Virus record (IMG/VR): IMGVR_UViG_3300031992_000042
Coordinates: 1-64,000 of that record
Origin: a virus
Lineage: Duplodnaviria; Caudoviricetes
DNA length: 64,000 nucleotides
Reading direction: 5' to 3' (one strand)
Each line of letters begins with the position of its first letter. Positions within the stretch are counted from its first letter, which is position 1. Positions 1 through 64,000 of this stretch are shown one piece after another. Under the pieces are notes generated by a model, which was given only the letters and a program-made list of their open reading frames with translations, was not told the origin of the DNA and did no database searches. Both the position numbers and the translations under genes were made by a program.

Positions 1-19
1 TGATGCAACGATCAAATAT

Positions 20-331
20 TTGCGAGAGTTTAGATGCAAAGAATGTGACAGACGAAAGGGAATGAAGAACGGGAAAATCCGCTTTTGCTACGAAATAGGC
101 GAAGCTCCGTGCCGTGCCTGTGATATTGGGGACACGATTGATTATTTCCTCGATGAAGACATTTCCCCAACCATTGATGCCGTTCCGGTTGTCCGTTGCA
201 AGGATTGCAAACACTGGTATTTTGCAGACAACAGGATACCATCCGAACGGGAAAATGTCTGTGGACGAAACGGGACTGTTGTTACGCCGGATTGGTTCTG
301 TGCTGACGGAGAACGGCAGGAAGGTCGGTGA
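20..331 (+). CDS. Cys-rich phage accessory protein (VVRCKDC...DWFCADG family), probably 5'-truncated
   Basis: ORF with several CxxC pairs; paralogous C-terminus in 841..1035. Confidence 0.7.
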   Translation: MREFRCKECDRRKGMKNGKIRFCYEIGEAPCRACDIGDTIDYFLDEDISPTIDAVPVVRCKDCKHWYFADNRIPSERENVCGRNGTVVTPDWFCADGERQEGR

Positions 332-337
332 AGTGTA

Positions 338-811
338 ATGAAAAACAAGAAGATTAACGGAATTATAATTTGTGGATATCCGGGTATTGGCAAGTCTACA
401 GCGGCATCTAATAAAATGAATATAGAAGATGCTGAATCGAGAGCATATTCCCATGTTTTTGACCCGGACACTTGTACTGAAACAAAGAATGAATCATTTC
501 CGGGGAATTACGTAGACGCATTGGAAAAATTGGCATCTGAAATTGGTGGCTATGAATATATCCTTGCGTCTTGTCACAAAGAAGTAAGAGATGAACTGGA
601 TAAACGAGGCTTGCCGTATATCGTCGTGATGCCTCATTTTAACTGTAAAGATGAGTATTTACAAAAGTATATAAAACGTGGGGACAGCGTAGAATTTATA
701 GGAAAAATGTATCGGAATTGGGAAAAATGGCATAATGAAATTGATAATTCCGGATGCCCTGTTATTCATTTATGGGAAGGGCAAAACCTGTCTGATATTT
801 TGCCGAATTAG
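338..811 (+). CDS. P-loop NTPase / nucleotide-kinase-like protein
   Basis: N-terminal Walker A IIICGYPGIGKST; 157 aa. Confidence 0.7.
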   Translation: MKNKKINGIIICGYPGIGKSTAASNKMNIEDAESRAYSHVFDPDTCTETKNESFPGNYVDALEKLASEIGGYEYILASCHKEVRDELDKRGLPYIVVMPHFNCKDEYLQKYIKRGDSVEFIGKMYRNWEKWHNEIDNSGCPVIHLWEGQNLSDILPN

Positions 812-843
812 TTCGTTAAAGGCAGAAAGGTCGGTGAAGTGTG

Positions 844-1035
844 ATGCATGAATGGATTTGTTATATAGATGAATATGGTGAGCTTGAACCATCAAAGGAA
901 CTTGTCCGGTGTAAAGATTGTATAAGTTTTTACAAAAATGACAATATGTTTAATACAAATGCTCAAAAAGGAATGCGATGTAAAGCAAGTTCGATTGACC
1001 CAGATTGGTTTTGCGCTGACGGAAAGCGGAAATGA
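844..1035 (+). CDS. Cys-rich phage accessory protein (paralog of 20..331)
   Basis: LVRCKDC...DWFCADG. Confidence 0.7.
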   Translation: MHEWICYIDEYGELEPSKELVRCKDCISFYKNDNMFNTNAQKGMRCKASSIDPDWFCADGKRK

Positions 1036-1072
1036 CACTTTAAAAAATGATTTAACAAAGAAAGGCTAAAAA

Positions 1073-1267
1073 ATGAGTTATCAATTTGATGCATTTCCTC
1101 AACAAGGATGGCAATGCCCTATTTGTAATCGAGTTTACGCACCGGGAATACCAATGTGTTTCTATTGTGGAAACAAACAGAACGCAACAAACAAAACGTC
1201 AAACATTGAAACTCCGATTACAGAGAAAGAGTTTTTGAAGAAGTGGGCAACAGAAAAAAATGAATAA
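1073..1267 (+). CDS. small zinc-ribbon protein
   Basis: GWQCPICNRVYAP...CFYC. Confidence 0.65.
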   Translation: MSYQFDAFPQQGWQCPICNRVYAPGIPMCFYCGNKQNATNKTSNIETPITEKEFLKKWATEKNE

Positions 1268-1442
1268 TTTAATGAGGTGGCAAATGATTATACTGTGCAC
1301 TTTGTTACTTGTTTCTCCGCTTATCTTGTATTTTGCACTTGAAATTGACAGGCTGAAAAAAGAAAGAAAAGAATGAATTAACGTAATTGTAGAAAAATAG
1401 ACAATTAGTTGTAGAAAAACTATTTAGTTGTAGAAGAATGAT

Positions 1443-1628
1443 TTAATCAAATTTCCAGTTCTTCTTGATGGCATTCATTGTGTCATAAGGAATACCGATT
1501 CCGTTAACGAACACACGAAAACGGAAACGAGCGGACGGTTTGTTCTCGATGATTTCGATTCTGTAGACCTTCATTCGCTGAAGCCCACATGATCCATCTT
1601 TACCAATAAACCGAGCGTCCTTATGCAC
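1443..1628 (-). CDS. small hypothetical protein, inverted relative to neighbours, with own promoter
   Basis: GAGGTG RBS before GTG; extended -10 TGGTATAAT on - strand at about 1648-1656. Confidence 0.55.
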   Translation of the reverse strand: MHKDARFIGKDGSCGLQRMKVYRIEIIENKPSARFRFRVFVNGIGIPYDTMNAIKKNWKFD

Positions 1629-1683
1629 AATATCACCTCTATGGTGATTATACCACAAAAAGAATGAATTGACGAGGTAAAGA

Positions 1684-1875
1684 ATGAAAGAAGTAATTTA
1701 TCAACAATGTCTGTACGAAGAAATGACAGGAGAAAAACCGACAAAAGAAAAATGCGGTTTTCATTGTAGCGAAGAAACTTGTGAATACTGTATAGAAACA
1801 ACGATAAAGAATGATTTAACGCACAGAAGGAAGGTGATACAGATGACCATAGGAGAAGGCGTAGCACCTTTGTAA
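1684..1875 (+). CDS. small Cys-containing hypothetical protein
   Basis: GAGG RBS, ORF track. Confidence 0.5.
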   Translation: MKEVIYQQCLYEEMTGEKPTKEKCGFHCSEETCEYCIETTIKNDLTHRRKVIQMTIGEGVAPL

Positions 1876-2096
1876 CTGAGCCCACAGAATGCCTTGCAAA
1901 AGGATTCTGTGGGTGTAATATCTGTCCGTTTTACAAATGGTGTGACAAACCGGAGAAAGACTAAAGAATGAATTAACGTACTTAAAGTGACCAATAACGG
2001 AAGGAATAATAATCGGAGATGCAGCAATAGATTGGTTGCATCATGAAACCGTAACAGAAACAGAAAAGTCTCAAGATGCAAATGAAAGGATATAAT

Positions 2097-2489
2097 ATGA
2101 AAGCTGTAATTAGACTCGATGTACCTGAATGGCAGATAGGCACAGAAGTAGCTGTGTATTTTAAGGATACTATGATGCAAAGAGGTATTTGCGAAAAAGA
2201 AACAGAAAATATTAAATTCAAACAGCCAGAGAAATGTAAAGACTGCGTAAGTTGCCACACTCATTCAACAGGTAATTCTTATTGCGGTATGGCAACAGCA
2301 GAAAATCCTGAGATGAATATAACAACTATTTATATTAAAGATATAAATACTCGTCCTGACTGGTGCCCTATTGTAAGACTTAATAAGTCTTTAGAAGAAA
2401 TGCCGCAAGAAAAACGAGATCAGTTTAACGTGTTGGCTAAGGGACTAGCTGCGTTATTTGGCGATAAACAAGGTTTTGAAATAGAGTAA
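2097..2489 (+). CDS. hypothetical phage protein
   Basis: AAAGGA RBS; CKDC...YC...RPDWCP motif typical of phage accessory proteins. Confidence 0.6.
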   Translation: MKAVIRLDVPEWQIGTEVAVYFKDTMMQRGICEKETENIKFKQPEKCKDCVSCHTHSTGNSYCGMATAENPEMNITTIYIKDINTRPDWCPIVRLNKSLEEMPQEKRDQFNVLAKGLAALFGDKQGFEIE

Positions 2490-2506
2490 ATAAAATTTAA
2501 GCACAT

Positions 2507-2533
2507 AAGCTTGGCTGAATAAAAGCCAAGCTT
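2507..2533 (+). terminator. intrinsic terminator hairpin
   Basis: aagcttggct-gaataaa-agccaagctt followed by a T/A-rich run. Confidence 0.6.
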
Positions 2534-2551
2534 TATTAATTATAGAAAAGG

Positions 2552-3367
2552 ATGGTAAAAATGAATGAAAAGAAATGTGATATCTGCGGCAGAATAGCAG
2601 ATGAACATCATAAAATATTCTTTAATTCAAAATTAAAATGTTATCTATGTCAAAAACACAAAGCACAAGTTAATAGATATGGCAAGATAATAGATCCAAC
2701 GCAACGAACAACTGCTGATAAGAATGAATACATAATAAAAAATAATTATGCAGAAATTATTATAAGAAACAAAAAAGGCGAAATAAAAGCAATTGGTTTG
2801 ATCGACATAGAAGATATTGAAAAATGTAAAGACATAAAATGGACAACAGACGGAGCATCATATATAAGCGGATCTGTGAAAAAATATAAATTACATAGGT
2901 TTATTTTAAACTATGGTGGTCCACTACAAATAGATCATATTAATAGAAACAAATTTGATAACAGAAAAGAGAATTTACGTATTGTAACTTCATTTGAAAA
3001 TGCTCAGAACAATGGTAAAGCTGGCGTGTCGTTCGATAAGAATGTAAACAAATGGAAAGCAGAGTATCAAAGATACGGTAAATATTATAATGCTGGCACA
3101 TATTGGACAAAAGAAGAAGCAATAGAAGCAAGAAACAAAGCAATACAAGAAACAGAAAAACAAAAAGAAGAATTAATAAAAACATATCAAATAAAAGATG
3201 AAGACCATGTTATTGGCGTAAGACCTTCGCCACATGGCAAATGGGTTGCAAAATATTGCAGCGAGGGAAAAACATTTCATGTTGGGACATTCAATGCAAA
3301 AGAAGAAGCAATTGCAGCAAGAGAAGAATTTATAATAAAATACAAAAATGAAAAAGCGTCTGCTTGA
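2552..3367 (+). CDS. free-standing HNH homing endonuclease with AP2-like DNA-binding domains
   Basis: LHRFIL...IDHINRNKFDNRKENLR HNH motif; two GV...KWxA...GT[FY]...EEAIxAR repeats. Confidence 0.85.
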   Translation: MVKMNEKKCDICGRIADEHHKIFFNSKLKCYLCQKHKAQVNRYGKIIDPTQRTTADKNEYIIKNNYAEIIIRNKKGEIKAIGLIDIEDIEKCKDIKWTTDGASYISGSVKKYKLHRFILNYGGPLQIDHINRNKFDNRKENLRIVTSFENAQNNGKAGVSFDKNVNKWKAEYQRYGKYYNAGTYWTKEEAIEARNKAIQETEKQKEELIKTYQIKDEDHVIGVRPSPHGKWVAKYCSEGKTFHVGTFNAKEEAIAAREEFIIKYKNEKASA

Positions 3368-3392
3368 CGATGTTATACAATACACATATAAT
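3364..3392 (+). promoter_or_regulatory. sigma70/sigmaA promoter upstream of the tRNA half-gene
   Basis: TTGACG-N17-TATAAT. Confidence 0.75.
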
Positions 3393-3495
3393 TAATAAGA
3401 CAAGTTTTTAACAAGATAAACTTGTTGGGTAGTATGTGGGGTTACGGCACAAATTTTTTCAAATTATTATAAGCCAAAACCTTGCTGCATAATAC

Positions 3496-3540
3496 GGAGC
3501 GGTAAGCAAGTGGTTATAAGCTCACTGACTCGAAATCAGT
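3496..3540 (+). tRNA. 5' half of tRNA-Ser(CGA), truncated after the anticodon stem
   Basis: GGAGCGG-TA-AGC AAGTGGTTATAA GCT-C-ACTGA CT CGA AA TCAGT; no variable arm, T-arm or 3' acceptor strand follows. Confidence 0.75.
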
Positions 3541-3553
3541 AATTGTATAAACT

Positions 3554-3598
3554 AAAATCGTTGAAGTTATTGAAGTTTACTTCAACGACTTTTCATTT
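3554..3598 (+). terminator. hairpin/terminator just downstream of the att core
   Basis: tcgttgaagt...acttcaacga then cttttcattt. Confidence 0.55.
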
Positions 3599-3650
3599 GT
3601 TGGGTAATTGCGGGGTAATAGGATAAAAACAAAAGGATCGGTGAAGTGAA

Positions 3651-3815
3651 ATGAATGAAAAAGATTTAATAGGAAAAACGATTGAAAAAATAGACATCGA
3701 CGGATACGGTGTTGAGATACGTTTCACTGACGGAACTGTATTTGAGTATAGCGCGTCAGATGGCGGTTATTCGTATTGGGACATATCGAAAGTTGGTGAA
3801 AAAGATAATTTATAG
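3651..3815 (+). CDS. 54-aa hypothetical protein (not in ORF track)
   Basis: MNEKDLIGKTIEKIDIDGYGVEIRFTDG...; follows the GGTGAAGTG junction motif. Confidence 0.6.
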   Translation: MNEKDLIGKTIEKIDIDGYGVEIRFTDGTVFEYSASDGGYSYWDISKVGEKDNL

Positions 3816-3830
3816 GTAGGTGTTATTTGA

Positions 3831-4040
3831 ATGGTAGGTATGAGTCACGACAAAGATAAGTTCAAACCACTGCAAGAATATCTTGACAGTATACCTGAAC
3901 CAAAATGGTGGCAACTCAAAACTCGGCTTATTATATTGTGGTCAAACTTAATTGATGATATTACTATCTGGAAATGGAACAGAAAGCAAAAACAATGGAA
4001 TGGAAGAAAGAACAGAACCAGATATAAAGGTTGCGGTTGA
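3831..4040 (+). CDS. hypothetical protein
   Basis: AGGT RBS, ORF track. Confidence 0.5.
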   Translation: MVGMSHDKDKFKPLQEYLDSIPEPKWWQLKTRLIILWSNLIDDITIWKWNRKQKQWNGRKNRTRYKGCG

Positions 4041-4269
4041 GTGTGTTGGGCAGAACTGCCTAAAATGCCAGACGAATATAAAGACAGAGGAATGCTATGA
4101 CGGAAGAAGTTAAATTTACATGTCCTATGTGCGGCAAAGAATGGATAGAAGAACAAAACACAAAAGATGACTGGTTTAGGCTTGGCACTAAACAGACTCT
4201 TTGCGCAGAATGCAGTAATAAAGAAATTAGAAAAATAAAAGAAAGTCAACAACGGAGTCAAGAAATAAT

Positions 4270-4470
4270 ATGACATATATAGAATGTGTACTACAAGTTT
4301 TAAAATACGCTGGATATGTTGCATGGTTTGTTGTTTCAGTCGCATTAGCAGGGTTTGGAATAAGTAAGCACATAGAATGGGAAGACTCATGGGTAAGTAA
4401 TATATCTTTAATAATTGGAGTTATTTCAATTATATGTTTTATTGCGTTTTGTGTTTATAAATGCCAATAA
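4270..4470 (+). CDS. small two-TM membrane protein
   Basis: two hydrophobic segments. Confidence 0.6.
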   Translation: MTYIECVLQVLKYAGYVAWFVVSVALAGFGISKHIEWEDSWVSNISLIIGVISIICFIAFCVYKCQ

Positions 4471-4485
4471 GAAAGTAGGCTTATT

Positions 4486-4878
4486 ATGTTTTTATTTATA
4501 TTTTTATGTATGCTGTTCTGTCATATTGTAGACGACTATTATCTTCAAGGCGTACTTGCGAAGATGAAACAAATATCCTGGTGGCAAGAACAAACAAAAG
4601 ATCCTATATATCAAAACGACTGGTTGCCAGCACTAATTGCTCATGGTGTTTCTTGGTCGTTTATGGTAACGCTACCGTGTAATATTTATTTACTTATAAA
4701 CAAGCCAGACAGTATATATCTGTTCTCTATTATGTTTGTATTTAATGCATATCTTCATTGTAAAATAGATAACGATAAATGCAATAAGCACGAAATAAAC
4801 TTAATTACTGATCAATGTATGCATTTATTTCAAATAGGTATCACGTTCTTTAACTTTTTAGTAATAGTATTAACATGA
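4486..4878 (+). CDS. DUF3307-like membrane protein
   Basis: HIVDDYYLQ...H...H..ID..K...DQCMH pattern. Confidence 0.7.
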   Translation: MFLFIFLCMLFCHIVDDYYLQGVLAKMKQISWWQEQTKDPIYQNDWLPALIAHGVSWSFMVTLPCNIYLLINKPDSIYLFSIMFVFNAYLHCKIDNDKCNKHEINLITDQCMHLFQIGITFFNFLVIVLT

Positions 4879-4888
4879 GGAAAAATAA

Positions 4889-5206
4889 ATGGATGAACAA
4901 AAATATTATTTTATAACTGTATTTGAAAAAGTTGATTTAGATGATCTAGGCTGGACAGATACTGGTTGTCAAAGAACATGGGGGTTCTACACAGATAAAG
5001 AAACAGCGTTTCAATGCGTGCATGAAAACTGGACAGACTTAGAAGAAACTATTTATCGCTATGCTTTAATCGAAGAATACACAGAAGGTATAGGACATTG
5101 GACAGGCTATAGACAATGGTTTAGGTTTGATCTTGAAAAGAAAGGGTATGTTGAAATAGATGAACCAGAAGGATACAACCACTTCAGCTGTTTTGCGTTC
5201 GGATGA
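4889..5206 (+). CDS. hypothetical phage protein
   Basis: GAGG RBS; 105 aa. Confidence 0.65.
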   Translation: MDEQKYYFITVFEKVDLDDLGWTDTGCQRTWGFYTDKETAFQCVHENWTDLEETIYRYALIEEYTEGIGHWTGYRQWFRFDLEKKGYVEIDEPEGYNHFSCFAFG

Positions 5207-5340
5207 AATTCATCTATATATCCCAAAAGGATCTCAAAAAAGACTTTCTGTTTTAGTACAAGCAACGGAATACTGGAAGCAAGGATATAAAGTTATTATA
5301 CATGATTTTGGAGAAGGCGTTATACGTACTTTTTATTCGT

Positions 5341-6453
5341 TTACTCAATCGAATCAACAACAGTCTTAAGATCTTCAAGCGGACTGCTTTGATAGACTTG
5401 CCTGGTAAATGAATAGTCGCTATGTCCAATAAGAGCAGCTTTGTCTCGAACATCGCCGTCAGCCTTTTTAAGTTTGTCTGCGTAACTGTGTCGAGCAGAA
5501 TATGGCACTTTATTACCTGTTATTCCCAGCTGGCTTGCAATAGGTTTGAAGACTGACTCGTCGAAGTAGTTGACGGTCATCCTGCGAAGTTCTTTTAATT
5601 CTTTTGTACCACGCTTGTAGAAATAAAAGGGAAATAAATAGTCTGTACCTTCTACACTCAGCCGCTCTAATATAATAGGAAGAATTTGCTTCGGAACGAT
5701 AACCCGGCGATTAATTCCGGCAGCTGTTTTCTTTCCTTCAGTTATGTAATAAACCAATTCGTCGTTTATTGTTTCACAGTTAACTTGTTCTTTCTTTATT
5801 TCAAGGAACTCGCCCGGACGGAACCCAAGATAACAAAGGCAGTATATATAGTCGCAATATTGGATCTTACCGATATTGTCTTTTATCTTTTTTATGTCTT
5901 CCGGAGACAATGGTTCTCTCGGTTTTGTTTCGTGTTTACCGATATAAAGGTTTTCTGTTATGTCTTTCTTTACTTTGTTCGTATCAAAAGCATAAGCCCA
6001 GATAAGACCTGCTGTTACCTTCATCATTTGATGAGTTCGTTTGCCTTTAGGACAAGCGTCCATACATGACTGGAGCTCTGCTGCAGTTATTGTGTTTATT
6101 CTACGATACTTTAACTCTGAAAAATAATTATATGCTTGCTCGTAGCCTTTAAGCGTTTTAGGGGCGACCCGTCCTTCATATGCTTTCTTCCAAGCTTGAA
6201 ATGCTTCGTCAAGAGAAGTCTTAGTATTTTCTAATTCTTCTCCGTTAAGTATTTTATTTAGCGCGGCTAAAGCTTCTTTCTTGGTTTTATAGCCGCAGAA
6301 TCTTTTCTTAACAGGAACCAGATGACCACCTTCTTTAATAGGTGGTTTCCAACCTATTGTAATCTGAGCAACCCAACACTTACGCTCAGCTAAATAATAA
6401 ACCGAACCTTGTTTGTTACCCCTGGACTTAGGTTTCCGTTTATGTTCGCTCAT
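5341..6453 (-). CDS. int: tyrosine integrase
   Basis: N-terminal arm-binding-like RGNKQGSVY..WVA; catalytic GFRPGE, K, YSARH, LIGH, Y; AGGAG RBS before ATG 6453. Confidence 0.92.
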   Translation of the reverse strand: MSEHKRKPKSRGNKQGSVYYLAERKCWVAQITIGWKPPIKEGGHLVPVKKRFCGYKTKKEALAALNKILNGEELENTKTSLDEAFQAWKKAYEGRVAPKTLKGYEQAYNYFSELKYRRINTITAAELQSCMDACPKGKRTHQMMKVTAGLIWAYAFDTNKVKKDITENLYIGKHETKPREPLSPEDIKKIKDNIGKIQYCDYIYCLCYLGFRPGEFLEIKKEQVNCETINDELVYYITEGKKTAAGINRRVIVPKQILPIILERLSVEGTDYLFPFYFYKRGTKELKELRRMTVNYFDESVFKPIASQLGITGNKVPYSARHSYADKLKKADGDVRDKAALIGHSDYSFTRQVYQSSPLEDLKTVVDSIE

Positions 6454-6477
6454 ATACAAAACTCCTTTTAGAGCGAC

Positions 6478-6507
6478 ATTATAATCCGGTGGGGTAGTAG
6501 ATGTCAA
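6478..6507 (-). promoter_or_regulatory. integrase promoter
   Basis: TTGACA-N18-TATAAT on - strand, 25 nt upstream of the int start. Confidence 0.8.
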
Positions 6508-6534
6508 AAATATCTTTGATAAAAGGAGAAAAAT

Positions 6535-6726
6535 ATGAGTAATTTATATGAATGGCTTCATGACGATATAACCTGGTGCGGCAATGAATGTTCGCATACG
6601 GAATGTGAACGCAATATAGCAAATAGATTATCTCATGAAGGACTATTTTCCATGTCTTTGTTTAAAGACACAGAAACTTGTCCTTTATATAAAAAGGATG
6701 ACAAAAATAATGAATCAAAAGAATGA
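6535..6726 (+). CDS. small Cys-rich protein
   Basis: AAGGAG RBS; DITWC...C...C.R. Confidence 0.65.
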   Translation: MSNLYEWLHDDITWCGNECSHTECERNIANRLSHEGLFSMSLFKDTETCPLYKKDDKNNESKE

Positions 6727-6982
6727 TAAATTTGAAGAAGGAACAAAAAACAATATAGTGTTAGTAAAATATAAGCCAAAAGCAAAATTAATAACTTGTA
6801 AATGTCCGAACTGTGAAGCAATTTTTTCTATGGAATTTTCAAATAATCGTAAATTTAAATCCTATGGTTGTTGGGTAGATGATTGCCCCGTTTGTGGTGT
6901 TTGCTATAATTGGTTAAGCTTTCGTATTCCTATATTTTGGTATAAGTGGCTTAGATACATAAGGAGAAACAAAAATGAATGA
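6709..6982 (+). CDS. zinc-ribbon protein
   Basis: CPNC...CPVC; start approximate. Confidence 0.55.
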
Positions 6983-7211
6983 TTTAAATCAAGTAATGAT
7001 GGCTATGAATAACATGTTAGTTCAAGCAATTGCAAACCCTGAAGCACTAGAAATGGCAAGCAGGATCAGACAGAATTGTATATATGCAGGCGGAGCACAT
7101 GAAGAGCATGATTATAATCAACGTATTCTTATCTGCCATCAAGATAACAGACCTTGCATGATGCAATGCATGAATGGCACAACAAGCATAAAGGATGGTA
7201 TATATGGCTAA
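6975..7211 (+). CDS. hypothetical protein
   Basis: AAGGAG RBS. Confidence 0.6.
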   Translation: MNDLNQVMMAMNNMLVQAIANPEALEMASRIRQNCIYAGGAHEEHDYNQRILICHQDNRPCMMQCMNGTTSIKDGIYG

Positions 7212-7719
7212 AAATGAATTAACTGTGTGGCGATGGGGAGCTTGTACAAGTTATTATATTAAACGTCCTTGGAAATGGATTAAAGAACTCTGGTACAATA
7301 TAAAAGACGCACATAATAGAATAACAAAAGGATTCTGTTCAAGAGACTGGATGAACTTTGATCAATGGTTTAAACAAGTTACATCCGATATGTTTAGAGA
7401 TATGGCTATGTATTCGCATGGATATCCTGGCAGCGAACCTTTTGAAACCCCAGAAAAATGGAGCAGTTGGCTACACAGAATGTCTGATCAACTAAGAAAA
7501 TGTATTGACGAAGATGAAGGCAATGAATATTATCAGCCTTATATAGACATGTTAATGAAAAACCCATCAAATATCTTAACAAGAGAAGAAACAGAAGAAG
7601 AAAGAGCAATTCGTAAAAAATATTATGATCGCTCTATGGAAATACAAAAAGAACATAAAGAACTGTTTGAAAATACAATAAAAGAAATAGTCGAGCACTT
7701 CGACTGTTTATGGGACTAA
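7204..7719 (+). CDS. hypothetical phage protein
   Basis: ORF with ...HGYPG...F..LWD pattern seen in phage accessory proteins. Confidence 0.65.
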   Translation: MAKNELTVWRWGACTSYYIKRPWKWIKELWYNIKDAHNRITKGFCSRDWMNFDQWFKQVTSDMFRDMAMYSHGYPGSEPFETPEKWSSWLHRMSDQLRKCIDEDEGNEYYQPYIDMLMKNPSNILTREETEEERAIRKKYYDRSMEIQKEHKELFENTIKEIVEHFDCLWD

Positions 7720-7722
7720 AAT

Positions 7723-8034
7723 ATGAAAACTGATTGGGTAAATTTAAAACAAGGTGATCCTGTTTATCTTTATACTGAAAAACGCCCGTACAGAGTAAAA
7801 TGCAGAGATGATAGATACATTATCTGCACAAAACCTTATAATTTTAAGCGTACAGTTATGTATTTCATTGTAGATCTTAAAGAACAAAGACGCGGACCGG
7901 ATAATATGGTATTCTGTTCTGGTTATGAAACACAAGAGCAATGTGAAGAACGGCTTAAAGAATTACAAGAAGGTAGAATAGAAGTATCTCGTAGACACGA
8001 CTTACCTTTGTATTTTACAGGAGAAAAAACATGA
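7723..8034 (+). CDS. hypothetical phage protein
   Basis: ORF track, tight operon spacing. Confidence 0.6.
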   Translation: MKTDWVNLKQGDPVYLYTEKRPYRVKCRDDRYIICTKPYNFKRTVMYFIVDLKEQRRGPDNMVFCSGYETQEQCEERLKELQEGRIEVSRRHDLPLYFTGEKT

Positions 8035-8225
8035 AATTAAAAACTTGTCCTTTCTGTGGCAAAAAACCTGAAGTAGTAGAAATATGGATACCACACGGTT
8101 TACATGAAGGTGGATATAGTTGGGTCGTAAGATGCAACTATTTAAATGGCGGCTGCGGAGCCCAAGGTGGCAGTCGCACAGAAAAAGAAGAAGCAATAGA
8201 AATTTGGAACAGGAGAACAGAATGA
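8031..8225 (+). CDS. Lar-family (restriction alleviation) zinc-finger protein
   Basis: LKTCPFCG...C....CGA...EEAIEIWNRR. Confidence 0.75.
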   Translation: MKLKTCPFCGKKPEVVEIWIPHGLHEGGYSWVVRCNYLNGGCGAQGGSRTEKEEAIEIWNRRTE

Positions 8226-8524
8226 AACATTACATTAGTCTTGGCGGTAGATTCTATGCACACTATATGTATTTCGATATAGACGCTGAGGATCATTATA
8301 TTGCTGATTCGTTATTTTACAAAAGAAAAATACCTGTTATTTTTAAAGGCGAAATGATAAAAGATGGGGATAAATACCGTGCAATATTTTGTAAAGTAAA
8401 AAGAAAATATAAAGACAGTTTTGAAAAAGCCTTGGAAGAACTTAAAACAAAAATGGAACTTCTAGGTTATTTGGATTACGAAGAATATTGCGTAAATTTA
8501 ATCAAGCAAATGAAAGAAAAATAA
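8222..8524 (+). CDS. hypothetical protein
   Basis: AGGAG RBS, ATGA overlap with the upstream gene. Confidence 0.6.
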   Translation: MKHYISLGGRFYAHYMYFDIDAEDHYIADSLFYKRKIPVIFKGEMIKDGDKYRAIFCKVKRKYKDSFEKALEELKTKMELLGYLDYEEYCVNLIKQMKEK

Positions 8525-8558
8525 AAAAGGGACTCTCAAAAAGAGAGTCCCTTTTTTT
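8523..8558. terminator. bidirectional terminator between converging early and late genes
   Basis: A6-gggactctc-aaaaa-gagagtccc-T7. Confidence 0.85.
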
Positions 8559-8892
8559 ATGCTTCAATGGTTTGATCAAGCGATTTAGGAGTTTGACCTT
8601 GTTCGATACGTAGTTCGCGCACAGTTGCTTCGATTAATGCGTCTATAGCAGTAATGTCGACCTTATATCCGTTCTCTTCCAGAAGATCCACCACATATTG
8701 CTTTTTCTCCTTCCACATATCGCTTGTGAAAAGTTGTTCGGCTGCAAATACGCCAACGCGAACAAGTGTAGCAAGTGTGTCATACTGGTGATCAGTAAGT
8801 TTGTTCTTTAACCACGGAATAACAAAACCAGTAAGAACTGCCCCGATAAGAGCAATAACAGCTAAAATAATCTGAGTTAAATCAATAGTCAT
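8557..8892 (-). CDS. holin (LL-H-like)
   Basis: N-terminal TM, VIPWLK...VFAAEQ...KKQYV. Confidence 0.8.
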   Translation of the reverse strand: MTIDLTQIILAVIALIGAVLTGFVIPWLKNKLTDHQYDTLATLVRVGVFAAEQLFTSDMWKEKKQYVVDLLEENGYKVDITAIDALIEATVRELRIEQGQTPKSLDQTIEA

Positions 8893-8909
8893 AATAAGAC
8901 CTCCTATAA

Positions 8910-9002
8910 TTACGCTTTGTTTAAATACTTAATTGTAATGTCGCCTGTTGTATCCGTCCAGATCGTGTTTGCTCCTTTGATTGCTGTAGGTAAATTAAGA
9001 TC
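8910..9002 (-). pseudogene. start-less C-terminal remnant of a tail-fibre-like gene
   Basis: reads DLNLPTAIKGANTIWTDTTGDITIKYLNKA*; no start codon in the intergenic gap. Confidence 0.45.
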
Positions 9003-9007
9003 TCTCC

Positions 9008-9352
9008 TTATCCGTTGTAAATTTCTTCTGTTTCTTCGTCCTCATCTTTTTCTTTTTCATCATCGTTAGAATCATTATCTGAACTGTAAAGACTTTTGCG
9101 TTTTCCAAATCCTAATATTGTTTTCTCTGAAATTGAATTACTTGTATAGAAACCTACATTAAAAATCATTATTGTATCTAGACCTGTAGTTAGATCTACT
9201 AACGCTTTTGAAACTTCTGGACGTAAAAGAACGACAATAAAATTAGCAATACGATAAATCATCCAGAAGATGGTAACTCGAGATGCCATCTTCTTAGAAT
9301 ACTGCATGAATTTTTCCTTTGTTTTTAACATTTTCTCAGTCAAGATGATCAT
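9008..9352 (-). CDS. lysis-module membrane protein
   Basis: hydrophobic segments plus acidic tail; located in the lysis cassette. Confidence 0.6.
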   Translation of the reverse strand: MIILTEKMLKTKEKFMQYSKKMASRVTIFWMIYRIANFIVVLLRPEVSKALVDLTTGLDTIMIFNVGFYTSNSISEKTILGFGKRKSLYSSDNDSNDDEKEKDEDEETEEIYNG

Positions 9353-9364
9353 CTCCTTCCCAGT

Positions 9365-9946
9365 TTATTCCAAAAAATTTCCTCGGTCGTTGCACTCATC
9401 GTATACTCTTTGGATATAAGCAAAGTCATGCTTATATACATCGTTGTCCCATGCGTATTTTTCGACCAATTTTTCGTACTCTTTGTTTTCTTTAAATAGA
9501 TTTGCAAAGTCTTCGTGACTATGAGGTTCACCCTTTCTGCATTGCCGAGCAAAATTCAAAACATGATTTTTAATTCTTGCTGCGGCAAGGGCGTCAAGTC
9601 GTTCTTCTGTTTCTTGTTGTTTGTCATCAAGTTTATCAAAACGCTTTTCAAGCTCTGTAAAACATGCTTTAACAGAAGTACAGTTTTTAGTAGCATTATC
9701 TTGTACTTCTATCATTTTTGTATCGATATCTTTTCTTAGTTCAATAAGTAAGTTTTTAAAAGAATTTGTTCTTTGTTCGTCTATTTTCCTAAAAGGAAAA
9801 GATATAGCTTTCCAAAGCCATCTTAATGGATAAACTTTGATTTTTGATATTTCAAAAAATAATAAAAAAATAAAGATACCAATTCCGATGGATAGCGGCA
9901 CATGAGCTGATATCCATTCGGCAACTGGTTTAGTTATGGCTTCCAT
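9365..9946 (-). CDS. holin-like lysis-cassette membrane protein
   Basis: N-terminal TM plus coiled coil; position next to endolysin. Confidence 0.6.
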   Translation of the reverse strand: MEAITKPVAEWISAHVPLSIGIGIFIFLLFFEISKIKVYPLRWLWKAISFPFRKIDEQRTNSFKNLLIELRKDIDTKMIEVQDNATKNCTSVKACFTELEKRFDKLDDKQQETEERLDALAAARIKNHVLNFARQCRKGEPHSHEDFANLFKENKEYEKLVEKYAWDNDVYKHDFAYIQRVYDECNDRGNFLE

Positions 9947-9962
9947 TTTAGACCACTCCCGT

Positions 9963-10244
9963 TTATTGATTTAACGAGAGTTTTAGCGCTTCGTATAACG
10001 CTAATGCGTTTTCACGAGAAAGAGTAATCGTAACAATAGAATCGTCGCTGCCACTCTCAAATTTAAGATATTGTGTCATCACGTATCCAGTGTAAGCATT
10101 ATATGCAATTTTACACCAGTCATCATCATATTCAATAATTGCAACCTTTGTACCGGATGGAATAATAGTGATTCTTACAGATGCTTTGTCTTTTTCGGTA
10201 CGCATGTTTAATGAACCACCGACAACAGTAGCATATTCAACCAT
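9963..10244 (-). CDS. SH3b-domain protein
   Basis: GGSLNMR...IPSGTKV...WCKI.Y...GYVMTQY. Confidence 0.75.
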   Translation of the reverse strand: MVEYATVVGGSLNMRTEKDKASVRITIIPSGTKVAIIEYDDDWCKIAYNAYTGYVMTQYLKFESGSDDSIVTITLSRENALALYEALKLSLNQ

Positions 10245-10254
10245 TACGATTTTC

Positions 10255-11229
10255 TCACCCTTCGTTTAAAAATTCTTTCATCATGAATCCTTTTTTGCCG
10301 TTATGCTCTATGTATTCCCAATCATTCGGTAAAACAGCTAAAGGAACTTGAGTGCCCGTAGGAATCCGAGTAAGAACTTGTGAGCTTGTACTTGTTCCAG
10401 CTCTTAATGCAACGTTCTTACCTGTTACAGTGATATGGTCAGTAGTTCCATTAATATAGTCATTCATCATGAAGCCATATTTTCCCTTATAGTTTACATA
10501 AGTCCATCCTTGTACTTTAGCAATGTTAACTCGTGTCCCTGTCGCAAGACGAATCATAACCTTTGTGCTTGTGCTTGGTCCTTCACGTAATGCAACATTC
10601 TTTCCGGTTACAATCGCTTTTCCTGCCGGAGGAGTAGGAGAGGGAGGAGTCGGCTGCGGATCATCGTATAAACCTTTCGGAATTGCATAATGTGTTGCGT
10701 TGTATTTTGCAATATCAACTTTTTTAACTTCTCCGCTGTCATGAATATAATGCCCTTCTCCGTCGTAAAATAATGTATGTTCCATCGTACTGCCGTTTGC
10801 TCTGAATACACAACAGATTTTGTTTTTTGGCATGCTAGCTATAGGACCTTTTTCAGCCCAGTTTGTGTTTGTGTTCCATTGGCTTGTAGCTCCTGCGCCG
10901 TTGATAATAATGCCAATTTGTTTAAATAACCAATAAGTAAACCCGCGACAATCATATGCGCGAGTTTTGCCGCCAGGATACCAGTAGCATCCAATACAGG
11001 TGTCTTTACCTTTGCTTAATCTTTGGCACTTAGTAACGAGGTTTGTATACTTAGGCCATTTTGCGTAAACCTGTTTTCGATAGCTGGCAGTGCAATAATC
11101 TCCTCGCGCACCGAAAATATATGTCCAACCAATACATGCATTTGCCAAACGAACTACAAAAACTGTATTTGTAACACCTTCGTTTCGCCAGTCTTGCATC
11201 ATTTGATCAACTTGAGCTGCATTGTACAT
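10255..11229 (-). CDS. endolysin, NlpC/P60-type peptidase with SH3b domains
   Basis: YDCRGF catalytic Cys, downstream His; Pro linker; two VALR.G.STS SH3b repeats. Confidence 0.85.
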   Translation of the reverse strand: MYNAAQVDQMMQDWRNEGVTNTVFVVRLANACIGWTYIFGARGDYCTASYRKQVYAKWPKYTNLVTKCQRLSKGKDTCIGCYWYPGGKTRAYDCRGFTYWLFKQIGIIINGAGATSQWNTNTNWAEKGPIASMPKNKICCVFRANGSTMEHTLFYDGEGHYIHDSGEVKKVDIAKYNATHYAIPKGLYDDPQPTPPSPTPPAGKAIVTGKNVALREGPSTSTKVMIRLATGTRVNIAKVQGWTYVNYKGKYGFMMNDYINGTTDHITVTGKNVALRAGTSTSSQVLTRIPTGTQVPLAVLPNDWEYIEHNGKKGFMMKEFLNEG

Positions 11230-11261
11230 TTATATCACATCCTTAAATAAAACAATTCGAA

Positions 11262-12062
11262 TTATGCAGAAAACAACGCATCTATTTGATTGTTTGTTAT
11301 GGCTGTGCCTACACTATTCCAGTTATATTTATCTCCAGTAGTAACAAGAGAAACATCAGTTCCTCCTGAGGCAGCAGTTTTATTTTCAAGATTTACATTT
11401 AATGTTACTTTATCTGTTGTATAAGAACGTGTTAAATAAGTTCCAGCTACTATTTCACAATATGCTTTTCTTGTTGTTACTGTCCATGTTCCACCATTTA
11501 CATTTGTAAGTTTGTACACATAAACTTCATCACCTTGATTTGTAATAGAGTGTGAATTCATTGACCGATAATATTGAAATTCAACATCAGTTGGATTTGA
11601 TGCATCATTTACATATGCCATAAAAGCCATACGAGTTTGGCTTCCAGTAGCAGGATTACTATTTGATGAAGCACGAGTATACACAATTATCTTATTGTTA
11701 TAAGCATTAATAAAATCTTGCCATGTAGAATTGCCATAAGACAATATGACCATTGGCTTACCGCCGTCTTTAAATGTTCCATCACCAGCTAAAAATTTAT
11801 CAATATCTGTTGTTGCAGGAGCAGGAACAAGACCAGAAGCACCAGCAACACTTGAAGTTGCTCCTGTCATTACAGACGGTAAAGAATTGCCAACAAATTC
11901 AGTAGTTGCAACTTGTGTTGTGCTTGTACCTGTTTCAGCTGTTGGAGCAGTAGGTGTTCCAGTGAGTGCAGGACTTACAATTGTCCATGGAGAATCGCTA
12001 TTACCTATAGTAACGGTATTGTTTTTCGGTATAATATTTACACCGAAAGATGCATTAGCCAT
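11262..12062 (-). CDS. fibre/structural protein
   Basis: SPALTGTPTAPTA...TQVATTEFV fibre motif; ends QIDALFSA. Confidence 0.7.
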   Translation of the reverse strand: MANASFGVNIIPKNNTVTIGNSDSPWTIVSPALTGTPTAPTAETGTSTTQVATTEFVGNSLPSVMTGATSSVAGASGLVPAPATTDIDKFLAGDGTFKDGGKPMVILSYGNSTWQDFINAYNNKIIVYTRASSNSNPATGSQTRMAFMAYVNDASNPTDVEFQYYRSMNSHSITNQGDEVYVYKLTNVNGGTWTVTTRKAYCEIVAGTYLTRSYTTDKVTLNVNLENKTAASGGTDVSLVTTGDKYNWNSVGTAITNNQIDALFSA

Positions 12063-12076
12063 TCTTTGCACCTCCT

Positions 12077-12796
12077 TTATTCAATTATCCAGTTACCGTT
12101 TGTATCAACGGTAAACGTAAGAGTAAGTGTATCATCGTCCCCATTAGGAACTGTTACTGTAAAAGTATTTGTTCCAGTTGATGGGATTGGAATAGATACA
12201 CCTGAAATATAACTTTCTACGGCTGTTGTTTGACTTGTAGCATTTATTGTAGTCGTATCTAAAGTTTCGTTATTTGGTATATAACCAGCTGCGGTACTTG
12301 TTGCGCTAACAGATGCACTTGCAATACCGCCACCTGTTGCAGTAACAGAAATACCATTATTCGTATTGCTTAACGTAACATTAGTACCACTGACACTTGC
12401 AGACGGAGTGACAGTATTTGAGCCAGAAACACTTGCTGTTGCAGCAGTTACTGGGAAGTAGAACGATCCGATTGCTGTAGCAGTGCCTAAACTACCTTCA
12501 TCCAACCATCCTGCTGTTGTAATAGTAGACGATCCTGTACCGGATGCTCCTACTTTAATATAATAACCTGTTGAAGGAGCAGTGCTGGATTTAGTACCGA
12601 TAACTGCACTAACATTGCCAGTACCGGAGTCTGATTGTATTTCTGCATCGGTTGACGCAATAGTAACAGTACCAGCTCCAGACTGAACATCGATATTAAA
12701 ATATTTATCATCGCTAACATATTTACCTTGAGTCATCAAAGTAAGTACGCTACCTGTACCTTTTGTAATTGTAATATCTGCAATTTTACTTGACAT
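12077..12796 (-). CDS. Thr/Ser/Gly-rich structural (fibre) protein
   Basis: composition; paralogous segment with 12870..14210. Confidence 0.65.
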   Translation of the reverse strand: MSSKIADITITKGTGSVLTLMTQGKYVSDDKYFNIDVQSGAGTVTIASTDAEIQSDSGTGNVSAVIGTKSSTAPSTGYYIKVGASGTGSSTITTAGWLDEGSLGTATAIGSFYFPVTAATASVSGSNTVTPSASVSGTNVTLSNTNNGISVTATGGGIASASVSATSTAAGYIPNNETLDTTTINATSQTTAVESYISGVSIPIPSTGTNTFTVTVPNGDDDTLTLTFTVDTNGNWIIE

Positions 12797-12822
12797 AATA
12801 TAATCTCCTTTCTTAAACAAAT

Positions 12823-12848
12823 GGAGCTTAGATCGTCTCTAAGCTCCC
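12823..12848 (-). terminator. intrinsic terminator hairpin
   Basis: ggagcttaga...tctaagctcc. Confidence 0.55.
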
Positions 12849-12869
12849 TTTATATATACTTAGAGATTA

Positions 12870-14172
12870 TTAAGCGATGGAATAAGTACCATCCCATACA
12901 GGTATAGTACCGGCAACCAGAACACCGTCGTCGTCGTAAGCACTATGCCCAGTCAGGATATATTCGCTGTGACCTTTAACGTCAGATCCATCGGGTACAA
13001 GCTTCGCCAGAGAGATCTTCAGATCATCGGTATAACCCTTGTTAATGTACAGATAGTCACCGGAGATCAGCACAGGAGCGTCAGTCGTTCCAGAGATATC
13101 AACATAGGTTGTACCAGAAGTAGCAGTGTTAGCAAAGGTAGCAGCACCCATATTGTCAGCAGTAATCCAACCAGTACCCCAAGAAGCAGATCCACGTGTT
13201 GCCGTATTGCCTGAAACAGTTGTTACTCCCTCTGTTACACTTGTTGTTTTTATGCTGTAGTAAACAGTAGTCCCGTCTACTGGATTTACTGTCTGAGCTA
13301 AATAGCCTGCAGTAGTAATACTGTATTGAGGAGTAATACTAATAGAGTTGGCTTGTGCTGAACCAGAGTTAAAATAGGTAGATAAACCTGTGTTAACGAA
13401 ACTGGAAGCAGCAACACCTGTAGAAATAGCTGCAACAGTAACAGTACGGGTTGAAGGATAATAACCTTCTCCAATGGTAACAGTCTGTGCAATGGTATCT
13501 GGATTTACAGAGTTTGTGCTTAATGTAGACTTCTTAATATAGTAGTTATGATCCGGGTTAGTGACAGTAATGCTGCCTGCCGATACTGCTGTTTGAGCAG
13601 AAACATCAGCATGGAAATAACCATGCTGAGTAACTTGTTTAGTTACAGCAGCACGATTAACAACAGCGCTACCATCTGAATGGATTTTATAAACACCTGC
13701 AACTTCAGATGATTCAAACTTAATTTTATCTAAAGTATCGTAAGAAGTTCCGTCATAAGAACCGTCTGAGGTAATAGCAGAAGATTTTGCACCTTCTGAT
13801 AAACCACCTCCAGTAATAGTCTGAACGCCTTCAGCAATAGGATAATAAATATCCGCAATATGTACATCTACATTCGTACCTGCGTCAACCCAACCTGAAG
13901 TGGTAACAGCAACATTGGCATCAGCTTCTGCTTTAATATAGTGACCTGTAGCAGGAGCACTTGAAGAACCTGTTCCCAAGAAATTGCTAATATCTGAACT
14001 TGCTTCAACTGTACCTGTTCCAGATCCTAACGCACCAGCAGCAGTATTAATAGATATTTCTACATTCTTATTTACAAACGTATTTGTAGTAGTTAATGTG
14101 ATTTTCTTAGTGCCTGCAGCTTCTGGAGCAAACGATATTTCCCAAGCAGTAGATTTTGTAGCTTTGCTCATG
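12870..14172 (-). CDS. Thr/Ser/Gly-rich structural (fibre) protein
   Basis: GGAGG RBS before MSKATK; ends GTIPVWDGTYSIA. Confidence 0.7.
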
Positions 14173-14187
14173 TTGTTTCCCTCCTTT

Positions 14188-14493
14188 TTAAGTAATATAA
14201 TGTGTGCCATCGTATTCAGGCACAGTCACATCTTCGGAGCCGTTGTAAACAAACTGTTGATGTGCTCCGAAGGTTAAGTTATGCATTTTATTTGGAACAT
14301 AAAGTCCATTATCAGTTAATTTTAGATTATTTGTCTCTGACTCAGAAATATTTACGGCAATAACATTATCGTCTATTATTTTTATAGATTCATCAGCGCT
14401 TTTAACCGGTGAAGTCTTTTTATTTATAAGTATAAGTATTTTCTTCCAGAGTAAATCTGTGCCAGAGTAGTTTAAATATTTTTCTTCTGCCAT
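14188..14493 (-). CDS. small fibre-associated protein
   Basis: begins YLNYSGTDLLWKKI; ends VPEYDG. Confidence 0.6.
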   Translation of the reverse strand: MAEEKYLNYSGTDLLWKKILILINKKTSPVKSADESIKIIDDNVIAVNISESETNNLKLTDNGLYVPNKMHNLTFGAHQQFVYNGSEDVTVPEYDGTHYIT

Positions 14494-14514
14494 CTTGATT
14501 CACTCCTTTACTTG

Positions 14515-15855
14515 TTATTCTTCAGGATAGGCAGGATTAAAAGTACCTTCAGTAATTAGAACATTCGGCTCTGGATTATCTGATAATATTTCAACAGAGT
14601 GATCCACTCCAGTAATTATTCCGCCTGTGATGGTGAGACTCATATTTTCTTTTCCCGGATAATCTGCAGTTTCATGAAAAATAATAGCAGACTTCGACAT
14701 TTGTGTTTTGTCTATTCCGATCCATCCTGTGGTACCTGCTTCGCCTGTAGAAGTAATGGTACCGTTGTTAATAACTACAGTTCCTGCTCGTATGAGCAGA
14801 CCACATCCATTATTTCCTGTGATAGATCCGCCATTCATAAGGAATGTATCGTCATTTGCGATATAAACACCACAAGCTTCATAACCTTCAGATTTAATGT
14901 TACCTGTAAGGCTACCGTTGTTTAATGTAATAGTATTGTTTCCACGTCCAGCAGAACTATTAGTAAATAAAGCAAAATTATCACTAACATTTATTTCACC
15001 ACCATTGATAATAGCCTCTGCTTCGTCTGCTAAACTAATACCTCCGTTAACAGCTTGAAGTGTTCCTTTATTAAAGACAATCTTAGATCCAACATCGTGA
15101 ACTACAAACCCAATATCAGCAGTTTTATATATGCCATCATAGACAATTACTTTTCCTCCGTTAATTACTGCCGCTACACAGTTCTTGACGTCAATAGCGC
15201 CTTGGTTTTTCAATGTAAGTGTTCCGCCATCAACAACAAATAAAGGAGCATTAAGATATGACTGAATTATTTTGCCGTTTAAGTCAACATCGAAATTTTT
15301 ATCGATAATAACAGATTCGTTAAGTCTTATGTTGTTGTCTAATATAACTTCATCAGACTTGGCTAGTATTTTAACAAAAGATTCAGCAGAAGAAGCTATA
15401 CCTGTTATTTCGTCTATATCTGCTTCAGACAAATATACAAGCTCTTTTTTAGACCAATAATCAGAACAGTCGATTATGTCGCCAAGATTATTCCACTTAT
15501 CTCCATCCCACGCATAATTATCTTTTGTATCTTCTACAAAATAAATATCGCCTTTTTTAGGATTTTGAATTTCTTCAAGATCTGCATATGTTAAAACATT
15601 GCCTTTATAACTATATATGTTGCTTACAACAGGAGTCTTACGTCTTATTTCGTGCGTACTGCTACTAACACCAGGAACATTTGGATCTGCAAAAGTAAGA
15701 ATATGAGTGTTGTGTTTTCCGTTAGGGTTAGACGAATCATCAAGAGTAAGTATAAATGTGTCACGGTTAACACCCGAAACAGACTGCTCAGAAGGAACAG
15801 GTATATGCGTATTTTCTTCTTGCGCATCTGTTGGATCATGATAATTATATGGCAT
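14515..15855 (-). CDS. structural protein with C-terminal beta-helix-like repeats
   Basis: YKG...GDIY...YAWDG.KW motif; repeated (I/M)NGG.I turns. Confidence 0.65.
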   Translation of the reverse strand: MPYNYHDPTDAQEENTHIPVPSEQSVSGVNRDTFILTLDDSSNPNGKHNTHILTFADPNVPGVSSSTHEIRRKTPVVSNIYSYKGNVLTYADLEEIQNPKKGDIYFVEDTKDNYAWDGDKWNNLGDIIDCSDYWSKKELVYLSEADIDEITGIASSAESFVKILAKSDEVILDNNIRLNESVIIDKNFDVDLNGKIIQSYLNAPLFVVDGGTLTLKNQGAIDVKNCVAAVINGGKVIVYDGIYKTADIGFVVHDVGSKIVFNKGTLQAVNGGISLADEAEAIINGGEINVSDNFALFTNSSAGRGNNTITLNNGSLTGNIKSEGYEACGVYIANDDTFLMNGGSITGNNGCGLLIRAGTVVINNGTITSTGEAGTTGWIGIDKTQMSKSAIIFHETADYPGKENMSLTITGGIITGVDHSVEILSDNPEPNVLITEGTFNPAYPEE

Positions 15856-15858
15856 ATT

Positions 15859-16203
15859 TTACACCTCGTTTTCTGCGAACGTAACCTCTTCAAGCAGGTC
15901 AAAAATACCTACAAATGATTCGTTAATTATATCTAGATATTTAATGTTAATATCAAAAACATACCTTCCGTAAGGTAAACTGTTTGTATCTTCTGGTTCG
16001 ATCTTTAATTGGTAGTCTCCAATATCCAATTTTTCTATTGAACCATTGCTTAAAACTTTTTGGAAAAGATAAGGACGATCCTTAGAAGTTTTCTTTACTG
16101 TAAAATAAATTTCATCAAAGTCAATATCAGTATAAGTACCAGTCGGGTCTTTTATAATAAACCGTTCGTAGTGGATATCTCCACGATGCATTGCTATACG
16201 CAT
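15859..16203 (-). CDS. BppU-N-like baseplate/fibre anchor protein
   Basis: RGD...IYFTVK...I.PEDT..L..GRYVFDI. Confidence 0.6.
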   Translation of the reverse strand: MRIAMHRGDIHYERFIIKDPTGTYTDIDFDEIYFTVKKTSKDRPYLFQKVLSNGSIEKLDIGDYQLKIEPEDTNSLPYGRYVFDINIKYLDIINESFVGIFDLLEEVTFAENEV

Positions 16204-16212
16204 AATAGGAAA

Positions 16213-16240
16213 GGAGAGCAGGCATAAAAGCCTGCTCTCC
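16213..16240 (-). terminator. intrinsic terminator
   Basis: ggagagcaggc-ttttat-gcctgctctcc then tttcct. Confidence 0.65.
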
Positions 16241-16252
16241 GACTACTCCTTG

Positions 16253-16783
16253 TTAAGTTCCGGTTGTTCCAGCAGGAGTGCCGCTACCTGCCCAAGCAAC
16301 ATAGCGACCCATCTGACTAAGAATATATTGAGACTGGTTATAATTACTGATATCGTTTTGCAGAGAAACATTTTTAGCTCTTTCATCTTCGTAACGATTC
16401 TGGAGCATAGTAGATTTTATATCACAGCAGCAGGAACTCATCTGAGCAGACAGGTTCTGTAAGGACAGATTAACCTGATTAAAGCCTTGAATCGCATTAA
16501 TCAGATTTGTATTATTCTGTTGCATCAGCGTATTTCCTAACTGATTAATCAGCTGCGCAGTTTCGTAATTATTGTTGGCAGAACTAAGAGCAATAGACTG
16601 AAGCTGTTGATTAGTAAAGCCTTGATTCATCTGGTCAGACAGAGCATTATTTCCTCCGCCCATCCAGCCACCGTTTCCGCCAAACATCAAAATTAACAGT
16701 GCGAAAACCCAGAAAAATCCGTTGCCTTCAAATCCATTATTATCACGCATAAGAGCCAGATCGCCTGTAGATAAGCCATCCAT
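16253..16783 (-). CDS. Gly/Asn-rich protein with one hydrophobic segment, coiled coil and CCC motif; function unknown
   Basis: GFFWVFALLILMFGGNGG...QMSSCCCDIK. Confidence 0.75.
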   Translation of the reverse strand: MDGLSTGDLALMRDNNGFEGNGFFWVFALLILMFGGNGGWMGGGNNALSDQMNQGFTNQQLQSIALSSANNNYETAQLINQLGNTLMQQNNTNLINAIQGFNQVNLSLQNLSAQMSSCCCDIKSTMLQNRYEDERAKNVSLQNDISNYNQSQYILSQMGRYVAWAGSGTPAGTTGT

Positions 16784-16835
16784 ACAAAAGACCTCCGTAA
16801 TAATAGATTTGAGTAGTTACAAACAAATAGGCGAA

Positions 16836-16983
16836 ATACAAAGAAAACGCTTTGTTTGTAAAATATAAAATTAAGAGGACTGGCTCACTCATCTGCCAGT
16901 CCTCTATTGAAAGTCAAATTGCAAAAAGAACAATGTGCACTATGTTCTACTATTCGTTACGGAATATACGACGCAATTGACTT
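16836..16983 (-). ncRNA. candidate structured RNA leader
   Basis: two hairpins plus a three-way junction in a long intergenic region. Confidence 0.4.
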
Positions 16984-17120
16984 AACAATTAAAGATAGAA
17001 ATTAATCTTTACTTCTTTAATCTTTCGATATGTTTTAACCAATTATCAATTGTAATAGCTTCCATTTTCATGCCTTCCATTACTGAACGGCTGCGAACTT
17101 GGTTACTAATTACCATCTTA

Positions 17121-17357
17121 TCACTCTTCTGTGTTTTCCGGTTCGCCGGGAATGAACTCCGGCGGTTCAGGTTCTGGTTCAGGATCGGGGATCTTCTCGT
17201 CCGTTTCCGTGTAGGTGTAGCGTACCGGGTACACGTCTATGGCTTCTTCATAGATGTTCCCAGTTTCTTCCTGTCGGATATAGAAGTTCTCGTCCGAGTA
17301 TGTTCTTACAAGCTGCACGCCGGACGAAAGCGTACCATAATCTTCTGTTCTAATCAT
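17121..17357 (-). CDS. small protein accompanying the LRR adhesin
   Basis: GAGGAGG RBS; LVRTYSD...IRQEETG.IYEEAID...YTET. Confidence 0.7.
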   Translation of the reverse strand: MIRTEDYGTLSSGVQLVRTYSDENFYIRQEETGNIYEEAIDVYPVRYTYTETDEKIPDPEPEPEPPEFIPGEPENTEE

Positions 17358-17372
17358 GGTTATCCTCCTCTA

Positions 17373-18902
17373 TTAAGTTGCTTCCACAATGTGATCTGCC
17401 AATGAAGACCAGTTTGTGGCTGCGATATATGTAGATTTTGAACCGCTTGGAACGATAATTGAATAGTCGCTCATAAGACCGTTAAAAGCATTCGTGTTAC
17501 TTAATGTTGGAGGAGTTGATGAAAGCATAATAATATTTTTTATACTGCATCCAGTTGAAAATGCATTGGCTTCGATTTTTGTAACATTAGCCGGAATTGT
17601 TACTGATGTAAGAGAATAGCAACTTGTGAATGCGCTATTTCCGATGCTTCTAACATTAGCCGGAATTGTAATTGATGCAAGCGCACGAAGACTAGAGAAT
17701 ACACTGCTTCCGATACTTGTTACACCATCCGGAATTGTAATTGACGCAAGTGAATAACAGCTACTGAATGCACTGTTCCCGATGCTTGTTACACCATCCG
17801 GAATTGTAATTGACGCAAGTGAATAACAGCTACTGAATGCACTGTTCCCGATGCTTGTTACACCGTTAGGAATTGTAATTGACGCAAGTGAATAACAGCT
17901 TGCGAATAAGCTGATTCCGATGTTTGTAACGTTGGTCGGAATTGTAATTGACGCAAGCGAATGGCAGAAATTGAATAAACTGCTTCCGATACTTGTAACG
18001 CTAACCGGAATTGTGGCTGATACAAGCGAATGGCAATTACTGAATGCACTGTTTCCGATGCTTGTTACGTCGTTAGGTATTGTTACTGATGTAAGAGTAT
18101 AGCAATACATGAATGAGTTGGTTCCGATGTTTGTAACGTTGGTCGGAATTGTAATTAATCTAAGAGAATAAAATTTTTGAAATGAGTCGTTTCCAATACT
18201 TGTTATATTATTTCCCAAATATACAGAAGTAATCTTTTGTAATTTCCCAACCAACTCATTTGATTTGGATGAAGCTGAATAATACGGATAATATGTTGCT
18301 CCGGTTTTTGCTTGTATTTTTACATCATGCCATCCGGTGGAAGGAAACGTTACGTCTATATTCCCTGTTGCGCTGTTAAGTTCCCCATTGTCTATCTGCC
18401 ATTCAACGCCATTACCTGTTGTCGAAATATGGATTACTGTATTCCATCTTTCAACTGGAGCATCCGTTGGGACATAACAAATATAATGGCTTTTCCCGTC
18501 TGTAGGAACGTACATCTGACCAATGTTCAGTTTCCCGTATTTTGCGACATAAGTCTTGGCATCCGCCAGACTCCAGTTCCATCCCTGGCTGGTCATAGGG
18601 ATACTGATCCCGTGATTTGTATAGTCGCTATGATCTGGATTGGCGGGCATTGCTGACAAAGCAGTAAATTCGGAAGCGGAATAGTGCGCTGCGATTCCGC
18701 CTTTTCCGTTATTTGCCAAATCATCGTAGAAAACCACGTCGTATCCCGTTCCACTGTCGCCACCACCACCACCCGTTGGAATGTTTTCAATAGCAGAAAC
18801 AAACCCAGCAGGATAAGTAAGTGTAGCGCTTGTTCCACCTTTAGTGCGAATAGCATTGGCGATGGAAGTAAGTTCTGTATCTGTTGTAATGTAATTTGCC
18901 AT
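17373..18902 (-). CDS. BspA/TpLRR-type leucine-rich repeat adhesin, probable receptor-binding protein
   Basis: about 10 x 23-aa IP..VTSIG.SAF..C.SL.SIT repeats. Confidence 0.88.
   Translation of the reverse strand: MANYITTDTELTSIANAIRTKGGTSATLTYPAGFVSAIENIPTGGGGGDSGTGYDVVFYDDLANNGKGGIAAHYSASEFTALSAMPANPDHSDYTNHGISIPMTSQGWNWSLADAKTYVAKYGKLNIGQMYVPTDGKSHYICYVPTDAPVERWNTVIHISTTGNGVEWQIDNGELNSATGNIDVTFPSTGWHDVKIQAKTGATYYPYYSASSKSNELVGKLQKITSVYLGNNITSIGNDSFQKFYSLRLITIPTNVTNIGTNSFMYCYTLTSVTIPNDVTSIGNSAFSNCHSLVSATIPVSVTSIGSSLFNFCHSLASITIPTNVTNIGISLFASCYSLASITIPNGVTSIGNSAFSSCYSLASITIPDGVTSIGNSAFSSCYSLASITIPDGVTSIGSSVFSSLRALASITIPANVRSIGNSAFTSCYSLTSVTIPANVTKIEANAFSTGCSIKNIIMLSSTPPTLSNTNAFNGLMSDYSIIVPSGSKSTYIAATNWSSLADHIVEAT
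17560..18210. repeat. 69-bp tandem repeats encoding LRR units
   Basis: near-identical units at about 17700-17900. Confidence 0.85.
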
Positions 18903-21900
18903 TAGAAACTCACCCCCGATGCATTAGGTAAGGACACCCAGCTATAAGTTGCGGTGCCATTTGAAACAGAACACTGAAGGATGTATGTACCGTCGCTGGA
19001 AGGAGCGGCAGGCAGAATAAGATTTTTGGCAGGAACATGCGTAAACTCACCATTCCGACCAATGAGGATTTGGTCTTCTGGTTTGTTGAATTGATACTGG
19101 TTATTATCATAACTATAATAAATATTCTCATCATCAGTCCAGATTCTCGCTCCAGAAAAACTTGTCAATCCAGTCCAAGTTTTCACGGACCAAATGGAGG
19201 TTGATTTATCAAGAATATATTGATTTGAACCACTGCTATAATAAATGTTTTCTCCATCTGTCCAAATATTATCTCCACTAAAACTCGTTAATCCAGTCCA
19301 TGTTTTTGTAGACCATGCTGATGTTGACTTATCAAGAATATATTGATTTGTACCATCACTGTGATAAATGTTTTCTCCGTCTGTCCAAATATAATTTCTA
19401 TATAATTGTGTCAAACCAGTCCAAGTCTTTGTAGACCATGTGGAAGTAGAAGTATCAAGTATGCGTTGACTTGAACCACTGCTATAATAAATGTTTTCTC
19501 CATCTGTCCAAATAAATTCACCGTAAAATGCTGTATATCCAGTCCATGTTTTTGTAGACCATGTGGAAGTTGACTTGTCAAGAACGTATTGACTGGAAGA
19601 GCTATCACTATAATAAATGTTTTCTCCGTCTGTCCAAACATTACTTCCAAAAAAACTTGTTAATCCTGTCCAAGTTTTTGCAGACCAAGTGGAAGTAGAT
19701 TTATCGAGAACATATTGGTCTGCGCCAAAGCTATAATAAGTATTTTCTCCATCTGTCCAAACATATTCTCCACTAAAACTCGTCAGATAATTCCAAGCCT
19801 TTGTAGACCAGTCATTTTGTAACGCATATTCTTTGTCAATCTTTTTAGAGCCTACGGCCCATGCGCCATTGGAAACTTCTAATGATTTACCGTTATCAGT
19901 AGATGTTATGTCAGGCAAAGTGCCGGGAATAGAAAATGCAGAAACAGGTATAGACGTAAATTCTCCATTACGACCGATAAGAATTTGGTCTTCGTGTTTG
20001 TTGAATTTATATTGGTTTGAGCTATCACTATAGTAAATATTTTTGCCATCTGTCCACACATATCGTGCATCAAAAATTTCTAATCCTGTCCAAGATTTTG
20101 TGGACCATGTAGAAGTTAATTTATCGAGAATATATTTATCTGAACCATAATTATAATAAATATTTTCTCCATCAGTCCAAATATAAGAACCATAAAAGCT
20201 TGTTAATCCAGTCCAAGACTTTGTAGACCATGTAGAATTTGATTTGTTAAGAATATACTGAGAAGAACCTTTACTATAATAAATATTATCTCCAGCAGTC
20301 CAAACATGCAGTCCATTAAAATTTGTTAATCCAGTCCAAGATTTTGCTGACCAAGTAGAAGTTGGTTTATTAAGAATATATTGATTCAAATTATAACTAT
20401 AATAGATATTTTCTCCATCAGTCCAAATACGATCACCATTAAAACTTGATATTCCGTTCCAAGATTTTTTGGACCATGTAGAAGTTGTTTTGTTAAGAAC
20501 ATATTGATCAGAACTGCTGCTATAATAAATATTTTCTCCATCAGTCCAAATGTAATTGCCATAAAAATTTGTCAATCCAGTCCACGTTTTTTCTGAGCAT
20601 GTAGAAGTTGATTTATTAAGAACATATTGAGTTGTACTATAACTATAATAAATATTTTCTCCATCAGTCCAAATATATTGTCCTGTAAATTCTGTTAATC
20701 CTGTCCATGTTTTTGCAAGCCAATCACTTGTGTCATATTCTTTATCAATCTTTTTTGATCCGGTAGCCCAAGATCCGTTAGAAACCTCAAGGGACTTTCC
20801 ATCATCGGAAGAAGTAACAGCAGGGAGAGGAGTTACTTTTGTGCCGCCTGTAGAATCTGCGTTACAGCCGACGTAAAGATCTCCTTTAAGTCGTTCATCG
20901 CCTGTCCATGTAAGAGCGCGGGCATTAGCACGGTTGTTTTGATCCACGCCGTTACCTATGATTTCTGCATAAGTATAATTATTATCTTGGACATTGTATT
21001 TGCCACCAGCATGTTGCGCTTGTCCTTTTGCTATTGTATACTGTCCTTCTGCATGCGCGGATTGCCCATTTGCAGTAGTATAGCTACCTTCAGCATGCGC
21101 TGCTTGACCAGATGCGGTGGTTTGGTCACCTTCTGCAAAAGCCGAAAGATATGTTGCTTTATTCATAGTGCCAAGAGCAAAAGATCGAGTACCTGACGCT
21201 TCATTTTGGGCACCAATAGCAACGCTGTTATCACCAACCGTAGTATTTTCTTTTCTACCAAGGCTTATACTTCCAGTAAATATAGGATTATCTTTATCTG
21301 CCTTTCCACTGATGTCCGGAATAGCAGCTTTGACGCCACCACTTGTTACAAGATGCGTGCTTCCTTCAGTTGGTGTTGTATCAACATTGGTCACAGCGGC
21401 AGCATAAGCAGCAGCGCCCCTATCTCCGCGATAAGCAGTAGAAGAAGTTTCTCCAAGGGCGAGATCGCTTGCGATCGATACATAAGCAGACCCACTCCAA
21501 CGATATGTCAGATTTGTATTAGTGTCGATATATATTACGCCGCTATTTCCCTGTGTTGGAAATTTAGTGGCTACATCCCATTTGCTTTCATCGAACGTTT
21601 CATCTTCGTTTGCTGTTTTACAAATATAACCATTTACATTTTCGCTAACGTCAGTAATTTTAACTCTGTTTCCAACTGCATACGAAGTACCTGAAACCCA
21701 TTCATCCCAGTCTGAAAAGTCTTTAGAATCAAATTCTAAAACGTCATCTACATAACTCGGAAGTTGACTGCTTGGAACTTTACCATTTGAATCAAGTTCA
21801 GCCAATCCATTAGCTTCACCTTTTGTAGATGATAACGGAAAAGTTGTTTTAAGTTTGTCTAAAAAATGACTTAACCCATCATAATCAAGATAAGGCATAA

Positions 21901-21907
21901 TAGTCAC
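18902..21907 (-). CDS. mosaic fibre/adhesin: CBM-like module, YadA-head-like repeats, two 6-repeat beta-propeller-like modules
   Basis: WVSGTSYAVG..YICK; AHAEG repeats; 12 x ~41-aa WTGLT.F.G..IWTDGENIYYS...QY.L.K..STW repeats. Confidence 0.8.
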   Translation of the reverse strand: MTIMPYLDYDGLSHFLDKLKTTFPLSSTKGEANGLAELDSNGKVPSSQLPSYVDDVLEFDSKDFSDWDEWVSGTSYAVGNRVKITDVSENVNGYICKTANEDETFDESKWDVATKFPTQGNSGVIYIDTNTNLTYRWSGSAYVSIASDLALGETSSTAYRGDRGAAAYAAAVTNVDTTPTEGSTHLVTSGGVKAAIPDISGKADKDNPIFTGSISLGRKENTTVGDNSVAIGAQNEASGTRSFALGTMNKATYLSAFAEGDQTTASGQAAHAEGSYTTANGQSAHAEGQYTIAKGQAQHAGGKYNVQDNNYTYAEIIGNGVDQNNRANARALTWTGDERLKGDLYVGCNADSTGGTKVTPLPAVTSSDDGKSLEVSNGSWATGSKKIDKEYDTSDWLAKTWTGLTEFTGQYIWTDGENIYYSYSTTQYVLNKSTSTCSEKTWTGLTNFYGNYIWTDGENIYYSSSSDQYVLNKTTSTWSKKSWNGISSFNGDRIWTDGENIYYSYNLNQYILNKPTSTWSAKSWTGLTNFNGLHVWTAGDNIYYSKGSSQYILNKSNSTWSTKSWTGLTSFYGSYIWTDGENIYYNYGSDKYILDKLTSTWSTKSWTGLEIFDARYVWTDGKNIYYSDSSNQYKFNKHEDQILIGRNGEFTSIPVSAFSIPGTLPDITSTDNGKSLEVSNGAWAVGSKKIDKEYALQNDWSTKAWNYLTSFSGEYVWTDGENTYYSFGADQYVLDKSTSTWSAKTWTGLTSFFGSNVWTDGENIYYSDSSSSQYVLDKSTSTWSTKTWTGYTAFYGEFIWTDGENIYYSSGSSQRILDTSTSTWSTKTWTGLTQLYRNYIWTDGENIYHSDGTNQYILDKSTSAWSTKTWTGLTSFSGDNIWTDGENIYYSSGSNQYILDKSTSIWSVKTWTGLTSFSGARIWTDDENIYYSYDNNQYQFNKPEDQILIGRNGEFTHVPAKNLILPAAPSSDGTYILQCSVSNGTATYSWVSLPNASGVSF

Positions 21908-22092
21908 TCCTTTCTAAATAACTCGTCTATTTCATTTTCTGTAATACTTGATATATTATCTACTTTTGCTTTATCTTCAGCTGTATAATCGTTCGAAGAT
22001 AATGTTTTGCCATGTTCAACATTTACTTTACCGCTTAATGCAGACTTAACACGAGGCCAGATCCAATTATAAACATCGTTTGTCTTATTCAT
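21904..22092 (-). CDS. small fibre linker protein
   Basis: KV...GK.LSSNDYT.EDK motif; ends ITENEIDELF. Confidence 0.6.
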   Translation of the reverse strand: MNKTNDVYNWIWPRVKSALSGKVNVEHGKTLSSNDYTAEDKAKVDNISSITENEIDELFRKE

Positions 22093-22145
22093 CTTATCTT
22101 TCACCTAAGTATAGATTTCAGATGATAAAAAGGATGAGTATTTAC

Positions 22146-22406
22146 TCATCCTTGCATATTATTTAACTGATTGATTATTATATTTGGATCTACGTTTTTT
22201 TGTTTGCACATATTGTAATATAACTGTTGCGCATTGCCGCCGTTTTGATTGATGAACTCCAATGTCTTTTGCATTTGCGGATTGTTCTGAGCTAAGGACT
22301 GTAAAGTATTTGTTTTATTATTAGCTCCCATAACCATTTTAAACATTTGCACAATAGGATTATTAGCTAATGAGAAATTCATCATTTGATTAAGAATCGG
22401 ATTCAT
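22146..22406 (-). CDS. Asn/Gln/Met-rich small protein
   Basis: MNPILNQMM...NPQMQK...GGNAQQLYYNMCKQKNVDP. Confidence 0.7.
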   Translation of the reverse strand: MNPILNQMMNFSLANNPIVQMFKMVMGANNKTNTLQSLAQNNPQMQKTLEFINQNGGNAQQLYYNMCKQKNVDPNIIINQLNNMQG

Positions 22407-22767
22407 CGTTCATCGCTCCTTCTATTTTCTGGAGTCGTTCATCAATAGAAATAAGTCGATCTTCTAAAGTTTTAACATCAGGTTTTGGTTCATCGACATG
22501 TAAGCTTACATCGTAAGGAGTCTTTGTTTTATATCCTGCGCCATCTGTCTGAACAAACCAGACAATCGGCGCTGTCTCGTCTAACAACAACACAGAACTG
22601 TTCGGTCCCATTTGAAACATGTCAACTCCGGGTTCGCCTTGTACTCTGATAACTTCATAATGCGGAGCAGCGAGCGGAGACATCTGTTGCATAAAATTAT
22701 TCTGCGAAATAAGGCTATAAGGATTGTTATTAGAAATAGAGTTGCCTCCCCAATTAATACCGCTCAT
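22390..22767 (-). CDS. conserved hypothetical protein with Gln/Asn-rich N-terminus
   Basis: VQGEPG..FQMGPNSSVLLLDE..PIVW...TDGAG. Confidence 0.7.
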   Translation of the reverse strand: MSGINWGGNSISNNNPYSLISQNNFMQQMSPLAAPHYEVIRVQGEPGVDMFQMGPNSSVLLLDETAPIVWFVQTDGAGYKTKTPYDVSLHVDEPKPDVKTLEDRLISIDERLQKIEGAMNDESDS

Positions 22768-22772
22768 ATAAA

Positions 22773-23084
22773 TCAAACTCCTTTATACATAGAAATAGCA
22801 GCCTTAGCCTCGGCTGCTTTATCAATATGTCTTCTATGTAAAATATCATACACAGACTTCATTGCTTCAGGAGGTTCACCGTTTTTACGTTTATATTCGT
22901 TTATAATAGTGACCACCTGATCATGTAATATCATCATATGTTTCATTTCTTCTTCTGAAAGTCGAATGAACATGTCTGCTAAAGCAGGATTCTCATCTTT
23001 ATAATTTAAAGCGCATTTTGCATATTTCATAGCATCACTAATTTCTTCATCGATGTATTCCGAAAGTTTTTCTATAATTTTCAT
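22773..23084 (-). CDS. ferritin-like helical-bundle protein
   Basis: EE..DA..Y and EEEMKH (ExxH) motifs. Confidence 0.6.
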   Translation of the reverse strand: MKIIEKLSEYIDEEISDAMKYAKCALNYKDENPALADMFIRLSEEEMKHMMILHDQVVTIINEYKRKNGEPPEAMKSVYDILHRRHIDKAAEAKAAISMYKGV

Positions 23085-23096
23085 AAGATCAACTCC

Positions 23097-25109
23097 TTAA
23101 GAAAATAGTGCATCAATTTGTGAACTTGATATAGTATCAATATGTGCGTCTAGTCCAGTATAAGTTACATTATAAACAATAGTACTCGGAGATCCATCCG
23201 TCCATGTGAATGTAGTTCTAGCCCATGTGTATTCACCTTGAACAGGAGAGGGAGCGGAGCTCCATCCAAAAACAGGAATAGCTATACCTTGACTATTTGC
23301 ATATTCTGTTGTTGCACTTGAAAGAAAATTACCTAGAGCAGTAATCCTATTATCCATATATTCAGAATAGTATTTTGCATTATTTGTTGCGCTAGGAGTA
23401 CCAGACGATCCGCCTGTTGCCCACATTTCTGAAGATTGTGAACTTACTAATGAATTATTTGCGTAAGTAGAAGCATTAGCTTCGCTTGCTGCCGCATTAA
23501 CAGCGCTTGTTGATGCGTTTGTTTCGCTTGTAAATGCATTGTTAGCGCTTGTTGCTGCATTAGTGGCGTTTACGTTAGCTTGTTCTGAATAATATTTAGC
23601 ATTATTATGATACGTAGCGTCTGAAGGAGATACGTCTGTATTACCGCGCTTACCGACAGCCCAAGCTTCTGCGTTTGATTCACTTGACGCAGCAGCATTT
23701 TCTGAAGTTTTAGATGCCGCTTCTGAAGCTGCAGCATTTGTTTCTGATAAAGCAGCATTGGACTCGCTTGTTGCAGCGTTAGCTGCTGAGGCGCTTGCAT
23801 TAAGCTCACTTTGAGCAGCATTATTTTCAGATAATGAAGCAGCAGACGCAGAATTCGCAGCGTTAGTTGCGCTCGTAAGAGCATCTGCAGCAGAAACAGA
23901 AGCAGACGAAGCGTTTGTTGCTGCGTTCGTTTCAGATGCAGCCGCAGCATTTTCACTTGCAAGAGCAGCCGCTGCAGAATCAGCCGAATTGGTAGCACTT
24001 GTACTTGACTCTGAAGCTTTTGTAGAAGCTAACGAAGCAGAACTAGCAGCAGCGGTTTCAGACGCTGATGCATTCAACTCACTTGTAGCAGCGGCAGCAG
24101 CAGAAGCAGCTGATTGCTCAGAATAATACTTAGCATTATCCGTAGCAGAAGCATGAGTATTAGTAGATCCAGCCCATGCCTTTGCTTCGTTTTTATAATA
24201 TTCAGCATTATCTGTTCCACGGATAGTTGAACTATCATCTAAACTTTTACCATCAGAATAACTTTTCGCCTGTTCTGCCCAGTAACGAGAGTTGTTAGTA
24301 GCTCCAGGAGTATCTCCTTGAATACCATTATTAGCCCAAAGTTTAGCTTGATTTTTATAATAAATTGCATTATCCGTAGCAGACGCATGGGTTTCTCCTG
24401 ATCCAACCCATAATCTTGCTTCTTCTTTATAATATTCAGCATTGTCTGTTCCACGAATTGTCGTAGAGTCGTCTAAGCTTTTACCATCCGAATAACTTTT
24501 AGATTGTTCAGCCCAATAACGAGAGTTATTTGTAGAATTAGGAGTGTCTCCCTGGATACCGTTATTAGCCCATAATTTGGCTTGATTTTTAAAATATTCT
24601 GCATTATCCGTAGCTCTTGCTTCAACTGATTGATTGTTTAAATCTTTGCCATTTGTATAAGACTTAGATTGTTCTGCCCAATATTTAGAGTTGTTTGTAG
24701 CAGTTCCTGTGCCTTCTGTTGTTCCTGCCGCCCACATAGCAGAACGTTCCGCTTGTTCTTTTGCGCTGTTTCCAACAGTATACTGATCCTGCGCAGTTGC
24801 ATTAATTTTACCGATTGCCCATTTTTCAGCATTAATAACATGTTCTTCGGTAGCAATCATGAAAGCAATCCAGTCATGAAAGTCGCCTTCAAAACCAGCT
24901 TCCAATGCAAGAGGATAGTCTGAAACAGGTCCAACGGTTTGAATCTGATCATTAATAAACATTGCATATAAAATGCCAGCACTATTATACGCAGGCTCGT
25001 CTGGGTTTCCGGGATCGAGAGGGTCACCAGTGCCAACCCATATTTGAGTTAATCCCCGATAAAGCGGGACATACTCATCAAACTTTGCAAAAAAAGTATA
25101 TTCAGCCAT
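23097..25109 (-). CDS. tail fibre-like protein with Ala/Ser coiled-coil repeats
   Basis: repeated NN(A/S)KY(Y/W).EQ; SETNAA repeats; ends IDALFS. Confidence 0.75.
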   Translation of the reverse strand: MAEYTFFAKFDEYVPLYRGLTQIWVGTGDPLDPGNPDEPAYNSAGILYAMFINDQIQTVGPVSDYPLALEAGFEGDFHDWIAFMIATEEHVINAEKWAIGKINATAQDQYTVGNSAKEQAERSAMWAAGTTEGTGTATNNSKYWAEQSKSYTNGKDLNNQSVEARATDNAEYFKNQAKLWANNGIQGDTPNSTNNSRYWAEQSKSYSDGKSLDDSTTIRGTDNAEYYKEEARLWVGSGETHASATDNAIYYKNQAKLWANNGIQGDTPGATNNSRYWAEQAKSYSDGKSLDDSSTIRGTDNAEYYKNEAKAWAGSTNTHASATDNAKYYSEQSAASAAAAATSELNASASETAAASSASLASTKASESSTSATNSADSAAAALASENAAAASETNAATNASSASVSAADALTSATNAANSASAASLSENNAAQSELNASASAANAATSESNAALSETNAAASEAASKTSENAAASSESNAEAWAVGKRGNTDVSPSDATYHNNAKYYSEQANVNATNAATSANNAFTSETNASTSAVNAAASEANASTYANNSLVSSQSSEMWATGGSSGTPSATNNAKYYSEYMDNRITALGNFLSSATTEYANSQGIAIPVFGWSSAPSPVQGEYTWARTTFTWTDGSPSTIVYNVTYTGLDAHIDTISSSQIDALFS

Positions 25110-25444
25110 TACTGGATCACCTCCCTCTTAAGTTGAACACCAGTACTGCCTTTAATAGGCTGACTAGCCATTCTTACGCCTTTCATCTCTACGTTAAGCT
25201 GAATAATATAATGTTGATGATCTTCAAATAGTAAAGCTTCGTTTTGCGTAAAGGATATTTCGATCCTTGAAACGGATCTCATTTCTTCTGTCCAACCGGA
25301 AGTGACCAAACGTTCAAGAAAAACATCATCGCCTTGCTTATATGTAATATATATTTTTGCATTATTCGTTGTTAGTTCATTGGCACCAAACGGAACGATA
25401 AATGCATGTGTTATTGTTTCGCCGGGGTTAAACATCCTAATCAC
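25109..25444 (-). CDS. BppU-like small baseplate/fibre protein
   Basis: position; IYITYKQ...FTQNE motif. Confidence 0.55.
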   Translation of the reverse strand: MIRMFNPGETITHAFIVPFGANELTTNNAKIYITYKQGDDVFLERLVTSGWTEEMRSVSRIEISFTQNEALLFEDHQHYIIQLNVEMKGVRMASQPIKGSTGVQLKREVIQ

Positions 25445-25464
25445 TTCCTTTCATATATTTGCCT

Positions 25465-25818
25465 TTAAGGTTCTATAAAGTCTATAAAACTCTCCAAAGA
25501 CTCGATAGTTAAGAATGTTATTCCGTCAACAATAGGTAGTTTTATTTTGTTGATTGTTTGTTCAATTTCTAAATTATCTAATTCTGTTTTTTCGTTTATG
25601 TAATCTGTATAACGTTGTCCATAAAGCATACCTTTTTCATCTGCAAATTCTGCATATTTAGTTGCTAAAGATCTTATACGTTCTTCATAAAAGTCGATAA
25701 AAGAACGGAGCTCTTTACGTAAAGAGTAAAGAGCCCACTGTTCTTTAGCGTGATAATCTTTTATGTTTGATAAAGTTTCTAAAGCTGTGTACGCATTAAC
25801 AATATCAATCTGTTTCAT
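25465..25818 (-). CDS. hypothetical tail-region protein
   Basis: AAGGAG RBS; follows the tail spike gene. Confidence 0.6.
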   Translation of the reverse strand: MKQIDIVNAYTALETLSNIKDYHAKEQWALYSLRKELRSFIDFYEERIRSLATKYAEFADEKGMLYGQRYTDYINEKTELDNLEIEQTINKIKLPIVDGITFLTIESLESFIDFIEP

Positions 25819-25848
25819 AATCAATCTCCTTTAATGTTTTGTAAATAA

Positions 25849-28800
25849 TCATGATCCAACAAACAAATGCGCATTCCACATTGCCTGTAAGTCGAACCTG
25901 TAATATCTCCATGCGCTTGCGTTAGCATCCCACCAAGCCCAATAATAAGCAGGAGCTGTTACAGAATATGCGTCGTTATAACTAACACCAGAGGTTGTAT
26001 TCATAACCATGGCAAGAGGAGCATTGCTAGCTGTGTCAGAACCCATCCAATATCCAACATAATTATTTTGTTTGCCCATTTCGACATTGTAAGCATGTCC
26101 GTTAGACGAGTAATTTTTACCTAAAGATGTAGACATAATTTCCCATCCGGCAATTTCGCCGTATTTTGCAGTTAAGTAACCTTGATTTGTTACTTTAAAC
26201 TTTGCAGTTCCAGACGAACCAGGAGTACCTCCGGCAAAGAACATGGAATATGCGCTTGTACTGGATGGAGAATATTGAAGGCCCATACTAGAATTGTTTG
26301 GTCCGTTACCATCACAAATCCATCCGCCACCGTTTGTAAATACACCTATTTTCCATCCTGCAATTTCGCCACTTGTAGCGGTTACTTTGCCTTCAATTGT
26401 TGCTTTTGTTGCTTTAACTGTACCGTTTGCAGTTACAGTGAATGCAGCATTCGCTTGATTATTACTATTTCCGGCCCAGAACACATAATTAGAGTCTCCT
26501 GTACCTGTTCCTATGCCTACTTTACTTGCTGCTGCGCTAGCTCCAGTTCCAATATAGTCTGTGCCAATATACCATCCCGCAATCTGACCACTAGTTGCAG
26601 TAATTTTACCTGTAATGTCAGCTGATGTTGCAGTTAATGCGCCTGCTGTAGTTACTTTGAATACACCTTTACCCAAAGTAATACCGTCTGTCCCGATGTA
26701 AATGCCATCATGAGCAGTATCACCTGTGCTTGTTACACCGTTATAAATATATGCATGACCACTAGTACCAGTTGTAGCGCCTATTGTAAATGGTTTTACT
26801 CCATTTCCAATTTCAATTGTTCCTGCTGTTGTAAATGCTAGCTTTTGATTTGCTGTGATAGACACGGTCGCACCAGCAGCAATAGAAATAGTGTTTGCAG
26901 AAACCATATTAATTGTTCCTGCGGCGGCATCTACTTGCAATTTAGCTCCTTTGGTAACAGACGTTCCTACCAATGCCCAGTCAGCACTATTGTTTTTTGT
27001 GCTGCTTACTTGTTTGCATACATATTGATACCCATATCCACTAGTAGTCTCATACCAAATATCTCCGGCATGATAATCTTTTGTCGTGATATTTCCAGTT
27101 CCAGTAGAAGGACAATACCAAGTTTTTGCTCGAGAGTTAGCATTTGTATTAGCTGAACTTGCAGCTGACGCTGCATTATCTGCAGTAGTTTGCGCTGTTG
27201 TTGTTGCAGACTCCATGTTAGAAAGTTTAGTGCTAAGTGTTATATTGCCTAAACTTACTTTTGCTGCATTAACTTTAAACTCAGCGCCAGCATCACCTTT
27301 AGTATCAAATTTGAAATAATAGTTTGTACTTCTTAAGTTAATACCGTCAGTTCCAACATAAACACCTGTATGTGACGAATCTAAAATTGATTCTATCCCA
27401 TTACGAATGTAAGCACGGATATACTTGTTGCTAGACGAATAAGTATAATAGTCAGATCCAATCGTAAAAGGAGATGACGAATTGCCTATTAAGACAGTTC
27501 CGCCACTTCCAGTTGGATTAGCGTGATTTGTACCAGATGCATTACCTGCCAATAAAGACAATGTTTTGTTCGCGGCTACGCTTATAGTAGCGCCTGCTGC
27601 AATATTAATAGAATTAGCAGCGACCATATTAATAGTGCCAGTACTTGCATTGATATCAAGACTAGCTCCTGCTGTTACAGCAGTACCAGTCAAAACCCAG
27701 TCAGAAGTGACTTGTGCTGCGGTTGCGTTGCTTCGTGTCTGAATGCATCGATAAATATAGAAATATTGTTTATTGTTTATTGTATCTGTGCAAGTCCAAG
27801 TGTTTCCTTTAGTGTAAGACTTGCCTGTCATTTGAGCAGTAGTACAATAAAAAGTTGTTGTATTGTTATCTATACTAGTAAGTTTAGCGCCTAATGTTTG
27901 GTTTAAGTCTCCTAATGTTATATTTGAAGCATTTACATTTAAGGAGGCTGTATTGCCGTCTGTAGAAAATTTAAACTTGTTTGCAATGTTAATACCGTCT
28001 GTACCGATGTAAATACCTGTACCTGAAGAGTCAAGCGATGTTTTTCCGCCAGCATACATATAGTCTCTACCCGTTGCAGAACCTATTGTAAATCCGGCTA
28101 TCTTACCGCCAGTAGTAGTAATATTGCCTTTTACAGTAACATCATACTCGTTGGTGGTACTATTCTTTTGGATTTTGAAGTTACTTGTATCAATTAAAAG
28201 AACACCACCTGACTGTACGTCTAAGGTGGTTCCGCTTTTAATTGCTATTTTGCCTTGAGATTCAAGATTTAATGTAGCACCAACTAAATCAAGTTTTCCG
28301 CCTGATTCAATTCTGGCGCTTGACCCTCCATATAGATTAAGATTACCGCCAGACTGAATATCAATATATGCAGGAGTATTTCCATCTTTGGCTGCAATTT
28401 TGATATACGAGTCACCTTCATTTGGATGTTTGGTTTCTAAACCATCTACTGGACGTGTTCCGTCAACAGTAGCATAGAGCATGAGCGCTTTATTGCTGCT
28501 AATTTCAAGTTCCTGTCCTACCATAGAAGATAACTTATCTGTTGTAATTGTACCTGCGATAATATGCTTTGCGGAAAATTCTCCTGTTGCGATAACGTCG
28601 CAGTTAAAACCTTTACCCGAAAGAGCAGTTCTCCAATCCCAATCCCCATATTCATCTTTTGAATTTGCGATCATCAAGCCTCGTCCGGTCAACATCATTG
28701 CAGAGTTGCCATCGGCATCCTCGAACACAATGTTGCCTTTTGAATCTGTATACCAGTTGGAAGTTCCACCTAGTATATAAATTTTATTAGCCTGAATAAG

Positions 28801-31800
28801 ACCTTCAAGTTTTTCTGCCGCTAACTGACCCGCATTGCCGATACCTTCTGCTTTAGAATAAATAGTTTGTTTTGCTTTAGTTTCGTTTGCAACTTCTGCT
28901 ATTTTTGCTAAGACATCGGTGAAGCTTTGCTGCCCGATCATCGATAATCTTGTGTTTACTTCTATTTGTGTTTTCCATGTTTTATCGTAGCATTTATTTA
29001 ACTTGTCGATATATGCCCATCTGTTCGTATCTATATCTGGATCAACCAGGTGCGCGGCATACTCTGTGTCAATATCCGGGTATTCTACCTTAATTGAAGC
29101 ATCAAGATTATCGTCAACGCCATACAGGTCTAGGTACCTAAAATCGTATGTTGCTTGAGGATGTGAAATTTCTTTCAAATTGTCTAAGGCATCTGAATAA
29201 AGCTTGTCTTCATCACCTTCGACAAAGTTATTATCTTGCCAATATCCTTCTCGGTACATATCGCCTAAAAGATCGGAAAGATGTAAATTGATATCTATTA
29301 TATCTTGTTGGGCTGCTTTTAAAGCTGGCAATTTGACTTGATATGCTTCGTGACATAAGTCTATGAATTTATCCATTAAATAAGGCATGCCAAGCTTTTC
29401 TCCAGCCGCAGTTGAATTTAATATAGTGTATTTTTTATTCTTGGAGAAAAATACTTTGTTGTAATCTTTAACTCTTAAATAATGAGAGCTGGTAGGGACA
29501 CTGTTCGCAACGATTCTAATATTTGTTGTATGGTTTGGAGTTGTAAAAGGAGAAGTTGTTTTCTCTGCTAATACAACGTTATTCTCGTTCCGACATACAA
29601 CAATAGAACCAGAAGGTAAACTAAACTGATATTCAACATTGTCGTGAATACCGTTTATTTGTCCTACTTGTTTGTTTCCTTCAGGTAAAAATTCTCCATT
29701 AGAATAACCCATCTTTGAAAACACAACATCGTCTAATTCATTTTTCTTTGGGAAGTCTAATACTCTAAAAGAATGTTCTACTGATTTTAGAATATGATGT
29801 TCGTCATTATCCTGCCAGAGAATTTTGTCAGCAGAAATATAATGAATCAAAGAAGGGTTTTGAATAACCATATCGGTGGTAAACAACCAATAATTATTAT
29901 ATTCGTTCTTGAAAGCATAGTTGCCGATAGGTAAAGATGTATAACTATCGTTATAATTATATCTTTCGCTAACGCCTTTAGTTAGTATTTCTTGGTTTAT
30001 ACATCCGTCTATAACAACAGCAAAAGCATTGTTAATAGCTTTTTCTTCTACTGTGTTATTAATTGGTACATAGGATGAACCAGATACTATATAGGCTAAA
30101 GAACGCTTAAGAGAATAATAATAGTTATATCCGCTTATAACGGAAATCTTTTCTGGGTTATCGTCGCTATTGCTGACGTAAACTTTACTCCATCCGAGAT
30201 CTCCATTCGTTCCCCAACAGAAATATAAATCTTCAAATGCAAATGTGTTTTGGTATGATTTATAATACCATCCATAACTTGTTAAACATGCATTCGGAGA
30301 TGGTTCTGAGTCATTTTCGTCTATAAAATAAACAGGGTGAGTTTCTGTTGAAACTTTAACCGTGTCTTCGATAGACTTTCTATTAGAATAAATACTATCT
30401 TCTCTTGGTCCGAACACGCCTGCGATAGCATCTGCCGAGAATAAATATACTTTATCTCCGCTATGCCATGTATCATCTGTAGACCATAACTTAATTGTGG
30501 ATGGTTCTTCAAACTCGTTTAGTCCGTAGAAATATCCGCTTGCTTGGATTTCCTGATAGTCGTTGTTGAACCATGTATACATTTTTTCTGTATTGTCTGC
30601 AATATAAATAATGTTTACTGTTCCGACAACAGGAAAATGATCGTAATCTTCTCTATGAACTTTAGTGTGAAGATAATAAGTGTTTCCAAGACTGTCTCTG
30701 TAATAATCGTCTGTTCCGTTGCCTAAGGCTTTTACGTAAGACTTTTCCCATTTAGTAGGGTTGCCTTGATGAACAACATAAACAACAGCGCCTTTGCCTG
30801 CAATAGCTTCACCGCTGTTTTTTATTCCGACAGCCGTATTAATGGAAAAATAGTTTCGTTTTGATTCGTCGTAATCAGACCTGAATATTACACCATCTGG
30901 ATATGTAGACTTTTTTAATGTTAATTGAAATTGCCCGTCCACAATGTCTGAACTAGAAATATCTAACATTAAAAAACCATTTCCAGATGAAGCAGTATTA
31001 GACAGCTCTTCCTTGGCACTCGACAAAGCTAACGAAGCTTCTTCTGCTGCAATATGTTTCGCAGGAAGTTCAGTTTGTGCTTGTGCTAATTCTAATAACA
31101 TTTCGTCCGTTAACAAACCGATTTTACGATAATAAGAAAAGTCCATTATATAAGGAATTTTATTCTTAACGTAAACAGGTTGAACAGATAAAGTAGTATA
31201 GTTGATACCTTCTTGTGGTTCTTTATAAATTTCAAACAAATATGTTCCATCGTAAACATAACTTCTGGAAACGAAGTCTAAAGAAGACCATTTAAGATTC
31301 GTTGTTTGTCTGTTTGTAGAAAAATAATAATTTGCCTGATTGTGAACAAACTTGTAATTTCCTGCTGATAAAGAACCGAAAGTAATTTCAGCATGTTCTG
31401 CGTTTTGTAAGGATGCTAACCCATTTCTATCTCCGTAAGAACCGTAAGCAGTAAGAACAGTAACAAGATTTTCTGTATTAAGCGTTCTTGAAATGTTTCC
31501 TATGCTCTTATCATAATAAAGTTCTAAAACTTTATTTTCGTTTAAGTCTGGAGGAATAACACCTTCGTCAAGTTTTTCAGAGAAAGGATTTATTGGTAGA
31601 ATATCGACTGTACGTCCAACCTTTTGAACACCGTCTTCTTCGTATGTTCCTTCTCCATGATATATAGGTTTAGCATCAAACATTTCGCAAAGATCGTTCA
31701 TCATCTTAAACGCTCCAGTTTTGGCTGAAGCTGTAAAAGAACGAACCTTTTCTTTTCCTGCTAAATTGTATTTATCTTCTTCTAAGAATACAGGAACATA

Positions 31801-32271
31801 TCCTAAATGCCACCCGGTTCCTTCAAGAATTGTTTCTGCAATTTGTTTGATTGTGCCTGTATTGTTGCCTTCGTCGTCGGAAAATTCAAGATTTAGATTT
31901 TTAGTGTTAAGTAGTTGAGAAATATGCCCAGCTTGGATTTCGTAATCGGTTGAAAAGTTATTATGTGTGACTTTTGATTCTGAAATTAAGAACCAGTCAA
32001 TTTCTGTCTGCTTATCTTTAACTTCTCTAAAACGAATACGATAATCAGATACTAAAAAATCTAACCGATAATTTCTTTCTCCATTGCATTCAGAAGGTAA
32101 ACAAAACTTTAATTGTTTAAATCCGTTTCTTTCTGTATTAACGTAAACATCATGTGCTTGCCCAACTATATCGTTAGTACTGTCATACAGGTTACACAAA
32201 GCATGTCCTGCATAATCATATACGTCTAAACTTAAAGTTCTTTGCATAACCTTAATACTCCCTTCTTGCAA
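25849..32271 (-). CDS. Tal / tail spike host-specificity protein (2140 aa)
   Basis: directly after Dit; prophage-tail-like N-terminus; C-terminal TGKITATSGQIAGW.I repeats. Confidence 0.8.
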   Translation of the reverse strand: MQEGSIKVMQRTLSLDVYDYAGHALCNLYDSTNDIVGQAHDVYVNTERNGFKQLKFCLPSECNGERNYRLDFLVSDYRIRFREVKDKQTEIDWFLISESKVTHNNFSTDYEIQAGHISQLLNTKNLNLEFSDDEGNNTGTIKQIAETILEGTGWHLGYVPVFLEEDKYNLAGKEKVRSFTASAKTGAFKMMNDLCEMFDAKPIYHGEGTYEEDGVQKVGRTVDILPINPFSEKLDEGVIPPDLNENKVLELYYDKSIGNISRTLNTENLVTVLTAYGSYGDRNGLASLQNAEHAEITFGSLSAGNYKFVHNQANYYFSTNRQTTNLKWSSLDFVSRSYVYDGTYLFEIYKEPQEGINYTTLSVQPVYVKNKIPYIMDFSYYRKIGLLTDEMLLELAQAQTELPAKHIAAEEASLALSSAKEELSNTASSGNGFLMLDISSSDIVDGQFQLTLKKSTYPDGVIFRSDYDESKRNYFSINTAVGIKNSGEAIAGKGAVVYVVHQGNPTKWEKSYVKALGNGTDDYYRDSLGNTYYLHTKVHREDYDHFPVVGTVNIIYIADNTEKMYTWFNNDYQEIQASGYFYGLNEFEEPSTIKLWSTDDTWHSGDKVYLFSADAIAGVFGPREDSIYSNRKSIEDTVKVSTETHPVYFIDENDSEPSPNACLTSYGWYYKSYQNTFAFEDLYFCWGTNGDLGWSKVYVSNSDDNPEKISVISGYNYYYSLKRSLAYIVSGSSYVPINNTVEEKAINNAFAVVIDGCINQEILTKGVSERYNYNDSYTSLPIGNYAFKNEYNNYWLFTTDMVIQNPSLIHYISADKILWQDNDEHHILKSVEHSFRVLDFPKKNELDDVVFSKMGYSNGEFLPEGNKQVGQINGIHDNVEYQFSLPSGSIVVCRNENNVVLAEKTTSPFTTPNHTTNIRIVANSVPTSSHYLRVKDYNKVFFSKNKKYTILNSTAAGEKLGMPYLMDKFIDLCHEAYQVKLPALKAAQQDIIDINLHLSDLLGDMYREGYWQDNNFVEGDEDKLYSDALDNLKEISHPQATYDFRYLDLYGVDDNLDASIKVEYPDIDTEYAAHLVDPDIDTNRWAYIDKLNKCYDKTWKTQIEVNTRLSMIGQQSFTDVLAKIAEVANETKAKQTIYSKAEGIGNAGQLAAEKLEGLIQANKIYILGGTSNWYTDSKGNIVFEDADGNSAMMLTGRGLMIANSKDEYGDWDWRTALSGKGFNCDVIATGEFSAKHIIAGTITTDKLSSMVGQELEISSNKALMLYATVDGTRPVDGLETKHPNEGDSYIKIAAKDGNTPAYIDIQSGGNLNLYGGSSARIESGGKLDLVGATLNLESQGKIAIKSGTTLDVQSGGVLLIDTSNFKIQKNSTTNEYDVTVKGNITTTGGKIAGFTIGSATGRDYMYAGGKTSLDSSGTGIYIGTDGINIANKFKFSTDGNTASLNVNASNITLGDLNQTLGAKLTSIDNNTTTFYCTTAQMTGKSYTKGNTWTCTDTINNKQYFYIYRCIQTRSNATAAQVTSDWVLTGTAVTAGASLDINASTGTINMVAANSINIAAGATISVAANKTLSLLAGNASGTNHANPTGSGGTVLIGNSSSPFTIGSDYYTYSSSNKYIRAYIRNGIESILDSSHTGVYVGTDGINLRSTNYYFKFDTKGDAGAEFKVNAAKVSLGNITLSTKLSNMESATTTAQTTADNAASAASSANTNANSRAKTWYCPSTGTGNITTKDYHAGDIWYETTSGYGYQYVCKQVSSTKNNSADWALVGTSVTKGAKLQVDAAAGTINMVSANTISIAAGATVSITANQKLAFTTAGTIEIGNGVKPFTIGATTGTSGHAYIYNGVTSTGDTAHDGIYIGTDGITLGKGVFKVTTAGALTATSADITGKITATSGQIAGWYIGTDYIGTGASAAASKVGIGTGTGDSNYVFWAGNSNNQANAAFTVTANGTVKATKATIEGKVTATSGEIAGWKIGVFTNGGGWICDGNGPNNSSMGLQYSPSSTSAYSMFFAGGTPGSSGTAKFKVTNQGYLTAKYGEIAGWEIMSTSLGKNYSSNGHAYNVEMGKQNNYVGYWMGSDTASNAPLAMVMNTTSGVSYNDAYSVTAPAYYWAWWDANASAWRYYRFDLQAMWNAHLFVGS

Positions 32272-32274
32272 AGA

Positions 32275-33402
32275 TTAAGAATAAGTAGGCTTATAAATAA
32301 AAGAGAGTCTTTTAAGACTCGTTCCTTGTGTTGGTGTTATTGTTATTTCGTTCATAGAAACAATACTAGTCTTACATATTCCAGACATTTGTGTATTTTT
32401 AGTTAACTCTAAAGTGTGTTTATCAATACATTTATTTATTTTATACCAGTCTCCAAAAGAATCGATTCCAATATATATGTATTTACCTATATACCACTCT
32501 TTTTCTCCTTCTTCCTGATATAAAATATTCGTTGCAACAACAAGTGAGTTGTTGTAAGAAACGTATAAGTCGCGTAAAATAGGGAAGGCTGGTTCTAACT
32601 CTATAAATCCATGATCATGATAAAGAAATGCAAGTGACTTGTTCCCATCTGAGTCTAAAACAGTCTTTCCGTTGATTCCATCTGTGTAAATATAATCATT
32701 ATTATTTGTGTTGAATGCAACATACTTGCAAGATTGTTGCGTTGCATTGTTGTATATTGTAACGCCATTACCCGCTGTGCCAGAAATAATAATATCCACT
32801 TTCGCTTTTTCTGTGCCCGGGTTATATAAAATAATAGACTTTTGAGATGAAATATTATTAAAAGTCATGTCAGGCACCATGTATGCTTTATCTAAAATAG
32901 CAGTATTTTTCATCATATCAAAATGATGTGGATCAAAAATTTCACTGTAAAAAAGGTGCTTATGTGCAGCATCTTCGTTAGCATCATCTGTAACGTTATA
33001 ACCACGAGCATATGGATAATAAGCTTTCATCGTAATTGTAACAACACCATTCAAATAGTTATATATCTGGCTTATATCTGGATTTGCCGTTACAGTTGCA
33101 TAATAATAACACCATGGTCTGCGCTTAAAAATTAACATTCCTTTTCTACCAACCCTAAATAAATCTAAAGTTTTTGCTAATACGCCTTGGGCTATATGTT
33201 TTTCTTCGTAGTAGCATCTTAATGTAAAAACTTTGGGTTGTTTTGATGCGCCGTATGAGTAACCACCATCATGTCCTTCGAAAGTTTCTTCATGCATGTT
33301 GGATTCAGCCGGAGCATAAACATAGGTATCTTTGTTTTCTGGAGCATATTCTAATCCAATATCAAAAATATCTACTCCACAGAAAGAAAATCCGCCTTTC
33401 AT
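32275..33402 (-). CDS. distal tail protein (Dit)
   Basis: directly after TMP; GFSF.G...G.LIF...P..YYYA...ITMKAYYPYA. Confidence 0.75.
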   Translation of the reverse strand: MKGGFSFCGVDIFDIGLEYAPENKDTYVYAPAESNMHEETFEGHDGGYSYGASKQPKVFTLRCYYEEKHIAQGVLAKTLDLFRVGRKGMLIFKRRPWCYYYATVTANPDISQIYNYLNGVVTITMKAYYPYARGYNVTDDANEDAAHKHLFYSEIFDPHHFDMMKNTAILDKAYMVPDMTFNNISSQKSIILYNPGTEKAKVDIIISGTAGNGVTIYNNATQQSCKYVAFNTNNNDYIYTDGINGKTVLDSDGNKSLAFLYHDHGFIELEPAFPILRDLYVSYNNSLVVATNILYQEEGEKEWYIGKYIYIGIDSFGDWYKINKCIDKHTLELTKNTQMSGICKTSIVSMNEITITPTQGTSLKRLSFIYKPTYS

Positions 33403-33503
33403 ACGGTCACCACCTTTCTTTGTTTCTTTCCTTTATAGTCAACTTGGAAATGTCTTATTGTTAATGAAATGAAAAGAAATAATAATGATTTGAAAAGAAA
33501 GTA

Positions 33504-33532
33504 GGGAAGGGCGCAATAAAAGCGCCCTTCCC
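33504..33532 (-). terminator. terminator after the tape measure gene
   Basis: gggaagggcgc-ttttatt-gcgcccttccc then tactttctttt. Confidence 0.7.
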
Positions 33533-33540
33533 GAAGAATC

Positions 33541-36500
33541 TTAACCGAAAGCATAACCTGATAAATTTAATCCGTTGCGCTGTAATTCCTTTGTAAAAGC
33601 TTGTCCAACACGTTTTGCTAAGTTATCTACGTCTGCATCAGAGTTAATTTCGGCTTGGTTAATCGTAATGTTGATATCTCCTACATTTGTGTTGTTGTTA
33701 TACATAGACGGATCTATGTAAGACATGTATGGAGAATTCTTAACATAAGTAAATGTATCAAGCATAGAACGAAGAAGTTTAGTATCTGTTGAATCTAAGA
33801 AAGACTCGGGACGTTGCATAGTTCCATCAACCCAAGCAAGTCCTGTATAATCAATTAATCCACCATTGGCGTGAGGACCTTTTGTTTGACCTGTTATTTC
33901 ATAAAATTCTTGAAGTACTTTATTAGATTCTTCTATTGCTTTATTTGCTCTCTCGATTGTTGCGTTATAAGCTTGATCTATTTTATCGAACTCTGAAAGC
34001 TGATTTGTTTTTCTACTTTCTTCGTTTACTTTATTGTTTATCCCGATAATTTTATCTGCTTCTTCTTGGCTTGTAACAACTATCGGAACAGCAACAGCAC
34101 CATGAACATCTTCTTTCGCAAGTTGTTCGTTAATAGCTTCTAATGCTTCTTTTTCTGTTGCATATTCTTTTGTTTTTTGTCCTGCTCCAACGCCTGTATA
34201 TTTCTTTGCGCCAGGTCCTCCATTATCTCCATTCCCACTGTCTGCAGCAGAAGCGGATGATGTTTCTGTAACAGTAGGAGCAACATAATATAATCCTGAT
34301 AAATCTGCAAGACTTAATCCTTCTCCAGTAGAAAAATCAATTGTAGAAACATTAGAACTATCTAAGCCATAAACATCTGGAGCCTTTCCGTCTATTGTTT
34401 TAATATCGACTTTGAAAATGTTATCTTCAAGTTCGTCAATTTTAGAAACAACATCTGTTAACGTATGAGTGTGTTCATCAAATTCCGCACCCGTTTTAAC
34501 AGAGTTAATATAATTATCGTAGTATTCTCCCCATTGCTGTTCAAGAATCCTCATGGAATTTTTGTCGCCGTTTTCTTCATATAACCGATATGTCCTGTCA
34601 ATAGAACGCATATAATCCATATATGTATCTTTATCGCTAAGAACAGTTGTGATTAATTGGTAGTTAGAATCAATAATATCGTTAGCTTTTTTCCATGTAT
34701 CTTCCCAGCCTTGAATCATTTGCTTTTGAGCGTCTGGTAGACTCTTCATAAAGGCTTCATTTTCTTTGCTCATAAACTCAAGAATCTTATTGTAGGATTC
34801 TTCGAACGATCCAGAAAGAATTTCGTTCATTTCTGTTGCAAAGTTATTTGCATCACCAAGAATCTCGTTTAAAAGTTCTTCGTTGTATTGAACAAATTTG
34901 TCCATGCCTTCCATTTGATCGTCGATACGTTCAGACTCAGCAGCTACTTCATCTTCGGCAACAGTCCAAGCATTTTCTTTTTCAAGCTCCTCAATTTTAC
35001 GACGAAGTTCTTTTGCGTCTTTAGTACGAGTAGGATCAGCTTCAATTAAAGCTAATTGCTGTCTGTACTCTGCAAGTTCCTCGTCTTTGTCTGCTTGCTC
35101 GGAAGCCTTTTTACGATAATTAAACCGTTCATTAATCAAACTCTTGTATTCTGCAAGGTTTTCTTTTTCTTTTTCTATGTCTTTCTTTTTAAGATTCCAT
35201 TCATCTTGTAAGCGTTTCTTAAGAAGATTGACAATAGTATCTTGCATAGAAACATTAGCAGAAAGAATTTCGCGCTGACGTTTCTTTTCTGCTTCAATTT
35301 CTTTATCGACAGCATCTTCTAACGTCTTACGAACTTGCATAATCTTCTTTTTATTTTCTTCAAGAAGCTTGTTATTTTTATCAATTTGCGTATTCTCTTG
35401 TTCTATTGCTTCTTCATGTTTCTTAATCTGCTCAACAATACGCTTTTCTTGTTCTTGATCATCCTTAAATAATTCTTTTTGCTTTTCAAGTTCGATAATC
35501 TCGTCTTGAAGAACTTTAACTCTGTTTCCACGAAGATTGTTCTCTTCTTCGATCATCGTGTTTACGTTAGTTAATTCACCATTGTTCTGGTAAACACTAG
35601 TTTGATACCCAAGAAGCTTAATATTATGATCATATTCAGAAGCGCCCCAGTCTTGATCCTCAAACAATTTATCTAAAGCAACTTTATTAATTTCACGCTG
35701 TTTCTGAGATTGTTCTAATAAGAATTTCTGATACTCAGATTCAGCTTCGTTAATAGCATCTAAAAGTTGCCGTTGTGTTTCTGGATCAAGTGTTTTGCTA
35801 GCCATACCTTCTTGATAAGTTTTATTTAAAGCGTCAAGTTTTTCTTTAGCTTCGTTTGTTAAACTACCAAGGTTATCCATATATCGACTCATAGCTTCCA
35901 TATAAGCTTCATTATCTTTAAGACTAAGATATTCTTGCGCCTGTTGAGATAATAATTCGTTCACATGTGAAAGTTCACGAGTCTGATCTGAATAATCTTC
36001 GTTTATTTTATCTATGTTACTTTGAGTCAAAGCTTTGTTAAGTTCAATTTGAGACAATTCTGCCTGAGCAACAGCTTCAGAATACTGATATACAGCTGCT
36101 TGGGCTTCATACCATGAAGTAGAACCTTCTTCAAGAGTTTCCATCTGTTTACGAGCAGAGGCTTCAGCTTTCATATTCTCTGCAATAATTGCAGCAGTAC
36201 TCTTTTGCTGTTCACGAATCATGTTTTCGTATTCATTTCTATAACCGCTTGATTGATAGAAATTACCATAAGCAGAAGCAATATTTTGATTATGGTTTGC
36301 TGTTTGAGTATCTTGCTGAAGAATTTTGGCAATTTGAGAAAGTTTTTGCTGATTTAGTTCAAGTTGTTCTTGTACTAATTGATTATCAAGTTCAGCGTTT
36401 TCTTCTTCAAGAGCATATATTTTATCTCTAACTTCTCTCCACTGATCAGAGTCAGCTTCCCATTGCTTAAGCTCATTCTTCCATTCTTCGATTTGAGCAT

Positions 36501-39500
36501 CGTTTTCTGTGCGCTGAGTTTGTATTTCAGACATTTTCTGTTCTGTTAATTGCACATAATCACTAAACCGATCTTGAGCCAATGCTCTTTCAGCATAAGA
36601 ACTGAGCATGTTTTGTTTATGGGTTCCTGATTTATCAGTTTCTTCTTGGGTTTCTTGTACGAACTCAATTCTCTTTGCTTTAGCTTCAGCAATTTCATTA
36701 TTATAATTAGCCAAAGATTCTTTTGCTGCGTTAATCTTTTCTGTAAGTTGCATGTACTTATCAGAAGTTTTATCTAATCCATTTTGCTGCTCTTCCATTT
36801 TTGCGATGTTTTCTGTTTGCGCAGCTCTCATCTTTTCAATAACAGCTACTTCGTTATCTATAGATGAAACAAATGCATCTCTATTATTTAATCTATTAGC
36901 GGTCGCTTGTTCAATTTGCGTCATCTTACGCTCATGTTCAAGCTCTTTCATCTTAAATTCTATTTCTTTAAGAAGTTTCGTTAACGGATCTACTCCACCA
37001 CCACTAGATTTTTTAGTATAACTAGTTTTACCTGTCATCGCTACAGCAACTTCATTAGCTAAAGCTAGTTGTTGAAGCTTTGATTTATCCATATTTATTA
37101 AATTTGCAAAAGCTTCACCGTATGTTTTATATCCTCCGCTTGCAATAACAGATTGCGCTTTAACAGTATCTCCACCTGCAGCAGCAACAGCAACAGAAGC
37201 AACTAATGGATTTTCTTTGCAATATGTATTCCATTGTTCTACTACTTTTGCTTGATCAGATTTTAAATTCGATGTATCAATAGTTAAATCAGTATTAAAC
37301 TTAACTTTAGATCTATCACTTTCCGGCATTATTTCATACAATTTATCTAAAGTATCTGTTAAAATTTTCTTTGCGTTTTTAAGCTCTTTTTTATCTACTA
37401 ATTTTTCTATATTGCCAGAACCTGTATCATATCCTGCAAGACCAAACAAGATAGGGAAGTTAACTTTGATATAATCATCTTTTACAACTTTGTTCAGAAT
37501 AGACTCAATATTACTCCACTTATCTTTAAATTCTTGTTCTAATCCTTCTGTAGCACTAGACAGATCAATAGTTCCGTCTTCTTTGAATATTATTTTTGAA
37601 TAATCAATTTTTGCACCAGACGATTCTACAAGAGCAACAAGTTCATTCTGAATATTTTGTACATTCTTTTTTTCTTGCGCTGCCGCAAGGGCTGACACTT
37701 GTTCTTTTGTAAGATTGTCAAGATCAGCTTTCTTTAAACCTGTCGCAGATAAGAAATATGATCTATCGTCGCCTTTTATTTGTTTGCCTGCTTTATCCTT
37801 AACTTTGTTTAACGCAACAAGTTCATTATATTGTTGGCTAAGCGTAGCATCTAACTCAACCATTGCAAGTTCAGTTTCGATACCGCCTTTGCCAAGGTCA
37901 ACAAGTATTTCTTTAAAATCTTTTGATACTTCTGTATATTTCAACATTTCATCTAAGCGTTCGCTATCAAAAGTTTTAAAGAACTCATCAAGTGCTTTTT
38001 GAGCAGATGTTAAATCATTATTTGAAAATGCTTGTAATGCATCTTGAAGCTCAGAGTAATTATTAGCAAGAATAGACCATAAAGTATAAGTTCCACTTTC
38101 TGTATCTTTCGTTGCAGCAAGCATCGAAGCTCCAATTTGATCTATTTTTGATTTATCAAACTTACCAAGATCATTTACGTTTTCACCAAATAAACGACTT
38201 AATAATGAACGATTAAGATCGTATTTGTATTTACCACCAGATATCTGAGCATTATCATATAGTTCAAGTAAATCAGGAGCGGCTTCATTCAAACCAACTC
38301 TGGTGGCATTCCAATATTCAGCCATTATAGCAGGATCAAGACTATGCCTTTTTGCAATTTCATTTAATGCGTCAGCGTAGCTGCGTTGTTTGCTGTGCCT
38401 TCCCGTAGAATCGTAATATATATCATACTCTGAATTTACAATTTTATTAATTTCATCCTGATATTGTTGTATCCAACTTGCAGCTCTAGCAGTTCGTGTC
38501 TGTTTTTCGTAATCTTCTAATCCTTGTTCGTAATAGTCTCCGGCTTGAGTTGTACGTTGTCCATTAATTTCTGCACTAACAACATGACCTTCTGCATCAA
38601 CTATTAGATTGGTCAAAGAACCAATTAATGAGTCTATTGAGTCATATAATTCAGGCTGTTCTGCTAATACTTTTGCTCTTAACTGATCTGCCCAATTAGC
38701 ATCGCTAAGATTAATACTGAACGATTTGGCAAACTCTTCAATCATTTTGCCTGTTTTATCGTTTAACATTTTTTGAAGATCCTGCTTGCCTTTGTCGGAC
38801 TTAATAAGATCTTTTATATCTTTATCCTCAAGACCTAAAATAGACGCTAAAGCATTACGATCCTCAGCTGTAGATACTCCAGCATTAAGAGCAGCTTGAG
38901 CATTTGCTAAACTCTTTTGTTGTTGAATGTACGGGTTTATCATACCCATACGTTCAGTTAAAGAACCTTCTGTCCAAGCGATATAATTCTGAAGTAATTT
39001 AGAAGCGTTTTTATCTTCTGAAAATTTAAAATTATATTTGGTAGTTTCTTCTTCTAAATTCCTATTAAAATTCTCAATAATGTTGAGCTGCTCTTGATTA
39101 GCTGCTTCACCAGCTAATCTAGCTGTAATATATTTTTCGATATCTGAATATCCATATGCTTTTAAAATTTCTGGAGATTTTTGCAATGTTCTCAAGTCTT
39201 TGTCAGACATTGTTTGCAGCTCGGATAAATGTGCTAATTGCTGTGTTTTAGTTAAACCTTCTTGTCCGCTTATTAGATTTGAAATTATTTCTTGCATATA
39301 AGCTGATTCAAATCTATTAAGGTTATCTTTTCCACCTCTAAAATACTTGTTAGCAATATTAGCACCTGCAATCTCAGAAACTAATGCTATTTCATCTTCG
39401 CCCATTACTTGTTCTAAACGATCTATCCAGCCAGATTCTTTTATAAATTGATCTCTAGTTGTTGCAAATGGATGTGCTGCGTTCCATTGCTGAATAGCCT

Positions 39501-42500
39501 CTGGCGTGTCTTTTGCGTAACCAAGATCTTTTTCACGCTGTTCTTTTATTTTATTTTGATAATTTTGATAATCTATGTCTATAGCTTTTTGTTGTAAGTC
39601 ATAAGATAAGTAATATCCATCTTCTAATTTATCTATTGCTTTACTTAACTTATCGCCTTTCTCTACATTAGACAAATTTCTTTGGTTGTACTCGCCAGAA
39701 GTTGATAATAATGCGTCGATATATTGTTGATACAATTCATCGCCGTTTAAAATTTTTCCAGAAGTTTCGTCACGTTGTATTCTTAGTGCTAATTTAGCAA
39801 AATCTTCACTTTGGTTAAGAATTTCCCAGTTACCAATATCTTCTTTAACTACATAATCATATAAACTTTGTAAATCGTTTAGACCGTTATCTAGAATCAT
39901 TTCATACATACGGGTAGCAATAAGAGGAAGTTGGTTCTTACTTTCCCACGTATTATATGTTGACTGTGCTTGTGCTCTAAAATGATCTTTGTATGCAGAA
40001 AAATCAGGTTTAATACTTTGTTCTGGTGCTTCCAAATCTTCAATAAAGTTTACAAGATCATCTGTTGTATTATTCATAAAATCAAAGAAATTACCTGTAA
40101 ACTTAATACCAGCAGAATATAATTTATTATTCAGCTTATTGATTGCTTTCTTTTGATCTTCTTCGGATATACCTTCTGAACTACGATATTCAGCTTCTAT
40201 ATCATTGTATGCTTTTTCAAACTTGGTAATCCTATCGTTGTATGTGTCGATTTGTTTTTCAGCTTGTTCTGACGTTAAATATTGACCAGTTTTATTATCG
40301 TAATAATATCCGTTTTGAATATAATCTAAATTTGCACTTTCAAATTTCTTTGCTTTTTCGTTTTTGTTATATCCTATTTCTTTTAAACGGTTTCTTGCGC
40401 TTTCAGCAATAGAATCAATAGTATAATTATCTTGTGACAAACTAAGTGCATCAGAAATATAACTAAAGAAATCCCCACCATTTTCAAGATATCTATTTGT
40501 TAGATCTTCAGCTAAAGCTTCGATTTCATTTTCATCTAAAGGCAAAGCCATATCGGATAGATATTGTATATAATTTTCCTTAGCAACTGTCTGCCGCTTT
40601 ACAGTTGGTGTATACGTATGCGACCAATAATCTTGCATTAACGTATATAATGCATCTGTTGCACTACCAGAAGCAAAATCAGTATGCCAACCTCCATTAT
40701 TCCAACTGTTAATAAACGCATTTTTCAGATTTTCATCACTTACGTTATAATCTCTTTTAATTTTTTCGAAGGCGTCAGAACTACTAATTTCATTATATAA
40801 ATTAAGTAATTGTCCTTGGACATACGTTGGTGCACCTTTGCCTTCCCTCAGCAAAGCGTTCATCGTTTCAGTATTATATTCGCCTGCAAACAATGTTTGC
40901 AACGCCTGACTACCTAGATTTGCTTCGTTTTCTTCATCTTCTCTAACGGCTTTATTTATCTCATCTTCGATTAATTTATTAGTTTTATTTCTATTACGAA
41001 TCATCTCACGAACTCTTGAAAGGTCATTCTTATCGCTCGCTTGCTGAATAATGTTTTCTGCATTCTGCCTTCTTTGTTCGTTTGTCTGTTTATTTACGGT
41101 ATCGAGATCTCCAGATTCAACAGTAATCGATAGGTTACGAAGAAGCCTATCGTATTCTTTTTCTTCTTCTTCTGATCTGTTGTCTCCCTTATTAAATAAA
41201 GTTCTAGCTTTTTCGACTTCTTCGTTTCTTGAATTATATCTATTGTTAATATTATCAATTATCTCTTGATATTGCTCTTCTGAAGACTTTTGGTTTCCAA
41301 TAGCAGATACAATGGCAGCAATGCCTAATCCGGCGGCTGCGACTCCAGCGCCAACTAAAGATCCAGACTTTAACCCTCCCATTATCATCAAAGAAGGTAA
41401 AATGCCCGCTAAGGTAACGCCAAGTCCACCTAAAGAATTATTTGCTTTATCTATTCCTTCTATAAAATTAGTGAGGAATCCTAATCCGCCCGTCAACGCA
41501 CCGCTATCTGTCATATCATGGACCAGTCCGTCCCATGTGTTTCTTAAATCTGTTAACGATGCATTTAAGGATTTTGTATAGATCTCATACTTTCTGTCTG
41601 TTATTCCTTCAGATTCTCCTGCTAATTGTAAATATTCACCAACTTTACCTTCTGACATACCAGACATAATAGCGGCAAAGTTAGAATACTGTCTTGTGCC
41701 AGCTATTGCGTTAGCAAATTGCTGTTGTTTAGCATCAGATAAGCTCTCCCATTTTTGAGATAACGCGAACAATGTATCAAACGAACTACGTTTATTTCCG
41801 TATTCGTCGTACATTCTTATGCCTTCTTCTTCAAGAAGCTTTGCAACAGCAGAACCACTTACAGCATTACCATTTTCGTCGTAGATAAGTTCGTTTGTTC
41901 CGATCTTATTCATACGTCCAAAAATAGTATTTAATGTACGACCTGCTACATTACCACCTATTTGAGTAGTAGATGTGATAGCAGTTAACATAGCTGAAAG
42001 CTGTGCAAAAGTAGTTCCGTCTGCGGCAGCAGCTGCACCAGCCTTTTCAATGCCTTTTTCGATTTCTGCGGCATTTGTAGCGGCATTATCGCCCAATGCA
42101 GTAACTATATCTGCGGCTTGTTCTGCCTGAGAAACAAGACCTGTATTCATTGCGACAGTAATAAGCTTTGTTGCGGCATCTACTTTTGTACCGGAAACTT
42201 TAGAGAATTTAGAAATAACACCAAGACGTTCATCTACTTCTTGATCACTTAATCCTTGACGATAAAGTGTAGCAGCGGACTGAGTAATCTCAGCTACTGA
42301 TACTTTCATTTCTTTAGCTTTATCGATTAATGTATCTCCAAGGGTAGAAATTTGTTCATCTGTTTTTAGAGTGATCATCTGAATAGTGTTCATCGACGCA
42401 TCAAACTGTTTTACAAAGTTTGTTGTCTCTGAAATTGCAGACTGGAACAAACGTCTGGTAAACATGTTGGACATATATCCAAACGTTGATTTAAACTCTG

Positions 42501-45500
42501 TTTTAAGAATTTTGGCACCCTGACCAAGAGCAATCATTGCTGGATTAGCTCTTCTTTCAAGCTGGTCTAACCCTTCATTTATCCTATCGTATTCATTTTT
42601 GGAATATTGACCTTCATTATACTGGTTACCAACTTGCTTTCTAAGAGTATTTATCTCTTGTTTTCTTGCGGCTGAAATAACAGATAAAGAATTTTTACTC
42701 TTTAAGCCTTGTTTTATCTGTAATGACTCTAAAGCCAGTCTGCCAGCCGTCTCGTTTTGTGTTGTGTATTCAGCTGCTAAACTTGCTCTAGCATCTTGAG
42801 CATTTGCAATACGTTGGTTAGCGACTTTAATAGCATCTTCGTATTGCTTTTGGTATGCAGAATCAACCAAACCTTTATCAAGACGGTTTTGCATCCACGT
42901 AATACCATTTTGCTGCTTGGATATTCTTTCATCATATTTATTTAGTGTCTCTTTTTGTTTGCTTAAACCAAAACCGTTTAATTCTTTTGTAATATCATCT
43001 TCAAGCTGTTTAGCATCAAGCATTATTCCGTTTGTAAAACTTTTATGCATGTTTTCAGTAACTTTATCTCTTGCTTGTGCTATCTGAGACATCCAAGCCG
43101 AACGTTGATCTTCTAAATCTTTTGTTCCTGTAAAAGCTGCATCAGATGCAAGTTCTTCTTCAAGAGCGTTTAAGGGTTGTAAATTTTCAAAAGTACGATA
43201 TTGTAAATAATTATATTGACGTTCTGCCAATGTCTTTTCATCATTTAATTTATTCTCTTTTCCTCTTTGCTCTCTCCAAAGTTCGTCCCCATAGGTTCTT
43301 GTGTCTGATAATATCTGGTTAAACCTATTTCCTACTTCTAAAGCATGTTCATATTTACTTAAATCTGCAAGAACTTTTTCTCTTTGTTCTGTTTGCTCTG
43401 CTTTTTTAGGCGTTTGCGGTCCCCATATCGCGTCAGCACTTTCAGACTGGTTTGTAGACGTCCCGCCTTGAATAGGCATACTTGCAGAACCCGAAGCTTT
43501 TGGATTTTCAACATAAACCAAATTGCCAGTATTTTTATCTTCATAAACAATATTGCCTTTTTCATCTCTGATGATATTATTGTTAGCAACAATTGCAGTT
43601 TCTGGTTTTGCAGGTTCTTTCGGTTGTTCTGGTTCTTTAAATGCCTCAGCCTGTTTGCGAAGCTCAACAACTTTTGATACAAGTGTTTGTCCTACAGCAT
43701 CTGTTGCATTTACAAAATTAGTTCTAAAGTCATCGCCATATGTACGAACAAGATCGCTTTCAAGCATACCGAATTGATCTATGGCGTTTCTTGCAGTTCT
43801 AATACCATATCTGGCTTCTTGTGCTTTAGCCCACTGCTCTTTAGTGTCATAGGCTTTATCGCCTAACATGAATTTACCAGTAGTTGGATCTCTATAATCA
43901 TCTGCAGCTAACGTCAATTCAGCAGCAGCAGCATTTATTAAGCCTTGAATATATTGACCTTCATCATTTGTAATATAAGCTCTCTCGCCTGTGCCAAATT
44001 GATGATGAAGCATACGCATCGTCTGCATCAGTTTGATGCGTTCAGGACCAGCATCACCATATCCGAGCTGTTTATCCATTGCTTCATATATAGCATCCAT
44101 TTGAGTGGGATCAACATTGCCTGTGCGATAAAGCTGGTTTGCTTGAGCAATAGCCATCATATGGTTTGACATATATCTAGAAGGCAAGTTAATTTCATCG
44201 ATGCCCATATCTCTAAGGGCTCTTAAATTGATATATTCTCCATTGGATGCTTTATATATATCTGGATGACTCGCATCTATATACGTACCTTCACGAGTTT
44301 TTACAGCGTTTTTACGATCTGGGGATACGATCATGTCTTCGTCAAACTTAAACAGATCTGTACGCTTTTCTGAGAATTTAGTATATTCTTTACCTAAACC
44401 TAAAGCAGCCCAAACAGGATCATCTTTTTCTAAAGTATAAGTTTGTGCTTTTTTAGGAGTAGAACCAATATCATATATACCTGCCATTCTCTGAGCCGCA
44501 TATACAAGCGCTTGGTTTTCTGGTCTTGAATAGTCGACCTGCATTATTCTGATACCAGAAGAACCTGTACCCATTGGCATAGTCGCATACAAATTGCGTT
44601 CTGCTTGAAGTCTATTTTGAACAGACCAGCTCTTTAATTGTTCTGGCGTATATACAATATCTTCACCTTTAACATCCGAGTCTTTGTATGCACCCATTCG
44701 TTTTAAAGAAGCTTGTACCGCATCGGCAAGTTCTTTATCGTAAATTGCTTTTACTTGGTCTGCATCGTAGTCCATGCCTTGAAGAATTCGTCTATCTTTT
44801 TCAGAAACATACATTCCTGTAGAAGTTGATATGCCAAATCCTTTATAAATAGGTTCTGCGTCAGCTGCCAAATTCTGCGCATAGTACATATTGCCGTATC
44901 CAGTAGGAGAGCGAACAACCGCTACATTGGCTTGATCTTTTCTGTTAAAGTCAAGCACTTTACCTTGCGGTAAAATGATCATATCTCGAATATCTTGGTC
45001 GGATAATCGAGCGTTTGCTTCTTTGTCTAAATATGAGCGAGCTTTCGCAATAGACGCATCTGGAACAGTCCCATCTTTAGCCAACAATATCGTCGCTAAA
45101 GGGCTTGCTGCAGCGCGAAGGTTTGCAATTTTGTCATCGTTGTCAAAGTTGATATATTTACCAGCAATTAAGTCGTTGTAAAGAGAAGCTCGCATATTAT
45201 CAATTCGTGAACGAGCTTCTGTTGACGCTAATAACTGTGAATTGCCACCGAATAAAGGATTAACCTTTCGACTTAGATAGTCTTCTTTATTGCCGAATAC
45301 ATATTTCAACTGACCTTCTTCGGTATCAAGTTCTTGCATTCGCCTCATTGCCATTTCAATTTGATGTTGTCTTAATTCAGGAGAAAACATCATAAAAGAC
45401 GACATCTGAGTACCTAAGTTATCTGAAGCAACTTGATCTAAGTCATAGTCAGCATGATAACTCATAGGATGACGCTGTAATAATGCGGTGAACCTTCTAC

Positions 45501-47589
45501 TTGCGATATCGCCAGATACATAATTACCATTTTCGTCTTTAAGAACACCTTGGTTCTTAATAACATCCATCGGTATATATCCTTGATAATCTGCGATATT
45601 AAATAATTCGCCGTTCGGACCAGGAGCCATTAAACGACCTTGTTCGTCAAGTAAACCAGTTTTCTTGCCAAACGCTCTTAAGTCGTTCCCTTCAAAAACA
45701 AACGCAGAACCTTTAAGACCGACTCCGCCTCTGAATTGACCAGAATGTGGCATAACTGAACTTGCAAAGAAAGCACCGCCGTCTCCGGGGGACACTCCGC
45801 CAAGTTGATCTTTTAACCGACTTGTATCAACTACAGCAAAACGTTTACCGTCTATATTTATCCCAAGGTCTGATGTATTCGTCCATGCTTTGTTAAGCAT
45901 TTCAAGATGCTTACCATACTTCTGTGCAGTAATACCATCTTTACCGCCAACGCCGTTTTGAATTAAACGATCTATTTCTGCGTCGTCGAAACCGCGCCAA
46001 TATGTACCACGAATACCACGAACAGCTTCATCAGGATGGTTTCTAATCCATTCCGCTTCTTGCTCGTTAACTCTATTAAAAGCATTTTGCTCAATCATAC
46101 GAACAATAGTGTCCTGACCTGTGCCATGAATACTCTGTGCGATAAACTTGGCATTGCCTAATTGAGCGCCATTTGGATTAAAAAGGTTTTCTAAAAACTT
46201 TTGATGTTCTGGATTTTTCGCATCATATCCAGCTAATGATACAATACGAATTGTATCGCTCACGTCTTGGTTGTTTTTCCATTTACCGCCACCCAAAAGT
46301 CTTGTATTATGACTTTCAGAGATCATAACACTCCTAGGATCGCCTAATGCAACTTTATCGCCTGTAAATGGAGAATATTTAGATACTACAAGCTGATCTT
46401 GAATACGTTTGCCTTCTCCTTGAAGTTTACTCCACGTGTTAGGATTGGCAGAATTTGTCCATGCACGAGTATCTTCCATACCTTCAATGTCTTGCATGGC
46501 AAGCATTGCTCTGCCTGACGTAGAGGATGTTAAACGTTGCATTAACGTTCTTTTATCTGATCCTGTTGCTTTATATGCATCAATAGCATTGCCCTTATAA
46601 CCAGAAACTCTAACTAAAAGATCATCATATAAAGCTTTTCTAAATCCTTCCCATTCAGATCTTGAAATTTCGTCTTTAGTTTCAAGTACGCCACGTTCAT
46701 CTCTTCTGCTAATACCAGAGGCTATTGCAGCTTTTACTGCAACAGAATTGTTTTTTAGAATATTATCAAGCTGTTTTCTATAAGCAGTGTCGAGCACCAT
46801 CGACTGATATGACTTATCAAACGTCTGAAAGTCCCGGCCCTGAGATCTGAAAGTTGCCTTGAAAGACTCGGGAAATAAGTCTTCTGGTTTACCTGTATAT
46901 AACCCAGCACTTACATTTTGTCTAACATGACCGTATCTTGCCTTCTGGTAAATTTTATTCATGTTAGCTGGAGTAATAGACGGAATAAGATACTCAATCA
47001 TCCTATCAAGGTTGAATTCAGCATCTGTATTAGATAAGCCATGTTTGTTTAATAAACCTCTTATTGCAGGGTCCATTTTTGTTGGGTTAGTTCCGCCTGT
47101 TAATTCTTTTGCAATTTGTCCTACGTCTTTTGAGAGAATTGAACTGCCTGCTTTACTTAAGCTACTTATTCTACTCCGAACGATAGAAGTTAATTGTGGA
47201 GCAATAGTATCAAACTGATGTTGCACAGCAGATGGAAGATCTCCAAACCATTGTTTTGCTATTTGCGCACTATAAGATGTTGTACCAAGCTGAACATCTC
47301 TTAAAGCATTAAGCTCTAAAATATTATTATTTGCACCACGCTCAAGCGCAACACGCTCAGCATCGGAAGAATATGTTTTATTTTGAAGCTTCTCTAATTT
47401 GTCATTTAATGCGTCAACAACAGTAACTGAACGTTCAAATGAATTATCAAGAATTTTACTAACATTTGGCATTTCCGAAATACTTGTTTTTAATCCATCA
47501 ATGCCTTGTTTAATGGTACTAATTTGTTGTTTCGCATCTCCAAAGTCCATGTTAGCAGATATATTAAGTTTAATTTCATTCCACGGCAT
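33541..47589 (-). CDS. giant tape measure protein (4682 aa) with N-terminal two-barrel RNA-polymerase-like domain
   Basis: TP901-type TMP core (about 41500-42430), long coiled coils, C-terminal HANGG..PE motif, position between TAC and Dit; RNAP motifs D603G, Q618FRGGVGLKG, R893SP, D940YDAD. Confidence 0.85.
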   Translation of the reverse strand: MPWNEIKLNISANMDFGDAKQQISTIKQGIDGLKTSISEMPNVSKILDNSFERSVTVVDALNDKLEKLQNKTYSSDAERVALERGANNNILELNALRDVQLGTTSYSAQIAKQWFGDLPSAVQHQFDTIAPQLTSIVRSRISSLSKAGSSILSKDVGQIAKELTGGTNPTKMDPAIRGLLNKHGLSNTDAEFNLDRMIEYLIPSITPANMNKIYQKARYGHVRQNVSAGLYTGKPEDLFPESFKATFRSQGRDFQTFDKSYQSMVLDTAYRKQLDNILKNNSVAVKAAIASGISRRDERGVLETKDEISRSEWEGFRKALYDDLLVRVSGYKGNAIDAYKATGSDKRTLMQRLTSSTSGRAMLAMQDIEGMEDTRAWTNSANPNTWSKLQGEGKRIQDQLVVSKYSPFTGDKVALGDPRSVMISESHNTRLLGGGKWKNNQDVSDTIRIVSLAGYDAKNPEHQKFLENLFNPNGAQLGNAKFIAQSIHGTGQDTIVRMIEQNAFNRVNEQEAEWIRNHPDEAVRGIRGTYWRGFDDAEIDRLIQNGVGGKDGITAQKYGKHLEMLNKAWTNTSDLGINIDGKRFAVVDTSRLKDQLGGVSPGDGGAFFASSVMPHSGQFRGGVGLKGSAFVFEGNDLRAFGKKTGLLDEQGRLMAPGPNGELFNIADYQGYIPMDVIKNQGVLKDENGNYVSGDIASRRFTALLQRHPMSYHADYDLDQVASDNLGTQMSSFMMFSPELRQHQIEMAMRRMQELDTEEGQLKYVFGNKEDYLSRKVNPLFGGNSQLLASTEARSRIDNMRASLYNDLIAGKYINFDNDDKIANLRAAASPLATILLAKDGTVPDASIAKARSYLDKEANARLSDQDIRDMIILPQGKVLDFNRKDQANVAVVRSPTGYGNMYYAQNLAADAEPIYKGFGISTSTGMYVSEKDRRILQGMDYDADQVKAIYDKELADAVQASLKRMGAYKDSDVKGEDIVYTPEQLKSWSVQNRLQAERNLYATMPMGTGSSGIRIMQVDYSRPENQALVYAAQRMAGIYDIGSTPKKAQTYTLEKDDPVWAALGLGKEYTKFSEKRTDLFKFDEDMIVSPDRKNAVKTREGTYIDASHPDIYKASNGEYINLRALRDMGIDEINLPSRYMSNHMMAIAQANQLYRTGNVDPTQMDAIYEAMDKQLGYGDAGPERIKLMQTMRMLHHQFGTGERAYITNDEGQYIQGLINAAAAELTLAADDYRDPTTGKFMLGDKAYDTKEQWAKAQEARYGIRTARNAIDQFGMLESDLVRTYGDDFRTNFVNATDAVGQTLVSKVVELRKQAEAFKEPEQPKEPAKPETAIVANNNIIRDEKGNIVYEDKNTGNLVYVENPKASGSASMPIQGGTSTNQSESADAIWGPQTPKKAEQTEQREKVLADLSKYEHALEVGNRFNQILSDTRTYGDELWREQRGKENKLNDEKTLAERQYNYLQYRTFENLQPLNALEEELASDAAFTGTKDLEDQRSAWMSQIAQARDKVTENMHKSFTNGIMLDAKQLEDDITKELNGFGLSKQKETLNKYDERISKQQNGITWMQNRLDKGLVDSAYQKQYEDAIKVANQRIANAQDARASLAAEYTTQNETAGRLALESLQIKQGLKSKNSLSVISAARKQEINTLRKQVGNQYNEGQYSKNEYDRINEGLDQLERRANPAMIALGQGAKILKTEFKSTFGYMSNMFTRRLFQSAISETTNFVKQFDASMNTIQMITLKTDEQISTLGDTLIDKAKEMKVSVAEITQSAATLYRQGLSDQEVDERLGVISKFSKVSGTKVDAATKLITVAMNTGLVSQAEQAADIVTALGDNAATNAAEIEKGIEKAGAAAAADGTTFAQLSAMLTAITSTTQIGGNVAGRTLNTIFGRMNKIGTNELIYDENGNAVSGSAVAKLLEEEGIRMYDEYGNKRSSFDTLFALSQKWESLSDAKQQQFANAIAGTRQYSNFAAIMSGMSEGKVGEYLQLAGESEGITDRKYEIYTKSLNASLTDLRNTWDGLVHDMTDSGALTGGLGFLTNFIEGIDKANNSLGGLGVTLAGILPSLMIMGGLKSGSLVGAGVAAAGLGIAAIVSAIGNQKSSEEQYQEIIDNINNRYNSRNEEVEKARTLFNKGDNRSEEEEKEYDRLLRNLSITVESGDLDTVNKQTNEQRRQNAENIIQQASDKNDLSRVREMIRNRNKTNKLIEDEINKAVREDEENEANLGSQALQTLFAGEYNTETMNALLREGKGAPTYVQGQLLNLYNEISSSDAFEKIKRDYNVSDENLKNAFINSWNNGGWHTDFASGSATDALYTLMQDYWSHTYTPTVKRQTVAKENYIQYLSDMALPLDENEIEALAEDLTNRYLENGGDFFSYISDALSLSQDNYTIDSIAESARNRLKEIGYNKNEKAKKFESANLDYIQNGYYYDNKTGQYLTSEQAEKQIDTYNDRITKFEKAYNDIEAEYRSSEGISEEDQKKAINKLNNKLYSAGIKFTGNFFDFMNNTTDDLVNFIEDLEAPEQSIKPDFSAYKDHFRAQAQSTYNTWESKNQLPLIATRMYEMILDNGLNDLQSLYDYVVKEDIGNWEILNQSEDFAKLALRIQRDETSGKILNGDELYQQYIDALLSTSGEYNQRNLSNVEKGDKLSKAIDKLEDGYYLSYDLQQKAIDIDYQNYQNKIKEQREKDLGYAKDTPEAIQQWNAAHPFATTRDQFIKESGWIDRLEQVMGEDEIALVSEIAGANIANKYFRGGKDNLNRFESAYMQEIISNLISGQEGLTKTQQLAHLSELQTMSDKDLRTLQKSPEILKAYGYSDIEKYITARLAGEAANQEQLNIIENFNRNLEEETTKYNFKFSEDKNASKLLQNYIAWTEGSLTERMGMINPYIQQQKSLANAQAALNAGVSTAEDRNALASILGLEDKDIKDLIKSDKGKQDLQKMLNDKTGKMIEEFAKSFSINLSDANWADQLRAKVLAEQPELYDSIDSLIGSLTNLIVDAEGHVVSAEINGQRTTQAGDYYEQGLEDYEKQTRTARAASWIQQYQDEINKIVNSEYDIYYDSTGRHSKQRSYADALNEIAKRHSLDPAIMAEYWNATRVGLNEAAPDLLELYDNAQISGGKYKYDLNRSLLSRLFGENVNDLGKFDKSKIDQIGASMLAATKDTESGTYTLWSILANNYSELQDALQAFSNNDLTSAQKALDEFFKTFDSERLDEMLKYTEVSKDFKEILVDLGKGGIETELAMVELDATLSQQYNELVALNKVKDKAGKQIKGDDRSYFLSATGLKKADLDNLTKEQVSALAAAQEKKNVQNIQNELVALVESSGAKIDYSKIIFKEDGTIDLSSATEGLEQEFKDKWSNIESILNKVVKDDYIKVNFPILFGLAGYDTGSGNIEKLVDKKELKNAKKILTDTLDKLYEIMPESDRSKVKFNTDLTIDTSNLKSDQAKVVEQWNTYCKENPLVASVAVAAAGGDTVKAQSVIASGGYKTYGEAFANLINMDKSKLQQLALANEVAVAMTGKTSYTKKSSGGGVDPLTKLLKEIEFKMKELEHERKMTQIEQATANRLNNRDAFVSSIDNEVAVIEKMRAAQTENIAKMEEQQNGLDKTSDKYMQLTEKINAAKESLANYNNEIAEAKAKRIEFVQETQEETDKSGTHKQNMLSSYAERALAQDRFSDYVQLTEQKMSEIQTQRTENDAQIEEWKNELKQWEADSDQWREVRDKIYALEEENAELDNQLVQEQLELNQQKLSQIAKILQQDTQTANHNQNIASAYGNFYQSSGYRNEYENMIREQQKSTAAIIAENMKAEASARKQMETLEEGSTSWYEAQAAVYQYSEAVAQAELSQIELNKALTQSNIDKINEDYSDQTRELSHVNELLSQQAQEYLSLKDNEAYMEAMSRYMDNLGSLTNEAKEKLDALNKTYQEGMASKTLDPETQRQLLDAINEAESEYQKFLLEQSQKQREINKVALDKLFEDQDWGASEYDHNIKLLGYQTSVYQNNGELTNVNTMIEEENNLRGNRVKVLQDEIIELEKQKELFKDDQEQEKRIVEQIKKHEEAIEQENTQIDKNNKLLEENKKKIMQVRKTLEDAVDKEIEAEKKRQREILSANVSMQDTIVNLLKKRLQDEWNLKKKDIEKEKENLAEYKSLINERFNYRKKASEQADKDEELAEYRQQLALIEADPTRTKDAKELRRKIEELEKENAWTVAEDEVAAESERIDDQMEGMDKFVQYNEELLNEILGDANNFATEMNEILSGSFEESYNKILEFMSKENEAFMKSLPDAQKQMIQGWEDTWKKANDIIDSNYQLITTVLSDKDTYMDYMRSIDRTYRLYEENGDKNSMRILEQQWGEYYDNYINSVKTGAEFDEHTHTLTDVVSKIDELEDNIFKVDIKTIDGKAPDVYGLDSSNVSTIDFSTGEGLSLADLSGLYYVAPTVTETSSASAADSGNGDNGGPGAKKYTGVGAGQKTKEYATEKEALEAINEQLAKEDVHGAVAVPIVVTSQEEADKIIGINNKVNEESRKTNQLSEFDKIDQAYNATIERANKAIEESNKVLQEFYEITGQTKGPHANGGLIDYTGLAWVDGTMQRPESFLDSTDTKLLRSMLDTFTYVKNSPYMSYIDPSMYNNNTNVGDINITINQAEINSDADVDNLAKRVGQAFTKELQRNGLNLSGYAFG

Positions 47590-47650
47590 AAATATTTCTC
47601 CTTTTCAGTTTAGTTATATATAAACAGATAAACTCTGAAATTTCCGAATT

Positions 47651-47679
47651 TTGACTTTCACTCCTTTTGTGTGTAAACT
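47651..47679 (+). promoter_or_regulatory. sigma70-type promoter for a counter-oriented small gene
   Basis: TTGACT-N17-TAAACT. Confidence 0.6.
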
Positions 47680-47702
47680 ATATACGAAAGGAGATAATAT
47701 AT

Positions 47703-47867
47703 ATGAAAAAAGAAAACAAAGATAAACAGTTCGAAGAAGACTTCGAACCTGAATGGTTAAAAAAAGCAGCCCAAACAATGCTGCAAGGACAAAAAGAATC
47801 CTACGGAGATGAGGATCAAAATGAGTTAATGTGTTTAATTAACTCAAATGATGAAGATCAATTATGA
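47703..47867 (+). CDS. 54-aa acidic protein (moron-like)
   Basis: AAGGAG RBS, own promoter, terminator at 47874. Confidence 0.65.
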   Translation: MKKENKDKQFEEDFEPEWLKKAAQTMLQGQKESYGDEDQNELMCLINSNDEDQL

Positions 47868-47873
47868 AAAATA

Positions 47874-47899
47874 GGGGAGTGCCATAAAAGGCACTCCCC
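47874..47899. terminator. terminator between converging genes
   Basis: ggggagtgcc-ataaaa-ggcactcccc. Confidence 0.7.
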
Positions 47900-47900
47900 G

Positions 47901-48278
47901 TTAAGTTTCTTTAAATTTATTCCATTCTGCATCTTCATTTTCTTTTGTAATATGATTTTGTTTCATAAAATCCGTCACAGCTTTAATATAATCTGTTTCT
48001 TCTTCTAATATAGCTGGTTCAATCTTAGTTGTAATAATATCATAAATCCATTCAACAACTTTTCCTTTTTTAGATTCAATTACATTTCGTTTTTCAGATT
48101 CAAGCATTAAAATATTTTCAATTTCAGTCCAGCCAAAAGTATAGTCAGTAACCTGAGCTGGATCTAATTTTAACGTATACATAATATGTCGCCAATCAGG
48201 TTCAAGATACCAAAATCCATTATCCGCCTGAATGATTGTTTCTTCCTTTACTTTGTTAATAAACTCTGTATATAACAT
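47901..48278 (-). CDS. hypothetical protein
   Basis: GAGGAG RBS before MLYTEF. Confidence 0.6.
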   Translation of the reverse strand: MLYTEFINKVKEETIIQADNGFWYLEPDWRHIMYTLKLDPAQVTDYTFGWTEIENILMLESEKRNVIESKKGKVVEWIYDIITTKIEPAILEEETDYIKAVTDFMKQNHITKENEDAEWNKFKET

Positions 48279-48279
48279 A

Positions 48280-48459
48280 TTAACTCTCCTCAAAACTTGC
48301 TTCTAAAGTTAAAGTTTTAATTTTTTCTCCAGAAAGCAATTCTTCTTCTTTATAATCTATTTCATCGATATCGATCCTGCCAAACTTGTTGTGACGATAC
48401 ATAACAATACTGTCCTCTGGATACACTTCCAAAATTTCTTTTAATTCTTTAATTGTCAT
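48280..48459 (-). CDS. 59-aa protein (not in ORF track), related to the upstream gene
   Basis: MTIKELKEILEVYPED... versus MTVRDLIKELRDLPQD... Confidence 0.6.
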   Translation of the reverse strand: MTIKELKEILEVYPEDSIVMYRHNKFGRIDIDEIDYKEEELLSGEKIKTLTLEASFEES

Positions 48460-48463
48460 AATA

Positions 48464-48631
48464 TCACCCCAATATCACAGCAGGACTGACGTCATAGCCG
48501 TTTTTATTATGTTTGTCCAAAAAATAAAAATTATCATCAACAGCTATATCAGTAATCTCTTTATAATCAGTAACTACAGGTAAATCCTGTGGCAGGTCAC
48601 GTAGTTCTTTTATGAGATCACGCACTGTCAT
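48464..48631 (-). CDS. small hypothetical protein
   Basis: GGAGGTG RBS before MTVRDL. Confidence 0.6.
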   Translation of the reverse strand: MTVRDLIKELRDLPQDLPVVTDYKEITDIAVDDNFYFLDKHNKNGYDVSPAVILG

Positions 48632-48636
48632 TATTC

Positions 48637-49434
48637 TCACCTCCAAGGATGTAAAAATTTGAACCAAGATTTCTTTTCTTTTTCTTCTTCCGGGATTCCG
48701 AGAATTTTCTCAGGTTCTTCTGTTTTTACTTTTTTAATCTCTTTAGGTTCGACTTCTGTATAATTAATAATCTGACAAAGCTCTTCCGCTAATAGATGAA
48801 CTTTACGAATATTATGCTTTAAATATACTTCTTTCATTTCTTCGAATTTAAAATACTCAGGAGTCTCATCAGCAAAAGGATTTTCTAAGGCAATATCCAT
48901 TAAATGAACAGCATATTGTCTCACGTTGTCGCTATCTTTTAAATTATATGCTTCTGTCATTTTATAAAGAACATATTTAATATCGTCTGTTTCTTCTTTT
49001 TTCTTCTGCTGTTCTTCTTCAAGTTTCTTTTGTCTTTCTGCTTCTTCTTTTTGTTTTAATTCTTCTGCTTCACGTTTTTCTTCAAGTTTTCTAATTGCTT
49101 CACGTTCCTTTTCCTTTTGTTCTTCAAGCTCACGTTTCGCTTCTTCTTTGTCGAAAACATAAGGATTTTCAGGATGTGATTCGCATAACTTTCGCGCATA
49201 ATCTAACAGTTTACGATAATTAAGTTTAGCTTCTGGTCCATGATTTTTCCATCTTGTATAACTTAATTTCATCTGAAAAAATAATTCAGCATCATCGCTA
49301 TTTTCCTGAAATGGATTATTTGGATCTAAATCCATTATGCAACGAGCGCCATGCTCAAACAATCCGTTTTCTTTTGCCTGAAAACCTTCAACCATTTCTT
49401 TATATAAAGTATATAAAGAGTTATTGCGTCCCAT
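48637..49434 (-). CDS. hypothetical protein with internal duplication and charged coiled coil
   Basis: two LYKxM.E...MD...NPF...F..MK..Y segments around an E/K-rich helix. Confidence 0.6.
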   Translation of the reverse strand: MGRNNSLYTLYKEMVEGFQAKENGLFEHGARCIMDLDPNNPFQENSDDAELFFQMKLSYTRWKNHGPEAKLNYRKLLDYARKLCESHPENPYVFDKEEAKRELEEQKEKEREAIRKLEEKREAEELKQKEEAERQKKLEEEQQKKKEETDDIKYVLYKMTEAYNLKDSDNVRQYAVHLMDIALENPFADETPEYFKFEEMKEVYLKHNIRKVHLLAEELCQIINYTEVEPKEIKKVKTEEPEKILGIPEEEKEKKSWFKFLHPWR

Positions 49435-49446
49435 ATTATTTCCTCC

Positions 49447-49821
49447 TTAAAATAGACCTTCAGCCCAATCAAGACTGCCACCACCAAGTTGTTTTTCGGC
49501 AGCTTTCTTTGCTGATGCTTTATCATCACTTTTAATAATTTTAATTTGACCCATAAGTCCCATAACACCAGTATTAGTTTTTCCACCATTTTTAATAAGC
49601 GGATTAGCTGCTTGAATAATTTTTGAAGAATCCTTTGCAAAGCTATTTCCATATAGATTAGAAATGGACTCATAATTTAACCGTTTTCCTAGTGCTTCTA
49701 ATACTGCATTAAACCATATATAAGCCATATTGTTTATTTTGTTTTCGTCTACCTCGCCCAGGTGAGCTGCTACGGCAGCTGCCGCCTCATCTAAACTTAA
49801 TGCTTCGCCTGGGCTTCCTTG
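49447..49821 (-). CDS. tail assembly chaperone, -1 frameshift extension (gpT-like)
   Basis: open -1 frame from the slippery site through 49447. Confidence 0.7.
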   Translation of the reverse strand, partial: QGSPGEALSLDEAAAAVAAHLGEVDENKINNMAYIWFNAVLEALGKRLNYESISNLYGNSFAKDSSKIIQAANPLIKNGGKTNTGVMGLMGQIKIIKSDDKASAKKAAEKQLGGGSLDWAEGLF

Positions 49822-50348
49822 TTTTTTCTTGCTGCTTCTTCTTTTTCGTCTATATGATTAAGACGCCCAAAGATTTTACAAATACGGTCAATTGTCTCTG
49901 CATCTAAGTTGTCATAGTTATCTCTGACTAAAGTAGAATTATCAAATGCAGCAACAAGAAAATCATATAATAATTGGTCTGCATCGCGGCGTTCATCTAA
50001 AACGCCTTTTCCATAGGTTAAGAACTCATGTAAAGGTATGGCTTTGATAATTCCGTAAGCAGACGCAGCTTTATTTCGAAAGTATTTAAGCTTGGTAGGT
50101 TTAAGTTCTATTTTTTGATCTCCTACCATTACGCAGTTTTCTTCTAATAAATCGGATGGTTTTTCCTCTTTTTCCGGAGAAACTTTAGGTATAGTTTCAA
50201 CTCTTACAGATTCTTGCGGAATAGTATTAATTGTAGGAGTTTGACTCGGTTGTTCTTTATTCAATTCAACCGCTGCAGGTTTTTCTTTATCAACAATATT
50301 TTCTTCTGGTAATTCTTTTAATTTGCTTATATTTGGAAATTTAGTCAT
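49797..50348 (-). CDS. tail assembly chaperone (gpG-like)
   Basis: between major tail protein and TMP; A AAA AAC slippery site near 3' end. Confidence 0.75.
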   Translation of the reverse strand: MTKFPNISKLKELPEENIVDKEKPAAVELNKEQPSQTPTINTIPQESVRVETIPKVSPEKEEKPSDLLEENCVMVGDQKIELKPTKLKYFRNKAASAYGIIKAIPLHEFLTYGKGVLDERRDADQLLYDFLVAAFDNSTLVRDNYDNLDAETIDRICKIFGRLNHIDEKEEAARKNKEAQAKH

Positions 50349-50415
50349 TAACCCTTTCTCCCTTCAAAGACGCTTTTGCGTCTGTTTAGACATCTATTGT
50401 CTAAAAAATAAAAAA

Positions 50416-50440
50416 GGGGGGTACCATATAGGTACCCCCC
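50416..50440 (-). terminator. terminator after the major tail protein gene
   Basis: ggggggtacc-loop-ggtacccccc then T-run. Confidence 0.7.
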
Positions 50441-50477
50441 TGTTCTTAATCCTTGGTACCTTTTAAAACCTTTTAGA

Positions 50478-51058
50478 TTAAGCATTCTTGCCAACAAAGG
50501 CGATAGAATAGGTAGCTTCGTCAGGGCGCTTGGCATCCATAGCAGCCAGCGTGAAGCCGAAGGTATTCGCAGTCTTGTAGGACGCATCGAAACCCGGAGC
50601 CTGCGTAACACGAGCATTGTAAACACGAACCAGAACATAACCGATAATAGAGCTATCTGTGCAGTTTTCGCCAGAACCGTAAACCGGATATTTCATGATC
50701 GCTTCACCACGAGCGGAGCTGCGGTTGTCAATGTTTGCTTCTTGAGCTTCTACAGAATAGAAATAAGAAACAGCAACATCGTTTTCAACGTCGCCTGCAA
50801 AGAAGATAATCTTAGCGACTTCGCCAGATGTATCAACCTTGAACTTTCCTTTAACAGGTGTTTGCGCTGTTTCTTCAAGCCCAGCAATAGAAACAGAACC
50901 TGTAATTGGAATCTTTGCTAAATCAACTTCGTTCGTGCCGTCAACGGTCAGAATTTCAGTAATTGGCATCTGATAATGTTCGTTCGTTTCAAAGTTGGTA
51001 GCATTCGCCATAACAAACAGGTCAGCTTCAAACTTACCTGAAGTAATGGACATCTCAA
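50478..51058 (-). CDS. major tail (tube) protein, exon 2
   Basis: in frame with exon 1 after intron removal; highly expressed codon style. Confidence 0.8.
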
Positions 51059-51443
51059 CATTTTGTTCAACTGAGGGCGCTAACCTCAGCCCGCTTATTA
51101 AGCTGCTGCACATTGCTGTGCAGTTCAGACTATCTCTTCACCCTATTAAATAGGGGCTCTTCTTTTCGACCCGCTTGGGCCTACACCTTTCGGTTAGTCG
51201 TTACACATTCAAACAGAAATCCAATGGAGATTATTGGTTTTATTAAGTTTTCCTCTGATACATTTTATAATCGCACTTGCATCTGCCCCGGTTTGACGTT
51301 GAGCTTCTGCTGCAGATTCATATTCAACACCAGTTTCAATAAATAATCATATAACCACCTATTTCTGTTCTTAGCACGGGATTGTCCCAATGGGAGTTTC
51401 CCCGTTTAGAAGAGTAATTTATAGTCCGCCCAAGAGATTGTTT
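51059..51443 (-). ncRNA. group I intron, 385 nt
   Basis: exon U before the splice site, terminal G, P1 with U.G, P/Q/R/S-like core elements, splicing restores frame. Confidence 0.88.
51209..51350 (-). pseudogene. deleted homing endonuclease remnant inside the intron
   Basis: AGGTGG RBS plus MIIY start fused out of frame to a NUMOD1/IENR1-like segment IETGVEYESAAEAQRQTG...IIKCIRGK...HW. Confidence 0.7.
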
Positions 51444-51636
51444 AGGTGGACTGACCGGGTAAATAAGCCACAGGATACAGAGACCAACCAGCGTTAATTT
51501 CTGTATAGTTAACCTGAGGCGTTACGGTCGCATTAGTGAGTTCATCGAAATAGAACACGCGACCATCGCAGCGTTTAAACCACAGCCGCGGCACGTCGGC
51601 AACGTATCCGTTAAACTCTTTAACATAAGTAGCCAT
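51444..51636 (-). CDS. major tail (tube) protein, exon 1
   Basis: GAGGT RBS, MATYVKEFNG...LPGQST. Confidence 0.8.
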
Positions 51637-51763
51637 AACACATGACCTCGCTTTTGTATATTTATAACAACAACCAATTCTCTCCCACAAGTTTCAGTTG
51701 CGGTTATACGATGAGGTCCTTCATATAACCTTTGATGCCAGTATTAGCCCTGACTCAAGGCTC

Positions 51764-52228
51764 TCAATAAACCTTCATGTAATAGAAAGCAATTGATTTT
51801 CGAATATACCCGACAGTACGGGTTCCAAGATCCCAGTCTCCGGCTATCCAAAACCGATAACCAGTATCTGCAATATAACGCTGACTTGTTAAATCGTGAT
51901 AGATTTTTTCTGCAATAAGATCTGCTCTACTTATTAATCTATCGTCTCCAACGTTATGCATCTCTTCTTGTTTAACATAAATATCGAATGTCATCATATT
52001 TCTACGAACATTAGGAACATTTGTGTCACTTCCCTGTTCATCTGAATATATGATCCTACATACTTCATCGGTTAATAATTCATTTGTAAAACCAGCGCGA
52101 ATAAAGTATCTTTCACAAAATTGAAGAATACCAGTTTTAGGCGGTATTTTCATAAGACGTTTAAGTTCGTAGTCGCGCCAGATTACGTCACGAATAATTT
52201 TATTCCAAGCATTAACCCAGCCTAACAT
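51764..52228 (-). CDS. tail completion/terminator-like protein
   Basis: position upstream of major tail protein. Confidence 0.55.
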   Translation of the reverse strand: MLGWVNAWNKIIRDVIWRDYELKRLMKIPPKTGILQFCERYFIRAGFTNELLTDEVCRIIYSDEQGSDTNVPNVRRNMMTFDIYVKQEEMHNVGDDRLISRADLIAEKIYHDLTSQRYIADTGYRFWIAGDWDLGTRTVGYIRKSIAFYYMKVY

Positions 52229-52644
52229 TATGAAATACCTCCTAATAAAGTAGATAATTCTTCTATTATTTCTGGCTGTGCTGATTCAATAAACCGTTGC
52301 TGGACATCTGTCCAATCAAGCATATTGTAAATTTCAGACTCAATAAAAAAAGAAATTTTTTTGTCAAAATTATCGTTTATTAAATCAACTAACCCTCTAT
52401 TTTTAGATAAAAAATCAACAGATAGTTTAGCTATATCAATTTCAGCCTTTGCTTTAATTGCTCCAATTCCAAACTTAACTTCTGCAGATAAATAATGAGT
52501 TAGCATATTATATATTTTTTTATCTTCTTCAGTACTAGCAGCAGATGCACTTATAGTTAATTCGTTTCTCATCATTCCGTATAATGCATTTTTAAAATAC
52601 AAAAAAGATGTATCTCCAAAAATAGAGTATAAATCAGTACCCAT
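52228..52644 (-). CDS. head-tail region hypothetical protein
   Basis: ORF track, synteny. Confidence 0.5.
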   Translation of the reverse strand: MGTDLYSIFGDTSFLYFKNALYGMMRNELTISASAASTEEDKKIYNMLTHYLSAEVKFGIGAIKAKAEIDIAKLSVDFLSKNRGLVDLINDNFDKKISFFIESEIYNMLDWTDVQQRFIESAQPEIIEELSTLLGGIS

Positions 52645-53368
52645 GTATACCACCCGGCTTTTTCTTTGCATGAAACTTTAACGTTCCATATTCGCCAAAA
52701 ATATTTATGCCTACTCTATTTATATCAACAATGTAATATGTTTCATTTCCCCACTCAAACTCATCTTTTATATGAATTTGGGCAGTTTTAGGATTGTATT
52801 GAGTTGTAAATATAGTCAAAGCATTAACAGTTTCTCCGGGTGTCCCAGACACAGTAACATCTTCAGGTCTTCCGTCGTAACGGAAAGCATTGCATGGAAG
52901 CCTGTCAACAATTTTAATTTTGCCTGATTTAGATCCACGTTTAACATAACCTAAATCATCGACTTCTGCATCTTTAAATCGTTCAATATTTAACATCATA
53001 TTGCATCGTAAAGCACGAGAAGGAGCATTATTCGATTGAAGATGAACTTCCCAGTCTAATATGTAAACCGTATTATCTGGTTCAATAAGCATATCACCTT
53101 TTCGTATTCCGCTTGAGCGAGAACATCTGATGTTCATATTATTATCTGTATTTTCATATCGACTCTTTGTAGAATCTGGATATATTTCTCCACGAATATA
53201 TGTCGGCTTATAGTCTTTTTCAAACTGGTCATACCAATTATGAAGAAGTTCAAAATCCATATTCGTATCTGGAATATCCTGTTCTAAGAATTTATCAAAG
53301 TCAGCGGCAAGCGTCCTCGGGACCCTAAACCGCTTGGTAGTACCTTGCGGTACATAGGGAATAGACAT
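52634..53368 (-). CDS. head closure/adaptor-like protein
   Basis: synteny; GAGGTGG RBS. Confidence 0.55.
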   Translation of the reverse strand: MSIPYVPQGTTKRFRVPRTLAADFDKFLEQDIPDTNMDFELLHNWYDQFEKDYKPTYIRGEIYPDSTKSRYENTDNNMNIRCSRSSGIRKGDMLIEPDNTVYILDWEVHLQSNNAPSRALRCNMMLNIERFKDAEVDDLGYVKRGSKSGKIKIVDRLPCNAFRYDGRPEDVTVSGTPGETVNALTIFTTQYNPKTAQIHIKDEFEWGNETYYIVDINRVGINIFGEYGTLKFHAKKKPGGIHGY

Positions 53369-53377
53369 ATTGCCACC

Positions 53378-53707
53378 TCATTTCATTGTTCTTGCAAGAT
53401 ATTCACTAAAAGGCATTGTTGTAGCTTTCACGCCCTTAAAAGAAAGATTTTCAGGCAATCGTCTAACAGCATTTGCTTGATCTAAAAGCTTATGTCTAAT
53501 TTTTTGAAACCTTTCTACTAATTCAGGAGACCAGTCTTGTTTTTGCTTGTTTCCTGAAAAATAATAAAACGCATCTTCTACATCCATTAGTATACGTTTT
53601 AACTCTAAACTGAGCATTTCTGTATAGTCGATAAAGTCATATTCTTTTTCGACTACAGTTTCAAGATCTTTATTTTTATATTCGATCTTCACTCTAAAAT
53701 CACTCAT
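53378..53707 (-). CDS. hypothetical protein
   Basis: ORF track. Confidence 0.55.
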   Translation of the reverse strand: MSDFRVKIEYKNKDLETVVEKEYDFIDYTEMLSLELKRILMDVEDAFYYFSGNKQKQDWSPELVERFQKIRHKLLDQANAVRRLPENLSFKGVKATTMPFSEYLARTMK

Positions 53708-53719
53708 TTACTTTCACCC

Positions 53720-54163
53720 TTAAGTCTCGTTTGTATCACGAGCCATCATTTTATGAAAAACACGAATCCGATCAAGTTCGAGATCATCGATTTCCTGTTG
53801 TATCGATTTATATCCCTCTTTTGCTCCTGTTACAGATAACGCATCTGTTGTATAACTCATAGCTGCATCACCAGCAACATCGTTAAAAACTTTACGATAA
53901 AAATTTAACTTGCAAAGAATATAAATGTATTCTTCTTGGACAATATCAAAATCATGATCATAACAAACATTTTCTTCTTCGTCAGTTGTAAACAAAGTTC
54001 GGTCATAACTATTAGGGTGGTTGACGTCAACAAAAAACCTTTTAATTGCCCATACTACGATTTTTACAAAATCTTCTGGATACATAGGCGTAGGTGTACT
54101 TTGCCAATCTAACTCTTCTTTGAGCTGATCAGCTGTTTCCTGAATATTGTACACATCAGCCAC
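53720..54163 (-). CDS. head-tail connector-like protein
   Basis: synteny; AAGGA RBS. Confidence 0.55.
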   Translation of the reverse strand: MADVYNIQETADQLKEELDWQSTPTPMYPEDFVKIVVWAIKRFFVDVNHPNSYDRTLFTTDEEENVCYDHDFDIVQEEYIYILCKLNFYRKVFNDVAGDAAMSYTTDALSVTGAKEGYKSIQQEIDDLELDRIRVFHKMMARDTNET

Positions 54164-54174
54164 TCCTTTCTAAA

Positions 54175-54642
54175 TTATTGTTCGCTCTCTTCTTCTTCGA
54201 GAAGATCACGATTGGGCATTTTAGCATTCAGAACCTTCAACTTGCTTGCTGGAAGGTCCATCTTTTTGCCAACTTCCCAAATTTCATGGATTTCAACAGG
54301 ATCTTCAATCTTGTTAATCCAAGACTTAAAAGCATTAAAAGGCTTTTTAAGATTTGCTTCAATTTCTTTGGCGTTATGATGTACAGCCGTAGATTCATCC
54401 GTGAATCCGCCTACATCTTCAAGTGTTAAGTCTTTGCCATTATCATCTACAGGAACTAACATTTTTCCTGAGAAGAATTTACGATGAGTACAAATACTCT
54501 CTATATAGAGAATATCGTTAACAGACAGCACGGCAAAGCTGCCCGGTTTAATATTTAAAGATTGTTGACCGTTGTTAACATAAACACCGATAGCGTGGTT
54601 ACAACGATTATATACGCGATATCTCGCATCTCCGTTAATCAT
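54175..54642 (-). CDS. conserved protein downstream of the major capsid gene
   Basis: synteny resembling SPbeta-like head modules. Confidence 0.6.
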   Translation of the reverse strand: MINGDARYRVYNRCNHAIGVYVNNGQQSLNIKPGSFAVLSVNDILYIESICTHRKFFSGKMLVPVDDNGKDLTLEDVGGFTDESTAVHHNAKEIEANLKKPFNAFKSWINKIEDPVEIHEIWEVGKKMDLPASKLKVLNAKMPNRDLLEEEESEQ

Positions 54643-54684
54643 AATTCCTTCATACCTTTCATCGAAATAAAAATATCAAAAATA

Positions 54685-54712
54685 GGGAAGCGAGCCGTAA
54701 AGCTCGCTTCCC
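54685..54712 (-). terminator. terminator after the major capsid gene
   Basis: gggaagcgagc-tttacg-gctcgcttccc then tattttt. Confidence 0.75.
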
Positions 54713-54729
54713 GTAAAACCAAATAATGA

Positions 54730-55731
54730 TTAGCCGATCTCATACGCACCGATGGTGGGAATGGAACCAACAACAAACGCAGCACCGAAGCGCTGAGTCA
54801 GTTCAGTTTCAAACGTATGATCATCGATAGTCTGTTGAGTCATGCTATAGGTCGGACCTTCGTTCAGAACCTTCAGGTTCTTCTGATCGTTGGACACACC
54901 GGCAGAGATAATGTAAATCCAGTCGGGGTTCAGGATCGGAGTGGTCTTGCCATCTTCATAAGCATTGATCATAGAGATAACAGCAGCGCCATTGTAACGA
55001 CCAAGGTAGCCATTGTTATTCTTCTCATCGATCATGCTGCCACTATACTGAACACTATTGTTGTTAACAGGAGCGCCAGACAGAGCAAACAGACCTTCAA
55101 CAGCAGCAGCGTCACCAACAAGGCTTACGCCGCCAAGCCGCTTAAAGTACATCAGCTGATCGTCGATAGTGTTCTTAACGATACCAGTACCAGTGCCGTA
55201 GAACGGAGTGCTGTAAGCACCGCTGGACAGAGCATCATGCAGAACCTTTTCAACATACTTCAGCTTCAGCATAGTGAATTCTTTGTTTGCATCACGAATC
55301 AGGTCAGGCATATTGATCCGGTTCATACGAATGTCCCAGATATTGATAGCCGGACGGCTCGCGATTTCGAAAGTATTAATAGAGAACTGACGATCAGTCA
55401 CGTAGCTCCGAGCGGTGGTAGCACCAGTCGCTTGGATAAACGCCTTGATGCCAGCAGTCTTCATGCGATACATGGGACGGTCACCCAGAGCTACGTTACG
55501 CACATCCGCAAAAGTCTCGATGAAATTCAGAGAATTCTGTTGCAGTTCATTGATGGTGAACGCAATAATCTGACCAATTTCATGCTGATGCTGAGGAGAC
55601 ATATCCTGAGCCAGCTCGTTGACGATAGCGGAAGCCTCTTCGACCTTGTCGGATTCGACCCGTTCATTACGGACCTGAGCAGCCATTACTTTAATGAGCT
55701 TGCTGTCCTTATCAACCCTAATTTCAGCCAT
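54730..55731 (-). CDS. major capsid protein
   Basis: 333 aa, strong codon bias, GGAGGTG RBS, position after scaffold/decoration genes, terminator downstream. Confidence 0.8.
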   Translation of the reverse strand: MAEIRVDKDSKLIKVMAAQVRNERVESDKVEEASAIVNELAQDMSPQHQHEIGQIIAFTINELQQNSLNFIETFADVRNVALGDRPMYRMKTAGIKAFIQATGATTARSYVTDRQFSINTFEIASRPAINIWDIRMNRINMPDLIRDANKEFTMLKLKYVEKVLHDALSSGAYSTPFYGTGTGIVKNTIDDQLMYFKRLGGVSLVGDAAAVEGLFALSGAPVNNNSVQYSGSMIDEKNNNGYLGRYNGAAVISMINAYEDGKTTPILNPDWIYIISAGVSNDQKNLKVLNEGPTYSMTQQTIDDHTFETELTQRFGAAFVVGSIPTIGAYEIG

Positions 55732-55745
55732 TGCAATTCACCTCC

Positions 55746-56192
55746 TTAACCAATTGTACCGTCAGCCTTCAGGGTGTACACAGCACCAGCAGTAGGCGTT
55801 CCGGTCACGCAGGTAGTAACAAACTCTTCGCCCAGTAACAGAGCGTGAGCCCGCATCAGTTCACCGACAGGCTGCGTATAATTACGCTTGTCGTATTCCT
55901 GATAATCTTCAACATTAAATTGACGTTCGTTTTCAACTAAGAAATGGCGCTTGCCAATTTCCTGAACTTGAAAACGATAGGCAGTCATGCCACCATAGAT
56001 ATCGGTAACTTCCATGCAAAGGAACTTCGCACCAGTATCAGCAGCCGGAAGAACCAGTGCATCATTGGTAGGAGGAGTTGTGGAAGCTAAACCCTGATCC
56101 ATGATAAGACCATTCGGCACAGGATTAGCAGCACCATTCTTCAGAGTGCCTTCATAAACATAACCCTGAAGCTTTGTCATATATCCAGCCAT
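55746..56192 (-). CDS. capsid decoration/cement-like protein
   Basis: 148 aa between scaffold and MCP, strong codon bias. Confidence 0.6.
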   Translation of the reverse strand: MAGYMTKLQGYVYEGTLKNGAANPVPNGLIMDQGLASTTPPTNDALVLPAADTGAKFLCMEVTDIYGGMTAYRFQVQEIGKRHFLVENERQFNVEDYQEYDKRNYTQPVGELMRAHALLLGEEFVTTCVTGTPTAGAVYTLKADGTIG

Positions 56193-56221
56193 AGCTAGTC
56201 ATACCTTTCATTTAGATTTTC

Positions 56222-57577
56222 TCAAGCCTTTTCAAGCAGAGAATAAGACGCCGTTTTGGTTTCTTTTTCAAGCAGAGAATATTTCCCTGTTGCATTAAGA
56301 TCACCCATAAACGGATTGATTTCGCCTACAACTGGTTTCGCTTCGGCAATTTGCTTCTGCTCTTTCAGCTCAGCGATTTCAGACTTAAGCTCGCTAATCA
56401 TGTCAAGCATTTCTGCAATTAACTGTTCAGCGGTCTTTTTCTGTTCTACATTAATAACAGGTGGGTCTTCTTCAGCAGCAGGTTCGGTTTCGCTCTGGTC
56501 GTTGCCAGACCCTGAATCACCGGACTCACCGGAATTATCCCCATTTTGTGTTTCAGAATTGTTGGTTTCACCGCTAGTTTCTCCGTCTCCAGATTCGCCT
56601 GCGCCGTCTCCATCCGCTTCTGCAACATGAATACCATCAACTGTTTCAACCAGAGTACCTTCCTGGACATCATTACTGCATGTTTCAATCGTTACAGTCT
56701 GGCTAACTTCTTTGCCAGTTTCTGTATCGTATGCAACACTGGTATGACGTTCTTCATGATATTCACGAGTTACAACAGCTGCGTTTTCTGCCTCAGCAGT
56801 TTCTGTGCTTTCAGCAGTTTCTTCTTCAGCCTTTTCCTTTTTCTTGCAGGCTGCATTTTCGGTTTCTTCTTCAGATTCGGCATTTTCAGCTTTATCTTCT
56901 GTTTCAACCTTTTCTTCTTCAGCCAGTTCAGGCTGTGTGGCTTCGGTCTCAACGACTTCAGCCTTGGTTTCGACTTCTGCCATTTCACTTTCACCCTTTC
57001 TGGTTTCATCTGTGTTCTTCTGTGCTACTAATTCAAGTGCCACAGCTTCTTCACAGGCGGGATAGGTCACAATGGCTGTGCCTTCCAAATAGTTGTTTTC
57101 AGACGCATCGATCAGAATTGTTTCATCATCAAGTTCGGTGTACTCACCAACAGAAAGTTCGAAAGAAAATTTCAGAGCATTATCGGCAAATAATTCGGAT
57201 ATTGCTTTGCTTAACTTTTTGTTGCGCTTTGGAATACGAGCGTATCCAACCAAAGCACAGCCGTTCTGTATAGTTTGTTTTTCGAATTGATAAAAACTTC
57301 CGATCTGCGTTGAATGGAACTCGCCTGTTCTGACATCGTACAGATGACCAAGGCGATTATAATTTCCATTAGTCAGAGCCTTGACGTCCGCATAAAGCGG
57401 AAGACCTACATACCGCGCTTCATTACCTACAATTTCATCGATGAAAGCTTCGGTAACTCTTGCTCCGTTAAGATTAGCCTCAGGAGCTTCGCATATGCGA
57501 GCCTTGACAGTCATAAAAACATCCGACTGCTGGATTTCGGAAATGGTAGACGCAAAGACAAGTTTGCTCATAACCAT
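56222..57577 (-). CDS. prohead protease plus acidic scaffold
   Basis: N.NG...H...FSFEL...GTAIV..PA N-domain, then E/T/A-rich region. Confidence 0.7.
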   Translation of the reverse strand: MVMSKLVFASTISEIQQSDVFMTVKARICEAPEANLNGARVTEAFIDEIVGNEARYVGLPLYADVKALTNGNYNRLGHLYDVRTGEFHSTQIGSFYQFEKQTIQNGCALVGYARIPKRNKKLSKAISELFADNALKFSFELSVGEYTELDDETILIDASENNYLEGTAIVTYPACEEAVALELVAQKNTDETRKGESEMAEVETKAEVVETEATQPELAEEEKVETEDKAENAESEEETENAACKKKEKAEEETAESTETAEAENAAVVTREYHEERHTSVAYDTETGKEVSQTVTIETCSNDVQEGTLVETVDGIHVAEADGDGAGESGDGETSGETNNSETQNGDNSGESGDSGSGNDQSETEPAAEEDPPVINVEQKKTAEQLIAEMLDMISELKSEIAELKEQKQIAEAKPVVGEINPFMGDLNATGKYSLLEKETKTASYSLLEKA

Positions 57578-57584
57578 TCTCCCT

Positions 57585-57845
57585 TTGCTTTGCGTTCAGT
57601 GGTGGGAGACAAAGAGCGCAAGGCTAATCTATACAAACACCTTTCGGTGGATGTATTAAAAAATGCTGGGACTTATACACAAAGGATGCCCAGCCGCTAC
57701 CAAGGTGCGCATTACAAATAAAATTTTTAAGGAGGAGGAATCTTACCTATGAAAGTTTTGAAGAGGCGCTGGTAGCACTATTAAATAAATCGATTTTATA
57801 GGGATATCGTAACCGCAACAACGTTGCATTCAGGCGCAACAAACC
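57585..57845. ncRNA. candidate structured RNA between portal and protease genes
   Basis: four or more stems in a 300-bp gap. Confidence 0.35.
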
Positions 57846-57884
57846 ATTACTGCTCTTGACTTTATTTATAGACGCGCAAAGCTT

Positions 57885-59468
57885 TTACGTCTCGTCATCC
57901 ATAGATCCTTCTGGATTGCTCGGCTTGGGCTGTTTACCTCTTACTGCCGCTTCTGGATCGGATGTACGTTCGTCGTCTTCCTTTTTAGGGCGTCCGACTT
58001 TATTATTTGTACTGCTTGTTGAATTATCTACATAAGTTGTATTACCAAGCTCTCTCGGTAACATAACCTGATCTGTACCATCTTTCTTCTCGTTTTCACG
58101 ATTTTCTCTTTCGATTTCGAGAGAATATCCGTTAATATCAAGCATATGCTTCGTAGAAATAACACCCTTCTCCCAAAGCTCAATGGCCTTTTCACGAAGA
58201 GCTTTTTTACCTTCGATAGAAAGCGGCTGAAAATGAAATTCAGGTGTTTCTTTTAAGTTATATGTTCCCGGAATGCTTTCTGCTAAACGTTTATTGATTT
58301 GTGTCATCATGTCGCAGAACTCATCTCGAACAGCATTAATACGAGCTTCTGCTGTTTGAGTAGAAACCTGAGCAGAAGCGAACGTAGAACCGTCTTCAGA
58401 TATACCTGTAACTAATACACCGCTTATACCGCCTGCAGAAAGAATATCGTTGTTAACGTTTCTGTATTTATCCCATTGGAATAAATCGTCCATGTCGAAC
58501 TGGACAGTTTCTGCTGAGGCTAAATGATTTGTAACAGCTAGCGGCGTACCGCTCATTGCAGATAAGAATATCTTACGGACAGCAGCTAATTGCGGTTGAT
58601 CTGGAAGAACATCGTTTATCTTTGAGCTTTCGCCATATTTAACATGCACAAAACTACGTTTACCGATATTAAGCATCGCATCCTCGTAGCTTGAAATAAG
58701 CTCTTTTTTAGCAAGAGCCCTAAGTGCGGACGCAATAAAAGGAATAGCGTATCTTTGCCAGCTTTCTTTAGATCCTTGTAAAACAAATGTATTTGCCGGA
58801 TCAAGCTGCGCATATTGTTGATTACCCTTAACAGCTTTCTGAATTTCTTCTGGATAACCTTTTAAAATATAATCAACATTACTATCCTTAACATAGTTTT
58901 CTTTAACGCTATAACCTTTTTGTTGAATATCGTTAATAATACTTTGGCAGTCGAAATCAATAATAGGAGTTCCGTTAAACATTGTATTACCGATACGCCA
59001 CTTATTCGGAGGTAAAGTAATAAGATCTCCGTCTTTAAGATAACAACAAACGTTGTTATATTTCCAGATTTCAAGCATAATAGCGTCTATTTTTTCTCTT
59101 AAACGCATACGCTTATATTGTTCTTCGTACAGTTCGTAAGTCTTTTTCTTGGAACCTGTAAGATACCAATCTGAACAGGTAGAAAAGGGAACATATACAT
59201 GTTTAACGATACCATGAACAATTGGATCTGCGTCTGTATAATAATCAGCTAATTGGTAAAAGTTTTGTATGTTGTCCTGTTTATTACGAAGAATTGATAC
59301 ATAATCGTATTCCGACAATTCTCCGCTAAAAGTGAAGTTGGAGTTAGAAAAGCTTTGGATTGTTTCCTGATCCTGTTCTTTTCCTGCCCCAACCGCAGTT
59401 ATCTTCTTCTGGGGCGGAGTTGCCACAGTTGTTTCGTTTCGACCAAACAGTCGGTCTAATAAGCCCAT
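57885..59468 (-). CDS. portal protein
   Basis: 527 aa directly after the terminase; C-terminal GRP motif. Confidence 0.75.
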   Translation of the reverse strand: MGLLDRLFGRNETTVATPPQKKITAVGAGKEQDQETIQSFSNSNFTFSGELSEYDYVSILRNKQDNIQNFYQLADYYTDADPIVHGIVKHVYVPFSTCSDWYLTGSKKKTYELYEEQYKRMRLREKIDAIMLEIWKYNNVCCYLKDGDLITLPPNKWRIGNTMFNGTPIIDFDCQSIINDIQQKGYSVKENYVKDSNVDYILKGYPEEIQKAVKGNQQYAQLDPANTFVLQGSKESWQRYAIPFIASALRALAKKELISSYEDAMLNIGKRSFVHVKYGESSKINDVLPDQPQLAAVRKIFLSAMSGTPLAVTNHLASAETVQFDMDDLFQWDKYRNVNNDILSAGGISGVLVTGISEDGSTFASAQVSTQTAEARINAVRDEFCDMMTQINKRLAESIPGTYNLKETPEFHFQPLSIEGKKALREKAIELWEKGVISTKHMLDINGYSLEIERENRENEKKDGTDQVMLPRELGNTTYVDNSTSSTNNKVGRPKKEDDERTSDPEAAVRGKQPKPSNPEGSMDDET

Positions 59469-59487
59469 CGGGACTCAGCCCCTTTCG

Positions 59488-61182
59488 TTAAAAATGTCCA
59501 AACGTTTTTGCGATTCGTTTAGATTCAAAGTCGTCGAAACCTCCGGTAATGCCTACACATACAGGTCCCCGTTTATGAAGTTTTACGCTTTCTTTTTCAA
59601 GTTCAGATATATAGTCATTAGCCATAGCCAATGATGAATATCTGTCCTTATGCTGGTTTGCACGAGGAACGTCATATGTTTTATTACCAGAAGCTGAAGT
59701 TTTTTCTACAATATTTCCCATCTCAAACTGAAGAGCGTCTGCTTCTAAGAATACAGCCATTTCTTCAGTACTGAGTCTTTTGTTTGGATCATCAATTTCC
59801 TGTTGCTTTGCTCTCATTGTTCTTTCATTCATAGGAAGTTCAATTGTACGTTTTTCCAAAGCAACACGAAGGTTAGTATATATACGTTGATTTAACTGGT
59901 TTACAGCCCTAAATGGATGTAAAACCTGTTCAGCGTCAGGATTAGTCAATGATTGATCGTCCACCACCAAAGGAGGATATTCTTTTCCTGAAACAGGATC
60001 GATCCATTCTTTATCAAAGAAACGGTCAAAGCTGTCTCCTAATCCACGCGCATCGTATATTATTTTCTCTGTATTAGGAAAACGAAGGTGATAATACTTT
60101 CGTACTTCCTCGGCTAAGAAGTCTAACGGTTTACCGTTATAGCTTCTAATATGAACCAGTTTCTTTGCAAAAGAGCCATCGCTTCGTTCTGTAAATTTTT
60201 CAACAGAAAGAATACTGTTATCAGATCCTTTTGCTTGCGAAGTAGCTATATCCAGACATATCACATATCTGGATTTGGAATTCTTTGGCTGTTCCATTTC
60301 AACTTGTTCCAACGTCCTGCATGGACTTGTAAGGTCAAAAGGAAACGCCGAATTAGAATTTGCTCCAACAAACTTAGAACCATATTCCATTTGAAAAATT
60401 AAATCAGGCATACGTTCTTTTTCTTGCATAAAGAAATCAATATCAGTAATTCCGTTTGCGGCGGCAGAACGATAGTCTAAAGCACATGCAAAAACCGTAG
60501 GATCGCCTTTAGCCATTCTTCTAACGTCTTTTACAAATGCTTCATAATATTGATTTGATTTTTCACATGCAGAAGTAATGGTTATTGTTTTAGACTGAAA
60601 GTCTTTAAAACCATAAGAAAAGCATAATCCTCTTGTTGCGTTTCTTGTAGGATTAACGATTGCTTCCAGTTCGGTCTGGTCAACATCCAAAGCTTCGTCT
60701 ACTATAACAATCTTAAAACGGTGACCACGAGCGCTTGACAAAGAAACGCTTTCCAAGGTGCTTCCGTTCTTTAAAGTACATTTAGAACTATCCTTGGACA
60801 CTTGCACTAAAGACTTGGAGTTGGACGCTTGTATTTCGTTCGCAACGTGCGGATTTTGGTTTGCTATATCCTTTAGCTTTCCTAATGCTAATGTGGCTTG
60901 CATAGCGGTAGCTGAAATAATACCAACAGGAGTGCCAGGGTATAGAACCCCTAAACCAAACGCGGCAAAAGCTGCAATCCAAGTCTTACCATATCCACGG
61001 GAACAAGTATCCTTAGAGTCGACACAATTGCCTATTTGCCGAACCATGACATGTTGAGTTCTTGTAAGTTTCGTCGGAGGAAAAGCATCCTCCAAAAAAA
61101 CATCTAAGTGTTCACGATAAAACTGTACTTGTTCTTCAACTAAGTTCCAGTCTGTAATAACACCCATTCTTGGCATTGCCAT
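59488..61182 (-). CDS. terL: terminase large subunit
   Basis: Walker A SRGYGKT, Walker B IVIVDE, nuclease acidic motifs LDIA...D, DARG.G, KDRYS. Confidence 0.92.
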   Translation of the reverse strand: MAMPRMGVITDWNLVEEQVQFYREHLDVFLEDAFPPTKLTRTQHVMVRQIGNCVDSKDTCSRGYGKTWIAAFAAFGLGVLYPGTPVGIISATAMQATLALGKLKDIANQNPHVANEIQASNSKSLVQVSKDSSKCTLKNGSTLESVSLSSARGHRFKIVIVDEALDVDQTELEAIVNPTRNATRGLCFSYGFKDFQSKTITITSACEKSNQYYEAFVKDVRRMAKGDPTVFACALDYRSAAANGITDIDFFMQEKERMPDLIFQMEYGSKFVGANSNSAFPFDLTSPCRTLEQVEMEQPKNSKSRYVICLDIATSQAKGSDNSILSVEKFTERSDGSFAKKLVHIRSYNGKPLDFLAEEVRKYYHLRFPNTEKIIYDARGLGDSFDRFFDKEWIDPVSGKEYPPLVVDDQSLTNPDAEQVLHPFRAVNQLNQRIYTNLRVALEKRTIELPMNERTMRAKQQEIDDPNKRLSTEEMAVFLEADALQFEMGNIVEKTSASGNKTYDVPRANQHKDRYSSLAMANDYISELEKESVKLHKRGPVCVGITGGFDDFESKRIAKTFGHF

Positions 61183-61195
61183 AAAGATTCACTCC

Positions 61196-62119
61196 TTATA
61201 TCGTGTCAAGACCAAGAGACTCAACAATATATCTAAATTCTTCTATAGTTTTGTCAACATCGTCTTTTTCCCATTCTATTTTTCTTTGCATCGTATGACC
61301 TGTAGTTTCAAGCTGGAAACAAATTTCAGCCCATGAGCCCAAACCACCTTTATCTCCGGGCTTACGCTTGCACGCGGCAAAGTTACCAGTCTTCATTAAT
61401 AGGTCGTACTGCGCAATAGCGTCTTTAACATCCTGCAAATTGCATTTGCCGGACATATAATCGTTTTGCGCTTTATCTGCTAACAACGAAGCTTTAGCAA
61501 CTTTCTTAGCGTTATCTCTAAGAGAAGTATCCGAAAGATCGAAGTCTTGCTCTAAACCTTTGTAATAGTTTTTAAGATACTCTAGTTCCGCAGGTTTAAA
61601 TTCTCCGTTGAAGAACTCGTCGTAGATTTTTAAATTTTTATCCTTTGCTCTCTGCGGTTCTGATTCTACAATCTGTCCGTTTTCTTTTGCTTCGTCGTAG
61701 TCGTTTGTATTTGCATCCTTTTTATGTTCTTCGTATTTATAGTTCTGAGTTAACTTAAACAACGAAGGCATAATAGGGCAAGCTATCGATTCTAATAAAA
61801 CAGCACGGCGATCTTCGTTAGACTTCTGATAAACAGTTGATTTAGCAGCTTCTAATTCTGCCTGTTTAAGAGCGTTCTCCCAAACATTTTCTTTCCACAT
61901 TCGATTGTTTTCCCAGAAGTATCTACGCATTTCGTCTTTTGTTCTTATCTTAGCAAGACATTGTTTACACCATGCGTCCTTATTTCCGTTACTAACCCAG
62001 TCTCTGTTCGACAAAAAATTCGACAAAGGTTTTGTTTGCCCGCAGTGTATGCACATACGGGTTTGAGCAGGAGGGTTTGTTTTTTTTGGTTTCGATACGA
62101 TGTAAGGCATAACATTCAC
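61196..62119 (-). CDS. probable terminase small subunit with N-terminal Zn finger
   Basis: CIHC...CKQC; directly upstream of terL. Confidence 0.6.
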   Translation of the reverse strand: MNVMPYIVSKPKKTNPPAQTRMCIHCGQTKPLSNFLSNRDWVSNGNKDAWCKQCLAKIRTKDEMRRYFWENNRMWKENVWENALKQAELEAAKSTVYQKSNEDRRAVLLESIACPIMPSLFKLTQNYKYEEHKKDANTNDYDEAKENGQIVESEPQRAKDKNLKIYDEFFNGEFKPAELEYLKNYYKGLEQDFDLSDTSLRDNAKKVAKASLLADKAQNDYMSGKCNLQDVKDAIAQYDLLMKTGNFAACKRKPGDKGGLGSWAEICFQLETTGHTMQRKIEWEKDDVDKTIEEFRYIVESLGLDTI

Positions 62120-62496
62120 TCTGTATCGTCTTGAATTAAGTTTTCAATTTCCTGCTCGTTAATTTGAAAACTTACGGTTTTCTTTTCAGCTTCTGTTAAA
62201 TCAGATTCTTTAACTTCGATACAGCCTGTTTCTAAAGGAGTTAACTCTTTAGTTGTCTTATCGATCTTTTTCATTGTTTGTTCATGCCTGACTTGATTAT
62301 AAAATTCTGCTAAAGCTAAAAAGAGCTCCGGTGTCTTAGTATATTTATATCTGATAATCGGATACTTAAAATGTTTTTTAGCATAGGTATAGTTAATACC
62401 TTTATCTTCTAAAAACTGGACTTCACGTTTCCATTGTGTGGAATACTCTTTATCGAACACTTGCTTGGGAACATCTAATTTAACTTCGTTGTCCAT
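62116..62496 (-). CDS. hypothetical protein, first gene of the late operon
   Basis: AAGGAG RBS before MDNEV. Confidence 0.6.
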   Translation of the reverse strand: MDNEVKLDVPKQVFDKEYSTQWKREVQFLEDKGINYTYAKKHFKYPIIRYKYTKTPELFLALAEFYNQVRHEQTMKKIDKTTKELTPLETGCIEVKESDLTEAEKKTVSFQINEQEIENLIQDDTE

Positions 62497-62526
62497 AAAA
62501 ATAATCTCCTTTAAGTTAATCAAAAT

Positions 62527-62551
62527 AGGGAAGGAGTATATACTTCTCCCT
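62527..62551 (-). terminator. hairpin upstream of the first late gene, possible attenuator
   Basis: agggagaag-tatata-ctccttccct then atttt. Confidence 0.45.
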
Positions 62552-62894
62552 TATACCTAACTTAGAAAGACACGGTATCAAAATATACAAAAATGTATAT
62601 TTTTCCCTTTTTAGATTTTTGTTTTATATAAGTTTCTTTAAGAGACACGGAAAGAGTTTTAAGAAATATGTTTGAAACTCTGTTTTTTTGTAGGTCTTAA
62701 AACGTAGATGTTGGATTTTGAAAACTGGTTTGGTGGAGAACTTATATATATGAATTCGAAAAGCTGAAAGTTTTTCAGCGTAAATTCGGTAGCAGCACCC
62801 TTGGCTATCGGGTACAACAGGCGAATGAGGGTTGCCTAGCCAGCCGTCTAATCCGCGATAAGGATAAAAAAACAATTTGTTGGAGGTGCCCCGT

Positions 62895-63293
62895 ATGAAG
62901 AAAGTTTATATCGTGAAGTCCCAGCTGCCCGTTGTTGCGTCTGATGCTCGTTATACAGTTACTTTTGCTGTTGAGCATCTTCGCGGTAAGACTTGGGAGT
63001 TTGACGTAATGTCAGACGACAACAGCTACCGCGACGTAAAGAGCGACAAGGTTAAGGTTATTATGAAGCCTGACCTTGCGTCTATGGCGTTCCCGGAGGA
63101 CGCCAATCGTCGTCTTGACTACGTTATGAGCATTGAAGATGCTCGTAACTTCTGGAAGTTCATGCACAAGTCAGTTCACTTCTGGTTCGCTCTGGATATG
63201 GCGAATCAGGCTGAACTGCACGGCTTTGACGCCGATCTCGTCAAGTGCATGGAGAACTGCAATGGTTGCGTTGCAGACGTTGAACCCGTGTAA
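62895..63293 (+). CDS. hypothetical protein, divergent (probably early) region
   Basis: GGAGGTG RBS; higher GC, strongly biased codons. Confidence 0.7.
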   Translation: MKKVYIVKSQLPVVASDARYTVTFAVEHLRGKTWEFDVMSDDNSYRDVKSDKVKVIMKPDLASMAFPEDANRRLDYVMSIEDARNFWKFMHKSVHFWFALDMANQAELHGFDADLVKCMENCNGCVADVEPV

Positions 63294-63396
63294 TGCCGAA
63301 AAGCTCTGCTCCGAAAGGAGCATCTTCTACGTGGTGGTGGCTCCCCACGTACTGATGATGGCAAGCCGTCACGGAATTCGCTTAGGAGGTGTTGGC

Positions 63397-63612
63397 ATGG
63401 TTGATACCTATATCGACATTGTCAACGGCAAACGTGTCGAGAAGGAAATTGAAACTTTCGACGATGCGATGCTTGCGTGGGAAACCGGACAATTGTCCGG
63501 TTTCGAAGTTCCTGACTATATAAACAGTCGAAACGACGCAAAAATTGCATACGAAGCTGGGCTTCTTAACGAAGCAGGTTTCAGGTTCTTCGATACGATG
63601 CAATACGATTAA
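63397..63612 (+). CDS. 71-aa acidic hypothetical protein
   Basis: AGGAGGTG RBS before MVDTY. Confidence 0.65.
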   Translation: MVDTYIDIVNGKRVEKEIETFDDAMLAWETGQLSGFEVPDYINSRNDAKIAYEAGLLNEAGFRFFDTMQYD

Positions 63613-63775
63613 ACCTTGATAGACGAGAGTTCTGTTAGGACTCTCGTAATCAGGGCTTGGTCTCTGTCGCTTAGTTGCAGATTAGCGTAACTGTAACAGC
63701 TTAACCCAGCTAAAGGGAATAATAAAAGAGCTACAGCGGCAACTGTAGCTCAAGATCTGAAAGGAGTTGTCCACC

Positions 63776-64000
63776 ATGTCAAAGTTTCTCACTATTCTCA
63801 GATCCGTAGTTAATAATACTGCGGAGAACAGCGTTAAGTCAAGTCTGAAAAAGCTTGGCTTCAATGTCACAAACAAAGATGCCATTCGACACGAAATCAA
63901 GCGTCTTGATGCCGAAGCTATCGATCTTATTGGTGATAACGATGCGTACTATGCCAACCATAAAGCCTGTTGGAATCTTACCAGCCTTTTGCTTGGGGAG
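63776..64000 (+). CDS. hypothetical protein, runs off the window
   Basis: AAGGAG RBS; MSKFLTILRS... open to the end. Confidence 0.6.
   Translation, partial: MSKFLTILRSVVNNTAENSVKSSLKKLGFNVTNKDAIRHEIKRLDAEAIDLIGDNDAYYANHKACWNLTSLLLGE

Follow-up and report, generated by a model that had tools for sequence, protein, structure and literature searches.

The window, i.e., the whole stretch of DNA analysed here, comprises the first 64 kb (64,000 nucleotides) of a 105.7-kb IMG/VR phage record (G000; CheckV completeness 77%), which probably originates from the sheep gut. Between 3364 and 3622 its plus strand carries a promoter, two arm-type repeats, an A/T-rich spacer, the 5' half of a tRNA gene, a hairpin and two further arm-type repeats, in this order; small genes and an integrase gene follow:

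2552-3367: gene for an HNH-AP2 endonuclease
3364-3392, plus strand: predicted sigma-70-type promoter, TTGACG-17-TATAAT (consensus score 11/12), pointing into the arm sites and the tRNA half
3422-3434 (TTGTTGGGTAGTA) and 3435-3447 (TGTGGGGTTACGG), plus strand: P arm, two direct arm-type repeats
3448-3495, plus strand: A/T-rich spacer from the P arm to the tRNA start
3496-3540, plus strand: nucleotides 1-45 of a tRNA-Ser(CGA), i.e., acceptor 5' strand, D arm and whole anticodon arm
3524-3540, plus strand: anticodon arm ACTGA-CTCGAAA-TCAGT; presumed core, whose crossover point would lie within the loop (3529-3535) or beside it
3558-3598, plus strand: intrinsic-terminator-like hairpin (stem 3558-3567 / 3579-3588) with a T-rich tail
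3597-3609 (TTGTTGGGTAATT) and 3610-3622 (GCGGGGTAATAGG), plus strand: P' arm, two direct arm-type repeats
3651-5206, plus strand: small genes between the site and the integrase gene, without counterparts in the related genomes G001 and G002
5341-6453, minus strand: gene for a tyrosine integrase of about 370 aa (ATG at 6453), reading toward the site, which is 1.8 kb away
6478-6507, minus strand: predicted integrase promoter, a perfect TTGACA-18-TATAAT

Promoter sites scoring 11/12 or better are found at only four places in the 64-kb window (both strands, 128 kb), and the -35 hexamer of the one at 3364 overlaps the stop codon of the endonuclease gene. All four arm repeats have the direct orientation and lie at -74/-61 and +102/+115 relative to tRNA position 1. 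The A/T-rich spacer, which is partly kept in related phages (ACAA-TTTT-AA-TT in the consensus of alignment A1), may be a candidate site for a bending protein. The hairpin consists of 10 bp and an 11-nt loop followed by CUUUUCAUUU, with a folding energy of -12 kcal/mol (z = -2.6 against shuffles); a simple terminator scan missed it because the loop limit of that scan was 8 nt. Since there is an A-run on the 5' side of the hairpin, the predicted terminator could also act on the minus strand. Among the small genes, the one at 4486-4878 encodes a membrane protein and matches a PHROG in the moron/auxiliary-gene category. An earlier note, made from the sequence alone, had described this ensemble as an attP, and the elements it listed are all present: the near-consensus promoter (11/12), the tRNA-Ser(CGA) 5' half with acceptor strand, D arm and anticodon arm all readable, the terminator-like hairpin directly behind it (10 bp plus T-rich tail), and paired arm-like repeats on both sides (3422-3447 and 3597-3622).

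The tRNA fragment and its bacterial counterparts

The fragment reads as an acceptor 5' strand GGAGCGG, U8-A9, a D stem of three pairs (AGC/GCU) closing a D loop that contains GG, and an anticodon arm ACUGA-CUCGAAA-UCAGU with the anticodon CGA at 3531-3533. ARAGORN reported no complete tRNA in the 64-kb window, and half tRNAs went undetected by the Rfam tRNA model both in the window and in its relatives. A degenerate pattern built on the fragment retrieved more than 100 bacterial tRNA-Ser(CGA) genes, mostly from gut Clostridia with some from Negativicutes and Peptoniphilaceae; that all of them start with GGAGCGGUA and contain CUGACUCGAAAUC was demanded by the search pattern. Compared with Bacillota tRNA-Ser(CGA) genes, 38 of 45 positions match, a resemblance beyond chance, and all differences are in the D arm, whose stem is still paired. 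The seven mismatches to the nearest bacterial genes fall within positions 1-42, and positions 1-9 and 27-45 match. The D stem is exchanged with compensation, AGC/GCU replacing the UCG/CGG of the bacterial genes, so that the pairs are A10-U25, G11-C24 and C12-G23 versus U10-G25, C11-G24 and G12-C23 in those genes. When the 45 nt of the window were joined in silico to the 3' half from each of six bacterial genes, ARAGORN recognized an 89-nt tRNA-Ser(CGA) with all stems paired.

The earlier note had suggested comparing 3496-3540 with bacterial tRNA-Ser(CGA) genes and using the fragment as a handle for host prediction. The Bacillota matches bear this out at a coarse level, but no exact copy of the 45-mer turned up among 185,579 species genomes or in IMG/VR, and the host can therefore be named only coarsely: as judged from the tRNA, it belongs to the Bacillota and is probably one of the gut Clostridia with a GGAGCGG-type tRNA-Ser(CGA).

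The note had also proposed looking for the 3' half elsewhere in the phage genome, where it would mark a disrupted phage tRNA gene. A 3' half ending in CCGCUCC is absent from the 105.7-kb record (77% complete) as well as from the complete relatives G001 and G002; the site itself holds the tRNA sequence from its first position as far as the presumed crossover, and no part beyond it. ARAGORN identified phage tRNAs for Ser(UGA) (at 81.2 kb), Thr, Gln and Asn in the 105.7-kb record, to which an intron-containing tRNA-Leu (recognized by eye) and a fifth tRNA at 82643-82716 (Rfam; anticodon read as UAU) can be added, but a complete phage-encoded tRNA-Ser(CGA) was not found in this 77% complete record.

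Related phages with the same module

Seven related contigs share the layout, and together with the window they form a family of eight members (alignment A1). Their integrases, where present on the contig, are 63-90% identical to that of the window. The arm pairs of the relatives are located at -74/-62 or -62/-50 and at +102/+113 from tRNA position 1, and the arm motif tracks the integrase variant (the window and its 90% relative have GGGTA, the 63-81% relatives have TCGGTA). A terminator hairpin follows the tRNA part in all eight members; in G001 and G002 it occupies the same place with an unrelated sequence (-12.9 and -16 kcal/mol). A promoter of at least 10/12, or one with an extended -10, lies just upstream of the P arm in five of the eight (the window and four of the seven relatives), and no sigma-70 promoter was recognizable within 170 nt in the other three.

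Direct terminal repeats are present in G001 (150,780 bp) and G002 (150,578 bp), both of which have a completeness rating of 100%; their structural protein is 58-76% identical to that of the window phage. In both, the integrase gene and the module are internal, the integrase gene ending about 100 bp from the core. The fragment therefore belongs to the free phage genome and not to a junction between prophage and host.

In five relatives, 42-49 nt of the tRNA part are identical to tRNA-Ser(CGA) genes of Bacillota, and many of these genes come from ruminant-gut Clostridia MAGs. The identity begins exactly at G1; for G001 and G002 its right edge is ...CTCGAAATC / ...CUCGAAAUC, and for the other relatives it lies as many as seven bases further on. 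Because this edge varies and is never left of ...CUCGAAAUC, the crossover should be at or before the anticodon loop, in agreement with the earlier note, which had placed it there. This is the pattern that an identity block between attP and attB would be expected to produce. D-stem differences among the phage copies are compensated on both sides, as expected if the half must work as a tRNA.

The integrase

The predicted protein matched the integrase domain PF00589 (34 bits, above the cut-off) and phrog_1 (4.9e-35). R211, K241, R320, H343 and Y353 are invariant in 26 homologues, and we read them from the alignment as the catalytic residues. For the N-terminal arm-binding domain there was only a match to PF14659 just under the cut-off (21.9 vs 22.6 bits); a few homologues are annotated with PF14657 (Arm-DNA-bind_4). 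Metagenomes contained 777 homologues, the best with 91% identity, and the close homologues P0008, P0065, P0078 and P0097 are encoded on contigs of 144-179 kb. The integrase is at most 35% identical to that of any cultured phage, and no similar DNA was found among GenBank phages. Searches with Pfam and PHROGs recognized neither an excisionase nor a repressor near the integrase gene. The spacer of the integrase promoter holds an arm-type motif (TGGGGTAGTAG; 6490-6500, plus strand), on which we place no weight since it is not conserved in the 90%-identity relative L003.

Classical sites in the wider integrase clade

A profile built from the 26 homologues found 45 viral loci. Relatives with 38-54% integrase identity carry GGTAGTA-type arm pairs around classical tRNA 3' parts that start at the anticodon arm; their targets are tRNA-Arg(ACG), tRNA-Pro(GGG) and tRNA-Lys(CUU), with a terminator after the tRNA 3' end. 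One such relative (45% integrase identity) is integrated at tRNA-Arg(ACG) in the Clostridia genome G1349 as a 9.6-kb element. At its integrase-distal end there are a complete tRNA-Arg(ACG), a terminator supplied by the element and an arm pair, and 9.6 kb away, next to the integrase gene, a 47-nt repeat of the tRNA 3' part and another arm pair. Given this integrated element, modules of such design in the clade are real attachment sites.

These sister sites resemble that of the window in the integrase clade, the type of arm pair, the crossover at the anticodon arm and the side of the core on which the tRNA-derived block lies, and they have the restored gene at the integrase-distal junction, as in our model of the window phage. 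They differ from it in that the tRNA runs in the opposite direction, that the 3' half and a terminator are supplied, and that the P' side is without a hairpin. When the sites were aligned by their arm repeats (..GGTAGTA..), the tRNA-derived block was always on the same side of the core, whereas the tRNA strand was opposite to the repeats in the 3'-type sites and the same in the Ser(CGA) subclade. The 5'-type site would thus represent a flip of target polarity on an otherwise unchanged scaffold, and the quasi-palindromic cores (Ser GACTCGAAATC, Arg GACTACGAATC) make such a flip plausible.

Search for integrated forms

Among 120 bacterial tRNA-Ser(CGA) loci, we found no attL or attR of the window phage or of the subclade with at least 63% integrase identity, and integrase searches of about 1,750 sampled Clostridia genomes revealed no lysogen of this subclade. 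A metagenome scan for the core plus the hairpin yielded six contigs; since all six have both arm pairs, all are attP. In the Logan contigs from four runs, 3394-3555 is uncovered and the sequence breaks off at 3577, within the hairpin. All searches for integrated forms were made in samples, and their outcome is to be read as absence of evidence. In one goat-gut relative (Logan), the hairpin is joined to unrelated sequence at 3558, 30 nt of which are visible.

Sixteen bacterial loci hold a 5'-half-only tRNA-Ser(CGA) that ends exactly with CUCGAAAUC, and were first read as halves displaced by 5'-type elements. This reading was rejected because in G007 and G008 the 3' halves lie at the other junction without a restored 5' part. 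There, the 3' halves start with (G)ACTCGAAATC and are preceded by arm repeats of another kind (AGTTCTCTCC or GTTCTATCC); a whole tRNA-Ser(CGA) comes with the elements, in G007 right inside attL. In these unrelated Clostridia elements, attL and attR share exactly ACTCGAAATC (10 bp). In the tRNA-dependent lysogeny of mycobacteriophage Fionnbharth and others, the tyrosine integrase uses paired arm sites and has a tRNA gene as its target; the common core measures about 10 bp, the tRNA is left unrestored, and its loss is made good by a phage-encoded tRNA of that isotype (Guerrero-Bustamante and Hatfull 2024, PMC10865867). By analogy, the Clostridia elements at the tRNA-Ser(CGA) loop appear to use tRNA-dependent lysogeny. 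The tRNA-Ser(CGA) anticodon loop is a busy integration point, which says nothing directly about the window phage. The latter shares with tRNA-dependent lysogeny the tyrosine integrase, the paired arm sites and a tRNA gene as target (PMC10865867), but unlike those phages it carries 45 nt from G1 and has no tRNA-Ser(CGA) in its 105.7 kb.

Discussion

We consider it likely that the site is an attP served by a tyrosine integrase of the lambda (arm-binding) type, whose target is the anticodon arm of a host tRNA-Ser(CGA), and that its polarity is reversed, the phage contributing the gene portion that precedes the crossover. The attP reading, which the earlier note had also reached, is supported by comparative evidence, not by junctions: an intact integrase gene is directed toward the site, the module recurs with integrases of 63-90% identity, and a sister element (45%) is integrated at the anticodon loop.

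By inference from lambda-type integration, strands would be exchanged at the loop CTCGAAA or beside it, which would leave the host promoter and the host 5' half at the integrase-proximal junction. There, the phage hairpin would block read-through from the strong tRNA promoter into the prophage, antisense to the integrase gene; with its A-run, the hairpin might in addition terminate integrase transcription that arrives from the opposite side. At the integrase-distal junction, the host 3' half and the host terminator would come to lie directly behind the phage promoter at 3364, the P arm and the phage 5' half, and a rebuilt, complete tRNA-Ser(CGA) would be transcribed from phage DNA and trimmed by RNase P. 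This tRNA would carry a D stem specified by the phage (A10-U25, G11-C24, C12-G23). The expected attL is a host-type 5' half (..TCGAAGTGGTCATAACGGGACTGACTCGAAATCAGT) joined to AATTGTATAAAC and the hairpin, and the expected attR is 3422-3540 joined to a variable arm and a T arm ending in CCGCTCCGCCA. The functions of promoter and terminator are predictions. That the promoter belongs to the design is best argued from symmetry, because the sister sites give a 3' half and a terminator, whereas the Ser(CGA) subclade gives a promoter and a 5' half.

Could the site be a working attP that nevertheless restores no functional tRNA? The 45 nt would then be recombination homology only, giving an inert hybrid and leaving UCG codons to the phage-encoded tRNA-Ser(UGA). 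Such a tRNA is indeed carried by the phage, the D arm of the window differs from that of every retrieved bacterial tRNA-Ser(CGA) (pair 11:24 being flipped from C-G to G-C), three of the eight family members are without a clear promoter, and other Clostridia elements simply split the same tRNA at the same loop. We nevertheless think this improbable: recombination needs a short core only (10 bp in the other elements), yet all eight members keep the tRNA from exactly G1, the D stems stay paired through changes on both sides, and the hybrid passes ARAGORN.

Two further explanations seem to us less probable still. The near-consensus promoter and the terminator bracket the fragment in the free phage genome, so an RNA of this kind is probably made, and the unit might primarily be a small RNA gene of about 190 nt (roughly 3399-3595) that would be active during infection, e.g., as a decoy binding an anticodon nuclease or some tRNA-binding factor, while its location within a recombination site would be of secondary importance. 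Yet nothing is conserved or structured beyond the tRNA half and the hairpin, the sole Rfam match (HrrF, E = 5.6) is noise, and the account would explain neither the arm pairs nor the association with the integrase nor the sister sites of 3' type, which makes it very improbable. We attach equally little credence to the idea that the fragment is a dead remnant, either a decayed phage tRNA gene or host DNA acquired through imprecise excision, within a phage that has lost the ability to integrate. The failure to find a lysogen would fit, as would the tRNA cluster with homing endonucleases elsewhere in the phage and the HNH gene that abuts the site, but the fragment ends at the anticodon arm in every relative, between conserved arm pairs, is 100% identical to host genes in five relatives, and is accompanied by an integrase whose catalytic residues are kept across 26 homologues.

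We give about even weight to the proposal that one integrase clade uses both polarities of the anticodon arm, and that the Ser(CGA) subclade flipped on GACTCGAAATC and thereby swapped its accessory signals, with a promoter placed before the half that it carries and a new terminator after the host half that is displaced. If this is true, 5'-type sites would arise via a simple polarity flip on a symmetric target, the pair of promoter and terminator would be a diagnostic, selectable signature of the flip, and lysogens would express a tRNA-Ser with a phage-specified D stem.

The earlier note had set the site apart from most tRNA-targeting sites, which carry the 3' part of the gene. This statement agrees with the Islander survey, in which 3,760 of 3,919 islands had a displaced 3' fragment and 159 (4%) a 5' fragment (Hudson et al. 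2015, PMC4383910). In the latter islands, as would be the case for the window phage, the element restores the 5' part of the tDNA, and anticodon-centred sites are a main sublocation (PMC4383910). The survey is a database count of integrated islands without attP anatomy, whereas the window shows the attP of a free phage whose integrated form was not found. Among pelagiphages, HTVC021P/022P at tRNA-Cys, HTVC109P at tRNA-Leu and HTVC120P at tRNA-Arg rebuild the gene with a phage 5' part, as demonstrated by PCR of the junctions, and the rebuilt genes sometimes carry phage-derived base changes (Zhao et al., bioRxiv 10.1101/410191). They share with the window phage a tyrosine integrase, a crossover inside the tRNA gene and a phage-supplied 5' portion (bioRxiv 10.1101/410191). 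They are, however, podophages of SAR11 of about 40 kb, whereas the window phage is an SPbeta-like gut phage of about 150 kb for which the evidence is comparative, and the pelagiphage paper makes no mention of a promoter or a terminator in the site, both of which are explicit in the window (bioRxiv 10.1101/410191). With 5'-type sites known from Islander islands (4%) and pelagiphages, the class is therefore already known, and the 5'-half design is less unusual than the earlier note implied.

The target of Lactobacillus phage mv4 is a tRNA-Ser as well, namely the CGA isoacceptor. This phage resembles the window phage as a temperate phage of Firmicutes that has a tyrosine integrase and targets a tRNA-Ser, but it integrates at the 3' end of the gene and not through the anticodon loop or the 5' half (bioRxiv 10.1101/2023.11.06.565760).

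The site is thus a rare mirror-image design that has already been documented. What is new is the phage group (SPbeta-like, about 150 kb, ruminant gut) and the target in 5'-type polarity, together with the explicit bracketing by promoter and terminator and the 3'-type sisters side by side with it. It offers an unusually clean anatomy of a rare 5'-type tRNA attachment site, with promoter, arm pair, tRNA 5' half, terminator and arm pair, and it marks a large group of SPbeta-like phages of the ruminant gut as temperate with a defined chromosomal target. The integrase and its attP could be tried as an integration tool for those gut Clostridia that have the widespread tRNA-Ser(CGA) of GGAGCGG type. 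Since the sister integrases use 3'-type sites, both polarities can be compared within one clade, and the question of what decides which tRNA gene half an integrase replaces becomes directly testable.

Surroundings of the probable attP and of the integrase gene

Features of the phage record
2552-3367: HNH endonuclease gene, immediately upstream of the attP promoter (phrog_99, 3e-34)
6478-6507, minus strand: integrase promoter, perfect TTGACA-18-TATAAT
6490-6500, plus strand: arm-like motif in the spacer of the integrase promoter, matching the consensus KKGGGTARTAG
G000:C1:81907-82099 (= L186:1008-1200), beyond the window: group I intron (Rfam, 69 bits)

The HNH endonuclease gene runs into the attP promoter, its stop codon falling inside the -35 hexamer; locus L141 has the same gene end and promoter; AP2-like repeats in this endonuclease are putative. 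The spacer of the integrase promoter holds the sole perfect match to the arm-site consensus within the 64-kb window, and this position hints that the integrase might repress its own gene from the arm-like motif, which is absent in L003, a relative with a 90% identical integrase. Farther along the record (G000), the group I intron is read from the sequence as interrupting a putative tRNA-Leu(UAA) gene (5' exon ...GCGGACTT, 3' exon AAAATCCGT...). This gene belongs to a tRNA cluster with HNH endonuclease genes in between; ARAGORN gave no call for the intron-containing tRNA in this cluster, and it missed a tRNA at 82643-82716 that was called by Rfam only.

A relative and integrated elements at tRNA genes

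A 10,269-nt contig of a goat-gut relative (run X3) departs from the window at position 3558: unrelated sequence (...AAAGCTCAAGAGGTTTTTTATTG) precedes the hairpin and the genes downstream of it, and the 30 nt of this sequence that are visible hold no tRNA fragment. In the same contig, stretches of 216 nt and 224 nt are inserted, or replace window sequence, at window positions 3800 and 3988-4042. A 9.6-kb sister element is integrated at tRNA-Arg(ACG) in the bacterial genome G1349 (L190, G1349:C12, 5823-15507). The 3' part of the tRNA forms a 47-nt direct repeat, both ends of the element bear GGTAGTA-type arm pairs, and the element's integrase shares 45% identity with that of the window.

The tRNA-Ser(CGA) loop is also occupied by integrated Clostridia elements, whose common core is only 10-11 bp, (G)ACTCGAAATC.

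Elements at the tRNA-Ser(CGA) loop
L058 + L182 (G007:C47 + G007:C23)
L185 + L183 (G008:C5 + G008:C33)
L027, L051, L061, L082, L100

Upstream of a complete tRNA-Ser(CGA), 200-bp tandem units are stacked in L116 (7142-7603) and L051 (about 4850-5300), each consisting of a tRNA-Ser 5' half and a spacer with TTCTAC repeats; they may have piled up as one insertion after another left its remnant behind, or they may be mini-cassettes that lack an integrase.

The short-core elements separate the 5' half of the tRNA-Ser(CGA) gene from its 3' half, and several, including that of G007, carry a complete, different tRNA-Ser(CGA) of their own 45-200 nt inside attL, preceded by paired AGTTCTCTCC-type repeats. 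This arrangement suggests tRNA-dependent lysogeny in elements other than actinobacteriophages.

Follow-up and report, generated by a model that had tools for sequence, protein, structure and literature searches.

Organization of the tape measure gene

The window analysed here, a stretch of 64,000 nucleotides covering positions 1 to 64,000 of the IMG/VR record IMGVR_UViG_3300031992_000042, derives from an uncultured tailed phage of the sheep gut (Duplodnaviria; Caudoviricetes). On its minus strand, at 33541..47589, it carries a single open reading frame of 4,682 codons that begins with ATG and contains no internal stop. The start codon agrees with the N-terminus of homologues. The gene lies between tail genes and the Dit gene at 32275-33402; a 2,140-aa protein is also encoded downstream. 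Its product is a 4,682-aa tape measure protein (TMP) with an N-terminal RNA polymerase module. An earlier note, made from the letters alone, had described one frame running from a polymerase through a tape-measure core, with the first ~1300 aa globular and a linker at about 43400-43650 ahead of an ordinary core. The stop-free frame and the position of the linker and core are borne out by the present analysis, as is the globular character for aa 380-1320.

The protein begins with a helical region conserved in the family (aa 1 to ~390; 46420..47589, minus strand), of which aa 1 to ~220 form a bundle of long helices. The AF2 model of aa 1-400 (mcc715bb62921) is nearly all helix with a pLDDT of 80.7, and a structure search with the N-terminal 420 aa returned nothing beyond unspecific helical-bundle matches at Z <8. 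The two-barrel RNA polymerase core follows at aa 395-1165 (44095..46407, minus strand), as supported by superposition on QDE-1 and by hhalign alignment to the YonO-like family. The C-terminal helical part of the module (aa 1166-1313; 43651..44094, minus strand) is conserved in homologues and its helices are modelled confidently to about aa 1295, outside the alignments to solved polymerases. A low-complexity linker rich in P, E, K, S and G (aa 1314-1397; 43399..43650, minus strand), recognized by its composition, then separates the two halves; the pLDDT falls at its start, and it is weakly conserved in the homologue alignment A1.

Beyond the linker, the tape-measure core is marked by PF10145 (PhageMin_Tail) at aa 1757-1964 (41698..42321, minus strand), scoring 87.2 bits where the cut-off is 33.2, and aa 1398-2518 match six tape-measure PHROGs. 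Among cultured phages, this part is closest to the TMPs of SPbeta-like Bacillus phages, Psychrobacillus phage Perkons, Enterococcus phages and Lactococcus phage phiL47. Two neighbouring hydrophobic, transmembrane-like segments lie at aa 2052-2099 (41293..41436, minus strand), the only pair in the entire 4,682-aa protein that exceeds 1.6 on the Kyte-Doolittle scale. The body is an E/K/Q-rich, helix-rich ruler of ~2,300 aa, and the conserved C-terminal end (aa ~4560-4682; 33544..33912, minus strand) bears the homologue block GGLxDYTGLAWVDGT..PE.FL...GD.N. The domain and PHROG matches, the position upstream of Dit/Tal, the hydrophobic segments and the long helical body together identify a tape measure protein.

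Fold of the N-terminal module

The AF2 model of aa 380-1320 reached a mean pLDDT of 91.2 and a pTM of 0.87. When it was searched with Foldseek against the PDB, every match at E <=0.001 was a chain of QDE-1 or RDR2, the best being QDE-1 at E 5.5e-13 with prob 1.00 and a TM score of 0.42-0.44. The next entries were P74-26 gp62 (1.1e-3), gp66 of phi14:2, a crAss-like phage (2.2e-3), P23-45 gp64 (1.4e-2) and gp96 (8.2e-2). VIA-align gave the same picture, with Z 19.0-19.4 for QDE-1, 12.5-18.2 for RDR2, 15.2-15.5 for gp62/gp64, 11.1-11.9 for gp96 and 8-9 for the largest subunits of multisubunit polymerases. The top 18 rows consisted throughout of single-chain two-barrel polymerases, after which the multisubunit largest subunits appeared. 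Residues 16-786 of the model superpose on residues 487-1187 of QDE-1 (Z 19.4; 499-541 residues; rmsd 4.0-4.6), and the best matches in BFVD were phage proteins annotated as RdRP, pieces of crAss-like polymerases and P23-45 gp64. The two-barrel fold predicted in the earlier note, for which an AlphaFold and Foldseek check had been proposed, is thus recovered, with QDE-1, RDR2, gp62/gp64 and gp96 as the best solved matches.

Catalytic motifs and their conservation

The DPBB-B motifs (aa 601-630; 45700..45789, minus strand), recognized by position and near-invariance, comprise G-D603-G, within PGDGGAFF (aa 601-608; D603 at nt 45783), and Q618-x-R620...K626-G627, within GQFRGGVGLKGSAF (aa 617-630). 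They are in register with the DG...R...KG series of the YonO-like family in the hhalign alignment. The DPBB-A motifs (aa 889-947; 44749..44925, minus strand) comprise R893-S-P895, within VAVVRSP (aa 889-895; R893 at nt 44913), and the metal-binding loop D940-Y-D942-A-D944, within LQGMDYDADQV (aa 936-946; D940-D944 at nt 44772-44758), followed by K947. These align in register with the RSP...DWDGD series in the 1,037-aa YonO-like protein that the phage itself encodes (BLASTP E 0.007; hhalign). All four motifs lie exactly where they had first been placed, and the beta-like barrel (D603-G, R620, K626-G) precedes the beta'-like barrel (R893-x-P, D940-x-D942-x-D944).

Conservation was counted in a 44-sequence alignment that includes relatives down to ~25% identity and has a mean column identity of 13%. 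Against this variable background, D940, D942 and D944 are each conserved in 39 of 39 sequences, P895 in 41 of 41 and R893 in 39 of 41, while K626 and G627 (36/36), R620 (38/38), Q618 (37/38), G604 (37/37) and K947 (37/39) are invariant or nearly so. D603 is present in 34 of 37 sequences, with N in the other 3. The invariance expected of the aspartate triad and K626 in homologues was found, and R893 comes close to it. At position 943, 22 of the 39 sequences have G, 15 have A and 2 have S, so that most of the family has the canonical DxDGD; the studied protein has A.

Sequence relationships of the polymerase domain

The N-terminal 1,313 aa had no meaningful match among PDB sequences, Pfam and PHROGs matches to the whole protein were confined to the tape-measure part, and PF05183 (RdRP) neither matched the full-length protein at E <=0.1 nor reached its gathering score. 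Among the family members, one fragmentary protein alone matched PF05183, at E 0.003. Profile-profile comparison by hhalign, on the other hand, aligned the family to YonO-like/PF05183 over 453 columns covering aa 414-966 (Prob 87.6, E 3.5e-6), with the four motifs in register, and PF05183 clusters made up 21 of 30 matches in the Atlas feature search. A fragment-only alignment (A4) was discarded; it yielded a poor 548-position profile with chance matches only. As judged from these searches, the homology of the window's domain to PF05183 is one that becomes visible only between profiles. Fold and YonO-like profile match together uphold the reading of the motif series as that of a single-chain double-psi-beta-barrel polymerase, and the data support an N-terminal module of the QDE-1/YonO kind that shares one reading frame with a true tape measure protein.

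Breadth of the family

Some 100 distinct giant TMPs retrieved from gut and rumen metagenomes carry the fusion, and the family is common in metagenomes of the ruminant gut and of other guts. The same architecture is found in homologues of 3,700-7,200 aa, comprising dozens of independently assembled proteins from several sources, and full-length relatives of the domain are always proteins of 3,700-6,520 aa in which the domain spans roughly aa 120-1300. An HMM built from the subgroup to which the window belongs, or one of subgroup B, matches 71 of 105 giant relatives; two further subgroups, from which 21 proteins were sampled, match at profile level (E 1e-42 to 1e-45), and subgroups escape each other's HMMs. 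A free-standing full-length version of the domain was not found among 1.84 billion representatives, nor did tblastn with the domain yield a match in 50,697 deposited phage genomes; a 2,625-aa relative (P0203) matched through its tape-measure core only. IMG/VR contained one further contig only. No relative turned up when 185,579 species genomes were scanned by pattern, so that a host was not identified.

A 29-kb contig from a sheep-gut run covers 41000-48000 with 0 differences, although this run may itself represent the source sample. Identical short pieces, including independent ones at 43289-43526 and 43621-43918, are present in libraries from a second study. Such pieces also occur in RNA libraries, where their presence is no sign of transcription and uncovered bins are uninformative. 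What the analysis shows is the fold with its conserved catalytic signature, and a fusion in frame that has been kept across a large clade of uncultured phages. That the product of 33541-47589 unites a tail tape measure and a two-barrel polymerase in one polypeptide can, as regards fold and fusion, be taken as practically certain.

Companion polymerases

Two further polymerase genes accompany the fusion. A YonO-like ORF of 807 aa lies just beyond the window, at 64991-67414 of the genome (plus strand), 3.8 kb past the terminase gene, and scores 39.2 bits against PF05183 (cut-off 23.8); another of 1,037 aa lies upstream of replication genes at 90717-93830 (plus strand). Both match phrog_8308, at 2e-74 and 1e-180. 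The 807-aa polymerase is the fourth ORF of a rightward operon that begins just past the terminase genes, at ~62.9 kb. Six other contigs (lengths 127,628; 114,767; 99,178; 132,529; 113,818; 66,695), paired by identical length, apparently also encode a giant TMP together with a YonO-like protein. A search of the genome for promoter-like repeats, by exact k-mers and by intergenic 11-mers with one mismatch, recovered no specific motif; its output was limited to low-complexity A/T words and coding repeats.

Comparison with known polymerases

The earlier note had stated that no TMP-RNAP fusion was characterised. This view is outdated, as gp96 of Thermus phage P23-45 is exactly such a fusion: a tape-measure-fused virion polymerase with demonstrated activity (Chaban et al. 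2024, Nat Commun 15:317, PMC10770324) and with crystal structures 8H2M and 8H2N (PMC10770324). It is present at full size in virions, extends RNA in vitro and is found on pre-early genes 5 min after infection (PMC10770324). Both P23-45 gp64 and gp96 are DNA-dependent transcriptases, and a membrane domain is likewise present in gp96 (PMC10770324). Proteins of the gp96 type occur in phages P74-26, G20c, TSP4 and P23-45_stolb as well.

The resemblance to gp96 extends to the whole design. Both proteins are giant TMPs (5,002 aa for gp96, 4,682 aa here) with an N-terminal two-barrel polymerase in a single frame, both show the motif order GDG, Q-x-R..KG, R-x-P and DxDxD (GDG...Q-x-R...LKG in gp96), and both begin with ~330-390 aa that are dispensable or helical and have a membrane segment downstream. 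The fold is shared over 356-365 residues (Z 11.1-11.9). Both genomes also encode at least one separate, non-virion two-barrel polymerase, here near the genome end beside the packaging genes.

At the level of sequence, however, no similarity to gp96 is detectable in either the polymerase or the tape-measure half, since full-length BLASTP and phmmer returned nothing significant. The family profile did not match gp96 alone in hhalign, and against a P23-45/stolb3/TSP4 profile it aligned over 28 columns around DxDxD only (E 0.019, Prob 2.5); tblastn with gp96 found Thermus phages only, in 10 records. The distance from K-G to DxDxD is 314 aa here against 233 aa in gp96. As a match to the model, gp96 (Z 12) ranks behind QDE-1 (Z 19) and gp64/gp62 (Z 15); gp96 is flat and clamp-less, with a short connector between the barrels, and QDE-1 bears a clamp. 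The present phage further differs in carrying an integrase and two YonO-like genes.

YonO of the Bacillus prophage SPbeta and the YonO-like proteins (PF05183, phrog_8308) have the same DG / R..KG / RSP / DxDGD order in a single chain. They are free-standing proteins of 800-1,000 aa made in the cell, whereas the window's domain is fused to a tape measure protein and has marginal pairwise similarity to them, below the Pfam threshold. QDE-1 of Neurospora and plant RDR2 (2J7N, 7Y7T, 7W82, 7EU0) are structurally closest (Foldseek E 5.5e-13 to 1e-7; TM ~0.4 over ~1,000 columns; VIA Z 15-19 over ~500-540 residues). Unlike the present protein, with which they share ~10-13% identity, they are free-standing eukaryotic enzymes of RNA silencing that use RNA or single-stranded DNA templates and have no virion context. 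The crAss-like phi14:2 gp66 (6VR4) is similar in that its two-barrel polymerase is embedded in a very large protein of the virion which is delivered into the cell; it differs in being capsid or muzzle cargo of a podovirus rather than a TMP, and its match is much weaker (Foldseek E 2.2e-3). YonO and crAss gp66 are DNA-dependent transcriptases.

Set beside these systems, what is new is a family apparently unrelated to gp96 in sequence, its breadth across gut and rumen, its QDE-1-like rather than gp96-like build and the presence of an integrase and two more YonO-like polymerases. Until now P23-45 gp96 seemed an oddity of a few thermophilic phages, and the same design is now seen in a sequence-unrelated family, which moves polymerase injection by the tail ruler from a single case to a probably general, possibly convergent strategy.

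Proposed role and alternative explanations

Taken as a whole, the locus is probably best explained by a TMP-polymerase that is built into the tail, ejected and put to transcribing the first genes. Delivery in the virion with early transcription by the fused enzyme is, for its part, rather likely, as judged from the precedent of P23-45 gp96 and from what is generally known of tape measure proteins. The C-terminus of the protein would lie at the tail tip and the polymerase end closest to the DNA. On infection the protein would be expelled and enter the host with the DNA; its tape-measure part may help to build a conduit across the envelope, and the injected polymerase would transcribe the first-entering genes without the host polymerase. 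A likely target would be the rightward operon from ~62.9 kb, including the 807-aa YonO-like polymerase as its fourth ORF. This enzyme and the second YonO-like polymerase could take over next, giving a three-polymerase cascade. Phages of this kind would then be insensitive to defences aimed at the host polymerase, and their early promoters would be missed by sigma-70-type predictions.

An observation that speaks against delivery concerns size: a folded module of QDE-1 build, of ~100 kDa or more, should not fit the tail tube of a siphophage. Passage of gp96 has been proposed because that enzyme is unusually flat; the present model is nearer to QDE-1 than to gp96, so that the module would have to pass unfolded or be located elsewhere. 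To be weighed on the same side, against the explanation as a whole, are the missing PF05183 match of the protein itself, the promoter search without a specific motif and the tyrosine integrase of the phage.

Other roles for the module have to be weighed against tail delivery with early transcription. An active polymerase might serve a purpose other than early-gene transcription, copying RNA, priming DNA synthesis or making RNA that blunts host defence, as would suit its nearest solved structures, QDE-1 and RDR2, which are RNA-dependent or dual-template enzymes. The two YonO-like polymerases could handle transcription in its place, and the promoter search without a find also fits. Yet the tested bacterial and phage members of the clade (YonO, crAss gp66, P23-45 gp64 and gp96) transcribe DNA, and the sole characterised tape-measure fusion, gp96, transcribes pre-early genes, which leaves this reading improbable. 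Tape measure proteins are often proteolytically processed, and the polymerase could instead be cleaved off during tail assembly or left in the emptied virion, its fusion serving co-expression or assembly; it would then act, if at all, solely in the producing cell. The flexible linker at aa 1314-1397 between the modules and the seeming bulk of the module relative to the tail lumen agree with such a fate. It is nevertheless unlikely, for the P23-45 polymerase resides in virions within gp96 of full size and sits on the DNA of the phage 5 min into the infection, and the fusion has been maintained in ~100 diverged proteins with no free-standing full-length version found among 1.84 billion representatives, which argues that the physical link matters.

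A catalytically dead relic kept for a structural role, as plug, length spacer or partner of the head-tail connector, is suggested by the alanine in place of the DxDGD glycine and by the fast evolution of the family, whose subgroups are undetected by each other's HMMs. Such catalytic residues are normally lost in dead enzymes, whereas here the Asp triad and the R-x-P, Q-x-R and K-G residues stay (nearly) invariant amid variable surroundings, and the fourth position of the loop is Ala or Ser in 17 of 39 members and Gly in 22; a dead module is accordingly very unlikely. As for an assembly or gene-calling artefact that joined a polymerase gene to a tape-measure gene, the sequence is metagenome-derived and the second study offers no single independent contig across the whole linker. 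Against this stand 14 kb without stop or frame change, the 29-kb contig with zero differences, the independent pieces at 43289-43526 and 43621-43918 and the recurrence of the same place at the N-terminus and the same order of linker and core in dozens of proteins assembled independently from several sources. The chimera that the earlier note had named as a possible undoing of its reading is not what is found, and an artefact deserves almost no weight.

How the fusion of tape measure and polymerase originated is a more tentative matter. It may have arisen independently of the Thermus phages, in a large clade of mesophilic phages of 100-160 kb from animal guts, from an enzyme of the QDE-1/YonO type with a fuller, non-flat architecture; we regard this as a possible, still doubtful, history. 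If it is true, the TMP N-terminus would be a general, repeatedly invented injection route for a large enzyme, an apparently temperate phage would command a three-polymerase, host-independent transcription cascade, and a bulky polymerase would have to thread the tail unfolded. The family also provides comparative material that may help in understanding how an enzyme of >100 kDa is stored and passes the tail.

Host and affiliation of the phage

The phage encodes a tyrosine integrase and is apparently temperate, which raises the question of how an injected polymerase operates alongside a lysogenic option; to our knowledge, no role of such an enzyme in the lysis-lysogeny decision has been described. 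A Paludibacteraceae host was read from the MAG label of one YonO-like homologue and rejected, such a label being distrusted for a phage contig. The endolysin combines NlpC/P60 with SH3, and one homologue has choline-binding repeats, on which grounds a putative Gram-positive host rather than Paludibacteraceae is suggested. The label 'SPbeta-like' was likewise set aside as loose, because the capsid, portal and tail proteins encoded in the window match none of the SPbeta-named Pfam families; these families were seen solely beside a distant family member.

Polymerase Module of the Tape Measure Protein

The ORF at 33541-47589 on the minus strand runs for 4,682 codons without a stop, is placed between tail genes and the Dit gene, and encodes a tape measure protein to which a two-barrel polymerase module, conserved and intact, is fused in frame. 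The body of the product is identified as a tape measure protein by PF10145 (aa 1757-1964, 87 bits in Pfam) together with six tape-measure PHROGs matching aa 1398-2518; its first 1,390 residues have no match in Pfam or PHROGs. The four polymerase motifs named in the earlier note, PGDGGAFF (D603), Q618-K626, VAVVRSP (R893) and LQGMDYDADQV (D940-x-D-x-D), were located by residue and nucleotide, and their claimed positions proved exact in both.

AlphaFold2, with 35 aligned sequences as input, produced a model of aa 380-1320 with a mean pLDDT of 91.2 and a pTM of 0.87. Searched against the PDB with Foldseek at E ≤ 0.001, this model retrieved exclusively chains of the eukaryotic enzymes QDE-1 or RDR2 (best E 5.5e-13, TM 0.42-0.44 over ~1,000 columns). 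The next ranks were, in order, P74-26 gp62, crAss phi14:2 gp66, P23-45 gp64, bacterial beta' and P23-45 gp96. VIA-align scores were highest for QDE-1 (Z 19.0-19.4; model 16-786 against QDE-1 487-1187, ~500-540 residues), with RDR2 at Z 12.5-18.2, gp62/gp64 at 15.2-15.5, gp96 at 11.1-11.9 and multisubunit largest subunits at 8-9. Matches in BFVD comprised phage proteins with RdRP annotation, pieces of crAss-like polymerases and gp64. The N-terminal aa 1-420 were modelled as helical (pLDDT 80.7), and structure comparison found no specific relative for them.

The signature residues were counted in a 44-sequence alignment whose mean column identity is 13%. The three aspartates D940, D942 and D944 are each present in 39/39 sequences, as are P895 in 41/41, K626 and G627 in 36/36, R620 in 38/38 and G604 in 37/37, with Q618 in 37/38, R893 in 39/41 and D603 in 34/37. 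The proposed test of the aspartate triad, R893 and K626 in homologues thus found R893 nearly invariant and the others in all sequences aligned at those positions. At position 943, 22 sequences have G, 15 have A and 2 have S; DxDGD is therefore the form in most of the family and DYDAD of the window protein a common variant. Fold, nearly invariant motifs and the YonO-like profile match described below support the earlier reading of a two-barrel RNA polymerase on a tape measure protein.

Integrity of the Fusion and Divergence of the Family

An assembly chimera had been named as a possible source of the fusion. Metagenome runs from sheep gut, which are probably the source sample, contain the DNA, and one 29-kb contig there covers 41000-48000 with zero differences. 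This contig and the conservation of the fusion in relatives rule out a chimera for practical purposes. A separate study's metatranscriptome libraries from sheep gut also contain identical short pieces, and a bovine-gut run has pieces of ~90% identity.

A word-index search recovered 12 proteins, which are 4,578-5,561 aa long and 42-90% identical in the domain, and phmmer, run exhaustively over 1.84 billion representatives, gave 72 matches. All full-length matches are 3,700-6,520 aa long with the domain at ~aa 120-1300, the short ones appear fragmentary, and these representatives yielded no full-length version standing on its own. With the tape-measure core (aa 1420-2120) as query, 85 proteins were retrieved. 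Among the 105 giant relatives collected, 42 match the HMM of the window's own subgroup and 29 only that of a second subgroup; most of the remainder carry R/K-x-P...DxDGD at ~aa 900-1200, before the core. Three other subgroups (36 proteins sampled) are homologous to the window's domain, as profile-profile comparison shows (Prob 100, E 1e-42 to 2e-54, 995-1,130 columns). The module is absent from five proteins only, of ~3,000 aa, four of which have 26-28% core identity. Choline-binding or cell-wall-binding repeats (PF01473, PF19127) occur in some members, such as P0004 (4,766 aa) and P0229 (6,227 aa).

Across proteins of at least four polymerase subgroups (P0198-P0263), the core is 50-74% identical, whereas the subgroups detect one another by profile-profile comparison only. 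Divergence of the module thus greatly outpaces that of the core, through either very rapid evolution or module exchange.

Comparison with gp96 and Proposed Delivery

The earlier note, which knew of no characterised tape-measure-polymerase fusion, is contradicted on this point by gp96 of Thermus phage P23-45, a 5,002-aa tape measure protein with an N-terminal two-barrel polymerase (Chaban et al. 2024, PMC10770324). Its minimal active fragment is aa 327-1124, with DFDGD at 779, and crystal structures are available (8H2M, 8H2N); the protein is found full-size in virions, is active in vitro, and is on pre-early genes 5 min after infection, being succeeded by gp64, a separate non-virion polymerase (PMC10770324). 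A literature search found no further paper on such fusions outside Thermus phages.

Both proteins share a motif pattern, which in gp96 reads GDG...Q-x-R...LKG and R-N-P...DFDGD. Neither part of the window protein, polymerase or tape measure, shows significant sequence similarity to gp96 or two relatives, and structurally the window model is nearer to QDE-1 and gp64/gp62 than to gp96. Unlike the flat gp96, the window module resembles a full QDE-1-type enzyme. Among 50,697 deposited genomes, gp96-type domains occur in 10 Thermus phage records only and the window-type domain in none. What is new relative to gp96 is a sequence-unrelated, widespread, mesophilic family of apparently different build, in a three-polymerase and apparently temperate setting.

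By analogy with gp96, tail delivery of the polymerase for early transcription is plausible. The protein would be built into the tail with its polymerase end closest to the DNA and expelled upon infection, and the polymerase could then transcribe the genes entering first. Attractive targets would be those of the rightward operon that starts beside the packaging genes and includes an 807-aa polymerase gene.

Companion Polymerases and Genome Setting

The phage has three two-barrel polymerases: the tape-measure domain and two free-standing YonO-like proteins encoded on the plus strand of the 105,695-bp record, beyond its first 64,000 bp, which form the window. These are the 807-aa protein (64991-67414; DYDGD; PF05183 at 39.2 bits, above the 23.8-bit cut-off) and a 1,037-aa protein (90717-93830; DWDGD; homologues ~945 aa). 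Both match phrog_8308 (2e-74 and 1e-180, respectively) and are 24% identical to each other. The family profile of the tape-measure domain matches that of the 1,037-aa protein (Prob 87.6, E 3.5e-6, 453 columns; aa 414-966 against 197-681), with DG, R..KG, RSP and DxDGD in register, and an Atlas feature search with the domain also returned PF05183 clusters. Going by identical lengths of the contigs concerned, six other contigs appear to pair a giant tape measure protein with a YonO-like one. Directly upstream of the second YonO-like gene lies a gene for a 442-aa reverse-transcriptase-like protein (88676-90004, plus strand; phrog_2825 'polymerase' 3e-44, phrog_1423 reverse transcriptase 5e-12).

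The window's minus strand carries the structural module of a long-tailed phage, with terminase (59488-61182), portal (57885-59468), major-head-like protein (54730-55731), Dit (32275-33402) followed by a 2,140-aa protein, fibre-like proteins and an NlpC/P60 + SH3 endolysin (10255-11229). A tyrosine integrase is encoded on the same strand (5341-6507; PF00589, 32.8 bits). With this integrase and endolysin, the phage appears temperate and has a probably Gram-positive host; the virion polymerases described to date are from virulent phages. A search for a phage-specific promoter motif found none.

In the tail-gene region, a Group I intron (51106-51453, minus strand; RF00028 at 55.3 bits, where the gathering score is 50, and E 2.6e-11) probably splits the major tail or tube gene into ORFs 50478-51113 and 51442-51690. 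Tandem repeats within coding sequence, recognised from recurring 12-14-mers, lie at 17660-18150 (period ~69 nt, within ORF 17373-18902) and at 19100-20660 (period ~123 nt), the latter within ORF 18902-21907, which has peptidase-like and minor-tail-like PHROG matches.

Follow-up and report, generated by a model that had tools for sequence, protein, structure and literature searches.

A predicted group I intron with a decayed homing endonuclease gene in the single tail tube gene of an uncultured phage

On the minus strand of the window, the whole 64-kb stretch of DNA analysed here, a gene of 257 codons lies in two pieces that are separated by 385 nt (Table 1). The insert begins AAACAATCTC and ends AACAAAATG at 51059 in minus-strand letters, and the exon boundaries at 51444/51443 and 51059/51058 read ...CCC GGT CAG TCC ACC T, intron, TT GAG ATG TCC... 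on this strand, placing the insertion point in phase 1 of codon 65. The sequence-only reading had proposed a group I intron in a major tail protein gene here, and its intron coordinates as well as its exon and intron end letters all agree with the minus strand. The ORFs around the gene encode 564, 527 and 333 aa upstream and 183, 93 and then 4682 aa downstream. The 183-aa ORF (49447-50348, minus strand) lies directly downstream, in the place expected for a tail assembly chaperone, and has a weak PHROG match to 'head-tail adaptor' (E 0.0034); the 93-aa ORF overlaps and follows it, and the two could form a chaperone frameshift pair.

Table 1. Features of the interrupted tail tube gene and of the predicted intron, with positions in the window
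Feature	Position	Strand	Details
Exon 1, tail tube gene	51444..51636	-	codons 1-64 and base 1 of codon 65 (T, 51444)
Group I intron (predicted)	51059..51443	-	385 nt; IA-like, with P7.1/P7.2; terminal G at 51059
P1 and internal guide	51396..51452	-	exon AGUCCACCU (51452-51444) pairs with GGGCGGACU
P3			CUCUUC / GAAGAG
P4			ACGGG / CCCGU
P5			UCCC / GGGA
P6			2 pairs
P6a, stem and loop	51194..51348	-	10 pairs, GAACAGAAAU / AUUUCUGUUU; endonuclease remnant in loop
Endonuclease remnant, C-terminal	51209..51340	-	43 codons; NUMOD-like helix-turn-helix; out of frame, no start codon
P7			GACUA / UAGUC
P7.1			ACC-GAAA-GGU
P7.2			GGCCC / GGGUC, loop AAGC (GGCCC-AAGC-GGGUC)
P8			7 pairs
P9			7 pairs, GCAA loop
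P9.1a			GCUU / AAGC
P9.1			CUGAGG / CCUCAG
211-aa read-through ORF	50478..51113	-	ATG inside P9, through intron 3' end into exon 2
Exon 2, tail tube gene	50478..51058	-	TT of codon 65, codons 66-257, stop
Intrinsic terminator	50415..50441	-	directly 3' of tube gene; 11-bp stem, 8 G-C pairs, then T run

Several lines of evidence support the proposed identity of the host gene as that of a siphovirus tail tube, or major tail, protein. A full-length profile of 50 homologs matches the solved tail tube chains 8k98_A and 9jgh_A at E 5e-6, and an AlphaFold model of the 257-aa protein, of moderate quality only (pLDDT 73), resembles in Foldseek the tail tube of phage SPR (8xkn_B and 8ygm_A; E 1e-11, TM 0.62-0.68), followed by the tubes of JBD30, Chi, YSD1 and Mystique. 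Judged by ORF size, the gene order would fit the place expected in a late operon, between the head-tail joining genes and those for the chaperone and tape measure. PHROG 2729 ('virion structural protein') matches exon 2 at profile positions 66-244 of 252, leaving unmatched the first ~65 positions, which is about the length of exon 1. The precomputed family for the tube protein is PF27173, and a scan with a copy of Pfam that does not contain this family gave no match. Neither the tube gene DNA (megablast) nor the protein (tblastn) had a match among 50,697 cultured or deposited phage records, and the gene and its intron were not found in any cultured phage of that collection. For the SPR tube, structurally the closest, the solved structure also includes a bound portion of the defence protein DSR2.

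Joining the exons in silico gives 774 nt, that is 257 codons and a stop, in which codon 65 is composed of T (51444) and TT (51058-51057) to read TTT, for Phe. The predicted spliced junction DNA brings ...GTCCACCT onto TTGAGATG and would encode the junction-spanning peptide ...GQSTFEMSITSGK... of the 257-aa product; in the intron-less form the uninterrupted sequence across the junction is ...CAGTCCACCTTTGAGATGTCC... At every residue the joined product matches P0121, an uninterrupted 257-aa protein from JGI/IMG metagenome data, and it differs by one residue from P0001, which is also uninterrupted. Taken separately, the 64 residues read from exon 1 agree 100% with residues 1-64 of both proteins, and exon 2 encodes exactly residues 66-257 of P0121. 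P0121 supports the junction under either origin, since a protein read from DNA would represent an intron-less allele and one read from a metatranscriptome a spliced message. Moreover, at least 33 distinct uninterrupted DNA junctions in related loci read through as ...PGQSTFEMSITS... and, when the exons are aligned with homologs, they adjoin with only one invariant Phe absent between them (...LPGQST-F-EMSITSGKF...), the very residue that the join supplies. The continuous STFEMS expected of intron-less homologs is seen in the alignment, and the product anticipated from splicing exists as a natural protein.

Without splicing the frame runs ACC TAA, as had been pointed out from the sequence, and the 5' ORF in the ORF list ends ...PGQST-stop. 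Because TAA sits at the splice site, unspliced RNA would yield a 64-aa stub only. It is conceivable that this stub is put to use, a 64-aa N-terminal piece assembling with a C-terminal piece of 191 or 211 aa into a split tube protein, with the insert as a selfish element. Gene callers do output the C-terminal piece (P0122, P0123), and M67 lies just past the junction. However, neither candidate start is preceded by a Shine-Dalgarno sequence, the insert divides codon 65 so that the invariant F65 would be lost, and the insert folds fully as a group I intron, with a guide that fits, and co-varies with, both exons (see below), all of which makes a split protein extremely unlikely. Homologs also do not encode the two parts as separate proteins: exon 2 alone as a query retrieves 149 of them, mostly single proteins of 255-271 aa. 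The 211-aa ORF is a gene-calling artefact, a mis-annotated truncated tube protein whose ATG lies in the P9 stem with no Shine-Dalgarno sequence seen upstream. Its product equals the public protein P0122, known from two assemblies (contigs), which argues that the window intron is not an assembly artefact. Such calls are common, as 15 of the 120 closest protein clusters look like exon 2 only, starting at M67 or just upstream in the intron 3' end. At this locus gene callers give P0122 (211 aa) and an orphan 64-aa stub, and it takes recognition of the intron to restore the 257-aa tube protein.

We consider it very probable that the insert is a self-splicing group I intron of a common phage type, IA-like, that resides in the single tail tube gene and whose endonuclease gene has decayed. 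When the whole window was searched on both strands with 4227 Rfam families, the sole match was RF00028, the group I catalytic intron (55.3 bits, E 2.6e-11; 51453-51106, minus strand), over model positions 1-253, the full model, and above the gathering score of 50; this match recurred on the whole genome record. This Infernal-type check through Rfam bears out the group I assignment, and the core strings quoted in the sequence-only reading are located in P4, P4', P7 and J8/7-P7' of the Rfam alignment. P1 comprises nine positions with the proposed U.G at the splice site, where the U preceding the 5' splice site ends exon ...CCACCU on guide GGGCGG..., and with one A.C mismatch that had gone unmentioned and is kept in all four introns at this site. 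The P10 strand AUCUC is located in the P1 loop, with the J-region UAUAAAUUA coming next, and forms the five pairs claimed for it with exon GAGAU, at a 2-nt offset from the 3' splice site (two U.U positions); the 3' terminus of the intron is ...AAAAUG at 51059, with G as its last base. Both the A.C mismatch and the P10 offset are common to relatives, including ones with an intact endonuclease gene. Free-energy folding alone finds P1, P3, P4, P5, P6/6a, P7.1, P7.2, P8, P9 and P9.1 (z = -2.6) and misses only the P7 pseudoknot and P10; a P2 hairpin is absent from the drawn structure. P7.1 and P7.2 lie between P7 and P3', are seen in the free-energy fold and mark the intron as IA-like; IA2, as against IA1 or IA3, would be a tentative assignment.

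The pairings also hold when introns are compared. Among the four introns at this site, compensatory double changes occur at 19 pairs, in P1, P10, P5, P7.1, P7.2, P9, P9.1a and P9.1. In the related contig L009 the codon for Ser63 is AGC, not TCC, and two guide positions have changed accordingly (pairs GC to AU and CG to GC); a P10 pair has changed from CG to UA, the exon reading GAAAU in place of GAGAU and the guide AUUUC. In a wider alignment of the 3' domains of 12 introns, drawn from five sites in the tube gene family, 93% of cells are paired versus 29-43% with the partners slid, and both sides have changed in 26 of 37 pairs, a value that none of 500 shuffles reached; all eight pairs of P7.1 and P7.2 co-vary. 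Taken together, the Rfam match, the identity to P0121 and the compensatory changes in P1 and P10 of a relative support the intron, its splice sites and its predicted product.

It could be argued that the ribozyme is a decaying relic that no longer splices, leaving the tube gene a pseudogene and the record that of a defective phage, since the endonuclease gene is clearly dead and the Rfam score lies just 5 bits above the cut-off. However, every helix is intact, the residues invariant across the 12 family introns are all present in the window copy, and the exons are without lesion and specify a product identical to an uninterrupted natural protein. The score is modest because P6 carries a 159-nt insert and P2 is missing, and scores are even lower, 26-41 bits, for sister introns whose endonuclease gene is intact. 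Thus, a relic appears very unlikely, and the features of the locus fit a working intron that has lost its mobility gene.

The origin of this loss can be traced in relatives. In contigs L007 and L009 the same intron occupies this site and has in its P6a loop an ORF of ~204-213 aa that encodes GIY-YIG (PF01541) and NUMOD3 domains; these loops are ~470 bases longer than that of the window. The window loop keeps the RBS AGGTGG and ATG ATT ATT, followed by TAT TGA, and because ~470 nt are missing after ATG ATT ATT the ORF is reduced to four codons, M-I-I-Y-stop. The out-of-frame remnant is 79% identical (34/43; E 4e-23) to residues 162-204 of the GIY-YIG protein encoded by the L007 intron and has weak family matches to Pfam PF22083 (E 3.8e-4) and to a PHROG HNH/HTH family (E 1.3e-3). 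Both this remnant and the sister introns in relatives had been overlooked in the sequence-only reading. Contig L050 lacks the endonuclease ORF entirely, and a GAGA tetraloop caps its P6a. An intact homing endonuclease gene is therefore absent from the window intron and present in those of L007 and L009. To judge from what is left of the gene, the window intron descends from a mobile intron with a GIY-YIG gene in its P6a loop. Since the ~470-nt deletion destroyed that gene the intron would be unable to home alone and is most likely immobile on its own, but it could be mobilised in trans by the endonuclease of a co-infecting relative. A single site displays four stages of a homing intron: with the full gene (L007, L009), with a remnant (window), with no ORF (L050) and empty (P0121, P0001).

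Homologous introns occur at the codon 65 site in L007, L009 and L050. The presence of the same intron at the same site in these independent contigs, together with an allele found in two assemblies, leaves it hardly conceivable that the insert represents a different type of intervening element, whether intein, group II intron, translational bypass or assembly chimera. An intein was rejected as stops occur in every reading frame and the two exons do not share a frame across the 385 nt, which is not a multiple of three; a group II intron was rejected as 385 nt is too short and the Rfam scan gave no group II match; translational bypass was rejected along with the intein, group II and chimera readings.

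The group I intron at codon 65 belongs to a larger family. When 50 related loci were searched by tblastn with the tube protein, insertions were seen at residues ~20/21, ~56, 64/65 (the site in the window), ~186 and ~231/233. A probable sixth site follows residue 71, where L050 has a second intron, and a probable seventh follows residue 224, where P0124 has a break and near which contig L165 has an intron. One intron family occupies at least five sites, and probably seven, in the tube gene across related phages. Three insertions each are present in the tube genes of L007 (553-3991) and L008 (1559-5145), and all three in L007 contain a separate GIY-YIG ORF (198, 213 and 231 aa). The matches of the related insertions to RF00028 are on the coding strand and lie directly before the exon that follows; they score 21-41 bits, for the most part at E 2e-7 to 8e-3. 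The 3' domains of these insertions align with that of the window intron. At the gathering threshold, however, Rfam found no intron match in 15 related loci, because the endonuclease ORFs split the model and keep the sister introns below threshold; a scan at gathering score only would misleadingly suggest that the insertions of relatives are not introns. L050 (1427-1982) has the ORF-less intron, a 20-nt micro-exon (TTGAGATGCAAATCACGAGT) and then the second intron, in which a separate P1, likewise closed by U.G, is present and a GIY-YIG ORF begins; the contig ends within this intron. P0124, ~99.6% identical to the window tube protein, breaks after residue 224, with ...PGFDAS followed by LVGLRDAA; P0077 and P0083 are grouped with P0124 in this observation. 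L165 (10448-10629, minus strand) has a small intron at about residue 224 of a distant tube gene, and its P3-P5 core is nearly identical to that of the window. This pattern suggests that members of one intron family have moved from site to site. The 90%-identity cluster of the window contains uninterrupted products, the 211-aa ORF product (P0122) and a product ending after residue 224, which is what a gene interrupted at a different site should yield. The metagenome loci are biased against introns at the codon 65 site and give no frequency estimate, because the scan peptide, PG[QA]STFEM, spans that junction. The core motif AGGGTGAAGAGATAGTCT (J8/7-P7') occurs in at least 113 viral contigs and is too generic to define relatives, whereas a two-part P3-P4...P4' pattern is specific, with 3 matches.

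In the alignment all insertion sites fall in invariant blocks of the tube protein, and tube proteins at least 99% identical to one another come from intron-less alleles, window-type alleles and apparently also other-site alleles. Perhaps, though we deem it unlikely, the invariant-block tube gene is a battlefield of one radiating GIY-YIG intron family in an SPbeta-like phage clade, and endonuclease-driven gene conversion in co-infection is a main driver of tube-protein exchange between rivals. If so, the conversion of tube segments might act in marker exclusion, or might propagate variants able to evade host defences that sense the tube.

By analogy with other group I introns, splicing in vivo would be a two-step reaction initiated by guanosine that leads to the 257-aa tube protein. 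The late transcript would fold, and a free guanosine bound in P7 would attack after the U of the U.G pair closing P1; the freed end of exon 1, held by P1 and aligned by P10, would then attack after the terminal G at 51059, and the ligated mRNA would be translated into the tube protein. Presumably, as in T4 td, the TAA at the splice site keeps ribosomes off the folding ribozyme. The claim that tail assembly should depend on ribozyme splicing is soundly argued, since the tube gene is present in a single copy, in two pieces, in the 105.7-kb record, which is estimated to be 77% complete, so that there is a small chance of a second tube gene in the rest of the genome. The intron would persist since tails can form only while the ribozyme functions; selection on an essential virion gene would have maintained this function beyond the death of the mobility gene.

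Outside the window, this phage contains another group I intron (201 nt, RF00028 at 69.4 bits; G000 81918-82118, plus strand, corresponding to L016:1512-1712), which interrupts a tRNA gene in the tRNA cluster. When it is removed in silico from between CUU and AAAA, an 86-nt class II tRNA-Leu(UAA) remains that ARAGORN accepts, whereas the gene is not detected by ARAGORN in its unspliced form. This position, between U34 and A35, is also that of the well-known tRNA-Leu intron of cyanobacteria and plastids.

The ribozyme in the tube gene is an ordinary phage group I intron, since its 3' half (intron nt 234-385) shares 71-77% DNA identity with introns of cultured phages and its J8/7-P7' motif is so widespread. 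These matches lie in the DNA polymerase genes of T7-like Acinetobacter, Klebsiella, Erwinia and Ralstonia phages and in the lysin genes of Staphylococcus (epidermidis) phages; host genes, guide sequences and 5' halves differ, whereas the ribozyme class is shared. Dead endonuclease genes in working introns are familiar from T4, whose I-TevIII is an HNH-family enzyme. The nrdB intron of T4 still splices with a defunct, truncated I-TevIII gene and is moved in trans (PMC2790892), which sets a precedent for the predicted state of the window intron (PMC2988022, PMC2790892). As in the td intron with I-TevI, a GIY-YIG gene is looped out from a peripheral helix of a phage group I intron, and in the endonuclease a NUMOD linker connects the catalytic domain at the N-terminus with a helix-turn-helix at the C-terminus; the T4 introns, however, lie in nucleotide-metabolism genes (PMC2988022, PMC2790892).

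A tail tube gene had been regarded as a less familiar host for a phage group I intron, but this view does not hold against orf142 of phage Twort. The introns of orf142 are not known to contain ORFs, whereas the intron family described here carries GIY-YIG genes in varied states of decay. As far as the account in PMC11878797 goes, orf142 is the tail tube gene and contains three group I introns with exon skipping (Landthaler and Shub 1999, as cited in PMC11878797), so that introns in tail tube genes were already known and the window intron is a further case. Measured against that account, the systems share group I introns in the tail tube gene of a large phage, several per gene, as in L007 and L008, and they differ in that Twort has a myovirus tube and exon skipping, whereas here the tube is of the siphovirus (SPR/SPbeta-like) type and the window has a single intron. 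Other virion genes are targeted in Cluster J mycobacteriophages, in which introns are spliced from capsid (LittleE) and minor tail (BAKA/Optimus) genes, as confirmed by RT-PCR (PMC3706429). These too are group I introns in siphovirus virion genes, with an endonuclease gene in one version and none in a related one, a splice site after U, an intron-terminal G and a presence that varies among close relatives; in contrast to the RT-PCR-confirmed Cluster J introns with their LAGLIDADG genes and other host genes, the intron described here belongs to a GIY-YIG family and is known from sequence (PMC3706429). The case leaves knowledge of group I introns unchanged and adds an uncultured lineage to the phages whose virion genes are targets of introns.
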